This document shows, in pieces, positions 1 through 64,000 of a stretch of 64,000 nt of DNA (position 1 is the stretch's first letter; each line of letters opens with the position of its first letter). The DNA comes from a virus. Below the pieces are notes generated by a model that ran no database searches, was not told where the DNA came from, and was given only the letters and a program-made list of their open reading frames with translations. Where the stretch lies: positions 2,249 through 66,248 of IMG/VR virus record IMGVR_UViG_3300025617_000001. One strand, 5' to 3'. A program made the translations under genes and the position numbers.

Positions 1-215
1 CCAGTGCCGTTAAGTCCTGTACCTGCAGTTATAGATGTAATATCACCAGATACATCAATCCAGTTAGAACCATCATATACGTATAGCTTGTCGTCTGTTG
101 TGTTAAAATATACCTGACCTTCTACAGGATTTGATGGTGCCGTTGCTGTCGGGTGCAGCGTAGCGTTTTGTAACTGATTGTTACTTAAGTTAATGTTAGA
201 TAAATACCTTGCCAT
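1..215 (-). CDS. Virion/tail fibre protein, N-terminal part (runs off window edge)
   Basis: ATG at 215; reads MARYLSNINLSNNQLQNATLHPTATAPSNPVEGQVYFNTTDDKLYVYDGSNW, with a typical fibre 'P..G..YF.T....LY.YDG..W' motif. Confidence 0.75.
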   Translation of the reverse strand, partial: MARYLSNINLSNNQLQNATLHPTATAPSNPVEGQVYFNTTDDKLYVYDGSNWIDVSGDITSITAGTGLNGT

Positions 216-218
216 AGT

Positions 219-920
219 TTAGTTTAAGTATGCTTTACCGGATATGCTACCGTTAAAAGTTATAGTTAGTTCGTTTTGTGCTAAATAGTAAATGTCTCCT
301 ATGACAACATTACCGCCATCATCGACGACTGTTACAGAAGGAAACTTGTTTAAAGCGTGACTCACAGTCCATATAGACTGAGCTGTTACTTGCGTGTGTA
401 CGTGTGTTTTATCGCCTGAAGCATAAACCGTAGACAGCGTTAATGTTTCACCGCCTGTTATAGTTCCGTTACTTGAGATGACATCTACATTAATTCTTAT
501 TACATCATTAGGCAAAGAATTAATTGATTGCATACGGAAAACACCAAAGTTGGTTGTATCATCACCGTTTCTAATCTCTAGTATAGCGTCTCCGTTATAA
601 GATGCTGATAAAAAGTCAGATATATTATTGCCAGATGCGTTATACTTACTTAAGTATATTTGAGTGACACCTGAAAAAGGCGTGTTAGTAACTGACTTAT
701 TGTTAAAAGAACATTTACCGCTACCTATAGAAAGTGAAGTAGAAGTTTGGTCATATATAAAAGCAAACTTGTCACCTAGTATCTGGTCTTGTTTACCAAA
801 AAATGTAGACAAGTCGTCTAACTTGTAGTTCCTAGTTCTTTTTGTTCTACCATCAGAACCTATAACAAAGTCGTCGCTTGTTACGTCTTGATCAAATTGA
901 TATTTACTTATTCTTGCCAT
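219..920 (-). CDS. Virion/tail-associated protein
   Basis: 233 aa; N-terminus homologous to that of the 1076-aa fibre (MARI..Y..D...T.DD...GS...RTRNY.LDDL..F). Confidence 0.7.
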   Translation of the reverse strand: MARISKYQFDQDVTSDDFVIGSDGRTKRTRNYKLDDLSTFFGKQDQILGDKFAFIYDQTSTSLSIGSGKCSFNNKSVTNTPFSGVTQIYLSKYNASGNNISDFLSASYNGDAILEIRNGDDTTNFGVFRMQSINSLPNDVIRINVDVISSNGTITGGETLTLSTVYASGDKTHVHTQVTAQSIWTVSHALNKFPSVTVVDDGGNVVIGDIYYLAQNELTITFNGSISGKAYLN

Positions 921-935
921 TTATTGCTTTTATTT

Positions 936-1676
936 CTATTGATTACCTCCTCCTGGTCTTTCGCCAAGACCTCCGCCTCCGCCTCCACCGCCTGAACCTG
1001 CGGCTTGTGTAATAGTTATAGTATGGGAAAGATTTGCTGTTGAGTAACAGCTACCACTAATATAAATACTTAAAGTTAGTGATCTTGAACTAGTAGTACT
1101 ATTTGTGGCTACATTTAAATACCTAACTGTACTTCCACTAGTAGCTGTAAAACTTATGTTTTGATTACCAGTTCCTCCTGTAGTATCAGACGTGCTACTT
1201 AATCCAGCCCATGATTGGTTTATTTCCATATATATAATTGCTCCAGTACCTTTTGGCGTGTAGTTTAAGTCAGCTTCCCACCTTAAACTTTGTCCTGCCG
1301 CAGCTACACTAATAGAAGATCCCGAAAAGCAAGCCGTATTATTGTTGAGTTTCATGCACCCTAATTCTCTATTACCTACATGACCCTTAAATTCTGACAT
1401 CGCATAAGGAGTAGCTAGATAACCACTACCTTGTTCTAGGTTAGGGTCGTAAGGCGCGTCAACGGTAAAACCGTTTACAGTCCACTCATTAGTCATAGGT
1501 GGACAAAAGTCAAAATCACTACCATTAGCGTCACCTCCACGAGTAAGGTCATACATAGAGATATTAGTAAGGTTTACAGTAGAACCGCTAACATAACCAT
1601 TAACACCTACATCATTATACCTTCGTTCTTTAGCAACACCACGCATTGATATTGCCCCGCTAGTTGGTACTGCCAT
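936..1676 (-). CDS. Tail fibre tip/adhesin-like protein with BACON-like C-terminal domain
   Basis: MAVPTSGAISM start directly after a fibre gene; W..N..R..Q pattern (SWAGLS..ATNSTTSSRSLTL..TITITQAAG); Gly tail. Confidence 0.55.
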   Translation of the reverse strand: MAVPTSGAISMRGVAKERRYNDVGVNGYVSGSTVNLTNISMYDLTRGGDANGSDFDFCPPMTNEWTVNGFTVDAPYDPNLEQGSGYLATPYAMSEFKGHVGNRELGCMKLNNNTACFSGSSISVAAAGQSLRWEADLNYTPKGTGAIIYMEINQSWAGLSSTSDTTGGTGNQNISFTATSGSTVRYLNVATNSTTSSRSLTLSIYISGSCYSTANLSHTITITQAAGSGGGGGGGGLGERPGGGNQ

Positions 1677-4600
1677 TGATTATTGATTTTAGTTCTTCAA
1701 TTTGGTTTTGCTGTTCTTTTACAGCTTCTATTAATAAAGCCACTATTCTATCATACTTAACAGCTTTATATCCATTAGATCTTGTAGAAACAATTTCAGG
1801 TAGTATTTCTTCTATTTCTTGCGCAATAACACCTATATCGTGTCCTTGATAAGTATCTTGTTTATTATTCCAGTCAAACTCATAACCACCTATACTTTTT
1901 ACTTTATCTATAGGATTTGTTATTGTTTTTATATTTTCTTTTAATCTACGGTCGGATGTACCATAAGCAATAATATCACCTGTTGCTGTTAAAGTACCAT
2001 CTATTGTATCACTCTGATCTTTTCTAAGGTATCTAGTGTCGTGATTGTGTGAACTAGAAGCAGCACTTATTAGAGTTCTAACTTCTGCAGCTGTTACACC
2101 TGTAGCTAGTGTTGGCGTTCCACCACCGCTAAATATACCAGGCTCTGCATAAACAGTTGGTTTGTTTGTTAAATCATCATAGTCTCCACTAAAGCTACTA
2201 GTACCAGAGCCAATCAAGGTTCTTACTTCTGCAGCGGTAACACCTGTAGTTAACTGAGGATTACCACTACCATCTGCATATATAGCTGGCGTATCAGTTG
2301 AAACTGTCCCTGTTGTATACGATTGTACGTGACCGTATGAGTCAAAGTCAAGATTCTGAATAAAAGTTTGACCAGTGTTATTGGAATCTGTAACACTACT
2401 AGTATTAGGGTGAGATGATGAAGAGGTAAACGAAACATTACCTTGAACCTCTAAGTCGCCTTCTATGATAGTTGTATGCGATCCTCCTGTAGTTGTAGAC
2501 TTTCTAAGTGTTATCTCATCAGCTTTTAAGAAAAGCTTCTTAGAACCGCCATAAACATCAAGGGTCATGTGATGATTACCAGTCGTTGTAGTTCCGTTGC
2601 CAGAATACATGTAAGCAACACCACCAAACTGTAAAAAACCAGGACTTAATTGATTTGAAGCGTCATCAAAGTTAGTACCACCAGCCCAAGAGTTAAAGTT
2701 GATCTTGTGACCAAATAGCCTGTATTTAGATCCACCAGTATCATTTTGTATCTCAAACCTAGATGACGTATCACCTGCTTTAATAGTTGTGCTACCCGAT
2801 GTAGATACTAAAAATCTATTATTGATATTTAGACCACCAGTGAAAGTACCAGTAGCAGCAGATATATCACCTGAGAATGTGGCGTTACCATTAGAATCAA
2901 TAGAAAACTCATTTGATGTTATACCATTTGAATTTAAAGTAACACCACCAAATGTACCAGAAGCTGCAGATATATCTCCAGAAAAGCTTCCTGACACACC
3001 ATTTAACGGTACATTTAACTGTAATCCGTTAGAGTCAAGTAAAAATGGTGCTTGTGAAGCTGGAGAAGATTCTGAACCTGTAAAAATCTTAAACACGTCA
3101 GCGTTAAAGGCGATGGCTGAGCTTGAAACTCCGTCGTCACTAGCGTCTGCAGAAAGCTTCATACCTGCTACAGCGTTACCCGCCGTTACTTGTAAACCGT
3201 ATTGAGCGTTTAAGTTTCCGTTGGCTTCAGCTGCTGCCGATCTGTTTTCTTCTACACTTGCTACAAGGCCTGAGCTTGCATCACCTACAGTAGCCTCTAA
3301 TGTCTCTACTTTACTTGCCGTGGCCGAGTTGTCATCTACATAAGTAGATATTTCTTCAAAGTAATCTGCTTTTGTAGCTACTTGTAAATCACCGTTAGCG
3401 TCTAGTATTTCTAATACTGCGTTTAGGTTAGTAACTCTACTTGCTTCTGCGCTAATGTCTGAAGCATTTGTATTTATATCTTCAGTGGCAGATGATTTAA
3501 ACGTTTGAAACTCACCATCTTCTAAAACATTCCAAGTATTCGGCGTGCCCGACGTTAGAATATACCTTTTATTGTCGTCGTCGGTGTCAAACCATAACGA
3601 CCCTAACGGGCTATCAACAGGCGGTGCGTCGTTCTGTTTGAATATAAGAGGTATGTTGCCTACTTCTGTTTCTATAGTGTCAACCCTTGATGTAGACGCG
3701 TAGCTTGGTAGTGATAAAGCATCTACGATAGTTTCCATTGAAGCGTTACTTACGCTAAACGTGTTTGTTTCAGCATCGTAAGAACCAAACGTGGTGCCAA
3801 TAGAATCTACCTTTTGTGCTGTAGCAGAGCCCGTATCCGCATACGTTTTAACCTCTTCAAAGTAATCAGAGTTAGAGTCAATAGTAAACGTATCTGTAAC
3901 TGGATCGTATACACCAAACTGAGCAGTAAGCGTTGTTGTTTTACTAGCTAGTGCGCTCTGATCTGTAGATAACGTGTTAACCGTTTCTTGTAGCTCAGCG
4001 GTACTTTGTATAAGATCACCTAGTGCTTCTGAGCTTGTAGCCTGCCAGAACACGCTTGGCGTTTGGCTTAAATCCTCTGTAAGTATATAAAGAGCGTTAC
4101 TATCATTAGTATCCACCCATATAGAACCTAATGGGTTTATAAGCTCGTTTTGAGCATCGTAAATAGCAGGCTCATCATCTTGTCGTATTGTAACAGGTAT
4201 ATTACTTACCTGGGTTTGAAGTTCTGTAAGTTGAGATGCCGTAGCGTATTCTGACGATGTTGTTGTACTAAATACTTCGTTTGCAAAAGCCTCTGATATA
4301 GTTACTGCACCGTTTGCACCTACCGTACCAAAGCTGGAACCTAAGTTAGTTACAAATTGCGAAGTTGCAAATGTATCTGAGGTAGTAGTAGTCATTACCT
4401 GGTTAGCGAAAGACTCTGCTAAACTAACTAAGTTACCGTCTTCGTCAAACGTTCCGACAGAAGTAGCTAGGTTGGTTACAAACTGCGCGTTAGCATATCT
4501 GTCCGATGCTGTAGTTTGAAGCACTTGATCTGCAAAAGACTGCGATAAGCTTTGTAGTACACCCTGATCATTGAACGTCCCAAAGGTAGCGGCAAGGTTA

Positions 4601-4890
4601 GTTTGAAACGTAGCCTGCGCTAACTGGTCGTTTGCTATAGTAGTAATGCTCTGGTTAGCCGATGCTATTGCAATACTGTTATCATTTATATCTACAGCTA
4701 ACTGGCTAAGGTCGTAGTTTACACCATCTAAATCAAAGTTACGGCTAAAGTACTCTGCCAGGTCATCAAGCCTATAGTTGCGTGTTCTATATACAGCCCC
4801 TGCTTGACCCTGCCCTTCGTATGAAGAACCTACCAATAAGTCATCATTGGTGATATTAGTGTCTTTAATATAGTTTTTTATCCTAGCCAT
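1660..4890 (-). CDS. Tail fibre/spike with C-terminal intramolecular chaperone (peptidase S74)
   Basis: 1076 aa; SDRRLKENI...IGVIAQEIEEILPE...YDRIVALLIEAVKE; coiled-coil and beta-repeat segments. Confidence 0.9.
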   Translation of the reverse strand: MARIKNYIKDTNITNDDLLVGSSYEGQGQAGAVYRTRNYRLDDLAEYFSRNFDLDGVNYDLSQLAVDINDNSIAIASANQSITTIANDQLAQATFQTNLAATFGTFNDQGVLQSLSQSFADQVLQTTASDRYANAQFVTNLATSVGTFDEDGNLVSLAESFANQVMTTTTSDTFATSQFVTNLGSSFGTVGANGAVTISEAFANEVFSTTTSSEYATASQLTELQTQVSNIPVTIRQDDEPAIYDAQNELINPLGSIWVDTNDSNALYILTEDLSQTPSVFWQATSSEALGDLIQSTAELQETVNTLSTDQSALASKTTTLTAQFGVYDPVTDTFTIDSNSDYFEEVKTYADTGSATAQKVDSIGTTFGSYDAETNTFSVSNASMETIVDALSLPSYASTSRVDTIETEVGNIPLIFKQNDAPPVDSPLGSLWFDTDDDNKRYILTSGTPNTWNVLEDGEFQTFKSSATEDINTNASDISAEASRVTNLNAVLEILDANGDLQVATKADYFEEISTYVDDNSATASKVETLEATVGDASSGLVASVEENRSAAAEANGNLNAQYGLQVTAGNAVAGMKLSADASDDGVSSSAIAFNADVFKIFTGSESSPASQAPFLLDSNGLQLNVPLNGVSGSFSGDISAASGTFGGVTLNSNGITSNEFSIDSNGNATFSGDISAATGTFTGGLNINNRFLVSTSGSTTIKAGDTSSRFEIQNDTGGSKYRLFGHKINFNSWAGGTNFDDASNQLSPGFLQFGGVAYMYSGNGTTTTGNHHMTLDVYGGSKKLFLKADEITLRKSTTTGGSHTTIIEGDLEVQGNVSFTSSSSHPNTSSVTDSNNTGQTFIQNLDFDSYGHVQSYTTGTVSTDTPAIYADGSGNPQLTTGVTAAEVRTLIGSGTSSFSGDYDDLTNKPTVYAEPGIFSGGGTPTLATGVTAAEVRTLISAASSSHNHDTRYLRKDQSDTIDGTLTATGDIIAYGTSDRRLKENIKTITNPIDKVKSIGGYEFDWNNKQDTYQGHDIGVIAQEIEEILPEIVSTRSNGYKAVKYDRIVALLIEAVKEQQNQIEELKSIINGSTN

Positions 4891-5133
4891 TTACTTACAG
4901 TTGTTCTTTCTAGTTCCTTTACCATGGCCTGAACGGTTAGCTTTAACCGATACAAACTTTTTCTTTGTATGGTCGTAGTCCTTACCGTTAATATCCTTCC
5001 CAGCTTTAATTGCAGCTCTGCGCTTTCTCTGATTCTCGGCCTTCATCTTCCGACGCCGTGGAGTCATCGCTGCCGCAATATCTCGCTTACGTTTAGCCAG
5101 CAATGCTTTTTTTGATAATTTCTGTTTTGCCAT
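4891..5133 (-). CDS. Small basic protein, minimal HNH-like motif
   Basis: Likely start ATG 5133 (MAKQKLS); GKDYDH...VSVKANRS resembles degenerate small phage HNH proteins. Confidence 0.5.
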   Translation of the reverse strand: MAKQKLSKKALLAKRKRDIAAAMTPRRRKMKAENQRKRRAAIKAGKDINGKDYDHTKKKFVSVKANRSGHGKGTRKNNCK

Positions 5134-5172
5134 AAGTAAGCTATTACATATAAGCATCGTAAATTAAAGGGG

Positions 5173-5215
5173 GCGACAATAGCCTCTACTCTTATATCTT
5201 AAGGCTTAATGTCAC
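5173..5215. promoter_or_regulatory. Spaced palindromic site, copy A
   Basis: GCGACAATAGCC-N18-GGCTTAATGTCAC; related copies at 7169 and 14174. Confidence 0.7.
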
Positions 5216-5470
5216 ACATTACCCGAATTAGTATGGCTACGCTAAAAGCGAGCCTAGTGTCATCTTTTTTAGGGGTTAGATATTTAGGGGTTGGGTATTA
5301 TACCTATACTTTACAGTACACAACACGAAAGGGAAAACGCTTTAGAAAACCCCACGGGCCCCGTAACAGGGCGTAAGCCTAGAAATGTTTTGGCTTTTGC
5401 TGCAGACACTATACGGACCTCAACACTATACTATTTTGTACAGCGCGCCCCGCGCGTGTATAGCAAAGTG

Positions 5471-5637
5471 CAGACTCTCTACGAGTTGAGTTAGATAATA
5501 TATATGTACTGAGTTACTGACAGAGCCAAGAGCAAATGCAGACAGAGTACGAGTGGAGTTGGATAATATATTTGATTAAAAAATAAATAAATAAAAAAAT
5601 ATAATAACAGAATTAATACGAGTTATATCAGATAATA
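5471..5637 (+). promoter_or_regulatory. Three tandem early promoter-like motifs (5471-5500, 5539-5568, 5608-5637)
   Basis: Each matches CAGA-N5-TACGA-N9-GATAATA; upstream of the first early gene. Confidence 0.8.
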
Positions 5638-5679
5638 TAATAAATTAAAATAAATAATAACTAAATTAAATTAATTACT

Positions 5680-5901
5680 ATGCAAACAAAAAGATTCGTA
5701 ATTCGCAAATCACTAGTTGGAAAGAATGTTACAATTACATTCACAAATGCCAAAGGCCAAGTGTACAAGTACAATCATGATGAAGTGTACAATGCTAACA
5801 AGAAAAAGCTTGAAGCTATGAACTGCTTTCAAAAGTACAAAAGCTACACAGCTACAAACAATGTGCCTTCATTCGCTAAAGAGTTACTCATCACTGAGTA
5901 G
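5680..5901 (+). CDS. Early hypothetical protein, paralog 1
   Basis: 73 aa, clearly homologous to 6873-7091 (KRFVIRKSL.GKN..ITFTN...YNHDEV...YKSYTATNNVPSFAK). Confidence 0.85.
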   Translation: MQTKRFVIRKSLVGKNVTITFTNAKGQVYKYNHDEVYNANKKKLEAMNCFQKYKSYTATNNVPSFAKELLITE

Positions 5902-5920
5902 CTCTTAGCTAAACCAAAAG

Positions 5921-5950
5921 CAGATATACTACGATATGGTCTTGATAATA
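5921..5950 (+). promoter_or_regulatory. Early promoter-like motif
   Basis: CAGA tatac TACGA tatggtctt GATAATA, followed by tctttg. Confidence 0.8.
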
Positions 5951-5995
5951 TCTTTGATAACAATAATAACAATATTAATTACTAAATACTAAATT

Positions 5996-6277
5996 ATGTC
6001 ACAATTAATCAGTAACTGCTGCGGTGCAAGTCCGTGGCTCGGTAACGAACAGTTAGAACGTTGCGCTGAGTGCCTTGAGCACTGCGAGTTCGAAACCGAA
6101 GACAAAACGTTCTCTAAGAGATTCTTTCTGGGTTCACTAGCCTCTAAGTTGTTCATCTTACACAACGTACAACAAAGAGGCTTAGGATCAGCCAGACGTG
6201 AACTAATGGGTATGGATCTTCCTATCTCAGATGTTCAAGAGGTAAGTAGAATGTTAATACACATGTGCCATGAGTAA
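5996..6277 (+). CDS. Early hypothetical protein with Cys-rich Zn-binding N-terminus
   Basis: SNCCGA...RCAECLEHC. Confidence 0.75.
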   Translation: MSQLISNCCGASPWLGNEQLERCAECLEHCEFETEDKTFSKRFFLGSLASKLFILHNVQQRGLGSARRELMGMDLPISDVQEVSRMLIHMCHE

Positions 6278-6458
6278 ATTTGTAGATCAACCAGCTGAAA
6301 AGATAGCTGAACAGTTAGAGAGGGTTATTCAGTTCAAGAAGGATAATCCTCTGTTAGCTGACCTTGTAAAGATACGTGCATGGGAAAAATGGTGTACAAG
6401 CTATGAGTACCGTAAGAATGAATGGGAGTGGAGACAGAAGTACTTTGCAAACCGTTAA
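6270..6458 (+). CDS. Early hypothetical protein
   Basis: 62 aa, overlaps the upstream stop. Confidence 0.65.
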   Translation: MSKFVDQPAEKIAEQLERVIQFKKDNPLLADLVKIRAWEKWCTSYEYRKNEWEWRQKYFANR

Positions 6459-6485
6459 TAGCACCTCGCCAGAGGTGTATAGCAG

Positions 6486-6515
6486 CAGACACGGTACGGG
6501 AACAGTTTGATAATA
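6486..6515 (+). promoter_or_regulatory. Early promoter-like motif
   Basis: CAGA cacgg TACGG gaacagttt GATAATA. Confidence 0.75.
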
Positions 6516-6538
6516 TAACTGAATAAAAAATAAATATT

Positions 6539-6685
6539 ATGCCAAAAAAAATGTCACCATCGGAAATTAAAAACCACATCGAACGCCTTGAAGCTGTTGA
6601 GGCAAAATACCAACACCTGTACGATACCTTCGAGGATCACGACGACTGGGTATGGTTTATCGGTGAACGTATGGCAGAGGAATAA
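6539..6685 (+). CDS. Small early protein, 48 aa (not in ORF track)
   Basis: MPKKMSPSEIKNHIERLEAVEAKYQHLYDTFEDHDDWVWFIGERMAEE, directly after the motif and an A-rich leader. Confidence 0.7.
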   Translation: MPKKMSPSEIKNHIERLEAVEAKYQHLYDTFEDHDDWVWFIGERMAEE

Positions 6686-6805
6686 TCCCTGCCACCTAAC
6701 ATAGAGTAATTACTTGGCCTGGTTTTGAAATAGGATCGGAAGAGTAGACTCCGTCATACTCTATACTTAAGTGCTATACACGAGTGAAGTAAAGAATAAA
6801 AGTTG

Positions 6806-6835
6806 CAGACAGGATACGAGATCAGATCGATAATA
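6806..6835 (+). promoter_or_regulatory. Early promoter-like motif
   Basis: CAGA cagga TACGA gatcagatc GATAATA. Confidence 0.8.
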
Positions 6836-6872
6836 TAACTGTTCAATAATTAATAACTTAAATTTTATTACT

Positions 6873-7091
6873 ATGACTACAAAAAGATTCGTTATCAGAA
6901 AATCATTACTTGGAAAAAATGAAGTAATTACCTTCACTAACAAGAAAGGTGAAACCTTCAAGTACAACCACGACGAAGTATTCAAAGCGAACAAAGAAAA
7001 ACTCGAAGCGATGCCTTGCTTCCAGAAGTACAAATCTTACACTGCTACGAATAACGTACCATCCTTCGCTAAAGATCTACTACTGAAGTAA
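6873..7091 (+). CDS. Early hypothetical protein, paralog 2
   Basis: 72 aa, homologous to 5680-5901. Confidence 0.85.
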   Translation: MTTKRFVIRKSLLGKNEVITFTNKKGETFKYNHDEVFKANKEKLEAMPCFQKYKSYTATNNVPSFAKDLLLK

Positions 7092-7102
7092 GATCTTAAA
7101 AG

Positions 7103-7126
7103 TATGCGCTCCTTCGGGAGCGTGTA
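7103..7126 (+). terminator. Stable hairpin with cUUCGg loop (terminator or 3' stabiliser)
   Basis: TATGCGCTCC-TTCG-GGAGCGTGTA; no strong U-tract follows. Confidence 0.55.
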
Positions 7127-7168
7127 TAGCACTTCACTTCACCTTTACCAGAATCACCACGAAGCAGG

Positions 7169-7212
7169 GTGACAATTGCCTCGGAATATACTACTTATAA
7201 GGCTACTGTCAC
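7169..7212. promoter_or_regulatory. Spaced palindromic site, copy B
   Basis: GTGACAATTGCC-N20-GGCTACTGTCAC. Confidence 0.7.
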
Positions 7213-7305
7213 ACTTTTTCTTAAGACACACTCAGAAGCGTGGTTTTATACCTCTCCCTACTTTTTAAACTATAACTAAACTATCCACTTTATATTACAC
7301 TTTTG

Positions 7306-7335
7306 CAGATATAATACGATGCGAGTAAGATAATA
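7306..7335 (+). promoter_or_regulatory. Early promoter-like motif
   Basis: CAGA tataa TACGA tgcgagtaa GATAATA. Confidence 0.8.
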
Positions 7336-7371
7336 TAACTGTAATTAATAAATAACTTAAAATTTATAACT

Positions 7372-7560
7372 ATGACTATTAAATTTACTTCAAAAAGCAA
7401 ACGACCTTATTTAAAGTTCAACCATTCTAAGTACTATGGTTTTAAGATCAGTAAACTACCTAAAGCGTTCGCTGAAATAACCTCGGAAGAACCAATTAAC
7501 GAGTGGTTCAACTACGCTGGCTTTACTTTTATACACCAATCTTATATTAAAACAGTATAA
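7372..7560 (+). CDS. Early hypothetical protein
   Basis: 62 aa after motif; AACT-ATG start. Confidence 0.7.
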   Translation: MTIKFTSKSKRPYLKFNHSKYYGFKISKLPKAFAEITSEEPINEWFNYAGFTFIHQSYIKTV

Positions 7561-7562
7561 CT

Positions 7563-7703
7563 ATGATAAGTATATTACAAGTATTAGAACAAGGTGGTTT
7601 AGAGTACGACGGAGTATGGATCACTGATATTTACTACGACGAGACAGGTAGACACGAAGTAGATCCTCGCGAGTATTATAATATTAACTTTAAACTAGAT
7701 TAA
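7563..7703 (+). CDS. Small early protein, 46 aa (not in track)
   Basis: MISILQVLEQGGLEYDGVWITDIYYDETGRHEVDPREYYNINFKLD; TAACT-ATG coupling. Confidence 0.65.
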   Translation: MISILQVLEQGGLEYDGVWITDIYYDETGRHEVDPREYYNINFKLD

Positions 7704-7705
7704 CT

Positions 7706-7912
7706 ATGATCTTTGAACTTGAAATAGAATTTTACTTAACTGAAGAACAAAAGAAAGAGTATGGTATGGAAGACTTCATTATCTATGTAGAATCTAGCAC
7801 ACCTTACGTTACTCCTGAGCTCTTAGAGTCAGAGTATAATATGGCGACGGATTGCCACGATGCACTATTACAACCTTTCAAACTATTAACTTCTAGGTGG
7901 ATAAAACTATAA
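7706..7912 (+). CDS. Early acidic hypothetical protein
   Basis: 68 aa; TAACT-ATG. Confidence 0.7.
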   Translation: MIFELEIEFYLTEEQKKEYGMEDFIIYVESSTPYVTPELLESEYNMATDCHDALLQPFKLLTSRWIKL

Positions 7913-7917
7913 CTACA

Positions 7918-8049
7918 ATGGATAAGAATACTATTGAAAAATTAAAGCAATTATTTCCTTATAAATCAGAGTACGATCCAGACAAGTATATGGAAACAGT
8001 GATGGATTATATATACTCTGAAATAGTAGACGAACTAATTACAAATTAA
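7918..8049 (+). CDS. Small early protein, 43 aa (not in track)
   Basis: MDKNTIEKLKQLFPYKSEYDPDKYMETVMDYIYSEIVDELITN. Confidence 0.6.
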   Translation: MDKNTIEKLKQLFPYKSEYDPDKYMETVMDYIYSEIVDELITN

Positions 8050-8071
8050 ATACGATTGAAGTAAGATAATA
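8042..8071 (+). promoter_or_regulatory. Early promoter-like motif (variant)
   Basis: CAAA ttaaa TACGA ttgaagtaa GATAATA. Confidence 0.7.
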
Positions 8072-8092
8072 TAATAAACTAATATAATAATT

Positions 8093-8573
8093 ATGAAGAA
8101 TTTATTACTAAACTACGATCGCGAAGAAATATTCGACAAAGTTGTAGAAACTGAAATCTTTGATTACTACATGGATAAACTCCACATGGACGACTTCTGT
8201 ACACTTCAAAACGACATAGCGTACTTCATCAGTACATTAGAAACTAAAATAGTAAAAGAATAACTATGAGTTATACTAGAGAAGAACTAGAGAAGCGCGA
8301 CTTGTTGCTATACATCGACTTTCAACGTATCTGCGAAGAATTCGACTTAGACGAAGGTGGACTGGCGCCTGAGCAACACTTAGAACTAGAAAATATATTA
8401 ATAGAATTTATACTACAGAATAAATGGCAAAATCAAGACAAGTAACAGTAAAATTAACCTCATGGCAATCAGAAAAAGATTTAAACAAAGTATTAGAAGA
8501 AATATTCTGGGACTCGAAGTATTCTTACGAGTTCGACACTAACGAGTGGGAGATCGATGAAGTTGCAGATTAA
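8093..8573 (+). CDS. Three small acidic early ORFs (8093-8263, 8266-8445, 8424-8573; not in track)
   Basis: Tightly packed ORFs MKNLLLNYDREE..., MSYTREELEKRD..., MAKSRQVTVKLT... Confidence 0.6.
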
Positions 8574-8595
8574 ATACGACTGAAGTAAGATAATA
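8566..8595 (+). promoter_or_regulatory. Early promoter-like motif
   Basis: CAGA ttaaa TACGA ctgaagtaa GATAATA. Confidence 0.8.
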
Positions 8596-8619
8596 TTCAT
8601 GTAACAAAAATTAATAACT

Positions 8620-8871
8620 ATGCAAGATTACTTAACAACTCCAATTACCAATAACGAGCAAGCCAAAAAATATATCTGCGACTTGTACTTTGACGGCAAA
8701 CTGTACCATTTAGATGAGTCAGCAAGTATTATTATTAATATTAAAACAGGCGAAGACTTTTTTACGCCTGAAGAGTGCGAGCTTCTCGATAAAAGACGAG
8801 ACGAAGTATTCGAGCACATGGAAATAGATCCACATCAACTTTGTTGTGCTTTGCATGATATTAAACTTTAA
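8620..8871 (+). CDS. Early hypothetical protein
   Basis: 83 aa after motif. Confidence 0.75.
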   Translation: MQDYLTTPITNNEQAKKYICDLYFDGKLYHLDESASIIINIKTGEDFFTPEECELLDKRRDEVFEHMEIDPHQLCCALHDIKL

Positions 8872-8882
8872 AATTAAACGCT

Positions 8883-9032
8883 ATGTATTTAACAGAACAA
8901 GAATTAGCATTAGTATTCGAGAATATGAAGTTTGCACTCGAGCACTTGACCGATGACTTTACTGATCCAGTATTCACCGATCACTACAGAAAAGATATAG
9001 ATTTATTAAATAAAATAAGCAATACGTTATGA
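8883..9032 (+). CDS. Small early protein, 49 aa (not in track)
   Basis: MYLTEQELALVFENMKFALEHLTDDFTDPVF...; ATGA overlap with the next gene. Confidence 0.6.
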   Translation: MYLTEQELALVFENMKFALEHLTDDFTDPVFTDHYRKDIDLLNKISNTL

Positions 9033-9358
9033 CTACACTAATTAAACCACAGAAGAAAAACCACATTTACTACTTCAATGAAGACACAGTAAAAGATTAC
9101 ATGTACGAAACCCACACTGCGAAGTACGAGTTTGTTCGCTACAACTGCGACTGGGAAGACGACGAGTTACTGTTCAACGAGATACTCGAAGACTTTGACG
9201 ATCAGATACAAGAAGCAGAAATCGCCGAGTTTATAGAAATGAAATCTTGGGATCCAGAGTATTTAGCTATGGCACTACGTCGTGAGTGGCGTAAACAAAG
9301 TATATTACAATTAGAAATTAAAAAAATTAAAGAAGCAGTAAATAACGTTCGTTACTAA
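9029..9358 (+). CDS. Early acidic hypothetical protein
   Basis: 109 aa in packed + strand operon. Confidence 0.75.
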   Translation: MTTLIKPQKKNHIYYFNEDTVKDYMYETHTAKYEFVRYNCDWEDDELLFNEILEDFDDQIQEAEIAEFIEMKSWDPEYLAMALRREWRKQSILQLEIKKIKEAVNNVRY

Positions 9359-9359
9359 T

Positions 9360-9629
9360 ATGGGAGCAATATCAATACACGAAGTAGCAAGTAAAAAAGT
9401 ATACCGTAATGCAGTTGAAGCATACGAAGATTTAGTAGACAATGCAAGAGAGCAGTATGGCACGGATCCTTACTCAGGCACTATTGCCACAACACAGTTG
9501 CAAGGTAAAATTAGTGAGCCAGAAAACTACGAAGATTTCTACAATAAACTCGATGCTATACACAAGCGTGACTGCTGGTACTACGAAACTGACGAGCATT
9601 ATCACTTTATCGGGTGGGCTTCAAGCTAA
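9360..9629 (+). CDS. Early hypothetical protein
   Basis: 89 aa; YG.DPYSGTIAT...FIGWASS pattern resembles small phage proteins. Confidence 0.75.
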   Translation: MGAISIHEVASKKVYRNAVEAYEDLVDNAREQYGTDPYSGTIATTQLQGKISEPENYEDFYNKLDAIHKRDCWYYETDEHYHFIGWASS

Positions 9630-9632
9630 ATA

Positions 9633-9662
9633 CAGACTTAATACGACAACAGCGCGATAATA
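9633..9662 (+). promoter_or_regulatory. Early promoter-like motif
   Basis: CAGA cttaa TACGA caacagcgc GATAATA. Confidence 0.8.
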
Positions 9663-9690
9663 TAACTGTAACAAATTAAATTATATAGAT

Positions 9691-9945
9691 ATGGAAAAAT
9701 TACTACAAGAATTACGTTCAACAGGCGGCATCTTCAATGTACGCTTCTACAAAAAAGACGGTTCACGTCGCAGTATTAATGCACGCTTCGGTGTTCGCAA
9801 AGGTGTAAGCGGTGTAGGCCTTAAGTACGATCCAGCTTCACGTAACAACATCATAGTATACTCTATGGTTGACGGTGGCTTCAGAACTATCAACCTCGAT
9901 AGTATCTACAGAATCAAGTTTAACGGTCAAGAATATATACTGTAA
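9691..9945 (+). CDS. SH3-barrel/WYL_2 (DUF2693)-like protein
   Basis: V.FYKKDGS.R.I.AR...VYSMVDGGFRTINLDSI. Confidence 0.65.
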   Translation: MEKLLQELRSTGGIFNVRFYKKDGSRRSINARFGVRKGVSGVGLKYDPASRNNIIVYSMVDGGFRTINLDSIYRIKFNGQEYIL

Positions 9946-10229
9946 TGTCTAACACACCTACAAGTCACAAAGCCTTGCTGTGGCGTATCTCTCGTCACAT
10001 GCAAGACATGCGTGAAGTTTGGGACTATGATGGTTCTGAAGAATATACTGACGCAGAGATCGATATCCACAATGCAGCTATCAAGTTAGGTATTGTAGAT
10101 CAAGACTGGTACGATCGTCGCCTCAAGGCTACGTTTGATGAGTTATTATGTGAGCTTATCTATGTTACTGGTTTACATCACATGAAACAAAGAATAGACG
10201 AAATAATTATTAACCATGGAACCAGTTAG
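9945..10229 (+). CDS. Early hypothetical protein
   Basis: 94 aa; TAATG coupling. Confidence 0.7.
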   Translation: MSNTPTSHKALLWRISRHMQDMREVWDYDGSEEYTDAEIDIHNAAIKLGIVDQDWYDRRLKATFDELLCELIYVTGLHHMKQRIDEIIINHGTS

Positions 10230-10331
10230 ATCAGGTCAAGGTAGATCTAAAAATCAGATTGCCTGTAACGAAAAAGTAGCAGGCTATACAGCGGTTGGCT
10301 TTATAGCTTTATTAATATTAGCAATTGTATT

Positions 10332-10823
10332 ATGAATATATTTTACTTACATAGTAACCCTTTCAAAGCTGCTGAGTATCAGTATAACAAGCATGTAGTG
10401 AAAATGGTTTTAGAGTCAGCGCAAATGCTTTGTACTGCTCACCACCATTACGGCAACGGCGATAATGTTCCGTACCGAAAAGCTCATTACAACCACCCTT
10501 CAACAGTGTGGGCTAGACAAAGTACTCAGCACTATGATTGGTTACGCGATCACTTCATTGGTTTAGCTGACGAATATACCAAGCGATATGGTAAACGTCA
10601 TTTAGCTTTTGAAAAATGTATTGACTCTTTACTTAATCCACCTACTGGTATGCCTGACAATGGTTTTACTGAACCTCCACAGTGTATGCCTGACGAGTTC
10701 AAAGCGCCTAGTGCTATACACGCGTACTGGAATTACTATCTTACTGACAAACGTAGCGTTGTTAATTCTGATGAGAAAGCTTATGAGGCTATGCCTTCAG
10801 AACTTGCAGACAAAATACGATAG
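10332..10823 (+). CDS. Pyrimidine dimer DNA glycosylase (T4 endonuclease V/DenV-like family)
   Basis: MNIFYL...KHVVKMVLESAQML.TAH...YRKAHYNHPSTVWAR. Confidence 0.8.
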   Translation: MNIFYLHSNPFKAAEYQYNKHVVKMVLESAQMLCTAHHHYGNGDNVPYRKAHYNHPSTVWARQSTQHYDWLRDHFIGLADEYTKRYGKRHLAFEKCIDSLLNPPTGMPDNGFTEPPQCMPDEFKAPSAIHAYWNYYLTDKRSVVNSDEKAYEAMPSELADKIR

Positions 10824-10836
10824 CGGTTCGATAATA
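10807..10836 (+). promoter_or_regulatory. Early promoter-like motif
   Basis: CAGA caaaa TACGA tagcggttc GATAATA; overlaps the 3' end of the glycosylase gene. Confidence 0.8.
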
Positions 10837-10959
10837 TATCTGTAACAAATTAATTATTATGACTTTAAAATGTGAAATGTGCGGTCAACTTATGTCTCAA
10901 AGCGATTATGACTTCAGCGACATCTGTTCTGACTGTTTAGAAGAATTAAATTAACTATT

Positions 10960-11163
10960 ATGAGAGGACCAAACATGAGTTATTGCGCAGCAGAAAACAC
11001 AGAGCGCGCAATGCAGCAATTATTAGAGCTACTCGATGAAGGCGCAAAAGACGTTGACATCAGAGAACAGACTACTGAAGGTTATGCATTAGAGTCTGTT
11101 ATGGAATTATCCAGAGAATTACAAAGAATTATTCAAGACAAAATCGACGAAGCATGGGAGTAA
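10960..11163 (+). CDS. Early hypothetical protein
   Basis: 67 aa; NMSYC..ENT..AM.Q motif. Confidence 0.7.
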   Translation: MRGPNMSYCAAENTERAMQQLLELLDEGAKDVDIREQTTEGYALESVMELSRELQRIIQDKIDEAWE

Positions 11164-11381
11164 CATTAAACGATATGGAGCTTGAGGTATATCATATATG
11201 TGAAGCTCAAATAGAAAAATACATTAACGATTTTATAGAAACAACAGTTTGGGATATGATTTCTGACGAAGTTTGCGATTATCCTTTTAAAAACGAATCG
11301 GACATTCCACCTGGTTCAAGATCAGTTGATGCAGCAATAGAACGTATACATTATCATTTATCTAAAAAATTCAAACAATGA
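11154..11381 (+). CDS. Early hypothetical protein
   Basis: 75 aa in overlapping operon. Confidence 0.65.
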   Translation: MGVTLNDMELEVYHICEAQIEKYINDFIETTVWDMISDEVCDYPFKNESDIPPGSRSVDAAIERIHYHLSKKFKQ

Positions 11382-11653
11382 AAACAGTAAAATTACCTAA
11401 GTTTAAATTAGCAGGTGAGTTAACAATTTATGACAGCGGAGACACTGTACAAAATCCTTTTTCAGGCGAAACGTACGAGCTTACAGCCGAAGAGTTGTCA
11501 GTGTACGACTATATCATTGGTTTACAACACCTTATAAATCGCTCAGGTGGAGCTTTTTCACCAACAACTCGTAAATACCAACAAGACATGCGTATCGGTC
11601 TTGACTGGTTCAGAAAAAATAACGCGTCAGCATACATGGCATTATTAGATTAA
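11378..11653 (+). CDS. Early hypothetical protein
   Basis: 91 aa; NPFSGE...YDYIIG...LDWFRKNN..AYMALLD. Confidence 0.75.
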   Translation: MKTVKLPKFKLAGELTIYDSGDTVQNPFSGETYELTAEELSVYDYIIGLQHLINRSGGAFSPTTRKYQQDMRIGLDWFRKNNASAYMALLD

Positions 11654-11965
11654 TTATGAAAAAAGCATTACAATACTTATTTTACGCTTGGGTTGCTGTT
11701 ATGGTAACAATTATCAGTGTTTCATCTGCAGGCTTACTGTACGGTATATTTACCGGTCAAATACATTAGTCATGAGGCATTACGAAAACAAGCATATAGA
11801 TTATTTAGTAACACAAATCACACCAAAAGGTTTATGGGATTACTGTATCGCTAAAAAATGGTACGACGATTCAGAGTATATCAGAAAAAAATATTTAAAT
11901 TATGAGTAGAAAATTATATTTATTCGAGCAAGAACAACAAGTATTAAAAATTCAAAACAAGCGTA

Positions 11966-11995
11966 CAGACAAAATACGATCTGAGCGTGATAATA
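11966..11995 (+). promoter_or_regulatory. Early promoter-like motif (last copy seen)
   Basis: CAGA caaaa TACGA tctgagcgt GATAATA. Confidence 0.8.
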
Positions 11996-12017
11996 ATGTA
12001 AATATAAAATTACAACC

Positions 12018-12371
12018 ATGGATTACAAAGCAAAAGTTTTAGAATATTACGGATCAGAACTAGAAACTGACTACGATTGTTGGGCAGATACTAAGTTTCA
12101 AATTAAGTATACGACAATCAGCACAGCTGATGACTACCAAATCTTTAACCGTAACGACGGTGGTTCTACAGTCTTTTATGATGAAGATCTGTTTTACTAC
12201 GCAGAAAACTGTCTTGACTGCATAGTTGATGACATCAAAGACGGTTTAACACTGTTCGTCGATGCAGATATCGCGCACGAGTGTGGTCTTGGTGATGATC
12301 AGGGTGAAAACTGGCATTGGCAAGAATTATACGAAGAGTTTTATGAAGAAGAAGATGATGATGAAGATTGA
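12018..12371 (+). CDS. Highly acidic early protein
   Basis: 117 aa, D/E/Y-rich, ends YEEFYEEEDDDED. Confidence 0.75.
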   Translation: MDYKAKVLEYYGSELETDYDCWADTKFQIKYTTISTADDYQIFNRNDGGSTVFYDEDLFYYAENCLDCIVDDIKDGLTLFVDADIAHECGLGDDQGENWHWQELYEEFYEEEDDDED

Positions 12372-12497
12372 TGCCGGAAAGCAAGAGGAGATACACAACA
12401 TGGTAGGTCGTTACGGTGTAACAGGTACTCTTGCGTATTACCAACAAGAAGACGACGATGAAGCTGTTTATTATATATCACTTAAATACTTTAACTC

Positions 12498-12704
12498 ATG
12501 ACAACTAAAGAAAAAGCTAGAAATTATATCTGGTCTCGTATTCAGTCTACCGAAAGAGAATACACTCAGATACACGACGATATGAGACAACCTGGTGATA
12601 GACGCATAAGCATGGATAAGCTAGAGCTCATGCTTGATGCTACGGATCGTAAACTAGACATGTATAACTATTTATTTAAATTAGTAGAATTAGATGAAGG
12701 ATAA
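12498..12704 (+). CDS. Hypothetical protein
   Basis: 68 aa in operon. Confidence 0.65.
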   Translation: MTTKEKARNYIWSRIQSTEREYTQIHDDMRQPGDRRISMDKLELMLDATDRKLDMYNYLFKLVELDEG

Positions 12705-13155
12705 ATTAAACGAAGACAAACACAAAGCATTATACGTAATCAAACATGAAACAGAAAAAATCACTGGCATCGAAGATATTAGTTGTAAGTCCCGCGCACG
12801 GGAATATGTCTTTGCAAGATTCTTATACATCAAAGCAGCAAGAGAATTTACCGACTACGCAATGTCAGCAATAGGCGGCGGTATTGATAGAGATCATGCT
12901 ACAGTTATGCACTCGCTTGTAAACTTACAGTGGGACTTTGACCATAATAAAGATTTACAGACTAAATACGATGAGCTTGCGATAATATTAACGAACAAAT
13001 TAAATATCAATGCTATCAGTAAGCTTGATGAGCAAATCGATAAGCTTTTAGATCAGTTACATACATTACGTAAACGCAGACAAATACTTATAAATTATGA
13101 ATCTTCTGACACAAAACTCGAAAATAAAGAAAACGTCCAAGTTTTTTGGAGTTAA
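12694..13155 (+). CDS. DnaA domain IV-like (Bac_DnaA_C) DNA-binding protein with C-terminal coiled coil
   Basis: KSRAREYVFARFLY...SAIGGGIDRDHATVMHS matches the DnaA C-terminal R.R..AR / IG....RDHxTV.H signature. Confidence 0.8.
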   Translation: MKDKLNEDKHKALYVIKHETEKITGIEDISCKSRAREYVFARFLYIKAAREFTDYAMSAIGGGIDRDHATVMHSLVNLQWDFDHNKDLQTKYDELAIILTNKLNINAISKLDEQIDKLLDQLHTLRKRRQILINYESSDTKLENKENVQVFWS

Positions 13156-13699
13156 AGTTTTTAATTGGACATTACCAGCTTACAAATCTAAATCAGGTAA
13201 AATGATTTGCCCTATGGCAGGCGATTGTAAAGACTTCTGTTATGCACGTAAAGGCGCATACATCTGGTCTAACGTAAACAAAGCGCACGAAGAACGTTAT
13301 GAGTTCAGTAAAACAGATCTATTTGTACCTGTTATGATTGCTGAGATCAAACGTAAAAAAGCTGATTATATTCGTGTACATGACTCTGGCGACTATTACA
13401 GTCCGATGTATTTAGCTAAGTGGTTTGAAATAGCTCGAGCATTACCTGATGTACGTTTTTATAGCTACACCAATATGATCGACTTAGTGCAAAACGTAAA
13501 CGTACCAGACAACTATGATTTTATATATTCAGACTCAGGTAAGCAATCACATCTGATTGATCCTCGCGTCCATAGACACACAAAGATATTTTCGTTAGGT
13601 TCAGATATGGGTAATTACGTAAACGCGTCAGAATATGATTTATATGCAACAAAATGGTTTAGCCCAGAAAATCATCGCATTGGCTTAATGTTTCATTAA
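13097..13699 (+). CDS. GP88-family, radical-SAM-like phage protein
   Basis: NSK.KK; CPMAGDCKDFCYA; IRVHDSGDYYS; FYSYT. Confidence 0.7.
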   Translation: MNLLTQNSKIKKTSKFFGVKVFNWTLPAYKSKSGKMICPMAGDCKDFCYARKGAYIWSNVNKAHEERYEFSKTDLFVPVMIAEIKRKKADYIRVHDSGDYYSPMYLAKWFEIARALPDVRFYSYTNMIDLVQNVNVPDNYDFIYSDSGKQSHLIDPRVHRHTKIFSLGSDMGNYVNASEYDLYATKWFSPENHRIGLMFH

Positions 13700-13814
13700 T
13701 GAAAGAAATACTAGAACTTAGAAAAGGATTAAATGAACTAGCAGTTATCGAAGAAATAATGTTTGGCGTATTAGTCATACTTATTGTCGAGGCACTGCTC
13801 ATAATGCTATACAC

Positions 13815-14054
13815 ATGGCAGATTTCGACTACGAAAAACTAGCAGATCTCATTGTAGATCGACTAATGAAAAAACAAGAAGAATATGAAAAAGAACAAGA
13901 GCAAAACGAACATCAGATCGCAGAGTTAGCGCGTCTTGAAACGTTAATAAGTTTATACGAACAACAAGAAAAATATGAACATGCGGCAATGGTTATGCGT
14001 AAATTACAAAACCTAAAAGCTCGTTTAATTAAAAAGGGTATTATAGATAAATAA
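13815..14054 (+). CDS. Hypothetical protein with UVR-like helical hairpin
   Basis: EQQEKYEHAA motif, coiled coil. Confidence 0.6.
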   Translation: MADFDYEKLADLIVDRLMKKQEEYEKEQEQNEHQIAELARLETLISLYEQQEKYEHAAMVMRKLQNLKARLIKKGIIDK

Positions 14055-14081
14055 AAACTTCAAAAAAAAATATTAATTTTA

Positions 14082-14166
14082 CAAGGTTGTTTTCATAATA
14101 ATAGTTATTTAGTTTGTTTACAGTAGTTACATACCCGGAGTGATAACCTTGGCTTCGGGTTGTAAC
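14082..14166 (+). ncRNA. Candidate structured RNA (hairpin plus pseudoknot)
   Basis: Stem GTTACA-TACCCGGAG / CTTCGGGT-TGTAAC; loop AACCTTG (14145-14151) complementary to CAAGGTT (14082-14088). Confidence 0.4.
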
Positions 14167-14173
14167 AAAAACT

Positions 14174-14218
14174 GTGACAATAGGCTATAAGATTATAAGA
14201 GATAGGGGCTAATGTCAC
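14174..14218. promoter_or_regulatory. Spaced palindromic site, copy C, overlapping start codon of the HTH gene
   Basis: GTGACAATAGGC-N21-GGCTAATGTCAC; ATG 14212 lies in the right arm. Confidence 0.7.
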
Positions 14219-14832
14219 ACAATATGGATTACTTACATGACAATAAGATTATATACAAGCGTTTGCCTGTTTCAGATCTTCCGTCTGCTACGTATCATTG
14301 GGGTTGGCACTATGAAAACGGCACACATGAATACTACGCGTTGTTTCATTCTAAAAGCCAAATAACGTCTTATAAGTCATTAAAATGGCATTTGTATGTA
14401 TTATTACATCTAAATCCAGAAATGTCCAGAGAACGTTTTATTGAACTTACTGATTATATAACTAATAAAGATAATGGGTTTATTTCCTTTACTATCAATC
14501 GCGATGATCTTAGCGATATTATTGAGAAAGTATTAATGTACAATGTTGATCAACCACCGAACAACAGAATACGTAAAGTAATATTTAAAGACGGTACAGG
14601 TTTGTCTGTATCTGATAAACTAAAAATAACAGGTCAACTCATCGGAAGAAATAAAAACGCTTCTGAAAGTGATATATATGAAATAATGTTGTATCTTCAT
14701 GACCAAGGTGAAAAGATTACAGTTAAAAAAATATCTGAAGCCTTAAAAGTTACAACACGTACAATATATAGAAACATAACCGATGAGTTAAAAAAAGAAA
14801 AAGACCTACTTAATGAAGAATTACAATCTTGA
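14212..14832 (+). CDS. DNA-binding protein with C-terminal HTH (regulator or replication initiator)
   Basis: ITVKKISEALKVTTRTIYRN helix-turn-helix. Confidence 0.7.
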   Translation: MSHNMDYLHDNKIIYKRLPVSDLPSATYHWGWHYENGTHEYYALFHSKSQITSYKSLKWHLYVLLHLNPEMSRERFIELTDYITNKDNGFISFTINRDDLSDIIEKVLMYNVDQPPNNRIRKVIFKDGTGLSVSDKLKITGQLIGRNKNASESDIYEIMLYLHDQGEKITVKKISEALKVTTRTIYRNITDELKKEKDLLNEELQS

Positions 14833-15559
14833 CAATTACCTACGTTTCAAGAGAGACCTTGAAGAGGTAATGCCCGAAGATAAGCCGTGGATGGAATATT
14901 CACGAGACGAGTTGATTACAAAACTAATGCCGTTTGCTATTGATGTAGCAAGATCGTTTTCAACGTCAGATCAGGCATCAGGTGTAATGAGTATAAACGA
15001 CATAATGCAAGAAGCTTTCTTATCCTTGACACTAGCTGTAGATCGCATCGACTGGAACATGATGAACCATAACGATGATCTTGAGCGTCAGATAAAAGGC
15101 TTTGTAAGCAAAAGAATAAAAGGTGGTGTTCGCAGAGCTATTGATATTAATCGCGGCGATATTAGAATACCAGAACATAAGATTAATGAGATACGTAAAA
15201 ACGAAGGTAAAGACAAAGAGCTTGTTCAGATGTTTTTTAACTCTATATTTTTAAGTATCGATGAAAATGAAGAAGAAAACGGATTTGAAGTTGAAGACAA
15301 ATCCAAAGACTATAACATAAATATTCTTAATAAATATATATTATCTTTGATGCGACAGTATCTAAGTGATCGTGAATACGATGTAGTTCGTATGAGCTTT
15401 GGTTTAGACTGTGATAAGTTACCCGCAAAAAAGATAGCCAAGTTGCTTGATATACAGGGTGTTGCGGACTTCGTTCGTGTATCTCAGATTAAACGTGATG
15501 CTATTGACAAATTGATCGATAACGTGGACCCTGATCAAGTAATGGACTTTATGAACTAA
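14813..15559 (+). CDS. Phage sigma70-family sigma factor
   Basis: Region 2 (DIMQEAFLSLTLAVDRID...RIKGGVRRAID...IRIP); region 4 (LSDREYDVVRMSFGL...IAKLL...RVSQIKRDAIDKL). Confidence 0.88.
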   Translation: MKNYNLDNYLRFKRDLEEVMPEDKPWMEYSRDELITKLMPFAIDVARSFSTSDQASGVMSINDIMQEAFLSLTLAVDRIDWNMMNHNDDLERQIKGFVSKRIKGGVRRAIDINRGDIRIPEHKINEIRKNEGKDKELVQMFFNSIFLSIDENEEENGFEVEDKSKDYNINILNKYILSLMRQYLSDREYDVVRMSFGLDCDKLPAKKIAKLLDIQGVADFVRVSQIKRDAIDKLIDNVDPDQVMDFMN

Positions 15560-15572
15560 TAAATCAATATAA

Positions 15573-15986
15573 ATGAGTACCTTGACTAAAACAGAAGTGT
15601 TAAGAGAGTTATACAAAAAGTATGGCTTAAACCAAGAAGACACGTTCAAGTCTCCACAAGGCTGGACAATTATTACTCGATCTGGTATCGACAAGATTCA
15701 AGCGGAAGCTGATATCGATATTGACTACGATGTTATCGAGTATGCACCAGGAGAGTCTGCAGCAGTAAAAGCTACAGCAAGCTGGAATGATCGTAAGCTG
15801 ACAACGTTTGGCGAAGCATCACCTAAAAACTGTCGTCAGAGCTATGTATTAGCTATGGCTGAAAAACGAGCTATGTCTCGTATTGTGCTAAAGCTTACAG
15901 GCTTTTATGCATTAGGCGTATTTGGTCAAGATGAATCAGAAGACTTTATTGATGCAAATAAATATCAGTTAAAGAAAACTTTGTAA
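15573..15986 (+). CDS. Single-strand annealing protein (Rad52/Sak-like)
   Basis: FGEASP...LAMAEKRAMSR.VLKL.G...GQDE; adjacent to exonuclease and SSB. Confidence 0.6.
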   Translation: MSTLTKTEVLRELYKKYGLNQEDTFKSPQGWTIITRSGIDKIQAEADIDIDYDVIEYAPGESAAVKATASWNDRKLTTFGEASPKNCRQSYVLAMAEKRAMSRIVLKLTGFYALGVFGQDESEDFIDANKYQLKKTL

Positions 15987-15987
15987 T

Positions 15988-16719
15988 ATGAAACAAGCCG
16001 AAGTGCTTGACCGTCTGAAAAATGACGAGGACTACTATGGTAAATTTGGAAAGCAGTATCTATCAAACTCTGATATTGGTACTCTTTTCAAAAACCCCAT
16101 GGATCTAGGTAAGCCAACCGAAAAAACAGTTCCGATGCTTATCGGCGGTTACTTACACACGTGTATACTTGAGCCTGAAAAGCTACATACATTCAAAATT
16201 ATACCTGCAACAACTCGTAATACTAAACAGTATAAAGAGATATCAGAAGGTGAGCTTTGTTTGTTACAGCATGAGGTTGATCGTATAGAATTATTAAGAG
16301 ATACAATACTTGATAATGATATATGTAGAGATCTTATAAAAGCTGATGGCAATGAGTATGAAAAACCAGCGATCACAGAGTTATTCGGTAATCAATGGAA
16401 AGGTAAAGCTGATATTATAAACCATAATGAAAAGCTTATCATTGATATTAAGACGACTTCAGATATTGACGGTTTTAAATGGAGTGCTAAAAAATATAAC
16501 TACGACAGTCAAGCTTATATTTACAGGCATTTATTTGGGTATGAATTTATTTTCATAGCGATCGATAAAACTTCATATAAAATTAATATATTTGAATGTT
16601 CGGATAATTTTTATCTGACTGGTGAAGACAAAGTAGAAAAAGCAAGTCACATTTATGACCTGTTCTACAAAACAGATGGGTTCGACCCGAAACAATATTT
16701 AGAAACCAATACATTATAG
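15988..16719 (+). CDS. PD-(D/E)XK exonuclease (RecE/exonuclease VIII-like)
   Basis: YLSNSDI; G..LHT.ILEP; KGKADI...IIDIKTT; YNYDSQAYIY. Confidence 0.85.
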   Translation: MKQAEVLDRLKNDEDYYGKFGKQYLSNSDIGTLFKNPMDLGKPTEKTVPMLIGGYLHTCILEPEKLHTFKIIPATTRNTKQYKEISEGELCLLQHEVDRIELLRDTILDNDICRDLIKADGNEYEKPAITELFGNQWKGKADIINHNEKLIIDIKTTSDIDGFKWSAKKYNYDSQAYIYRHLFGYEFIFIAIDKTSYKINIFECSDNFYLTGEDKVEKASHIYDLFYKTDGFDPKQYLETNTL

Positions 16720-16721
16720 AT

Positions 16722-17030
16722 ATGGCGATTATTTTAAAAACAAGTATTAATCTGTCTGAAATACCAAAAGACAAGATTATTGACGGTAAAAAAGGAAAGT
16801 ATTTACCGATCACAATTACTATCAACAACGAGCCAGACCAGTTTGGAAACAACGGTCCAGTAATTGTTGAACAGTCTATGGAAGAGCGTCAAGCCAAAGC
16901 ACAAAAGACTTACTTAGGTAATGTTAAAGTAGTTTGGACTGATGGCCAACCAGCAACGGTAGCACCACGTGAAGGTCAACCTCAACAACAACAATCAAAC
17001 GTAGTAGCAAACGACGATTTACCATTTTAA
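16722..17030 (+). CDS. ssb: Single-stranded DNA-binding protein
   Basis: OB-like core, Gln-rich linker, DDLPF C-terminus. Confidence 0.75.
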   Translation: MAIILKTSINLSEIPKDKIIDGKKGKYLPITITINNEPDQFGNNGPVIVEQSMEERQAKAQKTYLGNVKVVWTDGQPATVAPREGQPQQQQSNVVANDDLPF

Positions 17031-17040
17031 TTAAATAGAC

Positions 17041-18756
17041 ATGCACGTTAACGACGTAGAGATCAATGGCTTCTTAATTGACGAGTTCAACCAACACGGA
17101 CTAGAGGTTGGCAAAACGCAAGGTATCTGCCCCTTGTGTAGTCATGAAAGAAAACCCGAAAATAAAAAGAGCAAATGCGCTAGTTATGATTGGGAACGGG
17201 GTCTCGGGACATGTCACAACTGTCATCAAACATTTCAGCTACATACTTATCATAGGAATGGCTCTACTGAAAAAGAGTACGTAATTCCAGATGTAGAACC
17301 TGTTTTAATCCAAAACCCTAAAGTAGTGGCTTGGTTTGATAGCAGAGGTATTTCAGCTCAAACCCTCAAAGATATTGGTATCGGCGAGGGTTTAGAGTTT
17401 ATGCCCCAGACCGGTAAACAAGAAAATACTATTCAGTTTAATTACTATATCGGAGGTAACTTAGTTAATATTAAGTATCGAGACGGTAGAAAAAACTTTA
17501 AGCTTTATAAAGGCGCTGAAAAAGTATTTTACAATATTGACGCAACGGTTGGTTACGACACTATTGTTATAGTTGAAGGTGAGATGGACGTGTTATCGTT
17601 CCATGAAGCCGGAATTAAAAACGTTATCAGTGTACCCAACGGTGCAACTTTAAACAATAACAACTTAGATTATCTTGATAACTGTATTGATTATTTTTCT
17701 GATAAAGAAAGAGTTATCATTGCAGTTGATAATGACGAGGCTGGTCAAGCATTACAACAAGAGTTAGTTAGACGCCTTGGCGCAGAACTATGCTATACAC
17801 TCAGTTTCGACGACGTCAAAGATGCTAACGATTATTTACAAAAGTATGGAAAACAAAAACTGGCGCAGCATATTGCCCAAGCAAAACCAGTCCCTCTCGA
17901 AAACGTATCAACATATAAGGACATCGAACATGAAGTCCTTGATTTTGTCCATAACGGTTTTAAACCAGGCTTTCAAGTCGGTCTTAAAAACTTTGATGAT
18001 ATATTTTCTACTTACACTGGTCAATTTATTACTGTTACTGGTATTCCTAGTTCCGGTAAGAGTGATTTTGTCGATCAAATGGTTGTCGGCTATAACAAGA
18101 ATTATGGGTGGAAAACAGCGTATGCTTCTCCAGAAAATGCACCAACTTACTTACACGCACACAAACTTATTAGAAAAGTGTGGGAAGGTATGCCAACAAA
18201 GGCTGATGTAGGTACAGACAAATGGAATACAGTGACTCAGCATGTTAATGACAACTTCTTTTTCATTGATATGGATCGTTACTCTCTTGAGTCTGTCTTA
18301 CGCAAAGGTGCTGAGCTTGTAAAACGTAAAGGTATAAAGTGTTTAGTTATTGACCCTTTTAATAAAGTAAGAGATGTTGATGCTAAAACTGAAGACGTTA
18401 ACCGTTATACAATGGAGTATTTAACTAAGATCGAAAGCTTTTGTAAGAAGTATGATGTATTAGTTATTATTGTAGCACATCCTACTAAAATGTATAAAAA
18501 CAGTGATGGTCAAATTGAAGAACCAACAATGTATAATATTAAAGGCGGTGGCGAATGGTACGATGCATCATATCATGGTATTCTGGTACATAGAAATTAT
18601 GAGGAGAAAACGGTTAAGGCAAAAATACTTAAGGTTAAATTCCAAAACTTAGGTGAAAACGGTGCTGAAGCTCATTTCAAATGGGAACCAAAGTCAGGTT
18701 GTTTTATACCTCATGAACGAATAGAAATTAATAACGAACCAATGCCTTGGGAATAA
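17041..18756 (+). CDS. Primase-helicase (T7 gp4/Twinkle-like)
   Basis: Zn finger CPLC...CHNC; TOPRIM VEGEMD, DNDEAG, KDANDYL; Walker A GIPSSGKS; Walker B LVIDP; VAHPTK. Confidence 0.93.
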   Translation: MHVNDVEINGFLIDEFNQHGLEVGKTQGICPLCSHERKPENKKSKCASYDWERGLGTCHNCHQTFQLHTYHRNGSTEKEYVIPDVEPVLIQNPKVVAWFDSRGISAQTLKDIGIGEGLEFMPQTGKQENTIQFNYYIGGNLVNIKYRDGRKNFKLYKGAEKVFYNIDATVGYDTIVIVEGEMDVLSFHEAGIKNVISVPNGATLNNNNLDYLDNCIDYFSDKERVIIAVDNDEAGQALQQELVRRLGAELCYTLSFDDVKDANDYLQKYGKQKLAQHIAQAKPVPLENVSTYKDIEHEVLDFVHNGFKPGFQVGLKNFDDIFSTYTGQFITVTGIPSSGKSDFVDQMVVGYNKNYGWKTAYASPENAPTYLHAHKLIRKVWEGMPTKADVGTDKWNTVTQHVNDNFFFIDMDRYSLESVLRKGAELVKRKGIKCLVIDPFNKVRDVDAKTEDVNRYTMEYLTKIESFCKKYDVLVIIVAHPTKMYKNSDGQIEEPTMYNIKGGGEWYDASYHGILVHRNYEEKTVKAKILKVKFQNLGENGAEAHFKWEPKSGCFIPHERIEINNEPMPWE

Positions 18757-18759
18757 AGT

Positions 18760-19041
18760 ATGGCAAAAAGACACTGGACATCAGAGTCATTAATGGCTCC
18801 AGACTACGGTTACTACGATTGGACTTACGAAGATCGTTTGGCTTACGTCTGGTGCGTTCAGAACAAGATTATAGTTTATCCAGATCATGAGCCTCACGCA
18901 GGTCCTTGGAAAATAAATATTAAACTTGATAAGAAAGTAAATAAATCACCACAGGCGTATGGGCCTGATGAAATATTAGAGAAAATTTTTGAATTTTATA
19001 GATACTATGCAAACAAATATCGACCTAAGGACGAGCTTTAG
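18760..19041 (+). CDS. Hypothetical protein
   Basis: 93 aa in operon. Confidence 0.65.
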   Translation: MAKRHWTSESLMAPDYGYYDWTYEDRLAYVWCVQNKIIVYPDHEPHAGPWKINIKLDKKVNKSPQAYGPDEILEKIFEFYRYYANKYRPKDEL

Positions 19042-19666
19042 TAATGCCACTGAGGCGTTCGAGTATTGGTTAGAAATTATTAGGCATTCAGGTGTTGAGT
19101 TTCAGAACACCAAAGCATTATTTAACATTGGCTTTTGGCTTGAAAACCCGCTAGACAACATTGTAATACATCGCGAAAGACCTTGGAACCACAAATACGC
19201 TGAAGCTGAATGGGAGTGGTATATGTCAGGTGACAATAGGCTTTCTACTCTTGGTGATATCTATGGTAAAATACCTCAGATATGGCAGAAAATGGGTAAC
19301 AAATACGGACGCGTAAACTCTAACTATGGTTGGCAATGGAACCGTAATAACCAATTAGATTATGTTATTGATCTACTAGAGCGTGATCCGAGCACTAGAC
19401 AAGCTGCAATTAGTATTTACGATGGTAAAGAAAACTTAGATTATGCTTACGACACGCCTTGCACTTATGCAGTTCAGTTTTACATAACCAACAACAAGCT
19501 AAACATGTCTGTTATGATGCGTTCTAATGATCTCTGGTACGGTTTTGCGATCGATCAGTATTGTTTTTCAAGACTACAACAGATGGTTGCCCAGAGACTG
19601 TCTATTGACGTCGGCCAATATTACCACTTTGCAAATAATTTACACGTTTATGATGACAGACTCTGA
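19007..19666 (+). CDS. Thymidylate synthase-family enzyme, probably dCMP hydroxymethylase/methylase
   Basis: Catalytic PCT; RSNDLWYGFAID with Asp at the E. coli ThyA Asn177 position; NLHVY; likely start ATG 19007. Confidence 0.75.
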   Translation: MQTNIDLRTSFSNATEAFEYWLEIIRHSGVEFQNTKALFNIGFWLENPLDNIVIHRERPWNHKYAEAEWEWYMSGDNRLSTLGDIYGKIPQIWQKMGNKYGRVNSNYGWQWNRNNQLDYVIDLLERDPSTRQAAISIYDGKENLDYAYDTPCTYAVQFYITNNKLNMSVMMRSNDLWYGFAIDQYCFSRLQQMVAQRLSIDVGQYYHFANNLHVYDDRL

Positions 19667-20489
19667 AAAAATTTATTATATTTACCATATACCAGGCCAA
19701 AAGGTCGGTGTAACAGTTGATCCTCGAATAAGAGTAGAGAAGCAACAAGGTTATAAGCCTAACCAGTACGAAATACTAATGACGACTGATGATATTGATG
19801 AGGTATCAAAAATGGAAATTGAGTTTCAAAGACGTTATGGCTACAAAGTAGATCGTAAACTCTATAAAAATTTAAATAATAAATCAATGAAAGTAAATTC
19901 TACAGAACAAACAAGTACTTTTCCAGTGTCAGTAGATGATATTGGCGAATTTGTTCATGAAAACACAGGTTTAACTTGGACGACACATTTAGGTCAGTTT
20001 GAAATAACTGAAGAAAGTGGTCGTTGGATAAAACAAAACGTATTTAAATCTCAATACACTAATGATCGTTGCTATATCTACAATAAAGCTTATTATGAAG
20101 CCTTTATTCAAGGTACAGATATGGATCAGTTCAATGATGAACTCAATTTAATCGGTGGTCTTACAATGCCTAACAAGCCTATTGGTCCATCAATGCGTGA
20201 TATTTTTCCGTTAATTAGAGACTGGGCTGATAAACGTGGTTTATATACTAAAGGAGATGAAAGAACACAGTACATTAAACTTATGGAGGAAGCTGGAGAG
20301 CTTGCGCAGGGTCTACTTAAACAAAACAAAGAAGAAGTCGTTGATGCTATTGGCGATATGGTTGTTGTTCTTACTAACCTGTCGCACTTTGTTGGTGTTG
20401 ATATTGAAGACTGTATTGTATCTGCCTATAATGAAATAAAAGATCGTAAAGGTAAAATGTCTAACGGAACATTTGTAAAACAGTTATGA
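19650..20489 (+). CDS. GIY-YIG-like N-terminus fused to MazG-like NTP pyrophosphohydrolase
   Basis: YYIYHI...KVGVT.D...R; C-terminal KLMEEAGELA...DAIGD...AYNEIKDRKG; likely start 19650/19653. Confidence 0.75.
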   Translation: MMTDSEKIYYIYHIPGQKVGVTVDPRIRVEKQQGYKPNQYEILMTTDDIDEVSKMEIEFQRRYGYKVDRKLYKNLNNKSMKVNSTEQTSTFPVSVDDIGEFVHENTGLTWTTHLGQFEITEESGRWIKQNVFKSQYTNDRCYIYNKAYYEAFIQGTDMDQFNDELNLIGGLTMPNKPIGPSMRDIFPLIRDWADKRGLYTKGDERTQYIKLMEEAGELAQGLLKQNKEEVVDAIGDMVVVLTNLSHFVGVDIEDCIVSAYNEIKDRKGKMSNGTFVKQL

Positions 20490-20830
20490 ATAAAAAAGAG
20501 ATAACATTTAGAGATCCAGTTGTAGAACGCGTTGTTGATAAGTTTGTTAGTCGTTCAGATGTTGGTTTTGAAAAGTACGGCCAAACACTAGATAAAGAAC
20601 GTAAGACAAAACAAAAAGACTTACTTGGTTATCTTAATGATATTCAAGAAGAATTAATGGACGCGATCTTATATATTCAGGCTGCACGTGAAGAGCTAGT
20701 TGATCTTTCTGAAGAAGCTTTAATAAAACGAATGGATGTCATCGGACAAAACGGAAATGATGGTTTACATTATCAAGCCGAGCATGATGGCTATATGCTA
20801 GACAACGATCAAATATGGGAAGAAAAATAA
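20486..20830 (+). CDS. All-alpha NTP pyrophosphatase-like protein
   Basis: RSDVGFEKYG.TL...LNDIQEELMDAILY. Confidence 0.55.
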   Translation: MNKKEITFRDPVVERVVDKFVSRSDVGFEKYGQTLDKERKTKQKDLLGYLNDIQEELMDAILYIQAAREELVDLSEEALIKRMDVIGQNGNDGLHYQAEHDGYMLDNDQIWEEK

Positions 20831-21267
20831 CACGAAGAAAAAAAGGTCCTGTACAGGCTAAAAAAATCAAATATGATGGGATTAATTTTGCCTCGGGCCT
20901 TGAAAGACACATGTATATGGCTTTACAAAAAGCTAAAATAAAAGCAGAATATGAAGGTAAAACTTATACGCTACTTGATGGCTTTGATTTCACGTCCGAG
21001 TGCTACGAAAGACAATCGAACGGTAAAGGAGACTTTACAAACCGTGGCAATAAACGTATTCTTCCTATTCGTTATACTCCTGATTTTATTGCCGATGATT
21101 TTATTATCGAGTGTAAAGGCCGTGCTAATGAATCTTTTCCAATGCGTTGGAAGCTTTTTAAAAAACACGTACAGGAGAATATGCCTAATGTTACATTATA
21201 CAAACCACAAAACCAAAACGAATGCGACCAAGTAATTCAACACATCCTGGCAAAGAGAAACAAATAG
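20815..21267 (+). CDS. Endonuclease I/Holliday junction resolvase-like (T7 gp3-like)
   Basis: FASGLE; YEG; YTPDFI...IIECKG. Confidence 0.8.
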   Translation: MGRKITRRKKGPVQAKKIKYDGINFASGLERHMYMALQKAKIKAEYEGKTYTLLDGFDFTSECYERQSNGKGDFTNRGNKRILPIRYTPDFIADDFIIECKGRANESFPMRWKLFKKHVQENMPNVTLYKPQNQNECDQVIQHILAKRNK

Positions 21268-21525
21268 CCAGAAGACGTTATGCGGGTCGTCAGATCGATA
21301 AATTTATTAAATGGAGTATTTCACAACGTGGATACGTGAAGTACTCTGATATTGTTGAACTCCACGAAAAATATAACATCTATGTCTACTAGTAAAAATT
21401 GGGAAATTAGCCTTGGATTTTACCCAGGTGTACTATTCGGATCACGAATGTACGAAGCAGAAGAATTTACAACATACGTTCTGTATGTACCTTTTATTGA
21501 TATCGCTATAATTGTAGAAAATTAA
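21222..21525 (+). CDS. Two small ORFs (21222-21392, 21382-21525; not in track)
   Basis: MRPSNSTHPGKEKQ... (56 aa) and MSTSKNWEISLGFYPGVLFG... (47 aa) fill the gap before nrdB. Confidence 0.55.
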
Positions 21526-21526
21526 T

Positions 21527-22495
21527 ATGGGTTTATTTGATGAGCGCATAGCGTACAAACCATTTGAGTACCCTGACTATTATACTGAAGGGTGGCTTAA
21601 GCAAGCGCAGGCATTTTGGTTACATACCGAAATACCTATGTCAGGTGATGTTAAAGACTGGAACGAACGTCTTACACCTGCAGAAAAAAACTTGGTCGGA
21701 AATATCTTACTTGGATTTGCACAAACTGAGTGTGCGGTTTCTGACTATTGGACTCAGAACGTTGTCTCGTGGTTTCCAAAACATGAAATACAACAAATGG
21801 CTATGATGTTTGGTTCACAAGAAACAATTCATGCTGTAGCTTACTCTTATTTAAATGAAACACTTGGACTTGATGATTTCGAAGCTTTTTTACATGATGA
21901 AGCAACAATGGCTCGTTTTGACAATTTGGTTGCTTGTGACGATAATGATCGTACCGGCATTGGCCGAAGCCTTGCTATCTTTAGTGCTTTTGCAGAGGGC
22001 GTTTCCTTATATAGCGCTTTCGCTGTTTTATATAGTTTTCAGCTACGTAATCTTCTTAAAGGTATTGGACAACAAATGAAATGGAGTGTAAGAGATGAAA
22101 GCTTGCACAGTAAAATGGGTTGCCAACTGTTCAGACACATGTGTGAAGAAGATGTGAGACTTTTAGAACATTGTCGAGAAGATATTATTTCAGCTGCTGA
22201 AGCTATGCACGATGCAGAAATGAATTACATTGACAAGATGTTTGAGATGGGTGACATTGAAAACTTAAAGTCTTATGATCTTAAACAGTTTATTAAAAAG
22301 AGATTAAATGAAAAACTCGGAGAACTTGGGTATGTTGATCTTACTAATCATTTTGATTTTGACTCAGATGCTGCAAATAATCTTGATTGGTTCTACCACT
22401 TAACTGGTGGTGTAACTCATACAGACTTTTTTGCTATTAGACCAACAGACTATTCTAAAGCTAATGAAGGTGAGGACTTCGATGATATTTGGTAG
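21527..22495 (+). CDS. nrdB: Ribonucleotide reductase class I beta subunit
   Basis: FW..TEI; ETIHAVAY; EGVSLYSAF; RDESLH; DFF..RPTDY. Confidence 0.96.
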   Translation: MGLFDERIAYKPFEYPDYYTEGWLKQAQAFWLHTEIPMSGDVKDWNERLTPAEKNLVGNILLGFAQTECAVSDYWTQNVVSWFPKHEIQQMAMMFGSQETIHAVAYSYLNETLGLDDFEAFLHDEATMARFDNLVACDDNDRTGIGRSLAIFSAFAEGVSLYSAFAVLYSFQLRNLLKGIGQQMKWSVRDESLHSKMGCQLFRHMCEEDVRLLEHCREDIISAAEAMHDAEMNYIDKMFEMGDIENLKSYDLKQFIKKRLNEKLGELGYVDLTNHFDFDSDAANNLDWFYHLTGGVTHTDFFAIRPTDYSKANEGEDFDDIW

Positions 22496-22497
22496 TT

Positions 22498-24267
22498 ATG
22501 TGGAAAGATGAATGGAAAAAAGGTGTAGACTATCCTACGTGGGGAGACACTGATGTCTACAAGAAAACAATTACAGGAGGGTACTTATTACCTTGGGAAA
22601 CTCCGAAAGATGCGTATATGCGAGTTGCGTCAACTGTTGCTAAGAGGTTGTACAAGCCGGAACTAACTGAAGTGTTTTTCGACTATATATGGAAGGGCTG
22701 GTTAAACTTAGCATCGCCAGTCCTTTCAAATACAGGTACCGATCGTGGTTTACCTATATCATGCTTCGGTATCGATGTAGGTGATAGTATTCACGATATT
22801 GGTTCTAAAAACTTAGAAATGATGTTGCTAGCGAAACACGGCGGGGGCGTTGGCATCGGAATTAACATGATTCGTCCTGCCGGAGCTAAAATTACAAACA
22901 ATGGAACATCTGACGGCGTGGTTCCGTTTTGCAAGATTTACGATTCAACTATACTTGCCACGAATCAAGGATCTGTCAGACGAGGAGCTGCATCAGTTAA
23001 TATCAATATTGATCACCCCGATTTCTTGGAGTGGCTTGAGATTAGAGAGCCCAAGGGTGACGTTAATCGACAGTCGCTTAATCTCCATCAGTGCGCTGTC
23101 GTCGGTGATAAGTTTATGCGAAGACTTGAGTCAGGAGATAAAGACGCTAGGACGCGATGGTCAAAGCTTCTCCAAAAACGTAAAGCAACTGGAGAACCTT
23201 ATATTCTTTTTAAGGGAAATACAAACAAGAACAACCCAAGAGCTTACAAAGACAACGGACTTAAAGTTCACATGACAAACATCTGTTCTGAGATTACATT
23301 ACATACTGACGAGAGTCATAGTTTTGTTTGTTGTCTTAGTTCAGTTAATATAGCTAAGTATGATGAATGGAAAGATACTAACCTCATATACCACAGTACT
23401 TGGTTCCTTGATGGCGTTCTTGAGGAGTTTATTCAAAAAGCAAAAGGGCTTAAAGGTTTTGATAATAGTGTGCGCAGTGCGGAAAAAGGACGGGCACTGG
23501 GACTTGGAGTTCTGGGATGGCACACTTATTTACAGCAAAAAGGTATTCCTTTTGAAGGTATGCAGGCGCAGTTCGAAACCAGAAGAATATTCAGTCAAAT
23601 TAAGATTGAGTCCGAGAGAGCTTCTAGGGACCTTGCAGAGGTGTATGGTGAACCACTATGGTGTAAAGATACCGGATTTAGAAATACACATCTTCGAGCG
23701 ATTGCACCCACAGTTTCTAATTCTAAACTGTCAGGCAATGTATCACCAGGCATTGAACCTTGGGCTGCTAACGTATTTACGGAACAGTCTGCAAAGGGCA
23801 CTTTTATCCGCAAGAATAAAGAGCTTGAGAAGGTACTTAAGAAATCTGGAATTAATAATTCTGAAACATGGAACAAAATCCTAGAGGACAAAGGCTCTAT
23901 ACAAGACATAGAGGAGCTGAATGACTGGGGTTACATACAAGGCAAGTTATGTAAGCTCAGTGAGTCTGAAGAGGATATTGCCAAATACGGTTTTGATACA
24001 GTTAAAGATGTATTTAAAACGTTCAAAGAGATTAATCAACTAGAACTGGTAAATCAAGCTGGTATAAGACAGCAATATGTTGATCAGTCAGTATCTTTGA
24101 ATTTGGCCTTCCCGTCTGTAGCGACGCCTAAATGGATAAACCAGGTTCATTTGGAAGCATGGAAAAAGGGTATTAAAACCCTCTATTACATGAGAACAGA
24201 ATCAGTCTTGCGAGGAGACATTGCAACTAAAGCTATGGATCCAGACTGTTTATCGTGTGACGGGTAA
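22498..24267 (+). CDS. nrdA: Ribonucleotide reductase class I alpha subunit (short, no ATP cone)
   Basis: SPVLSN; PISCF; GGGVG; TNICSEI; AIAPT; KTLYY; C-terminal CLSCDG; likely start 22498. Confidence 0.96.
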   Translation: MWKDEWKKGVDYPTWGDTDVYKKTITGGYLLPWETPKDAYMRVASTVAKRLYKPELTEVFFDYIWKGWLNLASPVLSNTGTDRGLPISCFGIDVGDSIHDIGSKNLEMMLLAKHGGGVGIGINMIRPAGAKITNNGTSDGVVPFCKIYDSTILATNQGSVRRGAASVNINIDHPDFLEWLEIREPKGDVNRQSLNLHQCAVVGDKFMRRLESGDKDARTRWSKLLQKRKATGEPYILFKGNTNKNNPRAYKDNGLKVHMTNICSEITLHTDESHSFVCCLSSVNIAKYDEWKDTNLIYHSTWFLDGVLEEFIQKAKGLKGFDNSVRSAEKGRALGLGVLGWHTYLQQKGIPFEGMQAQFETRRIFSQIKIESERASRDLAEVYGEPLWCKDTGFRNTHLRAIAPTVSNSKLSGNVSPGIEPWAANVFTEQSAKGTFIRKNKELEKVLKKSGINNSETWNKILEDKGSIQDIEELNDWGYIQGKLCKLSESEEDIAKYGFDTVKDVFKTFKEINQLELVNQAGIRQQYVDQSVSLNLAFPSVATPKWINQVHLEAWKKGIKTLYYMRTESVLRGDIATKAMDPDCLSCDG

Positions 24268-24271
24268 TAAG

Positions 24272-24299
24272 AAAGGGAGCTTTGCGGCTCCCTTTTTTT
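24272..24299. terminator. Bidirectional intrinsic terminator at the convergence of the two transcription arms
   Basis: AAAGGGAGC-tttgcg-GCTCCCTTTTTTT. Confidence 0.85.
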
Positions 24300-24720
24300 A
24301 TTTACTAATAATGTTATTTACTACAAAAGCTAAACCAATAGCTGAACCTATTTTGTAAAGCTTTTTGTTTCTACGTTCTCGTTTCAAAGCTTTTTTAAGT
24401 TCGTCTGAAATGCTTATGTAGTTTTCTATTTGAGCATCTTTTTGCTCTATTGTTTTATTCCTATTGTCTAACTGAGCTTGGATATTATTTATAACATCTT
24501 GTAATGTTAAAACTTTATCTTCAAGTATTGTTATTCTCTGTTTAGTTAGTTTATGTTCCGATGTTAAGCCATCAAAAGTAACTAAGTCTTTTACAACTAA
24601 TCTAGCGGTTGTTTCAGTTAGAAGTATTTTTGTATCGTTCTGAGAAAAACTTTTGAAGCTGACGCTTATTATAACGATCAACAGAATCAAGTTTCTTTTT
24701 AGTTTCATCTTGTATAACAT
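24298..24720 (-). CDS. Spanin-like protein (signal peptide, coiled coil, C-terminal hydrophobic segment)
   Basis: Overlaps upstream gene; last gene of the lysis cassette. Confidence 0.5.
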   Translation of the reverse strand: MLYKMKLKRNLILLIVIISVSFKSFSQNDTKILLTETTARLVVKDLVTFDGLTSEHKLTKQRITILEDKVLTLQDVINNIQAQLDNRNKTIEQKDAQIENYISISDELKKALKRERRNKKLYKIGSAIGLAFVVNNIISK

Positions 24721-24952
24721 CTATTTCATTATTTAATTCTTGTATAGTGTTATCGTAATCAACTAGCTTTTGATTCAACAGAGCTTCTTCTATTTTTAAA
24801 CTATCATTAGCCACCTCTAAAGAGTCTATTGCTCCTTGAAGTAAACTAATTTGATCTTCATACTTCTGTATATCTAGTTTAGGCTTTTCCTTTAACATAA
24901 AGAAAATAACCAGCGTTGTAATACAGAGCAATATAACACTTGCTCTATTCAT
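24614..24952 (-). CDS. Inner-membrane spanin-like (Rz-like) protein
   Basis: N-terminal TM, coiled coil, directly after the endolysin. Confidence 0.6.
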   Translation of the reverse strand: MNRASVILLCITTLVIFFMLKEKPKLDIQKYEDQISLLQGAIDSLEVANDSLKIEEALLNQKLVDYDNTIQELNNEIDVIQDETKKKLDSVDRYNKRQLQKFFSERYKNTSN

Positions 24953-24955
24953 TGT

Positions 24956-25447
24956 TTACGATAATAATCCTTTTTTAAACTCAGCCCAATTAAACGCCGA
25001 ACCTGGATCTGTTTTGCCTTTGCCTTCACCACGTACATGATCACCAGAACAATCTGAATGACGCACTACGTTTTCAGCAGGGATATTATATTCTTTCATC
25101 CACCACTTGCAAACTTCTATTGCTGTGGCCATTTGTTCTTTGGTATACGTGCCTTCAGTGTCAATAGCTTTTGAAAACGTTCCGAAGTCATGCTCGCCTG
25201 GTACAAGTAGTTCAAATCCCAAGTAGTGAGAGTTAAGATTACTAAGCCCGTTCCACTCAGACTTACCTGCGTGTAAAGCTTTTCCAGGTGTTTCCACCAT
25301 TTTTTCATAAGTACCATCAGGGTGAATAAAACCATGTACTGATAAATTTACTGACTTTAAAAAGTCGTGAGCTTTCATTGGACCTTCTGGCATTTTCAAG
25401 TACTCCGCCATTGAGTGTACAATAATTCCTTTTGGTTCGATTGCCAT
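24956..25447 (-). CDS. Endolysin, N-acetylmuramoyl-L-alanine amidase (Amidase_2)
   Basis: IIVHS; SVHGFI; HAG; LGFEL; VVRHSD; KTDPG. Confidence 0.9.
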   Translation of the reverse strand: MAIEPKGIIVHSMAEYLKMPEGPMKAHDFLKSVNLSVHGFIHPDGTYEKMVETPGKALHAGKSEWNGLSNLNSHYLGFELLVPGEHDFGTFSKAIDTEGTYTKEQMATAIEVCKWWMKEYNIPAENVVRHSDCSGDHVRGEGKGKTDPGSAFNWAEFKKGLLS

Positions 25448-25449
25448 AA

Positions 25450-25677
25450 TTAATCTTTTTTACCGAATACTTTTCCAGCTTCTGCAATACCAAACGCGCC
25501 TAAAGTGATAATAACAAATGAGTTATAGATAAACTCTTGTACAACAAGATCTTTACCTACAAAACCTGTTACAATATCTGCTAACGCAAATACCACCATA
25601 ATTGCAAATGATGCGAAACCTACGATTGATTTTTCGTTTAAGTCGTTTTCGTCTTTAAACATGTCTTTAAAAGCCAT
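25450..25677 (-). CDS. Two-TM membrane protein, holin/antiholin candidate
   Basis: 75 aa, two hydrophobic helices, upstream of the endolysin. Confidence 0.6.
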   Translation of the reverse strand: MAFKDMFKDENDLNEKSIVGFASFAIMVVFALADIVTGFVGKDLVVQEFIYNSFVIITLGAFGIAEAGKVFGKKD

Positions 25678-25697
25678 AATGTAGTTTTAGTTGTTAT

Positions 25698-26999
25698 TTA
25701 AAATTGAAACCTACTTCCGATTGTTATAGCCCAGGTCATTGGCAAGTTAGCCGTGCTTTCAACTATATTAAAACCTAAGTTGGCATAAAAGTTTCTTGTT
25801 AAATTGAAACTGTCGCTAGCTCCTAAAACGAACATAGCGTTCTTATTAAATAAAAAACTATTGTCTACTGTATTAAACATTACCGGGTTAATAGCTACTG
25901 CTACCATCGGCGAGATTGTGTGTCGGTTAAAGCTGCAAGGTTTCGTAGCAAAACCTATAGCTGTAGGTATAAATGAATAATCTTTACCAGATTTCATAAC
26001 CATAAAATTCGTTGCCCAACCGACTATTTTATTTTTAGGCAACAAATAAACTTTACTAGAACCTAAAGCTATATTGAACATACCAAACGAATACATTGCG
26101 TTTATTGATGTAGTAGATATGTTTTTAACATTTCCACCTGTAAACACGTTTTTATTTGGCCTGTACAATACTACTGATTGTTCCTTGTTAGTGTATGATT
26201 TACCTAGATTTATATTAAACTGCTGTAAGTTGTCCCATATCATGGCGTTTAAAGAATAACTTGTAACACCTGATAAACTAGCCTGTGATAAACCTACGTT
26301 TGTCACAAAACTTACAGTTCCATCTAAGGCAGACATAGTAGCTACATTTGCAGCTACAATTACTGGGTTTGTTTTTTGTTTTGATTTGGAGTCTTCTTCT
26401 TCAGACTCTTCTCCATCGTCTGAATCTTTTCCATCGTCTTCGCTCTCTCCTTCTGAGCTGTCCTCTTCGCTGGTCTCTTCTGAGCTACTTTCTTCTGAGC
26501 TGGCTTCATCTGTTGAGTCACTGTTCCCCTCTTCACTCGAGCTTGTTTCACTGCTTGAGTCATTTCCTGAATCGCTTCCTCCGGTTTGATCGGTTGTTGA
26601 GTCTGTTGAGCTTGCGCTAGATTCAGTACTACTTGTTTGATTTTGGCTAGTACCTCCTTGAGGTGGCGGACTTGTTGAACTAGTCGCTGTAGCCGTGGCA
26701 TTTTGTGTAGCATTTGATGTTGTTGTTTGTGTTGCTGTTGTTGTTGCTTGATTTGTAGAGCATGGAGATATCGTTGCCCACCACGCATAAGTTTCTTCTA
26801 ACCAAGCTTGTAATTTACCAGATCGTACGTCGTTAATAGTAAACGACTCTGATCTATTATAAAAAGCGACAACCGTAGAACCTTCAAACGGTATAACTAT
26901 AGTTTTTATTTCATTAGTACATCTATCTGTAAATGTCTGCACAAATGCTTGTGAGTAGATAGACGATGAAAATAATAAAAATAGCCTCAACCATTTCAT
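25698..26999 (-). CDS. Secreted/outer-membrane protein: small N-domain, S/T/E/D linker, predicted beta-barrel
   Basis: Sec signal; about 110-aa low-complexity linker; alternating beta strands; ends WAITIGSRFQF (terminal Phe). Confidence 0.65.
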   Translation of the reverse strand: MKWLRLFLLFSSSIYSQAFVQTFTDRCTNEIKTIVIPFEGSTVVAFYNRSESFTINDVRSGKLQAWLEETYAWWATISPCSTNQATTTATQTTTSNATQNATATATSSTSPPPQGGTSQNQTSSTESSASSTDSTTDQTGGSDSGNDSSSETSSSEEGNSDSTDEASSEESSSEETSEEDSSEGESEDDGKDSDDGEESEEEDSKSKQKTNPVIVAANVATMSALDGTVSFVTNVGLSQASLSGVTSYSLNAMIWDNLQQFNINLGKSYTNKEQSVVLYRPNKNVFTGGNVKNISTTSINAMYSFGMFNIALGSSKVYLLPKNKIVGWATNFMVMKSGKDYSFIPTAIGFATKPCSFNRHTISPMVAVAINPVMFNTVDNSFLFNKNAMFVLGASDSFNLTRNFYANLGFNIVESTANLPMTWAITIGSRFQF

Positions 27000-27724
27000 T
27001 AGTGATCAAATACGCGCTTACGAATCATGCGTTTAACAATCTTCGCAACTGCAGTTTCTAATGCTTTTTTTGTCGATGTACCTATCGAAGACTGATTAAA
27101 CTTTACTTCGTCTAAATTAGCATCGTTAAGTAGTGTTAGTTCTCTAATAGTTGTAGCTTTACCAAGTCCTGAACCTGTCATATAAAGTCCAGTCTCAGCA
27201 TCTACCATTTTGACTTGCATACCAAGTCTTGTTACTAATGTATTTTTTACGCCATCTTTAAGATTAAGCGTTTCGTCTTCAGATATAGAAAAATCATAAA
27301 CTTCTATATAACAAAAATATTTAGCAAGCATAATGTTGCCTACAATATTAATCTCGTTAGCAGATAATCCTCGCTGACTAGCTTTATATTGCGCTACCAT
27401 TCTATCTTTAATCTCATCTTTAGTTTCAACAAACTCAAATCTGAATGTTTCGTCTAAAAATGCTGTAGTAATATTTGTAAGACCAAGACCAACTCTGTAG
27501 TCTCCAAGCTCTGGATATTGATCTAAAACTTCTTGTGATACGCCAATACTTAAAATAGCCACGGTTACTGGATCCCCGTTGTATTCTGGGATGCTCCAGA
27601 TTGATTCTCTGGCCTCGAAATCAGCTACGTAATCTTCTGTTACAGTTTTACCTAAAACCTGTCCATAGAGAGCTCCTATTGAGCCGAAAAATAATAACAG
27701 TAATCTACCAATCAAATCCTTCAT
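26999..27724 (-). CDS. CsgG/HfaB-family protein
   Basis: Signal peptide; VAIL..G; LTNITTAFLDETFRFEFVE; LGMQVKMVDAETG...GSG; likely start 27724. Confidence 0.7.
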   Translation of the reverse strand: MKDLIGRLLLLFFGSIGALYGQVLGKTVTEDYVADFEARESIWSIPEYNGDPVTVAILSIGVSQEVLDQYPELGDYRVGLGLTNITTAFLDETFRFEFVETKDEIKDRMVAQYKASQRGLSANEINIVGNIMLAKYFCYIEVYDFSISEDETLNLKDGVKNTLVTRLGMQVKMVDAETGLYMTGSGLGKATTIRELTLLNDANLDEVKFNQSSIGTSTKKALETAVAKIVKRMIRKRVFDH

Positions 27725-27989
27725 CTTTGCGTTTTTGAGTTGCTGTCTTCTCTTTCTTTGGCTTAACAATAACTGTTTTAACTACAGTGTCTTTCTTTTG
27801 CTCAGGCATGTTGATAACAATCTCTTGAGGCTTAGCTGGTTCAGCCGCGACCTCTTCAGTTTTTTCTTCAAGACCAACCATAACTTTTAGTTCGTCTAAG
27901 AAAACAGTTCCAGCAGTAGTTAGCGCAACACCAACTCCTGCTATAATTTTATTTTTTAATTGCCCAATAAAGCTTTGATCTTCACTCAT
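27705..27989 (-). CDS. Small single-TM membrane protein
   Basis: IIAGVGVALTTAGTVF; charged tail. Confidence 0.65.
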   Translation of the reverse strand: MSEDQSFIGQLKNKIIAGVGVALTTAGTVFLDELKVMVGLEEKTEEVAAEPAKPQEIVINMPEQKKDTVVKTVIVKPKKEKTATQKRKDEGFDW

Positions 27990-28335
27990 TTGTAAAATAT
28001 TCTTTTCCTATTAATAAATCACCGTCGTACAAAGCAACGGTATATGAACTAGGAGGCAAAGCGTTTACATAAACATTTAGTATATTATCACCTTTGTCTC
28101 CTTTTAAAGTTTCTTGACTAACAATATTATTTGTAAAGTCTAGTATTTTAACTCTATATTGATCTGTTCTAGGTAACTTTATATTTACCTGCACTTTGTC
28201 TGATACAATATAATTTTCTAGTTTAATACCTGATACCTCTGGTATTTCTAGATTTTCAGGAACATAAGTAAAAGTGGTAATATCTTTCTGGCAAGAGAAA
28301 AATAGTATCACTAGTAATCCAATAAGTTTCTTCAT
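27982..28335 (-). CDS. Lipoprotein with T9SS C-terminal-domain-like Ig fold
   Basis: Lipobox LFFSC; YRVKILDFTNNIV...GDNILNVYVNALPPSSYTVAL. Confidence 0.6.
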   Translation of the reverse strand: MKKLIGLLVILFFSCQKDITTFTYVPENLEIPEVSGIKLENYIVSDKVQVNIKLPRTDQYRVKILDFTNNIVSQETLKGDKGDNILNVYVNALPPSSYTVALYDGDLLIGKEYFTNE

Positions 28336-29870
28336 TATTTAAGGTTTAGGTTTATTTTCTGACCTTCTGTCGTAACTGCTTCTTGTCTCTTAAAATATAT
28401 AAGACCTGCAGCGTTTGTAACCTGTACTTTTGGATTAAATACTATTTTATATGATTGACCAGTTTTAACTTGTAGTTGAGCGCTAGGATCAATACTACCG
28501 AAGTATACTGCTTTTTCTTTTTTAGTACTATAGTTAGTTATATTATCACCTGTATTGAAGATAATTTTATCAAACTCTAATTTGGTATCATCATAGTTAA
28601 CAATAAATTCAAGTGCTGATAAATCAGAACGATCTAAGTTTACAGTGAACTCTATTTTACCATCAATTAATTCTGTAGTTAAATCTAGATCGTGATTTAC
28701 TATTTCTTGTTTTGCTAATGAAAACGTGGCAGCAGCAACTTGTTCTTCATAATACGAGTGTGAAAAGTCTGTGTCACCAGCTAAGTAATGATATATATTA
28801 AATGACTTGTTTGTTTCTGTAGGCTTAAAAGGAACATCCGTAGTACTTATGTTGTAAGCCAAACTATCAGTAGTTATATAAGTATTGTCTAGTGGTTCCC
28901 CAACAACATGCATTAACAAAGCGTAGGAGTCGTCAAAATCAATAACACCGTTACCTGTGACGTCAAATAATACTTTTTTAATATCATCTACTTGATTGCT
29001 GTTAGAGGCTGTAGGATAGTCTCCATTATTAATAGCTTCCAAGAATAACATGTATGCATCAGTAATACTAACAACGTCACCTAACCAATCAGTGTTTTGA
29101 TCGTCTACATAAGCGTATACTTGATACTCTTCGTCATTTTGTAATTCAGTAATAACAGCTTCACCATTGATATCAAAACTTCCAGAAGTTATATAAATAG
29201 TATCTTGCTGTATGCTATACATGTAATCGCTTTTAGCTTCAGCTTGTGTCTGTAATTTAAGTACAACGTCACCAGCTCCACCACCTTTAATATCGTTCAA
29301 GTTTATAGTATGAGTCATTGCTTGAATACTATTGCTTGTTGATGTAGAGTTATCGTTAGATCTAGCCCAACTTAAATTAGATACGTTTGTATAATCAGTA
29401 TAATTAGTGTTAGCTTTATCTTTTACTAAAAATCTTATAGTTAAAAATGTATCTGCATGAGGTATAGCCGCGCTACCTTGTAATGTTATACGTTCTACGG
29501 ACCAATCGGATGATCCACTGTAGGAACTAGTACCCGTTTGTCCAGCTCCGCCTGCCCACCAATTAAATTGAGCTGTAAGATCGCTTGTTGATTTGTCTGG
29601 ATCTGGATTAAACTTATATCCGTCCCAATGGTTTAATGAAGCTTGAGCGTTAGTGTTAAAAGTATGATCTATTTTTTGTAAAAGCTTGTTGTTGTATTGA
29701 TAATCAAACTGTAAAAAGTTAAACGTAGTCTGATTGTTATCAATAGTATTAAACTTAATAGATAATGTATCACCTACAAGTATAGGCGTGGCATTTGTAA
29801 AGCTGTGATCAAGATACATGTCTTGAGCAAAACCTATAAAAGGCAGTAACATTAACAATAGTTTTTTCAT
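28335..29870 (-). CDS. Secreted protein with cohesin-like domains and a dockerin/EF-hand-like motif
   Basis: Signal peptide; QFDYQYNNKLL and LSALEFIVNYDDTKLEF (cohesin-like); VSITDAYML and DVTGNGVIDFDDSYALL (dockerin-like). Confidence 0.6.
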   Translation of the reverse strand: MKKLLLMLLPFIGFAQDMYLDHSFTNATPILVGDTLSIKFNTIDNNQTTFNFLQFDYQYNNKLLQKIDHTFNTNAQASLNHWDGYKFNPDPDKSTSDLTAQFNWWAGGAGQTGTSSYSGSSDWSVERITLQGSAAIPHADTFLTIRFLVKDKANTNYTDYTNVSNLSWARSNDNSTSTSNSIQAMTHTINLNDIKGGGAGDVVLKLQTQAEAKSDYMYSIQQDTIYITSGSFDINGEAVITELQNDEEYQVYAYVDDQNTDWLGDVVSITDAYMLFLEAINNGDYPTASNSNQVDDIKKVLFDVTGNGVIDFDDSYALLMHVVGEPLDNTYITTDSLAYNISTTDVPFKPTETNKSFNIYHYLAGDTDFSHSYYEEQVAAATFSLAKQEIVNHDLDLTTELIDGKIEFTVNLDRSDLSALEFIVNYDDTKLEFDKIIFNTGDNITNYSTKKEKAVYFGSIDPSAQLQVKTGQSYKIVFNPKVQVTNAAGLIYFKRQEAVTTEGQKINLNLK

Positions 29871-30319
29871 AGTTTTAGTTTACGGATTATTTGTTCACAA
29901 AGTTTTTTAAGAGCAACTGATACGCTTTGTTGGTTAAACGTACCTCCATTATTTAATACTATTGTAGATGTTATTATATTATCTGCAGTGGCTGATACTT
30001 TTTTCTTTTTACCGTTGAAACTAGCCTCTGCAATAATTTCAACTTGATTATTTGTTTTTGTAGCAAAACCTACAGTTGTAGATTTACGTACTACATCAAA
30101 ATATAATAAGTCGACCGTTAAGATCGACTCACTGTTTTCGTATAAATCATATCCTTGATCTTGAACTAACTCATCTAAAATGTTTTTTACACCAAACGAT
30201 ATATCTCTATTACCTGCGAGATCACCATAAACTATTTTATTCTTAACTTCTGTGTTTATGGTTTGTGCGCTAACTAAAAAAGTAAATAAAACATTACTTA
30301 TTACGATTATGAATCTCAT
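29867..30319 (-). CDS. Secreted protein, possibly a short CsgG/LptE-like fold
   Basis: Signal peptide; C-terminal FNQQSVSVALKK parallels FNQSSIGTSTKK in the CsgG-like gene. Confidence 0.55.
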   Translation of the reverse strand: MRFIIVISNVLFTFLVSAQTINTEVKNKIVYGDLAGNRDISFGVKNILDELVQDQGYDLYENSESILTVDLLYFDVVRKSTTVGFATKTNNQVEIIAEASFNGKKKKVSATADNIITSTIVLNNGGTFNQQSVSVALKKLCEQIIRKLKL

Positions 30320-30449
30320 GCCATTTGGTTAAAGTATACCCAATAGAAACTAGTAATAGAGTTATTTTTAGAAACATCTCTATTTGAGTCATTGTTATCG
30401 CCATTGTAGCTATATTAATAAAGTATAGTTTAATATCTTGAATATCCAT
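30294..30449 (-). CDS. Small hydrophobic protein, holin candidate, 51 aa (not in track)
   Basis: MDIQDIKLYFINIATMAITMTQIEMFLKITLLLVSIGYTLTKWHEIHNRNK. Confidence 0.6.
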   Translation of the reverse strand: MDIQDIKLYFINIATMAITMTQIEMFLKITLLLVSIGYTLTKWHEIHNRNK

Positions 30450-30450
30450 T

Positions 30451-33400
30451 TTACTTGTTTTTCATGTACTTTTTGTACTCGTCTAGAGACATGTTATTCA
30501 AATTACTTGTTTTTTTAGATTTTTTAACTTTCTTTTTATCTCTTGACTCAACACCCACGTTCCAAGTATTCCAACCTAGCACTAAAGCTATTTTAGCCCA
30601 AGTCTCCGTTTCAGCATCTGAAGCCGCTTTTAAATTTCTAACTTTAGTAAGCGCTCTATCAAGAGGTACGTTTAATGTAAATGCTGAAGCTGATCCAACA
30701 ATATCTAAAGCAGGATTATCAATAGTAACACCCATTTCAGCCATGCGATCTTTGTTGTATCTGTAGTTTTGGATAGAACTGTACATTTGTCTACCTTTAA
30801 TACCGATAGCAGGAGATATGTTCATGGCTTCAATTAATGTGTAAGCGTGATCCGCGCGTCCCCTACCTTCTTCTTGTTTAGCTTCTTGTTCAGCAAACTT
30901 GAGTATAACGTTTTTAGCGGTAGCAAGAACTCCACCGTAAAGACCGGTACCTCTAACAACTGTATCAACTACGTTATTAATCAGTCTTAGTTTTTTCTTT
31001 TCGTTATCTTCTTTGTTTTCTTCTTCATCATCTTCGAACAACATGCCAAACATTGCTTGCTGCATGGCTGAGAATACGATGTTCTGAACTACCATATAAT
31101 AAGCTATCTTGCTAATATTTGTTTTCATATCACCGCGTCCAGCAGCTAAGTCTTTTGCAGCCTTAACTATAATTCTAGTGTACTGCATTGGTGTATTCTG
31201 GAAGGCAAGGAATACACGACCAATAACATCTGTTTGTTGTTTAGCAAGACGATCAGGTCTAGCAGACTGTTGACTTTCTTCAGATATTTCTTGAAAGTCT
31301 AAGAAAGCTTGTTGTTCTGCTGCTTGTTGATTCATGCCTTGAGACAGATATGTATTTATTCTGTTTCTAAGGAATGGCGCGCCACCTGTTGCAATAGCAA
31401 AACTATCACCGATCTGTGTAAAACTAAAACCAAGTTGCAGTAATCTGGCGTGCATACCTTTTACACCACCTTTTTTAAGAGCTTCTGCTAAATCAGCAGC
31501 GTTAACGTCTGTTTTAAGACCTCCACGTCTTTCTTTTAAATAATCAGAGTTGAATATAAACGCCCAATCTTGAGTATACTGTTTTATATTAGCTACCGCA
31601 GCCGCGGCTTTAATAGGATTATTGTCGCTCCAATTTATAAAGTTAACTAGAGATATTTGCTGTAGTATTGCGGATCTAGTATTAAAGAACATAGTTACAG
31701 CCACAGACCCTCTGATCCAGTTTAAAAACTGATTCATTTGCTTGTTAGTACCTTCAGGTCTTGCCGTGCCGTTTTCCATTCGGTAATGCATATCTTCAAG
31801 AGCTGATCTAAAATCAGGACCGTAAGTGGCCTCAATTTTATTCATATTATTTTCTGAAAAGATCGTGTTTTTATTGTCGATCCACTCTTGTAGCATAGCT
31901 TTTCGAGAAACTTTCTCTACAGCTTTCACCATGTCAGACTTTATAGAATCTATCTGCCAGTTTTTAGCATCAGGCTCCACCCAAAATTCCTCAATACCTA
32001 ATATGCTTGATAATTCTTTACCATAAGCTTCTATATCAGGATTATTTTTTACAATTTTAACTAGCGCCGACTGAGTATCTTCATTTAAACCGGAAGGGTT
32101 AAATCCAGCTTTACCAAAAAGCCAAACTCTTAAAGCTTGCTCAAATGTAAAACCACCAAAACCTGTATCTTGTTTTAGTTTTTTAACAACATCAGGGTTA
32201 GCTTTATTTATCGCTTTATATCTTTTAGTTACAAGTTGTCTTTTTGCATTTAGTGCTTGATAAGCTTTAGCAAAAGGTTTTATAAGCTTATTTTCAAAAA
32301 ACTTATATTGCTCTTCTCCTAGTTTTCCTTTGTCTAAAAATCTATAAATTAAACCTACATAATCGTCTGCAGATGGAGCTAATATATCTCTTCTTTTAGC
32401 TCTAGTAGCAGCTAAGTTTTTAGCTGTAGCCCTGTCAAGTATTTGACCGGCAGTATATCTTTTATCTACATTAGCAAGTATAGCTGACATTCTAGACTCG
32501 TCGTTAGAAATAGTCTCGTTGTTTTCTATACTATATAGCTTATTAATTTTATCTACTTTTACAGCAAAGTCACTAGTCTTTGTTGTTTTGTCAGCTTGTC
32601 TAGCTACCCTTAAAGGTATAATTTGAGCTCTAGACTGTACTTGTTCTAATCTTTGGTCAGAAAGTATAGACGCTGCTCTTTTCACGTTTGTTTGTAATGT
32701 AGGATCTAAGTGCTCTAGTCTGTATTTTTTTCTTCTTCCAGATAAAGTTTTAGTACCATCAACTACAGAATCGTCAACTATTTCTGCTAACGCTTTTAAA
32801 CCTGTGTTTATATTAGAATCAAAAGCTGCTAACTGTAAAGCGAAAACTATACGATCAGTTAACTCTTCTTTTGTTTCAGCAGCATTAATAAAATCGTGTA
32901 TGTAAGATTCAGTAATACCAAACAATCCTCTTCTTACAGCGTTGTTTTTTCTATAGCTTTCTAATATCTTTAATCTTTCTGTTTCAGTCTTAGCTTTGTT
33001 TATCTTTCTTGTCATGTCAGAAAGAGGAACGTTATTTATTTGCTTTTTACCATGTTTTTCAATAAAAGCATTAACAAGTTCTTGTGTTCTTTCAGAAATA
33101 TTAGTGTTCGTAGATATATTTCTATTTATTTCACCTGCTTTTTTAATTATGTTTTCTAACTCTTTTTTATCAATTAAAATATTTCCTTCTTCGTCAATTA
33201 TACTTTTAACGTTATCAGGATCAATTAAAGTTTCTAGTTTTATACCATAAGCGTTGGTCCTGTAGCTATATCCCGATAAAGATTTAGTCAAACTACTGTA
33301 TACTTTAAAAATTGCAGGAAGACCATTTAAGAACTTAAACTGCATTTTTTCTAGCTCTTTTATTTTTTCAGCTTCAAATTTCTGAACACCTTTTCCAGTA

Positions 33401-36400
33401 GATGAAGTTCTATACTTGTCTAGTTTAGAAACAATATCTTCTACGGTAAGATCTCTATCCTCAAGAGCTTCTTGTATAACTGGGTTTGTTAAAATAACCG
33501 TTAACGCAGATCTAAAGTCTTTTTCATGCTTAGCGTCAACTACAATTTCGTCTATAGTTGTTGCTATAGAAAACATTTTATCAGACTTACCTGCGGCAAT
33601 GTTTTGTATGATATTTGGATTAACGCCTTGATCAATTAAATACTTTCTAACTTCAGCGTTTGTGATAAGCTTACCTAAAAGATTTAGCGTAGCTTTTACG
33701 GTTTGAGATTCTGGTGATCTTCCTGAAACTCCAGGTTTAAAATCACCGTTAGCATCTAAACCAATAGCTTCGTTAAACTCTTCTTTTGTTATGTTATTTA
33801 ACCTTTTAAATTCCCAAAGACCTTGTGCTTCTGTTCTTCTTACTGTGTCCTTTTCATAAAAAGCCTTAAGTATATTCTTAGGCATACCTGTAGACGTGCC
33901 TATCAATGCTTCTGACGCAGCTTCTGTTATTGCACCTTCTGGTAATATATTTATTATTGTAGAAGACTTCTCTGACAATAATTTAGCAGCTGACTTATAT
34001 TCACCGCTACTAAGATTTTTCTTAGGATCAGTTATTTTTGCAGCGGGCACACCAAAAGTGTCACTTAATTGTTCTGCTACCAAGTTAGGAACTTTTTTAA
34101 ACACAAGTGCTTCAACCTCAATATTTGGTATTTCTTGCTGTATAGCCTCAGTAGCTCCTTCAACATCATCAAGTATAGATACGGGATCAATAAGACTAAG
34201 ACCTCTTTGCATTTCAATCTCCATCTCATCCATCGCATCGATATCAAACTCTTCGGTGATAGCTTCTTCAGGCGCTTGTCTTACTTCGTCAATGTCAGTA
34301 GCAATACCCTCTTCTACACTAGCAATACCTAATCTACTAGCTAAGTTATTTGCTCTAAGATTAAGCCTGTTATTAACGAATTTAGTTAAAGATTGCTTGT
34401 CAGCATCATACTCGTTTTGAACCATAGCCGCGGCTTCTGATATCAAAGCGTCTTTATAATCAGATCTGCTAACTAACAATTTGTTATCAGCAGGTATAGG
34501 ATCATAAAGTCTTTTAGTGATACTTTCAACAGTGCCACCAATCATATTACCAAACTTAGTATTTTGTAGATTAAAGTCCATCAAAGGTTGGTCTTTAATA
34601 TCTACAGCTAGAGTTCTATTTACAAAGTCTCTAGGGTTTTTATATTTAGCAAATTCAGTGTTTATGTCTATAGACGCAAATGTACCTTGTATACCTGCTC
34701 CAGTAGCGGCTAGCTTCTGTGCTCTTTTGCTGAGTTTACCGTCTGTGTCAAATTCTTTTCTGTAGCTTTTTAAAAACTCAAAAACATCTTTACCAGATTT
34801 AAATTCTGCTTTTTCAAAACCAAACGTAGCAAATACTTTTTCAAGCATGCGTTTGATTTTATCCATTACTGTATCTGTAGCTTTTATTTGACCTTTAGCC
34901 ATAGCATCACTAGTTAAAGTAATTATTTCTTCTAACTGCGCAGGATTACCATCGTATGCTTCTAGTCTTTTTTGTATATTTTCAAATCCATCTAGTCCTT
35001 CAACTATAGACTTGAATTCATTTACAATTTGCTCTGATTTAGTTGGATCAATAAATGTAGATCTTAATATATTGTGTAACAATTCGTGAGAACCGACATT
35101 GTATTGTTTTGTTTTAGCAGCACCTTCTAAGTTTATTACTAAAGTACCATCATCTTTTCTGAAACCACCTACTTCGCCTTGCTCTTGTTTAGCGTCAGGA
35201 TATTGAGAATAAAACTCTTCCGATGTTTCTATTGTTTCTACATTAGCGTAGTTTTTAGCAATGTCAACTTCGCTAAGAACAGCTGTTTTAGCTTCTGTTA
35301 ATTGTTTTTCTGCAGATACTTCTTCTTCGGTTACTTTGTATTTAGAATATAGCTCACCGAGTCTTTCGTCTATTTCAGCTATTCTTTTTTTACCTATAAA
35401 CGTTTTATTGTCTAGTTTAGATTTTTCATTTTCTAGCTCAACGAACTCGTTAGCGTCGGTTTCATCTTGTATAAAGTTTTCTATAGCTTTTTTAGATCTA
35501 GCTTTTGTTATTTTATCTTGACCTTTTTCGTAAAGAACTTTATCGTCTTTTATTTTTATCCTAGCAGTAGCAATATTTTCGCCATTGTCAGAGTCAATAA
35601 ACTCTTCCATTTGCTGCTTAGTAATTTCTTCGCCATTTAATATATATCTAGGTTTTGTAGTTGCTGCTTTAACAAACGCTAAAGGAGCACCAGTCATACC
35701 ACCTACAGCTTCTAAACCAATTTCCGCAGCATCCATCTCTTGACCAGCTACTGCTCTACCAGCCGCTTCACCGACACCACCAACAGCGCCTTCAACTGCA
35801 AACGCTGTTGCTGTTTCAGCTATATTAGTAAGTTTAGCACCTGCTTTTACTGTTTTAGCTCCAGCGGTTACAGCTTTTATTGCGCCACCAGTTACCGCAG
35901 TACCTAAACCTTCAATAACACCTATAGTAGCACCTCTACCAATAGACCTGTTTTTTATGGATCTAAATTTTTCTTCGTCTTCTAGTAAAGCTTTTACAGT
36001 TTCTTTATCAAAGTCTTTACCTTCTTTTTGAAGTTCTTCTTGTAATAATTCTGCAAACGTTAAACCAGATTCCATAGCTCCAGAAACACCACCTACTAGA
36101 CCGGCTATACCACCAGGAACAGCACCAACACCACCAGCAGCAGCAGTAGCAGCACCACCAGCAGTAGCTCCAGTTACTAAACCTGCTAAACCAGCTTGAG
36201 CAACCTCATCTGCATTTAAAAAAGAACCTGCCATAGTGGCCATACTAGAAGCCATTACTTGAGGCACTACTTGGAAACGTGTTTTAACCATGCCTTTTAA
36301 AAAGCCAAAAACACCTCCACCCTCTTCGTCGTATATCTTTTGAAACTCCATCATTTCATCAGACATAGCAGCTTCTTGAGAATACCGGTTTGCGTCTATA

Positions 36401-36789
36401 AATTCTTGAATTTCTTCGTAACTAGCAGAAGAGCCTTTAGCCATTATATTTAGATCTTCATCTATTGATGTAGATTGTCTATAACCAGACTTAAAAGCTC
36501 TGTAAAAATCACCAAAGTAATCTGTTACAAAGTTTTTACCAAATGTTCTTTCAACTAGAGTATCTTGTTCTTGTGAATCCGAAGAACCAGTCTCCAAGTT
36601 GAAGTCCATATCGGGTGCTGCAGTTTCTTCCACAGGCGCACCCGTTACCTGTGGTTGTTGCTTTTCCACGTTTTCTACTTGCTTCATTTCTGGATTTTTA
36701 GCAAGTAGTTCATCTACAGTAATACCATTACTTGAAGCTAATTGTTCAAGCTCTTCTGGACTGAATTGTTGACCGTTTAATTCGTACAT
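30451..36789 (-). CDS. Giant internal/ejected virion protein with zincin (HELLH) and sigma-region-2-like segments
   Basis: 2112 aa; last of three genes after the tail genes; Gly/Ala hydrophobic segments; HELLH...EE; helical C-terminus typical of podovirus ejected proteins. Confidence 0.75.
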   Translation of the reverse strand: MYELNGQQFSPEELEQLASSNGITVDELLAKNPEMKQVENVEKQQPQVTGAPVEETAAPDMDFNLETGSSDSQEQDTLVERTFGKNFVTDYFGDFYRAFKSGYRQSTSIDEDLNIMAKGSSASYEEIQEFIDANRYSQEAAMSDEMMEFQKIYDEEGGGVFGFLKGMVKTRFQVVPQVMASSMATMAGSFLNADEVAQAGLAGLVTGATAGGAATAAAGGVGAVPGGIAGLVGGVSGAMESGLTFAELLQEELQKEGKDFDKETVKALLEDEEKFRSIKNRSIGRGATIGVIEGLGTAVTGGAIKAVTAGAKTVKAGAKLTNIAETATAFAVEGAVGGVGEAAGRAVAGQEMDAAEIGLEAVGGMTGAPLAFVKAATTKPRYILNGEEITKQQMEEFIDSDNGENIATARIKIKDDKVLYEKGQDKITKARSKKAIENFIQDETDANEFVELENEKSKLDNKTFIGKKRIAEIDERLGELYSKYKVTEEEVSAEKQLTEAKTAVLSEVDIAKNYANVETIETSEEFYSQYPDAKQEQGEVGGFRKDDGTLVINLEGAAKTKQYNVGSHELLHNILRSTFIDPTKSEQIVNEFKSIVEGLDGFENIQKRLEAYDGNPAQLEEIITLTSDAMAKGQIKATDTVMDKIKRMLEKVFATFGFEKAEFKSGKDVFEFLKSYRKEFDTDGKLSKRAQKLAATGAGIQGTFASIDINTEFAKYKNPRDFVNRTLAVDIKDQPLMDFNLQNTKFGNMIGGTVESITKRLYDPIPADNKLLVSRSDYKDALISEAAAMVQNEYDADKQSLTKFVNNRLNLRANNLASRLGIASVEEGIATDIDEVRQAPEEAITEEFDIDAMDEMEIEMQRGLSLIDPVSILDDVEGATEAIQQEIPNIEVEALVFKKVPNLVAEQLSDTFGVPAAKITDPKKNLSSGEYKSAAKLLSEKSSTIINILPEGAITEAASEALIGTSTGMPKNILKAFYEKDTVRRTEAQGLWEFKRLNNITKEEFNEAIGLDANGDFKPGVSGRSPESQTVKATLNLLGKLITNAEVRKYLIDQGVNPNIIQNIAAGKSDKMFSIATTIDEIVVDAKHEKDFRSALTVILTNPVIQEALEDRDLTVEDIVSKLDKYRTSSTGKGVQKFEAEKIKELEKMQFKFLNGLPAIFKVYSSLTKSLSGYSYRTNAYGIKLETLIDPDNVKSIIDEEGNILIDKKELENIIKKAGEINRNISTNTNISERTQELVNAFIEKHGKKQINNVPLSDMTRKINKAKTETERLKILESYRKNNAVRRGLFGITESYIHDFINAAETKEELTDRIVFALQLAAFDSNINTGLKALAEIVDDSVVDGTKTLSGRRKKYRLEHLDPTLQTNVKRAASILSDQRLEQVQSRAQIIPLRVARQADKTTKTSDFAVKVDKINKLYSIENNETISNDESRMSAILANVDKRYTAGQILDRATAKNLAATRAKRRDILAPSADDYVGLIYRFLDKGKLGEEQYKFFENKLIKPFAKAYQALNAKRQLVTKRYKAINKANPDVVKKLKQDTGFGGFTFEQALRVWLFGKAGFNPSGLNEDTQSALVKIVKNNPDIEAYGKELSSILGIEEFWVEPDAKNWQIDSIKSDMVKAVEKVSRKAMLQEWIDNKNTIFSENNMNKIEATYGPDFRSALEDMHYRMENGTARPEGTNKQMNQFLNWIRGSVAVTMFFNTRSAILQQISLVNFINWSDNNPIKAAAAVANIKQYTQDWAFIFNSDYLKERRGGLKTDVNAADLAEALKKGGVKGMHARLLQLGFSFTQIGDSFAIATGGAPFLRNRINTYLSQGMNQQAAEQQAFLDFQEISEESQQSARPDRLAKQQTDVIGRVFLAFQNTPMQYTRIIVKAAKDLAAGRGDMKTNISKIAYYMVVQNIVFSAMQQAMFGMLFEDDEEENKEDNEKKKLRLINNVVDTVVRGTGLYGGVLATAKNVILKFAEQEAKQEEGRGRADHAYTLIEAMNISPAIGIKGRQMYSSIQNYRYNKDRMAEMGVTIDNPALDIVGSASAFTLNVPLDRALTKVRNLKAASDAETETWAKIALVLGWNTWNVGVESRDKKKVKKSKKTSNLNNMSLDEYKKYMKNK

Positions 36790-36795
36790 GTTGTA

Positions 36796-38112
36796 TTAAA
36801 ATTTAAGACCTGCTTGTTGAGCCTTGTTTCTTGTAGTTAAATCTTGTAAGCCAAATTCTTTTTCAAAGTCTGCTTTTGATATTTCTTGATATTCAGCAGG
36901 TTCTTCTCCTTTTTTAGCTTTTTTTCTGTATAAGATTTGCCCATCAGGAGAAACTGTCATTTCATAATTTTCTTTTTGAAAATCATTAGTTCCTTTAAAT
37001 CTTATTTCAAACACTTCACCAGGAGGTGTTGTAACTATCTGTGTAGCAGCATTAACTCTATCTTGAAGATCCATGCCTGTTCTTTCTTCTGCAGGATCAA
37101 CTACACTAGTAGATCTTTGCATTGGAGCTTTATTACCTTGCTTTTCAGCATAACCAATTATCTGCTGTGATATAGCTTGTTTAATTTCTAGCTCTTGTTC
37201 TTCAGAACCTGTATACTCTTGATCTAAAATATCTTCGGCTACGTCTTTACCGATTTTTTGATAAATAGCATTTACTTGTGCACTTTCAGCAAAAGCGCTA
37301 GCCGCGGCTTCTTCGTCAAGAACTTGATAACCGTTTCTAACACCAGTCTTGTACATGTCACCCATTTGTTGATCAAAAACTTTAGCAGTTTTAGAGAATA
37401 GGTCAACCATTGAGTCGTTGTTAAAATCAATTTTAGTTTTTAAGTCAAAGTAATTGTCTGGATTAGCGATCATTTCAGATACAGGAACACGCTGTGTAGT
37501 GTAAGCTTCTTCTGGAATACCATTAATTTCTTGAACAGTTTTACCGTCAAGTTTAGACATATCTAAACCTTGATATTCTAAAAACCATTGCTTTGTTTCA
37601 GGGTCCCAGATTTCTTTAGCGTTTCCTGATTCTAAAGACTTTTGAAGTAAAAAGTTTTTTAAACTATTATTATCTTTTAACATAGAAGGTTTTACTCCAT
37701 CTAAGTCTATTTTATCTTTTACTTGATGTAATGCAATTATATCTTTTACAGCAGCATCTAAAACTGTTTTTTGTTTTAAATATTCTTCTCTTGTATAAAC
37801 TCCTTTTCTGAAATCAAGATCTAACTGTCCATGCTGCTCTGATATGTCAATAACACTTTGAGTGTTTTGCATTTTAGTTTCCTTATCAAATCTATTATAA
37901 GCATCTACAATAGCTTTGTCAAGTATTTCTTTTTCTTTTTCTTTTTCAGCTTTGTTTTGTTTTATACTCTGGCCAATTGTTTGACCAGCAACGGCTAAAC
38001 CTTGCCCTATAGCAGCTCCAATAGCTTCTTGACCACCTCTATATCTGATAGGTGTTGGGTTAGCGTATTCGCCGTAGTTGTATGTTCCCGGTGTTACTTT
38101 TGGTAGTGCCAT
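36796..38112 (-). CDS. Internal virion (ejected) protein
   Basis: 438 aa; position; amphipathic IGAAIGQGL N-terminus. Confidence 0.6.
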   Translation of the reverse strand: MALPKVTPGTYNYGEYANPTPIRYRGGQEAIGAAIGQGLAVAGQTIGQSIKQNKAEKEKEKEILDKAIVDAYNRFDKETKMQNTQSVIDISEQHGQLDLDFRKGVYTREEYLKQKTVLDAAVKDIIALHQVKDKIDLDGVKPSMLKDNNSLKNFLLQKSLESGNAKEIWDPETKQWFLEYQGLDMSKLDGKTVQEINGIPEEAYTTQRVPVSEMIANPDNYFDLKTKIDFNNDSMVDLFSKTAKVFDQQMGDMYKTGVRNGYQVLDEEAAASAFAESAQVNAIYQKIGKDVAEDILDQEYTGSEEQELEIKQAISQQIIGYAEKQGNKAPMQRSTSVVDPAEERTGMDLQDRVNAATQIVTTPPGEVFEIRFKGTNDFQKENYEMTVSPDGQILYRKKAKKGEEPAEYQEISKADFEKEFGLQDLTTRNKAQQAGLKF

Positions 38113-38115
38113 AAT

Positions 38116-38730
38116 TTATCCTGCAAATAATTTTCCAAATCCACCAGCTCCTCCAGCAGCAGAACCAACAGCACTTAAAGCTCCACCAACAATGCTACCA
38201 ATCATAGCTTTGTTAGCCGCTTTAATATCTTGTGCCCACTGCCCTGTTTGTTGTATCATGGCTGATTGTCTGGAAATATCAGCAACGTCTCTTTGTTCTT
38301 GTCCTTGGAAAGTAAATGTTTTACCAAGTATATCAGCTTCTTGCATACGTTGAGCTTCTTGCATACGCATCTGCATTGCTTGTTGCTCTCCTTGAGCTGC
38401 TAGTTGGGCATTTTTCGCCTCTTGTTGTTCAATGCTAGCAGAAACTCCTTGTTTAGCTCTAGACGCGGCTTGCGCTAAAGCTGTAGCACTGCCACCACCT
38501 GTAGCTCTTAAAGCGTCAAGCGTGCTAGCTAAACTAATATCTGTTTCTCTTGCTTGCATTTCAGCTGCTTTTGTTGCAACTTGCAAATTAGCAAAAGGAT
38601 TAGATATCATAGCAGAAAGATCCTTTACTCCAGCGTAAGGATCTATAATAGCTTGTCTGCTGCCTAACATGGTATCGAGCTTTTGTTGCTCTCTATCCAT
38701 TTGACGCATCATTTTTTTATACTTACTCAT
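38116..38730 (-). CDS. Internal virion (pilot/ejection) protein
   Basis: 204 aa; Ala/Gln helical, Gly-rich hydrophobic end. Confidence 0.6.
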   Translation of the reverse strand: MSKYKKMMRQMDREQQKLDTMLGSRQAIIDPYAGVKDLSAMISNPFANLQVATKAAEMQARETDISLASTLDALRATGGGSATALAQAASRAKQGVSASIEQQEAKNAQLAAQGEQQAMQMRMQEAQRMQEADILGKTFTFQGQEQRDVADISRQSAMIQQTGQWAQDIKAANKAMIGSIVGGALSAVGSAAGGAGGFGKLFAG

Positions 38731-38731
38731 A

Positions 38732-41700
38732 TTAGTAACTATTTATATTATAGTTAGTTGAAACTGAAAACAACTCAGCGTTAGCATCTGAGCTCGTTAA
38801 CTTTAATTTTATAAAGTGACCTTTTACACCAGATATACTTCCTCCGAAAGATATTTCGTTATCAGTTTCTGTCGTGTTATTTATGATATTAGCGAAGTAT
38901 TTACCGTCAAAGTTTCTAAAAATGTTTAGATACATGTCAGTATTAGTATCTTGCTTAGTATTATCATAAGCTATGATGTTGTTTGCTGTGTCGGTATCTG
39001 TCGCTATACTATTTATATTCCACGTTTCTGTTCCTTCATAATTAAATGACAAGAAATTTTTGCTTGCAGAAGGGTTTTGGTTCATTACTAGATCTATGCT
39101 AGCATCAAAAGACTCGCCGTAAAATTGAGTTCCGTTGTAGTGCTCATACAACAAGCCATTTTTAAAAGTATAAAACTTACCATCTAAGCTTCCACCAGAC
39201 TCAGGCGCGTAATCGTAAAAACTTACAAAACCTTTAGCGCTCTCGTCATAACTTAATGTGTCAGTGTTATAAGAAAAAACGTATTGACGCTTAGCCATGT
39301 CCCAGGCACCTAGTATAGTTGTAGCAGTTTGTAAGTTTTGCACTAAATACGTTCTCATGCCGTAATTAGATATTTCTGTAAAACCATCACGAGAAAGCCT
39401 TAAAACAGCTCCTTTTGGCTGATCTACAAAGTATTTTCTACCAGCATAGTAAGCGAAGCTTTCAGGGTTTGTACCAATACCATAGTTACCTAAGTAAGCC
39501 ATAGGATCACCAAATACTTTATTTGATGTTATAACCTGAGGTATGCCTTCTGCTGTATATATAATATCTCTATCAATAGGTATGCTACTTACTTTTTCTT
39601 CTTGAAAAACTACAAGGTCTCTCTCTTCTGCAAAAAGCTTTTGTATACTACCATACTGTATATCAAGAGACTTAGTTATGTTTTCACCTAATGGAAACTG
39701 ATTAGTTTCGTTAAAACCAGTTCTTGGGTTGTATATACCAGAGTATATTAACGTATTTTCTCTAACAGTTGTTCCGTAATCATTGTTTGTAACGTGAGCA
39801 ACAACACCGAAGTCTACAGAGTCAGCGTTGAAGTCACCTCTAATTCTAGACTCTTCAACATGCCATATATCCTCTGAACTTGGAGGCGTGTCTCCTTTTA
39901 CAATAAATGTATTATAGTAATCAATTTCTATTTCAGTTACTAAATCAAGATCAGAAACTAAACCGCTTGTAGGTGTCTCATAATATATATCTAGCGCAGA
40001 CTCAAAAGGCTTTGTTTCAAGTACTGCTAAGTCGTGTACTTTACCAGTTATAATTAAATTATCACCAGTTAAATTAAAACCAATATCATCAGCTACAGAA
40101 GCTACAAGATAATTGTTATTTGCCTTGTAAAAACCTCTATTGTTTTCTGAGTCAGATGTAGATATAAACGTATCAGTAATGTCACTGTAGCTATTAAGCG
40201 TACCAATACCTTGTACTTTTACTAAGCCGCCACCAGATATAGTCTGATAAACATCTCCGCCATCTGTTCCAGGGTAAAGAGGCGTGGTGCCGTCTCCTGT
40301 GTAAGTGTATATATTAAACTCTTCAGAAGCACCAGCTGTGGCGCTACCGCCTGCAAAAGTGCCTTCTGGATATGTCAAAGATTTTATTGTATGGCCAGCT
40401 GTTCCAGCGCTACCATTGAATCTTAGCTTTTTAAATATAGTTATTTTTCTGCCTGTAGGTTGAGCGTAAATGCCAGTAAACGTTATACTTGTAACGTTAG
40501 AGCCACCGGTTTTAGTATAGTGAGTATTAACAGCACATAATAAGCCGTCAACGTAAACCTTAACGTCTTCAACAGTAGGTGTTAGTCCACCAACAGCGTC
40601 ACCTGCAGGCACGTTTATCGTCTGGCTTCCAGATATTTCATCAACAACATAATCACCATCATCTGCAGCCCAATAAGACCAGTTTACACTATTTCCAGAA
40701 GGTATAACTATAGTGTAGCTAGTTCTATTTAAATCAGTACCGTTTTTATTTTCAACATGTGCTGTGTAGAATCTACCATTTATAACTTTAGGATATATAT
40801 ACGTATTAGAACTAGAGATCTCACTCTCAAAGCTAATAGCCTCTGAGTTTCTAGGCACTTTATTTACGTTGTCACCAAAAGTTGTAAAATACGTTATACC
40901 ATTAAAAAATGATAAGCCAGGTATATATACATTGTAATACTCTTGCTGCGTTTGTTTTACAACAACTCTATAAGAGTGCCAATGATCACCTGTTGGTAGC
41001 TCTGAAAAAGTTAATTTTATAGAGTCGCCGTTCCATGAGCTTGCACTATCAGTTTTAGCAGGAATATTTATAGTAGGATTGTCACCAAGTATAACAGGTG
41101 ATTTTCTACCGTACTTATCAGAAAGAACAATACCTACTTCGTAGTTTCTTCTTTGTTTTATAGAGTGATGAGGATAAGCTGTATTAGCACTTGTAGATTT
41201 AGCACTATATGTTAACGTGTAGTTTAAGCTAGGCAGCTCATAGTTTTCTTCAAAGTTACCATAAACTATTCTATTACCAACAACTTCTTGAGCAGCTGCT
41301 TTTATAGGCGCGTTATCTGACACTCTTAGAAGCTCTTTTTCGTTAAGTGTTGATGTTGGTATCTCTGATTTGTATATGTGCTGCTTAGAAGTGTCTGAAT
41401 TAGATACGCTAAGTTTCTTTATAATTCTTACTGCAGAAGAGTTAGCATCTTTCATTAATATTTCTACAGACTCTATACCGTAATCGTCTACAGGGTTTGT
41501 AGGTAGATCTACATCAATAGTAACTTGTCTAGCGTCGTTTACAAAAGTTTCTAGTAAACCTTGCTCGTAAGCTTTTTGTACTTGAGAAGAAGTTAGTTGA
41601 TTGTTTGCTAGTTTAAAAGCTATAGGTGAAAAAGGCGCTAACTGAGAATAAGTGCCGTCGTTGTATTTGTATCTATAAGAAAACCTGACAAACTTTTCCT

Positions 41701-42268
41701 CGATGTAGTTGTTTTCTATTGATGCATTTGCTAAAGATATAGACGGCGCTAAAAATGGAGAATACTTAACTACAGAAACCTTTGTTTCATCAGTTAAGTC
41801 ATGATAATAAGTATTGTCTGCATTAAACTTTTTCAACTCTATACGCCTTGGAGGATTTTCATTGTCTGTCCAAAAAAGTATATCGTCTAATATGTTTATA
41901 CCAGTTATAAGTCTTTGCTTGTCAAAGTTAAGATAAGATCCTTTAGCTATAGTACTTAGCGTAGTTGTGTCTGTTTTGTACTGATATATTTTATGATTAG
42001 TGTCGTCAGTTACAAAATAATATATAGCGTTATTTTTGTCGTCAAAAAAACTACCAACAGTTTTAGGTGTTCCTGTAAAATAAGGATCAGCGCTAGTTAA
42101 CGCTGTATTTCCTTTTACTTTTCTTACAGTACCTATATCACCTCCACCGTCAATGTCTGTTGTGACTTGAATATTCTGTGCATCTCGATATTCGCCTTCT
42201 GGCACCAATCGGTCATCAAGGCTTTTATTCATCTTTCCGGCAAGGAAAGTGTGCTTAATTTCCGGCAT
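38732..42268 (-). CDS. Tail nozzle/stabilisation protein (P22 gp10/T7 gp12-like)
   Basis: 1178 aa; F..GKMN..LD.RL.P.GEYRDA.N start; YGSIQKL; YGIG.NPESFA. Confidence 0.75.
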   Translation of the reverse strand: MPEIKHTFLAGKMNKSLDDRLVPEGEYRDAQNIQVTTDIDGGGDIGTVRKVKGNTALTSADPYFTGTPKTVGSFFDDKNNAIYYFVTDDTNHKIYQYKTDTTTLSTIAKGSYLNFDKQRLITGINILDDILFWTDNENPPRRIELKKFNADNTYYHDLTDETKVSVVKYSPFLAPSISLANASIENNYIEEKFVRFSYRYKYNDGTYSQLAPFSPIAFKLANNQLTSSQVQKAYEQGLLETFVNDARQVTIDVDLPTNPVDDYGIESVEILMKDANSSAVRIIKKLSVSNSDTSKQHIYKSEIPTSTLNEKELLRVSDNAPIKAAAQEVVGNRIVYGNFEENYELPSLNYTLTYSAKSTSANTAYPHHSIKQRRNYEVGIVLSDKYGRKSPVILGDNPTINIPAKTDSASSWNGDSIKLTFSELPTGDHWHSYRVVVKQTQQEYYNVYIPGLSFFNGITYFTTFGDNVNKVPRNSEAISFESEISSSNTYIYPKVINGRFYTAHVENKNGTDLNRTSYTIVIPSGNSVNWSYWAADDGDYVVDEISGSQTINVPAGDAVGGLTPTVEDVKVYVDGLLCAVNTHYTKTGGSNVTSITFTGIYAQPTGRKITIFKKLRFNGSAGTAGHTIKSLTYPEGTFAGGSATAGASEEFNIYTYTGDGTTPLYPGTDGGDVYQTISGGGLVKVQGIGTLNSYSDITDTFISTSDSENNRGFYKANNNYLVASVADDIGFNLTGDNLIITGKVHDLAVLETKPFESALDIYYETPTSGLVSDLDLVTEIEIDYYNTFIVKGDTPPSSEDIWHVEESRIRGDFNADSVDFGVVAHVTNNDYGTTVRENTLIYSGIYNPRTGFNETNQFPLGENITKSLDIQYGSIQKLFAEERDLVVFQEEKVSSIPIDRDIIYTAEGIPQVITSNKVFGDPMAYLGNYGIGTNPESFAYYAGRKYFVDQPKGAVLRLSRDGFTEISNYGMRTYLVQNLQTATTILGAWDMAKRQYVFSYNTDTLSYDESAKGFVSFYDYAPESGGSLDGKFYTFKNGLLYEHYNGTQFYGESFDASIDLVMNQNPSASKNFLSFNYEGTETWNINSIATDTDTANNIIAYDNTKQDTNTDMYLNIFRNFDGKYFANIINNTTETDNEISFGGSISGVKGHFIKLKLTSSDANAELFSVSTNYNINSY

Positions 42269-42272
42269 TTAA

Positions 42273-43370
42273 CTAGTGTTTAATTTGTTTCGATTTACCA
42301 CGCATAACTTGAGTAAGCTCTGGCAGTTTTAAATCGTATAGTCTTAGCTTAGCGTTACGCATAGCAGCTCTTCTGTCTCTTTTAAAACGAGCTACAATAT
42401 ATTCTGGTACTTGAGCCATAGTAGAAAGTATTGCATGAGCTACAGATTTATAAATAGCTTCTTCTGCAAACTTGTGTACTTTCATCTCGTCATCAGTACC
42501 AAGACCGTCAGATAAGTATTTTATAGTTATAAGCGCGTTAGCTAAGTTGCTAGTGAAGTTAATAGTGCCTTTGTTTTCATCTATAATAAAAAAACCATTT
42601 TGGTTCATTAGCTCAGCGTCTCCACCATATCTAGCGCCTGAATTAACAAGTTTGTCCGCGTTATACTCTACATTGTAATAATAATCTTCATTGCTGTAAG
42701 ATCCAGAAAACTCTCCATAATCTAGCGATTTAAATCTTTCATCTGTTAAAGCAGATGTTGTAGCTAAATTATCACTGTCATCATATTGGTAGTTAAATTC
42801 GTCATCTTGAAGTATAGCCTCTGATGGCTTTGATGATATACGACCTCTTGGAATAACGTGCTCTATACCATATTCATCAACGTATGATATAGAAACATAA
42901 TTTACATAGTCTTGAGGCATTGGTATAGACAAGCTAGGACCAACCTCTATTTCTTGTATTTTTTCTACGCGTGAAATATCGTACGAAAACTCTTGAATAG
43001 TTCTTTTAACATGAAACAACACATCTCTTCTTTTGGCTCTGTTAATAATTTTACCATCACCAACATAAGACACCATAAAGTTAGTAACAATGTCAGCCAT
43101 AGAAATATACCTGTAATCGCCGTATTTTTTATCTTTTAATGTTACTAGTATTTCAGCATCATCAGCGGGAGCTGTAGTGAAAGTAATCGTAGGGTTGCTA
43201 TACACATACGAACTTTCCGACTGCAACACACCATCAATATAAACATAAAATTGCAGCGCTGAAGTAGGCTGCGGTGAAAGATTTATTGTGAAAGCTACTG
43301 TGCTAGCATCACCAATAAAGTTTTGGCTACCAGCATAGTAGTTAAATGCGTTGTCAGTTATAAGTCCCAT
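42273..43370 (-). CDS. Tail adaptor/ring structural protein
   Basis: 365 aa; MPQDYVNYV motif; position between capsid and nozzle genes. Confidence 0.6.
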   Translation of the reverse strand: MGLITDNAFNYYAGSQNFIGDASTVAFTINLSPQPTSALQFYVYIDGVLQSESSYVYSNPTITFTTAPADDAEILVTLKDKKYGDYRYISMADIVTNFMVSYVGDGKIINRAKRRDVLFHVKRTIQEFSYDISRVEKIQEIEVGPSLSIPMPQDYVNYVSISYVDEYGIEHVIPRGRISSKPSEAILQDDEFNYQYDDSDNLATTSALTDERFKSLDYGEFSGSYSNEDYYYNVEYNADKLVNSGARYGGDAELMNQNGFFIIDENKGTINFTSNLANALITIKYLSDGLGTDDEMKVHKFAEEAIYKSVAHAILSTMAQVPEYIVARFKRDRRAAMRNAKLRLYDLKLPELTQVMRGKSKQIKH

Positions 43371-43373
43371 TTA

Positions 43374-44081
43374 TTAAGAGTTTTCTTGGTTGAAGTTTGC
43401 AGCTTCTTCTGTTTGAGCAATTTGTATTACGGTTGGGTCTTTAATTACCACACCAGCTAGCGCTAGTATTTTAACAACTAAATCTGTTTCTTCAGAAGGA
43501 TGTAACTCAAAATTAACAGAGCTACTAGAGTTGTATATGTATTGACCGTTACCACCAACGGTAAATGCCCAACTAGGATCAGCTGGTTTTTTGATATAAT
43601 CAAGCGTTACTGATGTTGTTGTGGTAGGAAAAACTTTAATGTTGCTACCTTCTAAATAATAAGCTGGAAAATCAGAAGTTGGTGCTGTTAATTTAGAAGC
43701 GTTCATATATGTAAGCTCTGATTTTTTAACTTGCTCTACCTCCGTAGCTCTATTATCAGTAGTTAACTGGATTATCTTGTAAATAGTATCACTTAAATTT
43801 GACGTATCGTAAACGCCATTTGTTAAAGAAATACTAGCTTCTTTTGATAACACATCGATTTTTTCTTCAATACGATCAGCAATATCACCATACTCACTAT
43901 TAACACCTTGGATGTTTCTACGAGTTAGGTGACGATTATAATCATAAAAAGACTTGTCCAACAGACCTAGTTGTGCCTGCTTTCCAAGTCTATTAAATTG
44001 ATCAGGGGTTAGATATCCCCTCTGCTCTTTGTTTAGAACAGAGAGGATCACCCTGTAAACACTGTTTACGTTTATAGCCAT
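43374..44081 (-). CDS. Head-tail adaptor/ring protein
   Basis: 235 aa; NKEQRGYLTPDQFN; YIKKP..P.W. Confidence 0.6.
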   Translation of the reverse strand: MAINVNSVYRVILSVLNKEQRGYLTPDQFNRLGKQAQLGLLDKSFYDYNRHLTRRNIQGVNSEYGDIADRIEEKIDVLSKEASISLTNGVYDTSNLSDTIYKIIQLTTDNRATEVEQVKKSELTYMNASKLTAPTSDFPAYYLEGSNIKVFPTTTTSVTLDYIKKPADPSWAFTVGGNGQYIYNSSSSVNFELHPSEETDLVVKILALAGVVIKDPTVIQIAQTEEAANFNQENS

Positions 44082-44092
44082 AGCTAATTATT

Positions 44093-44638
44093 TTATTTGT
44101 TTCTAAGCTTGTTTAATCGCTTAGCTCCAGATGAAAGTTGAGATCTTGAAACGCTAGCGTCTAGTCCTTTAGACTCTCTTTTAGCAATCCTGTCAGCTCT
44201 TCTTTTCTGACGTTTTTCAACTCTTGCAATTTTATTGTCTGTTCGCTGTTGTTTAGCTACTGATCTACCAACTTTTTTAGCTAGTTTTTTACCATCAACA
44301 GATGGAGAATTAAAATTACCAGCCATAGCAGCTAAATTAGCTTGATCACTAGATCTAAAAGGAGTTGGTGATGCAATTTGTTTAGAACCAATACCTTTAA
44401 GTGGTCTAGTATCAACCTTAAGATCTTTAACAGCTGGTCGAGAAGGCTTTGCCGCTGCGGGTTTGTTAGCTTTACTAGTAGACATCATAGAGTCACTCGA
44501 GCTCATATACTCTCTTTTAGGTCCTTGTGTTGCAAGCCCTTTTGTTGGAGCAGCGCTGTATTGAAGCGGCGCTTGAGTAGCTCTTGCTTTTTTTAGTTTT
44601 TCTGCAGCAATTTCTGCTTTGGTTTGTCCTTTACTCAT
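44093..44638 (-). CDS. Basic low-complexity hypothetical protein
   Basis: 181 aa, K/R/A/S-rich. Confidence 0.6.
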   Translation of the reverse strand: MSKGQTKAEIAAEKLKKARATQAPLQYSAAPTKGLATQGPKREYMSSSDSMMSTSKANKPAAAKPSRPAVKDLKVDTRPLKGIGSKQIASPTPFRSSDQANLAAMAGNFNSPSVDGKKLAKKVGRSVAKQQRTDNKIARVEKRQKRRADRIAKRESKGLDASVSRSQLSSGAKRLNKLRNK

Positions 44639-44666
44639 CGTAAATAGTGTTTAGTTGTGTTTGTGT

Positions 44667-45419
44667 TTATTTTAATCGTTTCTCTATTGTTTGATAAACT
44701 TCTACACCTTCATCAGTTTTAAACCATGCAGCTAATGCTGAGTATGGATTTTCATCGAAAGGTACAGTCATTAATATTCTACCGTTTGACGACCACTTAA
44801 ATGTTCTCTGGTCATCTGATAGCTTAATTAATCCTTGCTCTACCGCTTTAACACCAATGTTTCTAATAGCAACGTTCTCGTCGTTTGCTAACTCTAAGAA
44901 TACTTTTGGGTTTCTACGCGCAAATACAAGTAAATCTCTTTTAAGCTCTTTAGACGTCATCTCTGACACCTTAGAACCAATCTCTACACGCATAATAGCT
45001 TCAGCTCTATCAATATCAAGCTCTCTAGCTAGTACAAGTGCATCGACTTCTTGTTCAATATCCGCAAGATCGTCTTCAGCCTCTAATTCAGCATCGTACT
45101 CCTCGTAGATTTTATTTAGATCTGGATGATATAGTGAAAGGATTTTTTGTAGTACTTGTTTTTCTCTTGGTACCATTAAAATACCATTTTCAAATACGAT
45201 GTGAGATAATCTAGCGTCACCGTTAAACTCATCGACAAATGGAGTTTTTTGATTTACAGTAAACTTAATTTCTCTTTCATATCCCTTGTCTTCATCAAAC
45301 CAGTATATGTTTCTTGATTTTAAAGTATAAGTTATTGGTGTTTTACCACTTTTAAGCATATACAGTCTGTCTTTGATAGCCCAACCGTCTTGGGTCTTTG
45401 TAATTTGTTTTTTTGCCAT
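44667..45419 (-). CDS. Conserved hypothetical protein downstream of capsid gene
   Basis: 250 aa; globular N-terminus, helical C-terminus. Confidence 0.7.
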   Translation of the reverse strand: MAKKQITKTQDGWAIKDRLYMLKSGKTPITYTLKSRNIYWFDEDKGYEREIKFTVNQKTPFVDEFNGDARLSHIVFENGILMVPREKQVLQKILSLYHPDLNKIYEEYDAELEAEDDLADIEQEVDALVLARELDIDRAEAIMRVEIGSKVSEMTSKELKRDLLVFARRNPKVFLELANDENVAIRNIGVKAVEQGLIKLSDDQRTFKWSSNGRILMTVPFDENPYSALAAWFKTDEGVEVYQTIEKRLK

Positions 45420-45447
45420 AATAAAATAATATATAAGAGTAGAAAAA

Positions 45448-45489
45448 GTAAGAATTTACCCCCGTCGATAAGACGAGGGCAAAACTTAC
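45448..45489 (-). terminator. Terminator hairpin after the major capsid gene
   Basis: Minus strand GTAAGTTTTGCCCTCGTC-ttatc-GACGGGGGTAAATTCTTAC followed by TTTTT. Confidence 0.7.
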
Positions 45490-45497
45490 ATTAGTTA

Positions 45498-46889
45498 TTA
45501 GTTAAATAATACAAAGTTGTTAGCTCCTTGTACTACTAAACATCTTTCAGTTAGATAGTGTACTTCCATCTTGTCATCTCCTGAAGTAGCAGCGCCACCA
45601 ACAGAACCAGTAATCCAAGACTTCATACGACGATCATCAGCTTCAGAAGCACGGTAACGTACGTGTAGGAAAGGACGTTTGATGTTCTTACCTAGAAGTT
45701 GATCGTAAACTGAAGAAGTACCAGCAGGTACTAATACACCTTCAACACCACCGATAAGACCACGAGTAGTAGCATCGTTTAAGTATTTCCAGTCAGTTTT
45801 GTAGAAATCATAAGATCCACGACGGAAACCTGAGAATCCTAAGTTAAGTGCCATATCCTCAGAGTTGTTGAATACTCCGTAAGAAGTACCACCAGCACCG
45901 TAAGAATTTTGAGCAGCTAACATATCGTCGATAGATAGAGCGATATCACGGTTAACGAAAAGCATGTTCTCTTCGATAGCACCTTCTTTGTCAAGTTTCT
46001 TAAGTAGAGTGTCAAAGTCTTGTAAAGACTCAGTAGCAGTTCCACCTACAAAACCATCAAATTGGTGACCACGTGATTCAATAGCAGAGAAAAGACCTTC
46101 AGTACCGTCTACATCAACAACACCGCTAGCTCCTTTTTTCTCAGCTTCAACAAGTGACATTTCAGCGTAATCTTCGAAACGAGTACGAGTATCACCTTCA
46201 GCTTTGATGTACCATAGGTAACCAGTTTGACCTGATTCACCAGTTACTTCAATCCAACCAATTTGAGAAGCGTCAGATCCAGAAATTTCATAATGATCTT
46301 TAAGGATAATTGGCTTGTTAGTTAGAGAGATGAAATCTGGCTCAACAGCGTCAGACATTGCAGCAGTTCCTTTTTTGAATTCAGAACCGTAAACAAATAA
46401 CTGAACATCTTCAGCAGAAGAAATTCCAAGACCGTCAGCAGCGTAGCAAGATACAGTAATTGTAGTTGCACCAACAGCAGTAACTAAAGCCTTAAAGATA
46501 CCTGTAGAAGCAGAAATAACTACAGTCTGATTAAGACGTACAGCGTGATTTGCTCCAACAGTGATAACGTTTACTTCAGATCCAGAAGTTCCTGAGTCTG
46601 CAGCAGCTTCAACACCGTCAAAAGAGATGTGAAGACGTCCTTGTTCTGACCAGATAACTTGGTCTGAAGTCATAGGCATTTCAGCACCTACCATTTGTAA
46701 GAATCCAGAAACAGAGCGGTTTCCATAACGCTCTACCTCAGCTTCGTATAGCTCTGGTAAGTATTGTTGAGCCCAACCAGCAGTTCCAGCTGCTGTGAAA
46801 TCGATATAGTTAGTCGATAAAGTTTGTTTTACTGGGGCAGCATTTGATAGGATTAAGCTGCTACCTGCAGTATAAGTTGCATTTGCCAT
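45498..46889 (-). CDS. Major capsid protein
   Basis: 463 aa; follows portal and scaffold; strongly biased codon use; followed by terminator. Confidence 0.85.
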   Translation of the reverse strand: MANATYTAGSSLILSNAAPVKQTLSTNYIDFTAAGTAGWAQQYLPELYEAEVERYGNRSVSGFLQMVGAEMPMTSDQVIWSEQGRLHISFDGVEAAADSGTSGSEVNVITVGANHAVRLNQTVVISASTGIFKALVTAVGATTITVSCYAADGLGISSAEDVQLFVYGSEFKKGTAAMSDAVEPDFISLTNKPIILKDHYEISGSDASQIGWIEVTGESGQTGYLWYIKAEGDTRTRFEDYAEMSLVEAEKKGASGVVDVDGTEGLFSAIESRGHQFDGFVGGTATESLQDFDTLLKKLDKEGAIEENMLFVNRDIALSIDDMLAAQNSYGAGGTSYGVFNNSEDMALNLGFSGFRRGSYDFYKTDWKYLNDATTRGLIGGVEGVLVPAGTSSVYDQLLGKNIKRPFLHVRYRASEADDRRMKSWITGSVGGAATSGDDKMEVHYLTERCLVVQGANNFVLFN

Positions 46890-46908
46890 TTTTTAATTTT
46901 TTAGCTTT

Positions 46909-48123
46909 TTAGTTTTTAATTTTAACTCTTAGTTTTGAACTATTATCGCCTGTTACTGCTCTCACTTTTAATCCACCAGCTTCAATAAATCCTTCGTTAG
47001 TTTTTCTAGGGTCCATGTTTATATTCTTAGACTCTGCTTCTAATTGACGGATCGCATCAGCTTTTCCTTGTTCATAAAAGTGGTTTGCAATTTTATCGGC
47101 ATTTTTTGCAGCAAATAAAGCTTTGTGGTAATCAGCAGCATTATCTAATAAACCTTGTTCGTTTACAAAACTTCCAAGAAATTCGTTTATGTCGCTTTGT
47201 TGCTTTTTCACTTGTTGAGTATCACTAACTTTAAACCTGTACTTGTTTTCACCTACCTTGAAATCAAAACCTTTGAATTCTTCGTTGAATAGCTTGTTGG
47301 TTTGTTCGCTAAAATACTCATTTTGCTTCTGCGTAAGAGTAGATAGTTCTTCTTGCTCTTTTTTATAATTGTTATAAAACTCTACAGCTTCTTTTTGTTC
47401 TGGGGCTAAACGAGATGTCAACTTGACTTCGTCGTAGTATTTGCCTTTTAGATCATCAAGAAAACCTCGAGCCTTAGCAATTTCTTCTTTATATGCGAGT
47501 TTTTTACGTTTGATGTCTCGATCATCATCAACTTCCTCATCAAAAGAAAAATTATCTTCAATTAAAAAATCGATCTCATCATTATCTAAATGAGAACGTG
47601 TTTGTCGATAGTATTCTTTCAATAATGTTTTTTCGTCTACATTAGAATAGTCTGTATTTAATCTTACATAATCTTCTAATGTACCGCCAGTTTCACTCAT
47701 AAAGTCAACAACTTTTTGAATGTTTTCTGGTAGTAAGACTTCTTCTTTTACTTCTTCTTTTTGTAAGAGCTTTTCTTCATTGGCTTCTTGGCCATTGGTT
47801 TCTTGCTCTTCGACTTGCAGCTTTTCGGCATCGTTATCTTCTTTAATTAATTCTAAAACTTGTTCTACTTCTTCTTTTTGTTCGGTAGGTTCTTCGGAAC
47901 TCCGTACTTCTTCGACCACTTCTTGGCTAGCTTCGGGTTCGTCTTGAACAGGAACCTCATCTGTGCTTTGCTCTTGAACGGCATTTTCTTGTGTTTTTGT
48001 TAAATCAAGTTTGTACGTGTTGTCTTGTCCAACGTCGGCGCCAGCATCTTTAAGAACTTTTTCTTCACGCTCTTGAATAGATGGTTGCTCGTCGTTTACT
48101 AAGTTTACTTTGTAATCTGACAT
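46909..48123 (-). CDS. Capsid scaffolding protein
   Basis: Acidic disordered N-terminus, coiled coils, FYEQGKADA; between portal and capsid. Confidence 0.75.
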   Translation of the reverse strand: MSDYKVNLVNDEQPSIQEREEKVLKDAGADVGQDNTYKLDLTKTQENAVQEQSTDEVPVQDEPEASQEVVEEVRSSEEPTEQKEEVEQVLELIKEDNDAEKLQVEEQETNGQEANEEKLLQKEEVKEEVLLPENIQKVVDFMSETGGTLEDYVRLNTDYSNVDEKTLLKEYYRQTRSHLDNDEIDFLIEDNFSFDEEVDDDRDIKRKKLAYKEEIAKARGFLDDLKGKYYDEVKLTSRLAPEQKEAVEFYNNYKKEQEELSTLTQKQNEYFSEQTNKLFNEEFKGFDFKVGENKYRFKVSDTQQVKKQQSDINEFLGSFVNEQGLLDNAADYHKALFAAKNADKIANHFYEQGKADAIRQLEAESKNINMDPRKTNEGFIEAGGLKVRAVTGDNSSKLRVKIKN

Positions 48124-48149
48124 AATATGATATTATAAAAATTTAAAAA

Positions 48150-50567
48150 TTATCTTGGATCAAATTGCTCTAATCCAAATCCACCTAAGGTGTCAAAACC
48201 TGCAGATTCAAAATCTTTAGGTCCACTGTTACCCTTTCTCTGTTCAATAAGCTCAGACTGCTGGGTAGCTTGTATTTTGGTTCTTTTATCTTTACGATCT
48301 TCTTTAAAACCTTCTTTATCTTTAATTACTTGCGATTCAATTTGTTTAAGTTTCATGTTTAACTCAAACTCATGATACATAAGCTCTTTTTTAATTTGAG
48401 CTTCTCTTTCTAATTTCTGTATTTCAAGATTAGATTTTATTTGTTCTAATTGTGCTTTACTTTCAGTTAACGCTTGTTCTTTCTGCATTTCAGCTTGAGC
48501 AGACTCTTGAGCAGCTCTAGCATTAGATTCAGATTGTGCTTGAATATTCTGCATCTGCACAGCTCTATCTTCAGCCGCTTTACGTTTTCTACGAACTTTA
48601 AGTAGTTGATTAGCTAGTTTTGTGTTTTTTATTTCTCTAATATCAATAGCATCTTCAAGGTATATTTGATCTCTTTGTAATGCTATTTGAATATTATTTT
48701 CTAGCTTTTGCTTTTCTTCCTCGTCTGGCGCTAAATCAATATAAATGCCAAATTCATGAAGATGTAGGTTTTGTATCTCTTCTAATGTACCAACATTAAA
48801 TCTACCTATACCACCTATAAAAGAAGACTTAGTATTTGAAAACTTAAGTACGTCAGCTATTCTTAGTGATATATTTTCAGCTGTTTTTAATGCTAAGTAC
48901 AAACTACCTTGTAGTATATGCCTAGTTGCTGTGTTTGAATTAGCAGCTGCTAGTTTTTGTATTCCTACAAGCGCTTTTTCATCAGGCATACTACCATCTC
49001 TTGCCTCGTTAAGACCAGTTACATCTCGCATCATTTGCAAGTAGTAATTGTAAGAGTTAATTAGGCTAGCTATTTTTTGACCACCACTTGAAGACTGTAA
49101 TTCTTGAATAGGTGCTTTACCATGATTAAACTCTCCATCTTGAGTCATTGATCTACCGATAACAGATCCAGTTTGGAAGTACATGTTAAGTGCTTCTTGT
49201 GGATTATAATTTGTACCGTTACCTAAATCAATTTCAGCAATACCATCAGCATCTAAATAAACACCATCAGGTACCATGCGAGATAAAACCTGTTGTAGCT
49301 TTAAATGTGTTAATTGAATCATGTCAGCAAATGAAGTCATTCTACCAACAAGTGATTCAACTTTACCTTTGTATATTCTTGGAGCTACAATATTATAAGA
49401 CATGTTAACCTTCGTCGTATCAGAATAAGGTCTTGTCATGTTTTCAGCTAGCTTCCATTTAAGCATTTTATTAGTACCAATAATTTTAGCTCCTTCATAT
49501 AACACTTCTATAGATCTATTTACTTTTTCAAATCTAGATCTAGCATCTCTTGGAGGATTAAATTGATCAGTTTTCTGTATTGCTTTTTCAGCGCCAGAAG
49601 CTGTTTCTTTTATTTTATATACTTGGTTTTGAAAAGTTTTATATTCATAATAAAGAACATACACGTGGTTAGTGTCTTCAGCATCAGAAGCAGCAAACGA
49701 CTTATTATAAAGCATCATATTGCTACCAGTTCCTTCTATGTCTTTAATATCTTCTTCTGTAAGATATGGAAATTGCTTTTTAAGTTCTACTAAACTAACT
49801 CTACGTATTTCACCTACATAATATAAATCGTCAAAGTACGGTGACTCTGTATATGAATAAACAATATCAGCAGGATCTACGTATTCTATTTTAATACCTT
49901 CCGCTGTATTGAATGTTGTTTTATCACAAGCAATACCTATAGTTACTAAATCGTAGTCAAAACGTTTTTTAAGTAAATGATACTTGTTAAAATCTAGTAC
50001 ATTATTTATAGCTTGCTCTTCTGCAATTTCTATAGACTGTTTGTAGTCTAACTGCATGTGTAACTCTAATTCTTCGTCTGAATTAGGTATTTGCTCTTCT
50101 GGAATACTAAAAGTATCTACACCGATGTTATCTTTAATAGAACGCTTAACGTCGTAAGCATACATATCTTTCATAACATCTTCAAGATATTGTGTTTTTT
50201 TCTTTACAGAAAAAGGATCTGAGGAATATGCTTTAATATCAAAAGTCCTTTCACCAATACCATTAACTACAATATCTACAAATTTAGGTATAATAGGTAC
50301 TGGCTTCCAGTCTAAATTAAGATAAGACAAATCACCGTTGATAGATAATTCATCTTTGTATTTTTGTATTGACTGTTCACCTCTTGCGTACAATCGAAGT
50401 CTGTGGTAGTTATCTCTATTTGCATAGAACCTAACACTTCCTGAGTCTCTCTTAAACCATTCAGACTCGATAGCTTTGGCCACTTCCATACCATACTCTA
50501 AACTAGCTTTAGTAGCATCATCTACTGATTGGCTTGGAAATATACCCTTAGGTAACGTTTTTGACAT
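48150..50567 (-). CDS. Portal protein
   Basis: 805 aa after terminase; PIIPKFVDIVVNG; DVTGLNEARDG; C-terminal coiled coil. Confidence 0.85.
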   Translation of the reverse strand: MSKTLPKGIFPSQSVDDATKASLEYGMEVAKAIESEWFKRDSGSVRFYANRDNYHRLRLYARGEQSIQKYKDELSINGDLSYLNLDWKPVPIIPKFVDIVVNGIGERTFDIKAYSSDPFSVKKKTQYLEDVMKDMYAYDVKRSIKDNIGVDTFSIPEEQIPNSDEELELHMQLDYKQSIEIAEEQAINNVLDFNKYHLLKKRFDYDLVTIGIACDKTTFNTAEGIKIEYVDPADIVYSYTESPYFDDLYYVGEIRRVSLVELKKQFPYLTEEDIKDIEGTGSNMMLYNKSFAASDAEDTNHVYVLYYEYKTFQNQVYKIKETASGAEKAIQKTDQFNPPRDARSRFEKVNRSIEVLYEGAKIIGTNKMLKWKLAENMTRPYSDTTKVNMSYNIVAPRIYKGKVESLVGRMTSFADMIQLTHLKLQQVLSRMVPDGVYLDADGIAEIDLGNGTNYNPQEALNMYFQTGSVIGRSMTQDGEFNHGKAPIQELQSSSGGQKIASLINSYNYYLQMMRDVTGLNEARDGSMPDEKALVGIQKLAAANSNTATRHILQGSLYLALKTAENISLRIADVLKFSNTKSSFIGGIGRFNVGTLEEIQNLHLHEFGIYIDLAPDEEEKQKLENNIQIALQRDQIYLEDAIDIREIKNTKLANQLLKVRRKRKAAEDRAVQMQNIQAQSESNARAAQESAQAEMQKEQALTESKAQLEQIKSNLEIQKLEREAQIKKELMYHEFELNMKLKQIESQVIKDKEGFKEDRKDKRTKIQATQQSELIEQRKGNSGPKDFESAGFDTLGGFGLEQFDPR

Positions 50568-52775
50568 CTATTCTATTATTTTTGAAGTATATCCGTTGTT
50601 ATTGTATTTTTTAAAACCAAAGTTTAAAGCTCTAGTTGTTCTTTCTTGTTTTGGTGCGTACATGTGCTTATTGCAAGCCATAATAGCTAAACCAGAAGAT
50701 ATAGCCGCATCAAACAATGTTCTTTTATTTATATCGAACTTAGCCCAGTCGTTTAAAGTTTTGGTAAAATACATGTTTCCATAATCACCATTATCTAATT
50801 GACCTACATGCTTCTGTATATAGCTTTCTATTGCAGCCGCGTGCGCTTGTTTAATGTCTTCACCTGAATTTGGTATACCTCCGATCTCTTTTTCTGTCGT
50901 AGATAACTTGTTGTATGTTTTATCAGGTCTATTTATTGAGTAGCCTCTATAACCTCTACGTTTTAAATAGTAAAGCAGTCTCGGCTTGTTATTTTCAGCA
51001 AGCATAGGCATGCCATAAAAAACTAAAGCCATTAACACGTCTTCAAAAAACATTTCAGCGGTTTGAGGTCTAGCTATATATTCTAAGAAAAAAGTATTAG
51101 GCGGCGCGTCTTCCATACTAAACTTTGTAAGGCCGTGTAATGCACCTTTAGATCCTCTACCATCAACTGTTCCTGATATATCGTAGCTATCACAACCAAA
51201 AGCGCCAACGTGTTCGTTAGCAGGATATTTTATACCACCTCTTATTTCATACTTATTTTGCATGTGTACTGGTGGCACCCAAGAAACTAAAAATCTACCA
51301 TTTTGATCTGGCGAAAAAACTACCTTAGTGTCTTTAACACCATTTAACCATTGAAAACTACCACGAGTAGTTAATCCTTGATATTTAGCTTCTTCATTAA
51401 AATCTATTTGATCGTATATTCTAGTTAAATTAAATATACTGTTTTTTGTTTCATCACGAAACGCATGCTCCTCTGTTCTTGGAAACTGTCGATAAAATTC
51501 GTTTAGACCATCTTGATCTTGTTTTAAACCTGCAGCTTCGTTTTCCCAATGCTCTATTACTCCAACCTCAATACTCTCTCCCATCGGTCCTTTAACTGGT
51601 TCTGATGGTGTATCGAATACAGGTATTCCATAAGCGTCAATGAATCCTTCGTAATTCCACTCCATAGGTATGAACAAACTATATAGTCCACTGCGAGTCT
51701 GTCCATTGCGGTTTCGTTGTGTGACGTCTGAATCATTGTAAAGTTTTTTAAAGTTGTCACCACCTTTGTCAAGTGCATTTGAGGTTGAACCCATCATACA
51801 CTTACCAATGATACGACTACCTAGTCTAAGACATGTTTTTGTAACGCGCCAGTTGTTTAATATATTATCAGGTCTTTCCCACTTACCACTTTCATCGTGA
51901 ACTAGTAACGCTAGTTTTTCACCATCGTACGAGTTGTCTCCCGTGTTCTTCCAGTCGATCGTTGTGTCGAGACCTTCCATGATCTCCCTCTCTCTGTTTT
52001 GTATAGACTTCTTTGTGAGTTTCGACGCTGGTACTCTATACGCGAGTTCTGATTTCGGTCTATCCATACCGTCTTGTATCGGTTTGAAAAAGAACGGGTA
52101 GTTAATTGATATTGGTACAACCTTGTCTGTAAACATCTTCTTAGCATCGGATCCAGACTTTGACAAGATGCCAAATCTAGCATCTGATGTAATTGTAGCA
52201 AGGTTAATGGTTTCTGAGCTTGACATAAACGAAAACCCAGAACGTCTGTTTTTAAGGTAGCACATTCCGTAGCATCTTGGATCTGCCTTACAAGCTTCCC
52301 AGAATATAAAAAATAATCTATTTGCTTCACGGAAGTCTGGGTGGCCAACGTCAATCTTGGTCCACTGCAAGTACATGTAGTGAGTGCCAGTAATATAAGT
52401 AGGCTTATCTTTGTTAACGAACCAAAAACCTTTTTCACGTCTATCAAATTCATCTTCAATATAATCCTCCCACTGTTCTTTAAACTCACTAGATGTATCT
52501 CTCCAGTCAAATATTGTTTTTATTCTACCTAATTCCTTAGGATAGTCAAATGGTATCCAACGTTTTTCTTTGTTGCTATACACATTATCTTCTTTAGGCA
52601 GAGCTATACGTAAATTTTGTATCTCGTATATTTCACCGATCTCTCCAGTCTTGCTTATAACTACAATATCATTTTCTTTATCATAACCGTATTCCCAAGA
52701 CTTAGCCTTGTTTCTACGATGTATTGTAGTCAGTTTCACTGGTTCTATGATCTTATATAATGTTTGTTGATACAT
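50568..52775 (-). CDS. terL: Terminase large subunit
   Basis: LKNRRSGFS (Walker A-like); LLVHDESGK (Walker B); GSTS; nuclease GCDSYD, AENNK. Confidence 0.9.
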   Translation of the reverse strand: MYQQTLYKIIEPVKLTTIHRRNKAKSWEYGYDKENDIVVISKTGEIGEIYEIQNLRIALPKEDNVYSNKEKRWIPFDYPKELGRIKTIFDWRDTSSEFKEQWEDYIEDEFDRREKGFWFVNKDKPTYITGTHYMYLQWTKIDVGHPDFREANRLFFIFWEACKADPRCYGMCYLKNRRSGFSFMSSSETINLATITSDARFGILSKSGSDAKKMFTDKVVPISINYPFFFKPIQDGMDRPKSELAYRVPASKLTKKSIQNREREIMEGLDTTIDWKNTGDNSYDGEKLALLVHDESGKWERPDNILNNWRVTKTCLRLGSRIIGKCMMGSTSNALDKGGDNFKKLYNDSDVTQRNRNGQTRSGLYSLFIPMEWNYEGFIDAYGIPVFDTPSEPVKGPMGESIEVGVIEHWENEAAGLKQDQDGLNEFYRQFPRTEEHAFRDETKNSIFNLTRIYDQIDFNEEAKYQGLTTRGSFQWLNGVKDTKVVFSPDQNGRFLVSWVPPVHMQNKYEIRGGIKYPANEHVGAFGCDSYDISGTVDGRGSKGALHGLTKFSMEDAPPNTFFLEYIARPQTAEMFFEDVLMALVFYGMPMLAENNKPRLLYYLKRRGYRGYSINRPDKTYNKLSTTEKEIGGIPNSGEDIKQAHAAAIESYIQKHVGQLDNGDYGNMYFTKTLNDWAKFDINKRTLFDAAISSGLAIMACNKHMYAPKQERTTRALNFGFKKYNNNGYTSKIIE

Positions 52776-53050
52776 TACTTAGACCTCCTTTCTGCAAACC
52801 CTTTAAATGATTCTTTTTCATTTTCTTTAGGTTTGTTATCTAGCATAGCTTCTTCTTCTTGAATCTTATTCAATATTTCAAAAGCGTCGAATATTGCTAG
52901 CTTTTTAGTTGCTGCAGCGTTTTTAAGTCTGTCAGCAGATACATCATCTTCTGTATGAGTAATAATTTTTTCTTCAGCTACACGTATTAGTTCATCAACT
53001 GCTTTGTAGCCAGACTGGATTATACTCCTCTTCAGTTCCTTGATATCCAT
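52775..53050 (-). CDS. Putative terminase small subunit
   Basis: 91 aa, helical, directly upstream of terL. Confidence 0.45.
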   Translation of the reverse strand: MDIKELKRSIIQSGYKAVDELIRVAEEKIITHTEDDVSADRLKNAAATKKLAIFDAFEILNKIQEEEAMLDNKPKENEKESFKGFAERRSK

Positions 53051-53600
53051 ATTTAATACAAATTGAATTAGTTGGTACTCTGTAAAGACGCTGGTTATCT
53101 ATGATAAACTCATACTCGCTGTCTGGAGTAAAACCTATAAGATCGTCTTTTTTAAGACCGTTTTTTATAAGACCATTATCAAGGTATTTCAACACACCGG
53201 TATGTTCTTCTTCTGGGTTAGTTGAAAATAACTTTTTGCTCTTTATTGGTTGGACAAAGCAAAAACCTTCAAGCGGTTTCCACTCTCCGTTTCTTTTATA
53301 CATAAACACTTGTTCTGGAAAAACAAAGTATTTATCTTCTTCGAAATAACTTTTACTATTTTTTTCTTCTCCTCTTACGTCATGAAACCTTCTAAAGACA
53401 TTATGGTGAACGATTACTTCATCACCTTTTTTAATACCTGTTTTACCAACGATCGGAGTTTCTAATACAACACCTATTCTACTTACAAACTTGTGGTCTT
53501 GTATTTCTGTATTTAATATAAGTTCAACGTCATCGACTTTAGTCGTATTTTCGTATCTATTGTTTTTAGGCTCTATAATAAAACTATATAAGCTCCTCAT
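52995..53600 (-). CDS. Tandem GroES-like co-chaperonin
   Basis: Two GroES-like halves: FIIEP...GVV...GIKKGDEVI and FCFVQPI...TGVL...GLKKDDLIGF...EFII....LY. Confidence 0.6.
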   Translation of the reverse strand: MRSLYSFIIEPKNNRYENTTKVDDVELILNTEIQDHKFVSRIGVVLETPIVGKTGIKKGDEVIVHHNVFRRFHDVRGEEKNSKSYFEEDKYFVFPEQVFMYKRNGEWKPLEGFCFVQPIKSKKLFSTNPEEEHTGVLKYLDNGLIKNGLKKDDLIGFTPDSEYEFIIDNQRLYRVPTNSICIKYGYQGTEEEYNPVWLQSS

Positions 53601-53818
53601 TAATATTCTAAGTTAAATTCAATACTAATTGCCATGTTCTTATTAAAATCCTTCCAAGGTAAAACTTCACCTCTTTTAGTTATATATATTCTATACCTAT
53701 CATTCTCTTCAATAATATCACAAATAGTATGTCCGCCATAGACTTCTTGGCCTACAGCGTAGTGCATTGCAGAGTCTTTGTAATCTCTACCAATGCTTAT
53801 CTTTCTGATTAAATTCAT
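53600..53818 (-). CDS. Hypothetical protein
   Basis: 72 aa; IRKISIGRDYKD.AMHY.VGQ. Confidence 0.7.
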   Translation of the reverse strand: MNLIRKISIGRDYKDSAMHYAVGQEVYGGHTICDIIEENDRYRIYITKRGEVLPWKDFNKNMAISIEFNLEY

Positions 53819-53830
53819 ATTAAATTGTTT

Positions 53831-53941
53831 TTACTTCTTCTTTCTGCGTTTAGGCACGCAGTTAGGTACTTTTTTACCTTTCTTTTTTTTCATGCCAATC
53901 ATTTCGTATCCTGACCAGCAAGGTGACTTTTTCTTTTTCAT
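53831..53941 (-). CDS. Basic micro-protein, 36 aa (not in track)
   Basis: MKKKKSPCWSGYEMIGMKKKKGKKVPNCVPKRRKKK. Confidence 0.6.
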   Translation of the reverse strand: MKKKKSPCWSGYEMIGMKKKKGKKVPNCVPKRRKKK

Positions 53942-53942
53942 G

Positions 53943-54206
53943 CTACCACTTTACTTTATCAGCCCAATAGGCAGCTGACATTTTACCTTTCTTAATGTTT
54001 TTAGAGTGACGAGCCTTAAAACTCTTACGTCTCGCTTTAGACTTAGTATCGCTCTTTTTTCCTGCTCCACTAACTCCTTGCTGCCCAAATCTAATAATTT
54101 TCTCTTTTCCATTTGCACATGCTTTTACAACGTGAGATTTAGTCTTGTGCCCAGGAGTTCTTTTAGGCTTGTTGCAAGCCATTTTAGATTTGTTAACGCT
54201 AGCCAT
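53943..54206 (-). CDS. Small basic phage protein
   Basis: KIIRFGQQG...RRKSFKARH...SAAYWADKVKW. Confidence 0.75.
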   Translation of the reverse strand: MASVNKSKMACNKPKRTPGHKTKSHVVKACANGKEKIIRFGQQGVSGAGKKSDTKSKARRKSFKARHSKNIKKGKMSAAYWADKVKW

Positions 54207-54289
54207 TACTTTTTACATTTACAGCTAACACGTCCACATTTCTTACATTTCTTGCTCGAGGCTTTCTTTTTACTTTTTCCGTAAGGCAT
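54206..54289 (-). CDS. Lys/Cys micro-protein, 27 aa (not in track)
   Basis: MPYGKSKKKASSKKCKKCGRVSCKCKK; AACT-ATG start, TAATG coupling to next gene. Confidence 0.5.
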   Translation of the reverse strand: MPYGKSKKKASSKKCKKCGRVSCKCKK

Positions 54290-54545
54290 AGTTTCTAGTT
54301 GTTTGTTTGTTAATAATCTTTTTACCTCTACGTTGCATTATCTTAACGTAGTCTGTCGTGTATTTTTTTTTAATGACAATCTCAAGATCATCATTTGCAT
54401 AAACTTTCTGAATAACGTTGATAATTGGATTATCTTCGCTAGACTCTAACCATTGAGTCCTAGATGTTATATCTTCTGAAGACACGATCTTCGTTGAAGA
54501 ACAACTAGCCAAAAAGAAAGCTGAAATAATTAATAGTTTTCTCAT
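54270..54545 (-). CDS. Small lipoprotein
   Basis: MRKLLIISAFFLASC lipobox. Confidence 0.65.
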   Translation of the reverse strand: MRKLLIISAFFLASCSSTKIVSSEDITSRTQWLESSEDNPIINVIQKVYANDDLEIVIKKKYTTDYVKIMQRRGKKIINKQTTRNYALRKK

Positions 54546-54982
54546 CTTTCTTTATCTTTAATCATATCATCTATAGCTTTATTCATAACCTTATCGCTAT
54601 AGCTTTTATTTTTATAAAATACATTTGACTCAGTAACAGGTATATCTTCTTGACCTAGCATGATTTTATACATCCTGTTAATCATCAATTTGGTTTTTAG
54701 AGAGGTTTTATAAACAGCGTATTTACTGTCCTTGCGATTTCTCTCTTTCCAGACATCGACCCAACCGTCTCGTCTTAATCGCTCCCAGCGATGTTTATCC
54801 CAAGTATAAGTATATACACCGTTTATAAAATCTTCTCTGGTAAACAAACCTTTACAGTCTAAATATACTAGCAGTTCTAAATCTGCATCTTTTAATTTAT
54901 ACTGTTTACATGCCCAACGTCTTACTAATCTATAGTATTTAAGGATTTTGAGCTCCCTTAAATCCTCTGGAGAAAGTCTCAT
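54542..54982 (-). CDS. Hypothetical protein, possible winged-helix DNA binder
   Basis: LKDADLELLVYL...WERLRRDGWV...VYK. Confidence 0.55.
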   Translation of the reverse strand: MRLSPEDLRELKILKYYRLVRRWACKQYKLKDADLELLVYLDCKGLFTREDFINGVYTYTWDKHRWERLRRDGWVDVWKERNRKDSKYAVYKTSLKTKLMINRMYKIMLGQEDIPVTESNVFYKNKSYSDKVMNKAIDDMIKDKER

Positions 54983-55236
54983 TCAACGACGACAACGTCT
55001 CCTTGTCTGATAACATGATAGAGTATACCGCCAAACTCAATCCCATGACCGGCATGGCGATCATAATAAATTGTATCATTTTCTTTTAATCCTTCGGTTA
55101 AACCACCTACACTTATTATTCTACCTTTAAGATATCTAATATCTTTATTTTGGTTATCAGTTATTAGAAGACCGTTTTGCTTTTTAGGTTCCTCTTTAAT
55201 TTTCTCTATGATGATATAATTATTAATCGCCTGCAT
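54979..55236 (-). CDS. groES: Co-chaperonin GroES
   Basis: NYIIIE...NGLLI...GRIISVG...LKENDTIYY...G..IE...VIRQGDVV; adjacent to groEL. Confidence 0.85.
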   Translation of the reverse strand: MQAINNYIIIEKIKEEPKKQNGLLITDNQNKDIRYLKGRIISVGGLTEGLKENDTIYYDRHAGHGIEFGGILYHVIRQGDVVVVE

Positions 55237-56791
55237 TGAGTCTCTTATTTGAAATTATAGCATCTGCTGAGATTATAGTACTCGCAACACTAACCGCATT
55301 TTTCAAAGCTGTTTTTGTAACAAGTGCCGGATCAATAATACCAGCTTTAATCATATTAACAACGTTACCAGTTGTTACATCTATACCTTTACCTGCGTTA
55401 CCATCAATGCTTGTCATTTCAATACCAGCATTGGCAAGTATAATTTTAAATGGTGCTTTTATCGCTCTCATTAAAGCTTTTTCACCTGCATTATTCCAAG
55501 ATAATCTATTTGACGCGTCAAGCAGTGTGATACCACCACCGGGAACAATACCATCTTGTAAAGCAGCTTTAGTAGCGTAAATCGCATCTTCAACACGATC
55601 TTTCTTTTCTTTTAATTCTACTTTACTGTTAGCACCAACTTTAATTACTCCAACAGAACCTGATAGCATAGCTAATCTTTGTTCTAGTTTTTTCTTTAAA
55701 AACGGGTTTTGTTCGTCTTGCATTTTCTTTTCTACAAGCTCTACACGTTCTTTAGCTAATTCAGATATCTCTTTAACTGTAAGAACAGTGTTTTTAGCAT
55801 CTGTAACAGACTTTAAAGCTTCACCTAATACAGAAGGATCTATAAGATCTAAATCATCTCCTAACTGCTCGTCTATAATAGTAGCTCCAGTTAATAAGGC
55901 TAGGTCTTCAATAGTATCTTTTTTAGTAGAACCAAAACCTGGTAGATCAACAATATTTACTTTAATATTACCTTTAACTTTGTTAGTTAATAATGCTGAG
56001 TAAGGTTGTTGATCAACAGAAGCTACAATAAGTAAACTTCTTTTTTCTTTTATAACATGTTCTAATACAGACTGTATTTTTCTTATATTAGGTATTGGTG
56101 AAGCTACAATAAGTACAAATGGATTTTCAAGCTCTGCTTTTTCACCGTCTTTGTCAGTAGCTAAGTGCTGTGACTTAAGTGGTGAATCAAACTGCACACC
56201 GTCTACAACTTCAAAATAAGTTTGCTCTGACTCTGACTCCTCCATTAATACTACACCGTGCTTGCCTACTTTGATATATGCATCAGCAATAATCTTACCT
56301 AACGCTTTATCGTTGTTTGTAGATATAGTAGCTACGTTTAGTATTTTATTATCTGTTACTTCTTTTTTAACTCCGTCGATGTATTTGATAACCTTTTTAA
56401 GTCCTGAATCAAGACCGTATTGTAGCTCTCTTAAATTAACACCTTCAGATAAAGCTTGTTTAGCTTCTTTTAAAATAGAATAAGCAAGTACGGTAGCTGT
56501 CGTAGTACCATCACCTGCTTCTTTTACCGTGTTTTTTGCCGCTTCTTTAATAAGCGTTGCTCCCATGTTTTCCACAGGGTCGAATAAAACCACTGACTCT
56601 GCAACGGTTACACCGTCTTTAGTGATCACTGGCTTGCCCATAGCATCTTCGTAAATAACACATTTACCCGATGCGCCTAAGGTTGACTGGACAGCCCTTG
56701 CGAGCTGCCCGACACCTTCCATTATTTTAGAACTAGCCACATCACCAAAAGACAGATCTTTTACGATCTCACTTGGTTGATTGTATTCCAT
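55223..56791 (-). CDS. groEL: Chaperonin GroEL
   Basis: ITKDGVTVA; [12 protein letters not shown]; [12 protein letters not shown]...GIVPGGG; GIIDP..VT..AL.NA.S; no GGM tail. Confidence 0.96.
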
Positions 56792-56808
56792 TTAATTTAA
56801 TTTAATGA

Positions 56809-57057
56809 TTAAGCTTGTTCTTCCTCGGTAATTTCTTCAAACGATCCGTCTTGGATGTTGATAGATACTTTACCGTACTCGTCTTGTAGAGCTGTTTGTA
56901 ATTTCTGAAGCTCTTCTTGCACTCCTACTAGCTGATGTAGCAGAATATGCTTTTGACCTTCAACGTTACCAATTTGTGCTTGAAGCTGCTGGATAGTTCC
57001 AACTTTCTCTTGCAAGTCTTTTAATTGTTCGTCCTTGATTTTGTTTTCTGTCGACAT
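56809..57057 (-). CDS. Small coiled-coil protein
   Basis: 82 aa; helical hairpin ending YGKVSINIQDGS. Confidence 0.65.
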   Translation of the reverse strand: MSTENKIKDEQLKDLQEKVGTIQQLQAQIGNVEGQKHILLHQLVGVQEELQKLQTALQDEYGKVSINIQDGSFEEITEEEQA

Positions 57058-57106
57058 TGTGATAAAATTTAATATTAATGTTCAGTATTTATATTACATG
57101 CTAATA

Positions 57107-57361
57107 CTAATTATTAATAGTTTCTTGCGTGCTAGCGGTGTATGCATCCACAATTTCTTGTGTCCACACAGCGTTAGCTATATCAACTATTTCTTGAGGC
57201 TGCCCTGTAAGATCAGAGCCTGGAGCTAATACATATCTGTGAAAAGATCTTGTAAGCTCTACGCCATCTTCTTCGATTACTGTAGCCTCACGTACCTGTA
57301 AGTGTTTAAAATCTCCTACGATTTCAATCTTGTCTACTTTTGTTGTTTTTGTTATTGCCAT
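57107..57361 (-). CDS. Tail fibre-associated small protein (assembly chaperone-like)
   Basis: 84 aa immediately after a fibre lacking S74; LQVR...EDG.E..RSFHR. Confidence 0.6.
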   Translation of the reverse strand: MAITKTTKVDKIEIVGDFKHLQVREATVIEEDGVELTRSFHRYVLAPGSDLTGQPQEIVDIANAVWTQEIVDAYTASTQETINN

Positions 57362-57373
57362 TTTTTATCTTTA

Positions 57374-59374
57374 TTAAGCTATTATATAACTAAAGTGTCC
57401 TGTTATATATGCACTATCTACATGTGTTCCTACTGCAAATCCTGTTCTATTTAAATTATAATAAAATACAGGATTTGTACCGCCTCTCAATCCTATTGAA
57501 AAAGTACTATTTCCTGAGTGGTGTAAAGGTGCTTTAATGTATTGGTTATTGCTAGCTGGAGCAAAAGGTAGTCCTCCTAATCTAGCATAATAGTAACCTC
57601 CTGAGTTCATTCCGGTTCCGTATAGATCAAACCATACAGTTACTGTATTTCCTATTTTTTGATAATATCCTTGTTGGTTTACATAACTTATTGTAGGATT
57701 ACCTATGTCAAAATGAAAACCAGGCGTCCAAGTCCCTTCTTCATAATCATCTAATGCATTAGCAGCAGCGGTGTCACCGTTGAAAGTTATACCATTATTT
57801 GAAATACGCATTCTTTCTGAGCCGCCTGTTTCAAATGTAAAGTGACCACCACCAGCTGTAGTAACAAATTTTGTTTTATTAGAGTTTGAAGTATCTGCGT
57901 CTGGATAATTTATTATAGAAAAGTTATTTCCAGTTGTATCTAAAATCAATTCAGAAGTACAACCCACGCTAGAACCAGTGTTATGTATTCTTGTTTTTAC
58001 ACCGCTGCTTGAATTGCTTTCTACGTGTAATTTTTCACTTGGCGATGGCGTTCCAATTCCTACATTACCACTATGTTTAATTCTAAAAGCTTCATAATGA
58101 GTTCCATTATCTCTAACTTTTATAGTGAAAGTTCCATTGCTTAGATTTCCACCTTCTTGTAAAACGCTTAATTGAGCTACACCAGTAGATTGGCCTTCCC
58201 AACCAGTGGCTGATAATACTATGTTAGATGTTTGATTAGAAACACCACTTGAATTATCATTCGCGACTCTTAATTCTCCGTTTCTAAATCCAGTTGTATA
58301 TGTAGAATTACTACTAGAATCAATATGTAGTTTAGAATCCGGGGATGTTTCCCCTATACCAAAATTGCCGCCATTGTTAAAGTATGTGTGTCTTAAAGAA
58401 CCACTTCTTGAATCAATAACTACCGTTTTATTTCCTGATTGGTCATACAACCTCAATAAAGAACCTGCATCAGTTCCAGTTGTTCCGTAATTATCAACTC
58501 TAAATGTTAATTCTTCAGCATTAGGATGTTTTACATAAAGATTTTCAAGAACTTCAAGCTTTGCTGTAGAAGAACTTAAGCCTATTCCTACCTTGCCTAA
58601 ATAATCAATACGCATTTTTTCAACAGCGTCGGCTCCAGTACCGTTTGTATAAAATACTAAATCATGCTCACTATTAGCCGATTGCTGCTCTGCAACTATT
58701 TTAGCTTTTCTTGTGGAATTTCTACCTAACCAAAGTTCAGCGTTATAACCAGTAGTAGGTGAATAAACTCTTAAAAGCTTGTCTGAGTTAGAAGTAGCAG
58801 AACCAATATCTACATTACCTGAAGAATCTATGCGCATTGCTTCTGAATTCGATATACTAAATGATATCAAACTCGGATTAAAAAACGCCATTGTATTTTG
58901 AGAACCATCAAGAAGCTGTATTTGATTCCCGCTACCCGTTTGTAGGTATAAATAAGAGTTAGTGTCTCTTGAGAATATTCTTGCGGTACCTGCTGAAGGT
59001 ATCGACGTATCTTGAAAAGATAAAGCGCCTGTTAACGTTCCACCAGCTAAAGGCAGCTTCGTACCAATAAGGTTAGCGGTCGTTGTTGCGTAGTTAGGGT
59101 CGTCACCTAGTGCAGCAGCTAATTCATTTAACGTATCAAGTGTTACAGGTGCCGAGTCAGTTATTGTAGCAATAATACTCGCGGCTGTATCGTAACCGTT
59201 AGTTGTAAGGTATGTACCTACCCTAGCATCAGTGTAGAATAATTTATCGCCTTCAGATATACTTGTTGTAGTTATACCTGTTAGCTTTGCAGCTGTTACA
59301 GCTCCGTCAGCTAAATTAGTGGCGGTTATTGTCGATGCCGCTATAAGATCACCTGTTACTTTTGTATTAGCCAT
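57374..59374 (-). CDS. Tail fibre protein
   Basis: TLDTLNELAAALGDDPN; repeated MRID..GNVGIG modules; LDDYEEGTWTP C-terminal domain. Confidence 0.85.
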   Translation of the reverse strand: MANTKVTGDLIAASTITATNLADGAVTAAKLTGITTTSISEGDKLFYTDARVGTYLTTNGYDTAASIIATITDSAPVTLDTLNELAAALGDDPNYATTTANLIGTKLPLAGGTLTGALSFQDTSIPSAGTARIFSRDTNSYLYLQTGSGNQIQLLDGSQNTMAFFNPSLISFSISNSEAMRIDSSGNVDIGSATSNSDKLLRVYSPTTGYNAELWLGRNSTRKAKIVAEQQSANSEHDLVFYTNGTGADAVEKMRIDYLGKVGIGLSSSTAKLEVLENLYVKHPNAEELTFRVDNYGTTGTDAGSLLRLYDQSGNKTVVIDSRSGSLRHTYFNNGGNFGIGETSPDSKLHIDSSSNSTYTTGFRNGELRVANDNSSGVSNQTSNIVLSATGWEGQSTGVAQLSVLQEGGNLSNGTFTIKVRDNGTHYEAFRIKHSGNVGIGTPSPSEKLHVESNSSSGVKTRIHNTGSSVGCTSELILDTTGNNFSIINYPDADTSNSNKTKFVTTAGGGHFTFETGGSERMRISNNGITFNGDTAAANALDDYEEGTWTPGFHFDIGNPTISYVNQQGYYQKIGNTVTVWFDLYGTGMNSGGYYYARLGGLPFAPASNNQYIKAPLHHSGNSTFSIGLRGGTNPVFYYNLNRTGFAVGTHVDSAYITGHFSYIIA

Positions 59375-61775
59375 TTAATTGATCCTTTAAATCGTTTATT
59401 TCTTGTTGCTGGCCATCTATAATTTCTTTAAGCTCTTTTATAGCGCCAACTATATAAGGCATAAAATCTTGACCAACTGTTTTGTATCTTGTTCCGTCTT
59501 CTAAAGGATCACCAGCTGTAAATTCTTTAACACATTCTGGTAATACCTGTTCTACTTCTTGCGCAACAAATCCTTTAGAGTTAATTTTCGAACCGTCTTT
59601 AAAGTCAAATGTTCTAGGCCTTAAAGAAGTTATTGTATCTAAGCTGCCAGTAAGATCTTGAATATTCTCTTTTAATCTTTCATCAGAAAGTGATTGTATT
59701 GTTACATCTCTAGCGTAAATTGTACCGTTATACGATACATAAAAATCATATCTATCGTTTAATGTGTTATATACATGGTATGTATTGTAAGGAGATCCTA
59801 ACGAACTGTAAACCGCGCCATCATTAACAGCTTGTATAAAAACACCGTTTGTGTCAACAGAAGTAGTACTTTTACAAAAAGTTATATCGCCATTTGCATG
59901 AATACGCATTCTTTCTGATAACCCGTTAGTCGGAGTTGCTGTATTATAGAATGCTATATGAGAGCCTGCTGAATAAACATCATCATAGATAGTAGCTATT
60001 TTAGCCTGTACTGCAGGACCACCACTTGAAGCATCTTCGCTATAAAATTGAATTTCTGCCCAAGGATTTGTAGTGTCACCTGACCCTGTTGCTGCATTTC
60101 CTAAATCTGTCAATCTTAAAGTTACGGGACTGTCAACCGGTGAAGGATCTGCTCCTGCATTTTTTCCTATATCTAGTAGTGCCTTTGGATTATCTGTGCC
60201 GATTCCTACGTTGCCATTAGACTTGTTAATTAAAAGAACACTACTTGAAGTTCCATAAGAATAAAAATTCAAATTACCAGTAGTATTTAAATTTGTAATC
60301 TGCCAGTCTAAAGTATTGTCCCTTTGAATTAATATACCACCATCACGTCCTTCTTTTTTATTTAGCCATAAATAATAGTTAGCATCAGCATTATTGTTAT
60401 TTAGTTTTATACTACCTCCTTCTACTGATAATCTTTGCGAAGGCGAAGTCGTGCCGATTCCTAGATTACCATTTGTCAGTAACCTTACCTTCTCGCTATT
60501 GTTTGTAGAAAAGATTAATGGGTGGTTTGTTTGTACGTTTAAAACACCTGCGCTTCCTGAAGAATATAATGAAGTTCCAACAGTATTATCACCAGTTGAA
60601 ACCCTTAATAAACCAACACCATTACCACTAACGCCTCTAACTTCAAGCGTTCTAGCGGTTGCGCCATAACTAGTAGGCGAAGTCGTGCCGATTCCTACGT
60701 TGCCTTCTCCCTTTTCAATAATCATTGCTGCGGTATTTACCGAAGATAAAGATTGGAAATCGCCAGTTGAAAATACTATATCCCTATTTCTTGAAGCAAT
60801 TAACGCTTCTCCGTATGCGCCACTACCACTAAAAGAAGTTGATTCACCTATCTGTATTATTGGGCTATCTTCAGCATTATACCTACCTATAAATAAAGCA
60901 GCAGTATTTAAACTACTTTGCTGTATGTTTAATTTACCAGTTGGCGAAGTCGTGCCGATTCCTACGTTGCCAGCAGTATTAAAAGCCATTGAAACTACAT
61001 CGTTACCAACAATAACGCCGCTATTTGTTAATGAACCAATATAAACAGTGTTGTTGCCACCAACCGCTTGCATATACGCTTTAGTACCACTAGCGCCTGA
61101 ATGAAGTTCTAATAAAGCCCTTTGTGAATTAGATCCGCTTGTTGCTTTAATGACTTGATAAGCCATTCCTGATTGAGAATAATGTGGCGCAGCATAAGTA
61201 CCAACTGCCGTATAACCATTAACTTCAAGTTTTGCGCTAGGCGTAGTCGTGCCTATTCCTACATTGCCTGTAAGAATATTGGCCGTGATTATATTATCAA
61301 CCCTAGTAGTGTTATTGTCGTTTAGCGATCGTATTTTGAATACATCACCAGCATTTAACTCTATAGCTATTCTTTCAGCATTTGTACCTCCATCAGCATT
61401 CTGTATCAAAAGCTGAGGTAAAGATGTTGTGTTTATGTGCAGCCCGCCAGTTAATGTTCCACCAGCTAAAGGCAGCTTTCCAGCAATACTATTTGTAACT
61501 GTTGTAGCAAAGTTAGGGTCATCACCAAGGGCTGCAGCAAGCTCATTAAGCGTGTCTAAAGTACTCGGAGCTGATGCTACTAAGTCTGATACCGCTGTGG
61601 TAACAAAACCCTCTGTAGCGTAGCTATTTGTTGTTAGATACGATTGTACTCTTGCGTCTGTATAATACAGAGCCGTCCCCTCACCGATATTGGTAGTGGT
61701 AATGCCGTGGTTAGCTGCTAGGTGATCGACATCGATTACACCGTCAGCTACTAACTTTACTTTAGTTAATGCCAT
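59367..61775 (-). CDS. Tail fibre with S74 chaperone
   Basis: TLDTLNELAAALGDDPNF; five GN(V/L)GIGT repeats; SDERLKENI...GFVAQEVE. Confidence 0.9.
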   Translation of the reverse strand: MALTKVKLVADGVIDVDHLAANHGITTTNIGEGTALYYTDARVQSYLTTNSYATEGFVTTAVSDLVASAPSTLDTLNELAAALGDDPNFATTVTNSIAGKLPLAGGTLTGGLHINTTSLPQLLIQNADGGTNAERIAIELNAGDVFKIRSLNDNNTTRVDNIITANILTGNVGIGTTTPSAKLEVNGYTAVGTYAAPHYSQSGMAYQVIKATSGSNSQRALLELHSGASGTKAYMQAVGGNNTVYIGSLTNSGVIVGNDVVSMAFNTAGNVGIGTTSPTGKLNIQQSSLNTAALFIGRYNAEDSPIIQIGESTSFSGSGAYGEALIASRNRDIVFSTGDFQSLSSVNTAAMIIEKGEGNVGIGTTSPTSYGATARTLEVRGVSGNGVGLLRVSTGDNTVGTSLYSSGSAGVLNVQTNHPLIFSTNNSEKVRLLTNGNLGIGTTSPSQRLSVEGGSIKLNNNNADANYYLWLNKKEGRDGGILIQRDNTLDWQITNLNTTGNLNFYSYGTSSSVLLINKSNGNVGIGTDNPKALLDIGKNAGADPSPVDSPVTLRLTDLGNAATGSGDTTNPWAEIQFYSEDASSGGPAVQAKIATIYDDVYSAGSHIAFYNTATPTNGLSERMRIHANGDITFCKSTTSVDTNGVFIQAVNDGAVYSSLGSPYNTYHVYNTLNDRYDFYVSYNGTIYARDVTIQSLSDERLKENIQDLTGSLDTITSLRPRTFDFKDGSKINSKGFVAQEVEQVLPECVKEFTAGDPLEDGTRYKTVGQDFMPYIVGAIKELKEIIDGQQQEINDLKDQLNG
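60196..61268. repeat. Nucleotide-level repeats at fibre module junctions
   Basis: GGCGAAGTCGTGCCGATTCCTACGTTGCC identical at 60676-60704 and 60943-60971; partial or variant copies at 60196, 60442, 61240. Confidence 0.85.
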
Positions 61776-61782
61776 AGTTTTA

Positions 61783-62124
61783 TTATACTACTGGTTTTGG
61801 TAGTTGTAATGTTACTTTAGTTGGAGCTACTTTTTCTTGAATCTGAGCGTCAAGAGAAGCTTGCATTGATGCAATTCTTTCTTCTCCCATCTTAGCTTCG
61901 ATCCAACCGATAACAACTTCTTCAGTTAGGTTTTCAAAAGCAGTGAACGAATCCGCTGATGGAGCATCTACGCTTTCTACACCGATAATAGAAGCTGTTA
62001 CAGGCTCGTCAGCATCCGAAGTGCCAAAGTAACTCCAGTGTACATTGTAAACTACTTTTTCTAAACCATCTTGGTTAGTGTGGCAGTCTACTGCATTGAT
62101 TTTAAAGTTGTACGTATTAGCCAT
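61783..62124 (-). CDS. Tail fibre-associated small protein, paralog 1
   Basis: VV.NVHW...F..FE.LTEE.VIGWIE. Confidence 0.7.
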   Translation of the reverse strand: MANTYNFKINAVDCHTNQDGLEKVVYNVHWSYFGTSDADEPVTASIIGVESVDAPSADSFTAFENLTEEVVIGWIEAKMGEERIASMQASLDAQIQEKVAPTKVTLQLPKPVV

Positions 62125-62438
62125 TATTGTGCGATATTTAGCGTTACGTGAGTAGGGTTAGCGATAGACTCTAACTTAGCATCAAGTCCTGCTTTAAGAC
62201 TTTCTACATCAAGTTTAGATTCTAACCAAGCCTCTACATCTGCTTGTATGATTTCCTCAAAAGGTTTGAAGTCTTCGCTTGGTGCTTCAAGTCCTACTGA
62301 GCCATATACATCAGCGATATTACCCTCTGCATCTTCTGCTTGGTATCTCCAATGTACACTCTCGATAACATTTGATAGTTCTCCTTCTTGAATCTTAGCG
62401 TGTAATCCTGAGATTACCCATTTGTAAGTGTTAGCCAT
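62124..62438 (-). CDS. Tail fibre-associated small protein, paralog 2
   Basis: MANTY...VIESVHW...FKPFEEI.QADVEAWLE; homologous to 61783-62124. Confidence 0.7.
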   Translation of the reverse strand: MANTYKWVISGLHAKIQEGELSNVIESVHWRYQAEDAEGNIADVYGSVGLEAPSEDFKPFEEIIQADVEAWLESKLDVESLKAGLDAKLESIANPTHVTLNIAQ

Positions 62439-62450
62439 TTTTATAATTTA

Positions 62451-64000
62451 TTAAGCGTTTAATTGTGATTCTAATGCTGCTACCTTAGCAGATAATTCTT
62501 TGATTGCTCCTACTAATAGTGGAACGATTTTAGATTGGTCGATACCTTGATAAATAGGATTTCCTTCTTCATCTACTGCATCTTTTTCACCACTAATAGC
62601 CTCAGGTATTACCTCTGCTACTTCGTGTGCTAAGAAACCATCTACTGTCTTTTCAGGGTCAGCGATAAAGTTAAAGCGAGAAGGTTTAAGAGCATCTACT
62701 CTGTCTAACGCTCCTGTCATCTCTACTACATTTTCTTTTAGTCTGTAGTCAGAAGAAGTGTTGTAAGCGGTTGAAGAACCACTTGTAGCAATAGAACCTA
62801 CTATTCCGTTAGGATTGTAAAATAATATTTCTGTAGCAGTACCTGTAGTACTTGTTGCTAATCTTAGTGTAACCCTATCGTTTGTTGTAGGAATTAAACC
62901 TGCACCATAAACAGAAGTTCCATTAGGAACGCCTTGAGTTCCAAATAAAACATCACCCCCACTCGTTATGCGCATTCTTTCTTCTAACTCAAATACATTG
63001 TCGTCAGTAGAAACTGCATCAGAAGTAGTATGAAAAGCAAGATGTGAACCGTTATCATTACCATCTCCATAAGCAACAATACCTGAAATATACTCTCCGT
63101 TTAAATTTTGGAATCCTATTTGACCTACTGCACCTGTTGTATTTGCATTTGTTCTCTTTAAAGCTAATCTCGCTCCACCACTTGCTTGATTAATAGCTAA
63201 AGTTGAATTGATAGCAGCACCTCCTATCCCTACATTACCTGAAGAGTCTATGCGCATACGCTCTGAAACACCTGATGCACCATCTCTTGTAGAGAAAGAC
63301 ATAAATGAATTTCTATTACCCGAAGCATTCCAAGCCTGCTCTTTTCCTACAATAATGCTCCCTGCATCATTTTGTCCTGCCACATAGCTTCTATAATGAA
63401 GAAATCTAATCTCAGATGTTTCTGTTCCTGTGTCAGAAGTATTAGCATTATCAATTCGCAACGCAACAAAATCAGTAGATGTGTCTGTTAGATGTAGCTT
63501 TGTTTGTGGATTCTGCTCTCCTATCCCTACATTCCCACTTGAGTCGATACGCATACGCTCTGTTCCACCTGCTGATATAGTGATATCATTTCCACTTACA
63601 GTTCCTATATCTAATACGCTTGATGTATTATAAATATATCCCTCTAAAGTTCCTGCTGTTTGAAAAGCAACTTGACCACCACTTGTTCCATTAACAGATA
63701 GTGTGCTATATCCTGCTGCAGCAGTAAGACTCGAAGTACCTATCCCTACATTACCTGAAGAGTCTATGCGCATTCTTTCTGTTATTCCCGTATAGAAGGT
63801 AAGTCCACTTCCTGCTGCACCAATAGCACCTACTTCTGAACCATCCCTGTTTATTGAGATAATTTGACCATCTGTAGTGTTTCTGTTTAGATATAAACTT
63901 CTGTTGCCATCTCGTGATGCTTGAATAGCACCTACTGAACGAACAGAAGCACCTGTATCAGTATTCCCAATTCCAACAATAAGATTCGTTGTGCCAAAAC
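62451..64000 (-). CDS. Tail fibre with S74 chaperone (5' end beyond window)
   Basis: Frame open to the window edge; ERMRIDSSGNVGIG repeats; SDYRLKENV...GFLAHEV. Confidence 0.9.
   Translation of the reverse strand, partial: FGTTNLIVGIGNTDTGASVRSVGAIQASRDGNRSLYLNRNTTDGQIISINRDGSEVGAIGAAGSGLTFYTGITERMRIDSSGNVGIGTSSLTAAAGYSTLSVNGTSGGQVAFQTAGTLEGYIYNTSSVLDIGTVSGNDITISAGGTERMRIDSSGNVGIGEQNPQTKLHLTDTSTDFVALRIDNANTSDTGTETSEIRFLHYRSYVAGQNDAGSIIVGKEQAWNASGNRNSFMSFSTRDGASGVSERMRIDSSGNVGIGGAAINSTLAINQASGGARLALKRTNANTTGAVGQIGFQNLNGEYISGIVAYGDGNDNGSHLAFHTTSDAVSTDDNVFELEERMRITSGGDVLFGTQGVPNGTSVYGAGLIPTTNDRVTLRLATSTTGTATEILFYNPNGIVGSIATSGSSTAYNTSSDYRLKENVVEMTGALDRVDALKPSRFNFIADPEKTVDGFLAHEVAEVIPEAISGEKDAVDEEGNPIYQGIDQSKIVPLLVGAIKELSAKVAALESQLNA

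Follow-up and report, generated by a model that had tools for sequence, protein, structure and literature searches.

The rightward arm of the genome of an uncultured marine podophage with relatives among the Flavobacteriia phages carries a series of short sites of the form CAGA-N5-TACGA-N9-GATAATA, here called tripartite sites. It also carries a gene for a sigma-70-family protein, an overlapping gene for a helix-turn-helix (HTH) protein, and two copies of a second conserved sequence, here called Element-2 (Table 1). The window analyzed comprises 64,000 nucleotides (positions 2,249 to 66,248 of IMG/VR record IMGVR_UViG_3300025617_000001). A search with the tripartite pattern, allowing up to two mismatches, found 13 sites in the window, all on the plus strand and within positions 5471 to 12987, against 0.09 expected and a maximum of one in 100 shuffled sequences. 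Eleven of them are exact and two have a single mismatch, at 6486 (TACGG) and 8042 (CAAA). The same scan of the 66,248-bp record gave 13 forward, no reverse and no control matches. With a 42-column weight matrix derived from the 13 sites, these scored between 34.5 and 52.4 bits. Elsewhere in the record, all positions on both strands stayed at or below 8 bits, and 20 shuffled sequences gave at most 6.9 bits.

Table 1. Tripartite sites and associated features, in coordinates of the 64,000-nucleotide window
Feature	Coordinates	Strand	Score or evidence	Remarks
Element-2	5173..5215	+	conserved	GCGACA...AATGTCAC; opens the rightward arm, some 300 nt ahead of site 1
Degenerate copy	5403..5432	+	<8 bits; generic scan CAGACA-N18-TATACT	CAGA-N5-TACGG-N9-CTATACT
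Site 1	5471..5500	+	47.2 bits	first of three tandem copies, 68-69 bp apart, no ORF between
Site 2	5539..5568	+	50.9 bits	tandem; exact TATATTTG comes next
Site 3	5608..5637	+	34.5 bits	tandem; ORF 5680-5901 starts 43 nt on
Site 4	5921..5950	+	pattern and matrix	ORF 5996-6277 starts 46 nt on
Site 5	6486..6515	+	pattern and matrix	TACGG variant; ORF 6539-6685 starts 24 nt on
Site 6	6806..6835	+	pattern and matrix	ORF 6873-7091 starts 38 nt on
Site 7	7306..7335	+	pattern and matrix	ORF 7372-7560 starts 37 nt on
Site 8	8042..8071	+	pattern and matrix	CAAA variant; ORF 8093-8263 starts 22 nt on
Site 9	8566..8595	+	pattern and matrix	ORF 8620-8871 starts 25 nt on
Site 10	9633..9662	+	pattern and matrix	ORF 9691-9945 starts 29 nt on
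Site 11	10807..10836	+	52.4 bits	top score; overlaps the end of ORF 10332-10823; ORF 10859 is 23 nt on
Site 12	11966..11995	+	pattern and matrix	ORF 12018-12371 starts 23 nt on
Site 13	12958..12987	+	pattern and matrix	inside ORF 12694-13155; GP88-family ORF 13097-13699 is 110 nt on
Element-2 copy	14174..14218	+		GTGACA...CTAATGTCAC; ends on the HTH start codon; candidate promoter/operator of the HTH-sigma operon
HTH protein	14212..14832	+		206 aa, C-terminal helix-turn-helix, clade-conserved; overlaps the sigma gene by 20 nt
Sigma-70-family protein	14813..15559	+	profile matches	248 aa, putative regions 2 and 4; may read the sites

The twelve start positions given in the initial annotation were all recovered, and the pattern scan bore out the single orientation, invariant spacing and free spacers that it described. 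Nine of the 13 sites continue with TA-N4-TG, as it had counted, and the exact TAnnTTTG sequences that it saw at 5539 and 5921 are both present. Its statement that no copy lies beyond 12 kb is off by one site, at 12958, which had been overlooked. The degenerate copy that it placed at 5403 does not stand out in the matrix scan, although a generic sigma-70 scan picked it up. Each site is flanked by a conserved inverted pair, TACA occupying offsets -2 to 1 and TGTA offsets 34 to 37. The two upstream boxes, TACA(G/A)A and TAC(G/A)A, form a direct repeat with an 11-bp period, which is perfect (TACA...TACA) in L188 and L215, among other loci, and the first repeat fits the position of a -35 element as well. 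A hairpin test detected no stable fold at any of the 13 sites (z from -0.69 to +1.05), and no Rfam family matched them.

Each copy had been described as lying upstream of early ORFs. An ATG ORF does begin 22 to 46 nt downstream of ten of the 13 sites, the exceptions being the tandem copies at 5471 and 5539 and the site at 12958; these genes are presumed early from their position only. Across the family, an ORF starts 10 to 60 nt downstream of 73% of 131 sites, compared with 17% of random positions. The genome scan found no tripartite site in front of the replication genes (14-24 kb) or of the structural arm.

The sites have a promoter-like geometry. The generic sigma-70 scan read six of the 13 as CAGACA-N17-GATAAT (nine of twelve matches), that is, two hexamers at a spacing of the sigma-70 type (16-18 bp), and the overall arrangement is CAGACa-N17-GATAAT with a purine 7 nt on and the third box, TACGA, within the spacer. 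This purine is present in all 131 family sites (G in 100, A in 31), at a position on which the search pattern imposed nothing. In one sub-clade (L184-L189), TATAAT takes the place of GATAAT. A -10-like hexamer suitably spaced from a purine, fixed spacing with free spacers, the lack of a fold or Rfam match, and a distribution of one site per ORF over 7.5 kb with no tight cluster make it very improbable that the sites serve instead as replication iterons, as signals acting at the RNA level within a long early transcript, or as operators to which a shut-off repressor binds, even though such roles would suit the flanking TACA/TGTA pair, the similar frame of Element-2, and a 16-bp palindrome that occupies equivalent places in a relative without the sigma gene.

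The code of the likely host appears to differ. Shine-Dalgarno words precede five of 84 ORFs, which is background, and the relatives identified by terminase infect Flavobacteriia; together these observations suggest a Bacteroidota host. The Bacteroidota -7 box, TAnnTTTG, occurs at the corresponding place in three of the 131 family sites, and TTTG or TTG is not found 19-21 bp upstream of it, offsets 3 to 8 reading A-c-w-n-a-a. A host -7 element beside the boxes, as proposed in the initial annotation, is not supported, and its two instances in the window look like chance. The genome shows no enrichment of TAnnTTTG (46 on the plus and 38 on the minus strand, with 45.6 expected per strand), and the single full match to a Bacteroidota sigma-A promoter lies on the plus strand away from the tripartite sites. 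Nor do the sites appear to be a bacterial promoter class: 185,579 species genomes of bacteria and archaea (596 Gb) contain 48 scattered matches to the 17-base pattern, by our own estimate about the chance level. The argument from the mismatch with the Bacteroidota code would fail if the host primary sigma reads TATAAT-like elements. The earlier proposal of a phage-specific promoter class that is not of the Bacteroidota sigma-A type is supported; the sites are shared across a large clade and precede small ORFs of the rightward arm.

A motif comparison over related genomes, which the initial annotation had proposed, shows that the motif is clade-wide. Eighty IMG/VR loci anchored on the phage sigma-70-family gene contain 385 sites upstream of that gene on the same strand, nine downstream, one on the opposite strand and two control matches, and of the 63 loci that extend at least 4 kb upstream, 59 contain two or more. 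Roughly 476 contigs bear the sigma gene. Among 13 other genomes compared, nine have the sigma gene and ten the HTH gene, the remainder being fragments. In five cultured relatives the motif is missing, and so are both genes; in one of them, elemoA, host-type promoters head the early arm. The co-occurrence of sites and sigma is that of one clade against outgroups. The middle box varies between sub-clades (TACGA, CACGA, TACAA, AACAA, TATTA) at fixed spacing, and no residue of the sigma or HTH protein tracks these variants.

The sigma ORF matches phrog_351 with E = 1.7e-11 and scores 39.6 bits against TIGR02937 (cut-off 42.9) and 20 against PF04545 (cut-off 24.1), in both cases under the cut-off. 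Its region 4 aligns to SigB of 7pp4, and its relatives are named 'sigma-70 family' in their source records. Neither it nor the HTH protein has a match among 50,697 GenBank phage records. Residue S99 of the sigma is replaced by K in all six loci with TATAAT and in none of 62 with GATAAT. It lies in a helix aligning to region 2.3/2.4, where the alignment to solved sigmas is weak (2.9 bits), and is one of seven discriminating columns; the replacement represents a single evolutionary event.

We consider the best explanation to be that the 13 sites form a promoter class private to the phage and read by the host core polymerase together with the phage sigma, to which we give, from sequence evidence, a probability of about 0.45. 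This reading is favored because of the sigma-70-like geometry, the placement before ORFs and the non-host code, and because motif and sigma are present together and absent together and S99K covaries with the hexamer. CAGAC(a) would serve as the -35 element and GATAAT, exactly 17 bp downstream, as the -10 element; transcription would start at the conserved purine 7 nt past GATAAT, giving leaders of about 15-30 nt before the small ORFs. The middle box, AATACGA at about -28 to -22, may provide an extra contact, for the sigma itself or for a second factor. The sigma would have to be made first, and the class would then be delayed-early rather than immediate-early, with the HTH-sigma operon possibly expressed from its own promoter-like Element-2, which also heads the arm.

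Several observations weigh against a phage sigma as the reader. The initial annotation objected that the sigma cannot easily start the sites, and its gene is in fact downstream of all 13. The objection is weakened by a conserved promoter-like sequence that belongs to the HTH-sigma operon: Element-2 lies directly before it in 75 of 85 loci. Element-2 does not fit the Bacteroidota promoter code, however, and no conserved host-type promoter able to express the sigma first was found in the rightward arm; 19 of 76 loci have a TAnnTTTG in the 300 nt before the HTH gene, compared with 13% of random windows. The sites stand only before small ORFs, and the small early ORFs of well-known phages are read by host holoenzyme, while known phage sigmas usually act on replication genes or the structural arm. 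Finally, the covariation is one event, the co-occurrence is that of one clade, and the middle-box variants are untracked.

Alternatively, the host holoenzyme alone, with its primary or another sigma, could read the sites as strong early promoters, and the phage sigma, first expressed by read-through from them, would act later, for example on Element-2 or on late promoters. The layout is the classic early one, with three tandem copies at the head of the arm and then one site per small ORF, and the sigma gene follows on the same strand. A tripartite site lies 35 nt before the sigma start in five of 80 loci, as expected of an early promoter driving a later-acting sigma, and the promoters read by phiEco32 gp36, SPO1 gp28 and T4 gp55 are middle or late ones rather than the first to fire. 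We nevertheless regard this as unlikely, although it is the strongest competitor: the TTTG/TAnnTTTG code is unmatched at the sites even though Flavobacteriia phages use it, the -35-like CAGAC offers no consensus for a primary sigma to select, 30 bp with a fixed third box exceeds what a sigma needs, the pattern occurs at chance frequency in bacterial and archaeal genomes, and the motif is found only alongside the phage sigma. Host-type promoters, TTG-N19-TAnnTTTG, are seen in elemoA and in phi14:2 (P070, P075). The latter two are described as middle promoters of Bacteroidota type, with TTG/TTTG at -33 and TAnnTTTG at -7. The tripartite sites share with promoters of this type a position upstream of genes in phages with Flavobacteriia-infecting relatives and a bipartite form with a long fixed distance, but have GATAAT/TATAAT instead of the -7 box and CAGAC instead of TTTG upstream.

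The direct repeat of the upstream boxes, with a period of one helical turn, would also suit an activator, that is, a phage protein, made early or delivered, that binds the repeats over the -35 region and recruits host polymerase to the -10 element, on the model of lambda cII, PhoB-type or T4 MotA/AsiA middle promoters. T4 middle promoters combine a MotA box, placed 11-13 bp from the -10 element, with a sigma-70 -10 element, and lambda cII and PhoB-type promoters are class II. As in these, the tripartite sites have a good -10 element, no consensus -35 element and a conserved box or direct repeats placed at constant spacing between -35 and -22, although the box is 9 bp from the -10 element here versus 11-13 bp in T4. 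Change of the middle box between sub-clades at fixed spacing is what a co-evolving binding protein would produce, and the HTH protein, of no known family, is co-conserved with the sites and is a candidate for this role. Its recognition helix, however, does not vary among 43 sequences, which include sub-clades with differing middle boxes, its gene lies downstream of the sites, no activator candidate was identified among the early ORFs, and the -10 element is unlike the host sigma-A code. We therefore find an activator rather doubtful, a little more so than the host holoenzyme alone.

The sites could also be read at time zero by something that arrives with the phage DNA, whether a packaged sigma or a different virion protein; in keeping with this, no conserved host-type promoter was found anywhere in the rightward arm. 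One protein encoded by the genome, of 2112 aa, belongs to the kind ejected along with DNA and has weak look-alikes to polyvalent-protein domains LPD38/39. This protein has no Pfam, NCBIfam or PDB match, and neither it nor any frame of the genome contains a T7-like or DFDxD two-barrel polymerase motif, the sole D[FYW]DxD in six frames falling within the ribonucleotide reductase small subunit. A crassvirus muzzle domain is present in the neighboring gene. The initial annotation had suggested an injected sigma; the only sigma gene overlaps the HTH gene in the early/replication arm, outside the virion module, and we know of no precedent for a packaged sigma. An entering factor thus appears improbable. 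[quoted passage not shown] Our phage resembles both in having a clade-specific signal before early genes and, as a podophage, a giant virion protein, but differs from N4 in lacking hairpins at its sites and from both in the absence of a detectable polymerase motif.

Reading by a phage sigma has parallels as well. SPO1 gp28 and T4 gp55 are phage sigmas with private promoters. The same is described for gp36 of phiEco32 and 7-11 (PMC8948821, PMC12276001), and in phiEco32 a second phage protein assists the sigma (PMC12276001), a role that can be set beside the overlap of HTH and sigma genes here. As with these sigmas, host core polymerase would be redirected to a highly conserved promoter that the host sigma ignores. 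Unlike theirs, which precede replication and structural genes, the present sites stand only before the small ORFs that open the arm, possess a third fixed box, and accompany a sigma with no counterpart in the phage records searched. Among about 3,500 phage genomes surveyed elsewhere, only two Bacteroidetes phages are described as having any sigma (bioRxiv 10.1101/2021.11.12.468384). The sites look like a private promoter code, unlike the code of the likely Bacteroidota host; they recur in hundreds of related phages, each of which carries a sigma factor of its own.

The pattern CAGA-N5-TACGA-N9-GATAATA, here called the tripartite site (offset 0 is the C of CAGA, TACGA the middle box and GATAAT the -10-like box), matched the window 13 times with up to two mismatches, always on the + strand, where 0.09 matches were expected by chance (100 shuffles). 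The whole 66,248-bp record, of which the window covers bases 2249-66248, likewise gave 13 forward matches, none in reverse and none for the control. All twelve starts reported in the initial annotation were correct, a thirteenth copy having been missed, whereas the "degenerate copy" placed at 5403 was not recovered by a matrix scan but did appear in a generic scan as CAGACA-N18-TATACT. Scored with a weight matrix derived from them, the 13 sites reach 34.5 to 52.4 bits, against at most 8 bits in the rest of the genome and 6.9 in shuffles, and their extended consensus reads A..tG-CAGAc..aa-TACGA-....aGt..-GATAATAT-a..tG. Three tandem sites spaced by 68-69 bp open the rightward arm, and an ATG ORF begins 22 to 46 nt downstream of 10 of the 13. 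No site precedes the replication and structural genes. A search of the leftward arm for the same -35/-10 pair yielded nothing convincing (15-18-bit matches within genes, with shuffles reaching 14.2), and no other repeat family in the window looked regulatory. The site region found no nucleotide match among GenBank phages, and Rfam returned nothing below E = 0.03 or close to a gathering score. Features of the window and of the relatives discussed here are collected in the table.

Coordinates of the features discussed (window positions unless another sequence is named)
Feature	Coordinates	Strand	Remarks
Element-2, arm-head copy	5173-5215		first tripartite site follows after about 300 nt
Interval from arm-head Element-2 to first strong site	5207-5462		55-aa ORF without conservation in relatives; G+C-rich stems and a GCGCG-CCCC-GCGCG hairpin
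Tripartite sites (13)	5471-12987	+	thirteenth copy starts at 12958
Paralogous early ORFs	5680-5901; 6873-7091		74% identity over 221 nt (5668-5888 vs 6861-7081); each with its own tripartite site in front
DnaA-type HTH ORF	12694-13155		153 aa; DnaA C-terminal helix-turn-helix, PF08299, E = 4.6e-10; only this genome among 14 compared
Element-2, HTH copy	14174-14218		finishes on the HTH start codon
HTH gene	14212-14832	+	206 aa; helix-turn-helix at C-terminus
Sigma gene	14813-15559	+	248 aa; overlaps the HTH gene
Raised contig depth	16674-18007		end of ORF 16722-17030 and start of primase-helicase gene
Giant protein gene	30451-36789	-	2112 aa
TTATATTATAT(T/C)ATG element	45420-45497		after terminator hairpin 3' of major capsid gene
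End overlap	63955-64000		exact 46 nt, identical to genome 1-46; the record's "direct terminal repeat"
Host-type promoters, elemoA	19317-19346; 19545-19574	-	same 18-nt word before each
Palindrome copies, MW202828.1	43745-49889		none in the other 43 kb searched
Tripartite site before sigma, locus L246	9963-10003		GATAATA to sigma ATG, 8 nt

The motif is shared across a large clade. In IMG/VR, exact matching found it in at least 129 stretches, and 20 contigs searched whole each carried 2 to 13 copies (up to two mismatches), clustered on one strand, with a single opposite-strand match and no control match. A family set of 131 sites from 14 genomes was collected with a pattern that fixed CA (offsets 0-1), ACG (10-12) and GATAATA (23-29), so that these columns are invariant by construction. 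At unforced positions, T was found at offset -2 in 121 of the 131 sites and A at offsets -1 (112), 3 (111), 7 (121), 8 (117) and 13 (116); T occupied offset 34 in 105 sites, and offset 35 was a purine in all 131 (G 100, A 31). An ORF start lies 10-60 nt downstream of 73% of the family sites versus 17% of random positions. Prokaryote genomes (596 Gb) gave 48 scattered matches to a 17-base pattern, about chance by our own estimate, five of them in short contigs from one Bacteroidetes MAG. The family sites also show a conserved flanking inverted pair, TACA (offsets -2 to 1) and TGTA (34 to 37), with 32 nt from ACA to TGT; by eye, the same distance is 32-33 nt in two Element-2 copies, from the compared genomes G012 and G000. 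Position, geometry and conservation make it almost certain that the tripartite sites are promoters of a class private to these phages, and the idea that they are not promoters at all is scarcely credible. We found no description of the motif, the sigma or the clade in the literature.

The tripartite sites match a canonical sigma-70 arrangement, with CAGAC(a) at offsets 0-5, a 17-bp spacer, GATAAT at 23-28 and a purine at 35, and 6 of the 13 sites reach 9 of 12 in a generic sigma-70 scan; reading by the host holoenzyme alone is nevertheless rather unlikely. The Bacteroidota primary sigma uses TTG or TTTG upstream and TAnnTTTG at -7, and the "host -7 element" of the initial annotation lacks support: TAnnTTTG occurs at -7 in only 3 of the 131 family sites, has no genome-wide enrichment and lacks conservation in front of the sigma operon. 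The sites are also unlike the middle promoters of phage phi14:2, TTG-N19-TAnnTTTG, for which reading by host polymerase has been demonstrated (bioRxiv 10.1101/2020.03.07.982082).

The phage encodes a candidate reader of its own. The 248-aa protein was supported as a member of the sigma-70 family by phrog_351 (E = 1.7e-11), by TIGR02937 at 39.6 bits, slightly below the cut-off, and by alignment with region 4 of a solved SigB. Its gene and the HTH gene lie downstream of the site cluster. Of the 13 other fetched genomes, 10 have the HTH gene and 9 have the sigma gene, the rest being fragments or ending before the gene. Neither protein had a match in GenBank phage records, five cultured relatives lack motif, sigma and HTH protein alike, and a profile of the HTH protein found nothing against sigma or solved structures. 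A sigma-anchored search recovered at least 476 IMG/VR contigs; among the best 80 of these loci, a variant-tolerant pattern gave 385 sites upstream of sigma on the same strand, with 9 downstream, 1 on the opposite strand and 2 in a reversed-pattern control. Where a locus extends 4 kb or more upstream of sigma (63 loci), two or more sites were present in 59 cases. In 5 of the 80 (L246, read base by base, and L220, L231, L251 and L253, by pattern position) a tripartite site stands 35 nt ahead of the start codon of sigma, within the end of the HTH gene; the L246 spacing suggests a leaderless sigma mRNA.

Across the loci with natural variants of the sites, the CAGA/CAAA box and all spacings are constant. 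In six loci whose sigma is 65-68% identical to that of this phage (L184-L189), GATAATA is replaced by TATAATA and TACGA by AACAA or TACAA; elsewhere the -10 box is GATATTA (L191) and the middle box TATTA (L256) or TACAA (L215, L190). Lysine replaces sigma residue S99 in all 6 TATAAT loci and in none of the 62 GATAAT loci; the residue belongs to the helix KGFVSKRIKG, whose alignment to region 2.3/2.4 is weak. Recognition of the first -10 base by sigma would predict a substitution of this sort, although it is a single event and one of seven discriminating columns. A 14-base pattern for the TATAAT variant was unspecific in IMG/VR, nearly all matches being single and in unrelated contigs. For the middle box, no residue of sigma or of the HTH protein tracks the variants, and 43 HTH sequences share an unchanged recognition helix; that an activator bound to TACR direct repeats governs the sites seems unlikely.

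Our best reading, to which we give a probability of roughly 0.45, is that host core polymerase with the phage sigma reads the sites, which would make them delayed-early. Its main weakness is gene order, the sigma gene lying downstream of the sites and the replication and structural genes having none in front of them; nor did we find an element with which host sigma-A would begin the cascade. The obvious candidate for control of the sigma operon, as promoter or operator, is Element-2, a roughly 45-nt imperfect palindrome, G(T/C)GAC(A/G)...AGGCTAATGTCAC, with 2-4 copies per genome; in 75 of 85 loci one copy finishes at the start codon of the HTH gene. Element-2 misfits the host code. One possible parsing is GTGACA-N16-TAATAT/TATAcT, which would place the start at or close to the ATG and might yield a leaderless mRNA; as an RNA hairpin the element showed no covariation. 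Two genomes (G007, G017) have a further copy at the divergent junction, pointing leftward. The interval following the arm-head copy may encode a non-coding RNA, its fold being weak (z = -1.58).

A reader delivered with the DNA was considered as well. The 2112-aa protein has no DFDxD, D-x-D-x-D or T7-like motif and no Pfam, NCBIfam or PDB-sequence match, and the sole D[FYW]DxD in six genome frames falls within the ribonucleotide reductase small subunit. Because these motif and family searches were empty, no virion RNA polymerase is seen at the sequence level; a crAss-type polymerase was rejected on the same searches, and a hairpin promoter of the N4 type after folding all 13 sites. In the protein atlas the giant protein resembles hypothetical proteins, and polyvalent-protein domains are a weak lead. 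It has a Gly/Ala-rich stretch at about residues 150-400, a HELLH zinc-peptidase-like motif near residue 570 and good conservation in relatives (40-50%) confined to the last 650 or so residues; the giant protein of MW202828.1 (3859 aa) lacks polymerase motifs too. The injected sigma proposed initially finds no support, and a factor delivered along with the DNA is very improbable. The proposal of a phage-specific promoter class needing a phage factor holds in part. In a broader and unlikely combination, a widespread marine phage clade of Bacteroidota hosts would run its whole programme on a host-orthogonal code, TACGA being read by a further partner. Since the host TAnnTTTG code would never be used, the reading factor or its first dose would have to be present at time zero; candidates would be a sigma-like factor carried in the particle, or host polymerase after reprogramming by an ejected protein.

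Among relatives, the sequences in front of the early genes are strikingly different, as two phages that lack the sigma show. In the cultured elemoA (NC_055852.1) the early arm is headed by two tandem TTG-N19-TATATTTG promoters and no repeated early element is present, whereas MW202828.1 has 11 copies of a perfect 16-bp palindrome, GTGTCGTTAACGACAC, about 30 nt upstream of early ORFs, and TAnnTTTG-type TATCTTTG following terminators at its late genes. In our phage, the conserved TTATATTATAT(T/C)ATG behind the major capsid gene contains no TAnnTTTG, leads directly into the next start codon and recurs at the homologous position in 10 further genomes; it may serve as a late promoter from which a leaderless mRNA starts.

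The terminase is 65% identical to that of the uncultured podophage MW202828.1, 47% to those of Flavobacterium phages of the elemo group and 32-38% to those of Cellulophaga, Tenacibaculum and Maribacter phages. The phage is not crAss-like in the strict sense, despite a crassvirus muzzle domain in one tail gene, and its early region and 2112-aa protein were unmatched among 50,697 GenBank phage records. Of 84 ORFs, 5 have a Shine-Dalgarno word in front, a background level that fits the scarcity described as a Bacteroidota habit in PMC6847099. The 46-nt end overlap falls within repeated tail-fibre-like coding sequence and is therefore not a guide to the true ends or to the direction of DNA entry. 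At least one fifth of the region's sampled words occurred in each of 16 sequencing runs, 15 of them marine or seawater metagenomes and one a soil metagenome, and one metatranscriptome run contained 80%. The RNA runs examined consist of contigs whose depth is flat, as in the DNA run, and are silent on starts and expression; contig breaks at the repeated sites are due to assembly. Summed contig depth around the start of the primase-helicase gene was raised in all three RNA-library runs (50.6, 7.85 and 3.82) and not in the DNA run, which may stem from conserved genes of other phages.

Very few systems of Bacteroidota phage transcription are, to our knowledge, known. If our reading is true, a common marine phage group has a self-contained sigma-promoter pair independent of the promoter code of its host, which would explain how phage transcription is kept separate from that of the host. 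The approximately 400 natural promoter variants would be available for the study of sigma specificity, and orthogonal expression parts for Flavobacteriia could follow. The finding also raises the question of what transcribes the first gene.

What the first reader, a model, noticed from the sequence alone, without database searches (positions are those of the whole stretch)
30451..36789. Giant ejected virion protein carrying a zincin protease next to a sigma70 region-2-like domain: candidate injected sigma factor
Seen: HELLH (35074-35088, aa ~568-572) with a downstream EE, then aa ~749-821 (34545-34327) MIGGTVESITKRLY...KDALISEAAAMVQNEYDADKQSLTKFVNNRLNLRANNLA. By eye this follows sigma70 regions 2.1-2.4 in order (LVISIAKKY / DLIQEG / FD...G.KFSTYA...IR), and an acidic linker comes after it. 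Known: podovirus internal proteins enter the cell with the DNA, zincins occur in phage polyvalent proteins, and region 2 binds core RNAP and the -10 element. No RNAP catalytic motif is evident. Inference: a self-processing polyprotein delivers a sigma-like factor that redirects host core RNAP to the 12 early GATAAT-containing promoters. This would be an alternative to the virion RNAPs of N4 and crAss-like phages. The similarity is remote and unverified.
Basis: partly seen in the sequence, partly recalled or inferred. Interest (0 to 1): 0.88.

Follow-up and report, generated by a model that had tools for sequence, protein, structure and literature searches.

The report
Giant phage cargo protein, sigma-like fold
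A 2112-residue protein of a marine-type phage, probably carried in the virion and ejected into the host, holds a conserved zinc-protease motif and a small optional domain whose predicted shape resembles the core-binding domain of bacterial sigma factors, but nothing yet shows that it works as one.

Summary
The ORF (30451-36789, minus strand, 2112 aa) is real. It lies in the late operon of a complete 66-kb phage, directly after a crAss-type muzzle gene and two small genes, where crassviruses encode ejected cargo proteins.

It belongs to a large, metagenome-only family of shuffled modules. The C-terminal helical module is in 120 of 120 relatives, the HExxH module in 108 and the sigma-like module in 74.

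H568, E569, H572 and E621 are invariant. There is no DxDxD motif.

The functional claim is weaker:
- The 13-copy early motif (TACGA-N9-GATAAT) is real and conserved in relatives.
- Of 12 near-complete relatives with at least 3 copies, 8 lack the sigma-like module.
- The phage has a separate, genuine sigma gene (14813-15559).

This is most likely an ejected modular cargo protein with an accessory sigma2-like module. The injected early sigma remains a minority reading.

The parts
30451..36789 (-). Giant ORF, 2112 aa (P0001), including the stop codon
   Evidence: 866 homologues at E<=0.001 among 7999 scored candidates
35200..36612 (-). N module (aa 60-530), with a Gly/Ala-rich part and a coiled-coil-like part
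   Evidence: PHROG 32588 (unknown function), E 6.8e-64, on aa 72-530; present in 70 of 120 relatives
36073..36150 (-). The only hydrophobic stretch (aa 214-239), Gly/Ala-rich
   Evidence: Kyte-Doolittle window of 19, score >=1.4
34690..35157 (-). Zincin-like module (aa 545-700). HELLH lies at 35074-35088 and invariant E621 at 34927-34929
   Evidence: H, E, H, E invariant in 61/61 and 31/31; present in 108 of 120 relatives; only weak peptidase family hits
34306..34674 (-). Sigma2-like helical module (aa 706-828).
34186..34305 (-). Acidic linker (aa 829-868), 35% D+E
   Evidence: model pLDDT <50
33565..34185 (-). Conserved alpha/beta module (aa 869-1075), fold not matched
   Evidence: pLDDT mostly >90; present in 84 of 120 relatives; no Foldseek match at E<=0.001
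32470..33492 (-). Variable middle module (aa 1100-1440)
   Evidence: present in 32 of 120 relatives
30550..32442 (-). Family-defining C-terminal all-helical module (aa 1450-2080)
   Evidence: present in 120 of 120 relatives; many invariant polar residues; all-helical model
30454..30549 (-). Basic C-terminal tail (aa 2081-2112), 38% K+R
38732..42268 (-). Context: crAss-type muzzle-like protein (1178 aa), two genes upstream
   Evidence: PF25731 crAss_MUZ, E 1.3e-11; PHROG 14478 virion structural protein
36796..38730 (-). Context: two small genes (204 and 438 aa) between the muzzle gene and the giant gene, at the position of crassvirus cargo proteins C1/C2
   Evidence: gene order in PhiCrAss001 taken from passages of PMC10172136
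5466..12988 (+). Context: 13 copies of the early promoter-like motif GCAGAC-N4-TACGA-N9-GATAATAT
14813..15559 (+). Context: separate phage sigma-factor gene (248 aa)
   Evidence: PHROG 351 'RNA polymerase sigma factor', E 1.7e-11; collinear Sigma70_r2 and r4 hits; PDB SigB region 4, E 0.0057

Best explanation
P0001 is a giant, modular virion cargo protein, a 'polyvalent' or ejection protein, of a podovirus with a crAss-type muzzle. The host is probably a member of the Flavobacteriia. By inference, the protein is packed in the capsid and pushed out through the tail at infection. The universally conserved helical C-terminal module is the common chassis, serving packaging and/or the ejection channel. 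The upstream modules are exchangeable cargo. The invariant HExxH...E module is a zincin-type peptidase that may cut the chain into its modules. The module at aa 706-828 is a real small helical domain with a sigma-domain-2-like topology. It is an optional accessory, perhaps directed at host RNA polymerase, and is not the factor that reads the 13 early promoters. Those promoters are more likely read by host RNA polymerase holoenzyme. The phage's own sigma factor (14813-15559), encoded downstream of them, would then take over later transcription. Shown here: the ORF, its context, the modular family, the invariant motif and the fold resemblance in a predicted model. Inferred: virion location, ejection, cleavage and every function.
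For: Context. The window is part of a complete 66,248-bp record with direct terminal repeats. The late-operon order is terminase, portal, capsid-like protein, muzzle-like protein, two small genes, the giant gene, then endolysin. This matches the PhiCrAss001 order of muzzle, C1, C2 and giant cargo proteins, which were found in virions by mass spectrometry (passages of PMC10172136). Syntenic giants of 1829, 3859 and 3694 aa occur in Maribacter phage Panino, MW202828 and Flavobacterium phage elemoA, and the elemoA one is annotated 'structural protein'.

Modularity. There are 16 module combinations among 120 relatives. C is present in 120 of 120, Zn in 108, mid1 in 84, the sigma-like module in 74, N in 70 and mid2 in 32. 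Some relatives carry Zeta-toxin or AAA_33 modules. This fits the polyvalent-protein scheme with a zincin hub (abstract and passages of PMC5512222).

Zincin motif. H, E, H and E are invariant.

Against a promoter role. The motif occurs at >=3 copies in 12 of 18 near-complete relatives, and the module is detectable in only 4 of those 12. A true sigma gene is present here, and in 15 of 18 near-complete relatives at 51-59% identity.
Against: There is no direct evidence that the protein is in virions or is ejected. No cultured relative of the giant protein was found by tblastn in the phage collection, for the whole protein or for its N or C parts. The zincin fold itself is not confirmed: the model has pLDDT <50 around the motif, no Pfam peptidase family reaches its threshold, and no cleavage sites are known. 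The early motif does not look like the Bacteroidota sigmaA consensus as I recall it (-33 TTTG, -7 TAnnTTTG). It looks more like a -35/-10 pair with a 17-18 bp spacer. That leaves room for a special factor. The 8 module-less relatives could carry a version too diverged for an 88-position profile, and one borderline hit at E 1.5e-4 was seen. The uniformity of the sigma hits argues that the module is more than a generic helical spacer.
Confidence: 0.5

Rival explanations
1. After self-cleavage by the zincin, the sigma2-like module is delivered from the virion, binds host core RNA polymerase and directs it to the 13 early GATAAT-type promoters. It would act as a minimal sigma with domain 2 only, in the manner of T4 gp55.
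Against: No sequence homology to sigma factors was detected. The region 2.2 and 2.3 signatures, including the aromatic melting residues, are absent from the family consensus. The module is absent from 46 of 120 relatives and from 8 of 12 motif-bearing near-complete genomes. The G009/G054 pattern rests on 2 genomes; my own hand calculation of Fisher's test gives about 0.09. Z stays below 8, which the tool warns is common for helical models.
Confidence: 0.08
2. The module is a diverged sigma2 domain used as a mimic, not as a specificity factor. Once delivered with the DNA, it occupies the sigma-binding site on the beta' clamp helices. It would either displace host sigma and shut off host transcription, or tether RNA polymerase to the entering genome.
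For: The fold evidence is the same (weak phage-sigma rows in BFVD). Being optional fits an accessory anti-host effector among shuffled modules. Polyvalent proteins are proposed to 'jump-start transcription' and to target host systems (abstract of PMC5512222). A strongly acidic linker follows the module.
Against: There is no sequence signal for the core-binding helix. No binding evidence of any kind exists. The module occurs only inside these giant proteins, in 157 cluster representatives whose short members are fragments, so no independent functional context exists.
Confidence: 0.2
3. The sigma2 likeness is coincidental. A three- to four-helix bundle in a medium-confidence AlphaFold model happens to superpose on sigma domain 2. 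The module would be a structural spacer or a protein-protein adaptor unrelated to transcription.
Against: The hit list is almost purely sigma factors, and 86-92 residues align at 2.6-3.3 A. The other helical model from the same protein gave a mixed list. Foldseek's weak rows, in both the PDB and BFVD, also include sigma factors.
Confidence: 0.2

Closest known systems
Polyvalent proteins of phages and conjugative elements (Iyer, Burroughs, Anand, de Souza, Aravind 2017, PMC5512222; abstract and passages read)
   Same: It is a very large multidomain protein with shuffled modules. A zincin-type HExxH + Glu module acts as the hub, and delivery with the DNA is predicted. Some relatives carry kinase or Zeta-toxin-like modules.
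   Different: No Pfam polyvalent-protein domain is matched: MPTase-PolyVal and the LPD families gave no hit at E<=10. LPD38 and LPD39 are only language-model leads. That paper does not contain the word 'sigma' (0 occurrences).
Crassvirus cargo proteins and virion RNA polymerase (PhiCrAss001 gp45-gp50; passages of PMC10172136), and the N4 virion RNA polymerase (abstract of PMC13434306)
   Same: The gene order is the same: muzzle gene, two small genes, then a protein of more than 230 kDa. In crassviruses these are virion-borne cargo that start early transcription.
   Different: There is no DxDxD or other polymerase motif. The family profile matches no solved polymerase. The C module is predicted to be all-helical.
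Sigma70-family domain 2, including minimal phage sigmas such as T4 gp55
   Different: There is no profile similarity and no 2.2/2.3 signature residues. No region 4 is present. The module is embedded in a 2112-aa protein. That entry 7d7d chain F is gp55 is my recollection, not a tool result.
Phage-encoded sigma factors of the phiEco32 / 7-11 and SPO1 type (abstracts seen)
   Same: This genome has such a gene (14813-15559). The usual scheme of host holoenzyme early and phage sigma later fits its position downstream of the early motif cluster.
   Different: This concerns a different gene from the finding. Which promoters it reads is unknown.
T7 gp14/gp15/gp16 and P22 ejection proteins (abstracts of PMC8605104 and PMC8954989)
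   Same: They are mostly helical internal proteins of podoviruses, encoded after the tail genes and ejected to build the DNA channel.
   Different: No sequence or fold match was found. Here one giant chain with exchangeable modules takes the place of three separate proteins.

Membership tests
Sigma70-family sigma factor (domain 2, Pfam PF04542) | Sequence/profile match to Sigma70_r2 | tested here: not met
   No Sigma70 family at E<=10 for the whole protein, for six pieces, or among the families listed for 19 module sequences. hhalign against six E. coli sigma2 sequences gave probability 0.75% and 1.07%. The module profile hit no sigma chain among PDB sequences.
Sigma70-family sigma factor (domain 2, Pfam PF04542) | Sigma2 helical fold over the whole domain | tested here: met
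Sigma70-family sigma factor (domain 2, Pfam PF04542) | Conserved region 2.2 core-binding motif and region 2.3 aromatic melting residues | tested here: not met
   The family consensus is TKxLYDPI...R..F...NEYD..KQ.LEKFI.NRG.LRAN.LA.RLGI. The invariant residues are I765, R775, R812 and G821. There is no DLIQEG-like block or Y/W cluster as seen in the E. coli alignment A5.
Sigma70-family sigma factor (domain 2, Pfam PF04542) | Binding to the core RNA polymerase beta' clamp helices and recognition of the -10 element | not testable with these tools
   This needs pull-down, two-hybrid or in vitro transcription experiments with the purified module.
Sigma70-family sigma factor (domain 2, Pfam PF04542) | Region 4 (-35 recognition) in the same protein | tested here: not met
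   No Sigma70_r4 hit in P0001. As I recall, this feature is not obligatory, because T4 gp55 lacks it.
Zincin-like metallopeptidase of polyvalent proteins | HExxH on one helix plus a downstream Glu, both conserved | tested here: met
   H568, E569, H572 and E621 are invariant in 61/61 and 31/31.
Zincin-like metallopeptidase of polyvalent proteins | Profile match to a curated zincin family | tested here: not met
   Only weak hits were found, all below curated thresholds: Peptidase_M78 in 4 of 31 members (best E 0.013), DUF3267 in 2 of 31, M90 in 1 of 31. Nothing was found for the window's own copy.
Zincin-like metallopeptidase of polyvalent proteins | Zincin fold (three-stranded sheet with flanking helices) | tested here: inconclusive
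   Model pLDDT is below 50 around the motif. The fold-search lists were filled by the sigma2-like part.
Virion RNA polymerase (crAss-like phi14:2 gp66 type, or N4 type) | Catalytic Asp motif (DxDxD) or a T7-like polymerase domain | tested here: not met
   No D.D.D, D.DGD or GDD occurs. The full-length family profile hit no solved polymerase. The PF00940 search found nothing, but its controls did not ring, so that search is uninformative.
Podovirus ejected cargo / internal virion protein | Encoded in the late structural operon next to tail-tip genes | tested here: met
Podovirus ejected cargo / internal virion protein | Physically present in virions and released at infection | not testable with these tools
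   The only hint is the 'structural protein' annotation of the non-homologous syntenic giant of phage elemoA.

The most novel reading that the evidence does not exclude
The module at aa 706-828 is a true but extremely diverged sigma domain 2 carried inside the virion. After release from the giant cargo protein it engages host core RNA polymerase at the moment of genome entry. It would act either as a minimal domain-2-only sigma or as a sigma competitor. That would be a third way, besides virion RNA polymerases and reliance on host holoenzyme, for a phage to control the first minutes of transcription.
Probability: 0.2. Interest if true: 0.85.

Novelty: new variant of a known kind. Interest (0 to 1): 0.6.

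Why it matters
Giant proteins of this family are common in environmental viromes: 866 homologues passed E<=0.001 among the 7999 candidates scored. No hit turned up among deposited phage genomes. Their conserved parts match no curated family, so they are a large blind spot in phage biology.

If the sigma2-like module does bind RNA polymerase, it would be the first sigma-type domain known to me that is delivered as virion cargo. My searches turned up no such report. It would also link crassvirus-style cargo delivery to host-polymerase capture.

Even if it does not, the locus gives a clean system for study:
- a 13-copy early promoter motif conserved across diverged relatives;
- a separate phage sigma gene;
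- an exchangeable cargo protein.

Together these could show how phages that probably infect Bacteroidota start transcription.

Tried and rejected
- **Virion RNA polymerase reading.** Rejected. There is no catalytic motif. Neither P0001 alone nor the full-length family profile hit a solved polymerase. The PF00940 search was uninformative because its controls did not ring.
- **Pfam.** The whole protein and six pieces gave nothing at E<=10.
- **tblastn against the phage collection.** The whole protein and its N and C parts gave no match. The tool notes that very near records may be left out.
- **BLASTP against the syntenic 1829-aa giant of Maribacter phage Panino.** No significant similarity; its Pfam scan gave only a weak SHOCT hit.
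- **ESM Atlas.** The nearest named clusters were LPD39, DUF5763 and LPD38, at 0.93-0.95. I kept these as leads only and did not verify them. The 530-1100 piece gave unnamed clusters.
- **Alpha/beta module aa 869-1075.** No match appeared in any list, but the lists were filled by the sigma2-like part. This is not evidence for a new fold.
- **Complex prediction.** The module alignment was run with residues 200-360 of Flavobacterium johnsoniae beta' (RPOC_FLAJ1). There was no verdict: the median score was 0.29 against a mark of 0.32, and controls were not run. This counts neither for nor against binding.
- **Stand-alone or sigma4-fused forms of the module.** The 150 listed of the 157 hits were giant proteins or shorter entries by length. 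All 7 of the shorter entries that I read were contig-edge fragments or chimeric assemblies.
- **Late-promoter motif.** Inspection by eye upstream of 31 minus-strand genes found nothing convincing.
- **Repeat flanks.** Aligning the flanks of the 5200 and 14203 repeat was unhelpful.
- **Cluster names.** A cluster-member look-up for four relatives held by NCBI and the nearest relative gave no informative name.
Full report
**What is there.** The ORF at 30451-36789 on the minus strand is open for 2112 codons. HELLH is aa 568-572 (35074-35088), and the quoted stretch aa 749-821 is 34545-34327. HELLH is the only HExxH in the protein. There is no D.D.D, D.DGD or GDD string.

**Genome context.** The window is bases 2249-66248 of a complete 66,248-bp virus record with direct terminal repeats. 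The minus-strand late operon reads as follows:
- GroEL (55223-56791) and a GroES-like gene (52995-53600);
- terminase (50568-52775);
- portal (48150-50567);
- a capsid-like 'virion structural protein' (45498-46889) and further virion structural proteins;
- a 1178-aa protein with the crassvirus muzzle domain (38732-42268; PF25731, E 1.3e-11);
- two small genes of 204 and 438 aa;
- the giant gene;
- five more genes;
- an amidase/endolysin (24956-25447).

In PhiCrAss001 the order is muzzle gp44, cargo proteins gp45 and gp46, then the giant RNA-polymerase-associated cargo proteins gp47, gp49 and gp50. All of these were found in virions by mass spectrometry (passages of PMC10172136). So the giant protein here sits at the position of ejected cargo.

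Portal relatives at 44-53% identity are phages of Flavobacterium, Cellulophaga, Maribacter and Tenacibaculum. Three of them carry a syntenic giant gene of 1829, 3859 or 3694 aa, and the elemoA one is annotated 'structural protein'. The Panino giant shows no BLAST similarity to P0001. Gene starts here lack Shine-Dalgarno-like sequences, by eye. I take that, with the portal relatives, as a hint of a Bacteroidota host. This is inference.

**Family and architecture.** No Pfam family matches at E<=10, either for the whole protein or for six pieces. One PHROG of unknown function covers aa 72-530. The metagenome protein collection holds 866 homologues at E<=0.001 among the 7999 candidates scored. tblastn against deposited phage genomes found none.

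BLAST coverage of the 120 best homologues shows separable modules in 16 combinations:

| Module | Residues | Present in (of 120) |
|---|---|---|
| C-terminal | 1450-2080 | 120 |
| HExxH | 545-700 | 108 |
| alpha/beta | 869-1075 | 84 |
| sigma-like | 741-828 | 74 |
| N | 60-530 | 70 |
| variable middle | 1100-1440 | 32 |

Some relatives add Zeta-toxin or AAA_33 modules. The best BFVD hit is such a relative, labelled UDP-N-acetylglucosamine kinase (E 3e-8). This is the logic of the 'polyvalent proteins' of Iyer et al. 2017. In that scheme a zincin-like peptidase is the hub domain, and delivery with the DNA is proposed (abstract and passages of PMC5512222).

**The zincin motif.** H568, E569, H572 and E621 are invariant in 61 of 61 and in 31 of 31 sequences. 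Support beyond the motif is thin. Per-member Pfam scans gave only sub-threshold hits: Peptidase_M78 in 4 of 31, DUF3267 in 2 of 31 and M90 in 1 of 31. A profile search of PDB sequences found no peptidase. The model is poor around the motif, with pLDDT below 50. I therefore call it zincin-like on the motif alone. Self-processing is inference.

**The sigma-like stretch: sequence tests.** All were negative.
- No Sigma70 family appears among the hits for the piece aa 749-821, the piece aa 700-1100, or any of 19 module sequences.
- A profile of the module finds no sigma chain among PDB sequences.
- hhalign of the family module (A6, A7) against an alignment of six E. coli sigma2 regions (A5) gives probabilities of 0.75% and 1.07%.
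- The family consensus is TKxLYDPI..DAK..V.R..F..SL.SD...M..NEYD..KQ.LEKFI.NRG.LRAN.LA.RLGI, with invariant I765, R775, R812 and G821.
- It lacks the DLIQEG-type block and the aromatic cluster of region 2.3 seen in A5.

**The sigma-like stretch: structure tests.** These were positive. An AlphaFold2 model of aa 530-1100, built from 33 sequences, has mean pLDDT 69.8. Blocks of about 70-85 cover helices at model residues 216-232, 246-264 and 272-290.

Foldseek against the PDB found nothing at E<=0.001. Its weak rows did include ShbA and a Thermus sigmaA chain.

VIA-align against 48,161 representative chains returned a nearly pure list. Of the first 30 rows, 28 are sigma factors or chains of transcription-initiation complexes, all on model residues ~135-303, which is aa ~664-832. 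Examples:

I conclude that a sigma2-like topology is a real property of the model. Homology is not shown.

**Distribution of the module.** A profile search of 1.84 billion cluster representatives found 157 proteins at E<=0.001. Most of the 150 listed are 1200-3600 aa long. All 7 short ones I read are contig-edge fragments or chimeric assemblies. No stand-alone form and no region-4 fusion turned up.

**The promoters.** The pattern TACGR-N9-GATAAT occurs 13 times, all on the plus strand between 5480 and 12986. Each copy lies 20-45 nt upstream of an ATG. Chance expectation is 0.03. The full motif is GCAGAC-N4-TACGA-N9-GATAATAT, with fixed spacing. It can be read as a -35-like and a -10-like element 17-18 bp apart. 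It only partly overlaps the Bacteroidota -7 box TAnnTTTG. That consensus is recalled, not checked.

The pattern is conserved in relatives. Of the 18 related virus records that are at least 90% complete, 15 have at least one copy and 12 have three or more. Reversed-pattern controls gave 0-1.

A six-frame search of whole records with the module profile (E<=0.01) finds the module in only 4 of those 12 records (G009, G018, G054, G077). It is absent from the other 8: G038, G055, G056, G059, G061, G069, G073 and G076. The motif therefore does not depend on a recognisable sigma2-like module. The caveat is that a more diverged version could escape an 88-position profile.

**A true sigma gene elsewhere.** ORF 14813-15559 (plus strand, 248 aa) has three lines of support:
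- It matches PHROG 351 'RNA polymerase sigma factor' (E 1.7e-11, aa 28-237).
- It has collinear sub-threshold Sigma70_r2 and Sigma70_r4 hits.
- It aligns to region 4 of a solved SigB (E 0.0057).

Homologues at 51-59% identity occur in 15 of 18 near-complete relatives. In the records I compared (G038, G073, G076, G077), the gene lies downstream of the motif cluster on the same strand. The ordinary scheme fits this layout: host holoenzyme for early genes, then a phage sigma for later ones, as in phiEco32-like phages and SPO1 (abstracts).

One oddity remains. The two motif-bearing near-complete relatives without this gene, G009 and G054, both carry the sigma2-like module. With two genomes this is only a hint.

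**How it most likely works.** My best reading, at about 0.5, is an ejected modular cargo protein.
- The conserved helical C module serves packaging and/or channel formation.
- The zincin-like module may release the cargo modules.
- The sigma2-like module is an optional accessory.

That the module touches host RNA polymerase in some way I put at about 0.2-0.3. That it is the specificity factor for the 13 early promoters I put at about 0.08. A purely coincidental fold I put at about 0.2.

**Novelty.** Giant virion cargo proteins, polyvalent proteins with zincin hubs and phage sigma factors are all known. A sigma2-like fold inside such a cargo protein is not described in the papers my searches returned. 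Iyer et al. 2017 contains no 'sigma'. These searches cover only the held library, and supplements were not seen. I file the finding as a new variant of a known kind.

**Limits.**
- The zincin part and the alpha/beta module (aa 869-1075) were therefore barely tested by fold search.
- No coordinates were available to map residues onto sigma2.

Noticed in passing
window 14813-15559 (+): A separate 248-aa phage sigma-factor gene. It matches PHROG 351 (E 1.7e-11) and has collinear weak Sigma70_r2 and r4 hits. It is conserved at 51-59% identity in 15 of 18 near-complete relatives. It overlaps the end of an HTH protein gene (14212-14832).
   Followed up: partly
window 5466-12988 (+): Thirteen copies of a fixed-spacing motif, GCAGAC-N4-TACGA-N9-GATAATAT, lie upstream of small early ORFs. 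Three of them are in tandem at 5466-5640. The core pattern recurs in 15 of 18 near-complete relatives. Which factor reads it is unknown.
   Followed up: partly
window 5200-5221 and 14203-14224 (+): A 22-nt repeat (82% identity) sits at the head of the plus-strand early block and directly before the HTH-sigma gene pair. It may be a second regulatory site.
   Followed up: partly
window 33565-34185 (-), aa 869-1075 of the giant protein: A well-conserved alpha/beta module modelled at pLDDT mostly above 90, with motifs such as LPEGA and LIGTSTG. It appeared in no fold-search list. It needs folding on its own before anything is said about its fold.
   Followed up: no
window 38732-42268 (-): A crassvirus muzzle domain (PF25731, E 1.3e-11, plus a weak C-terminal domain hit) occurs in a 66-kb phage. 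No catalytic motif of a crAss-type virion RNA polymerase was found in the window.
   Followed up: partly
window 55223-56791 and 52995-53600 (-): The phage encodes a GroEL (PF00118, E 1.7e-59) and a GroES-like co-chaperonin. Related Flavobacteriia phages share these.
   Followed up: no
window 1660-4890, 59367-61775, 62451-63773 (-): Three tail-fibre-like genes each end in a Peptidase_S74 intramolecular chaperone domain. A fourth fibre-like gene lies at 57374-59374.
   Followed up: no
window 5668-5888 and 6861-7081 (+): A 221-nt direct repeat at 74% identity lies in the early region. The two copies are probably paralogous small early genes.
   Followed up: no
relatives P0049, P0060, P0061, P0068, P0070, P0085, P0107: Some family members carry Zeta-toxin (PF06414) and AAA_33 kinase modules in place of other middle modules. 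This fits exchangeable effector cargo.
   Followed up: no
records G009 and G054 (loci L013, L058): These are the only two motif-bearing near-complete relatives that lack the stand-alone sigma gene, and both carry the sigma2-like module in the giant protein. Two genomes are too few to judge.
   Followed up: partly
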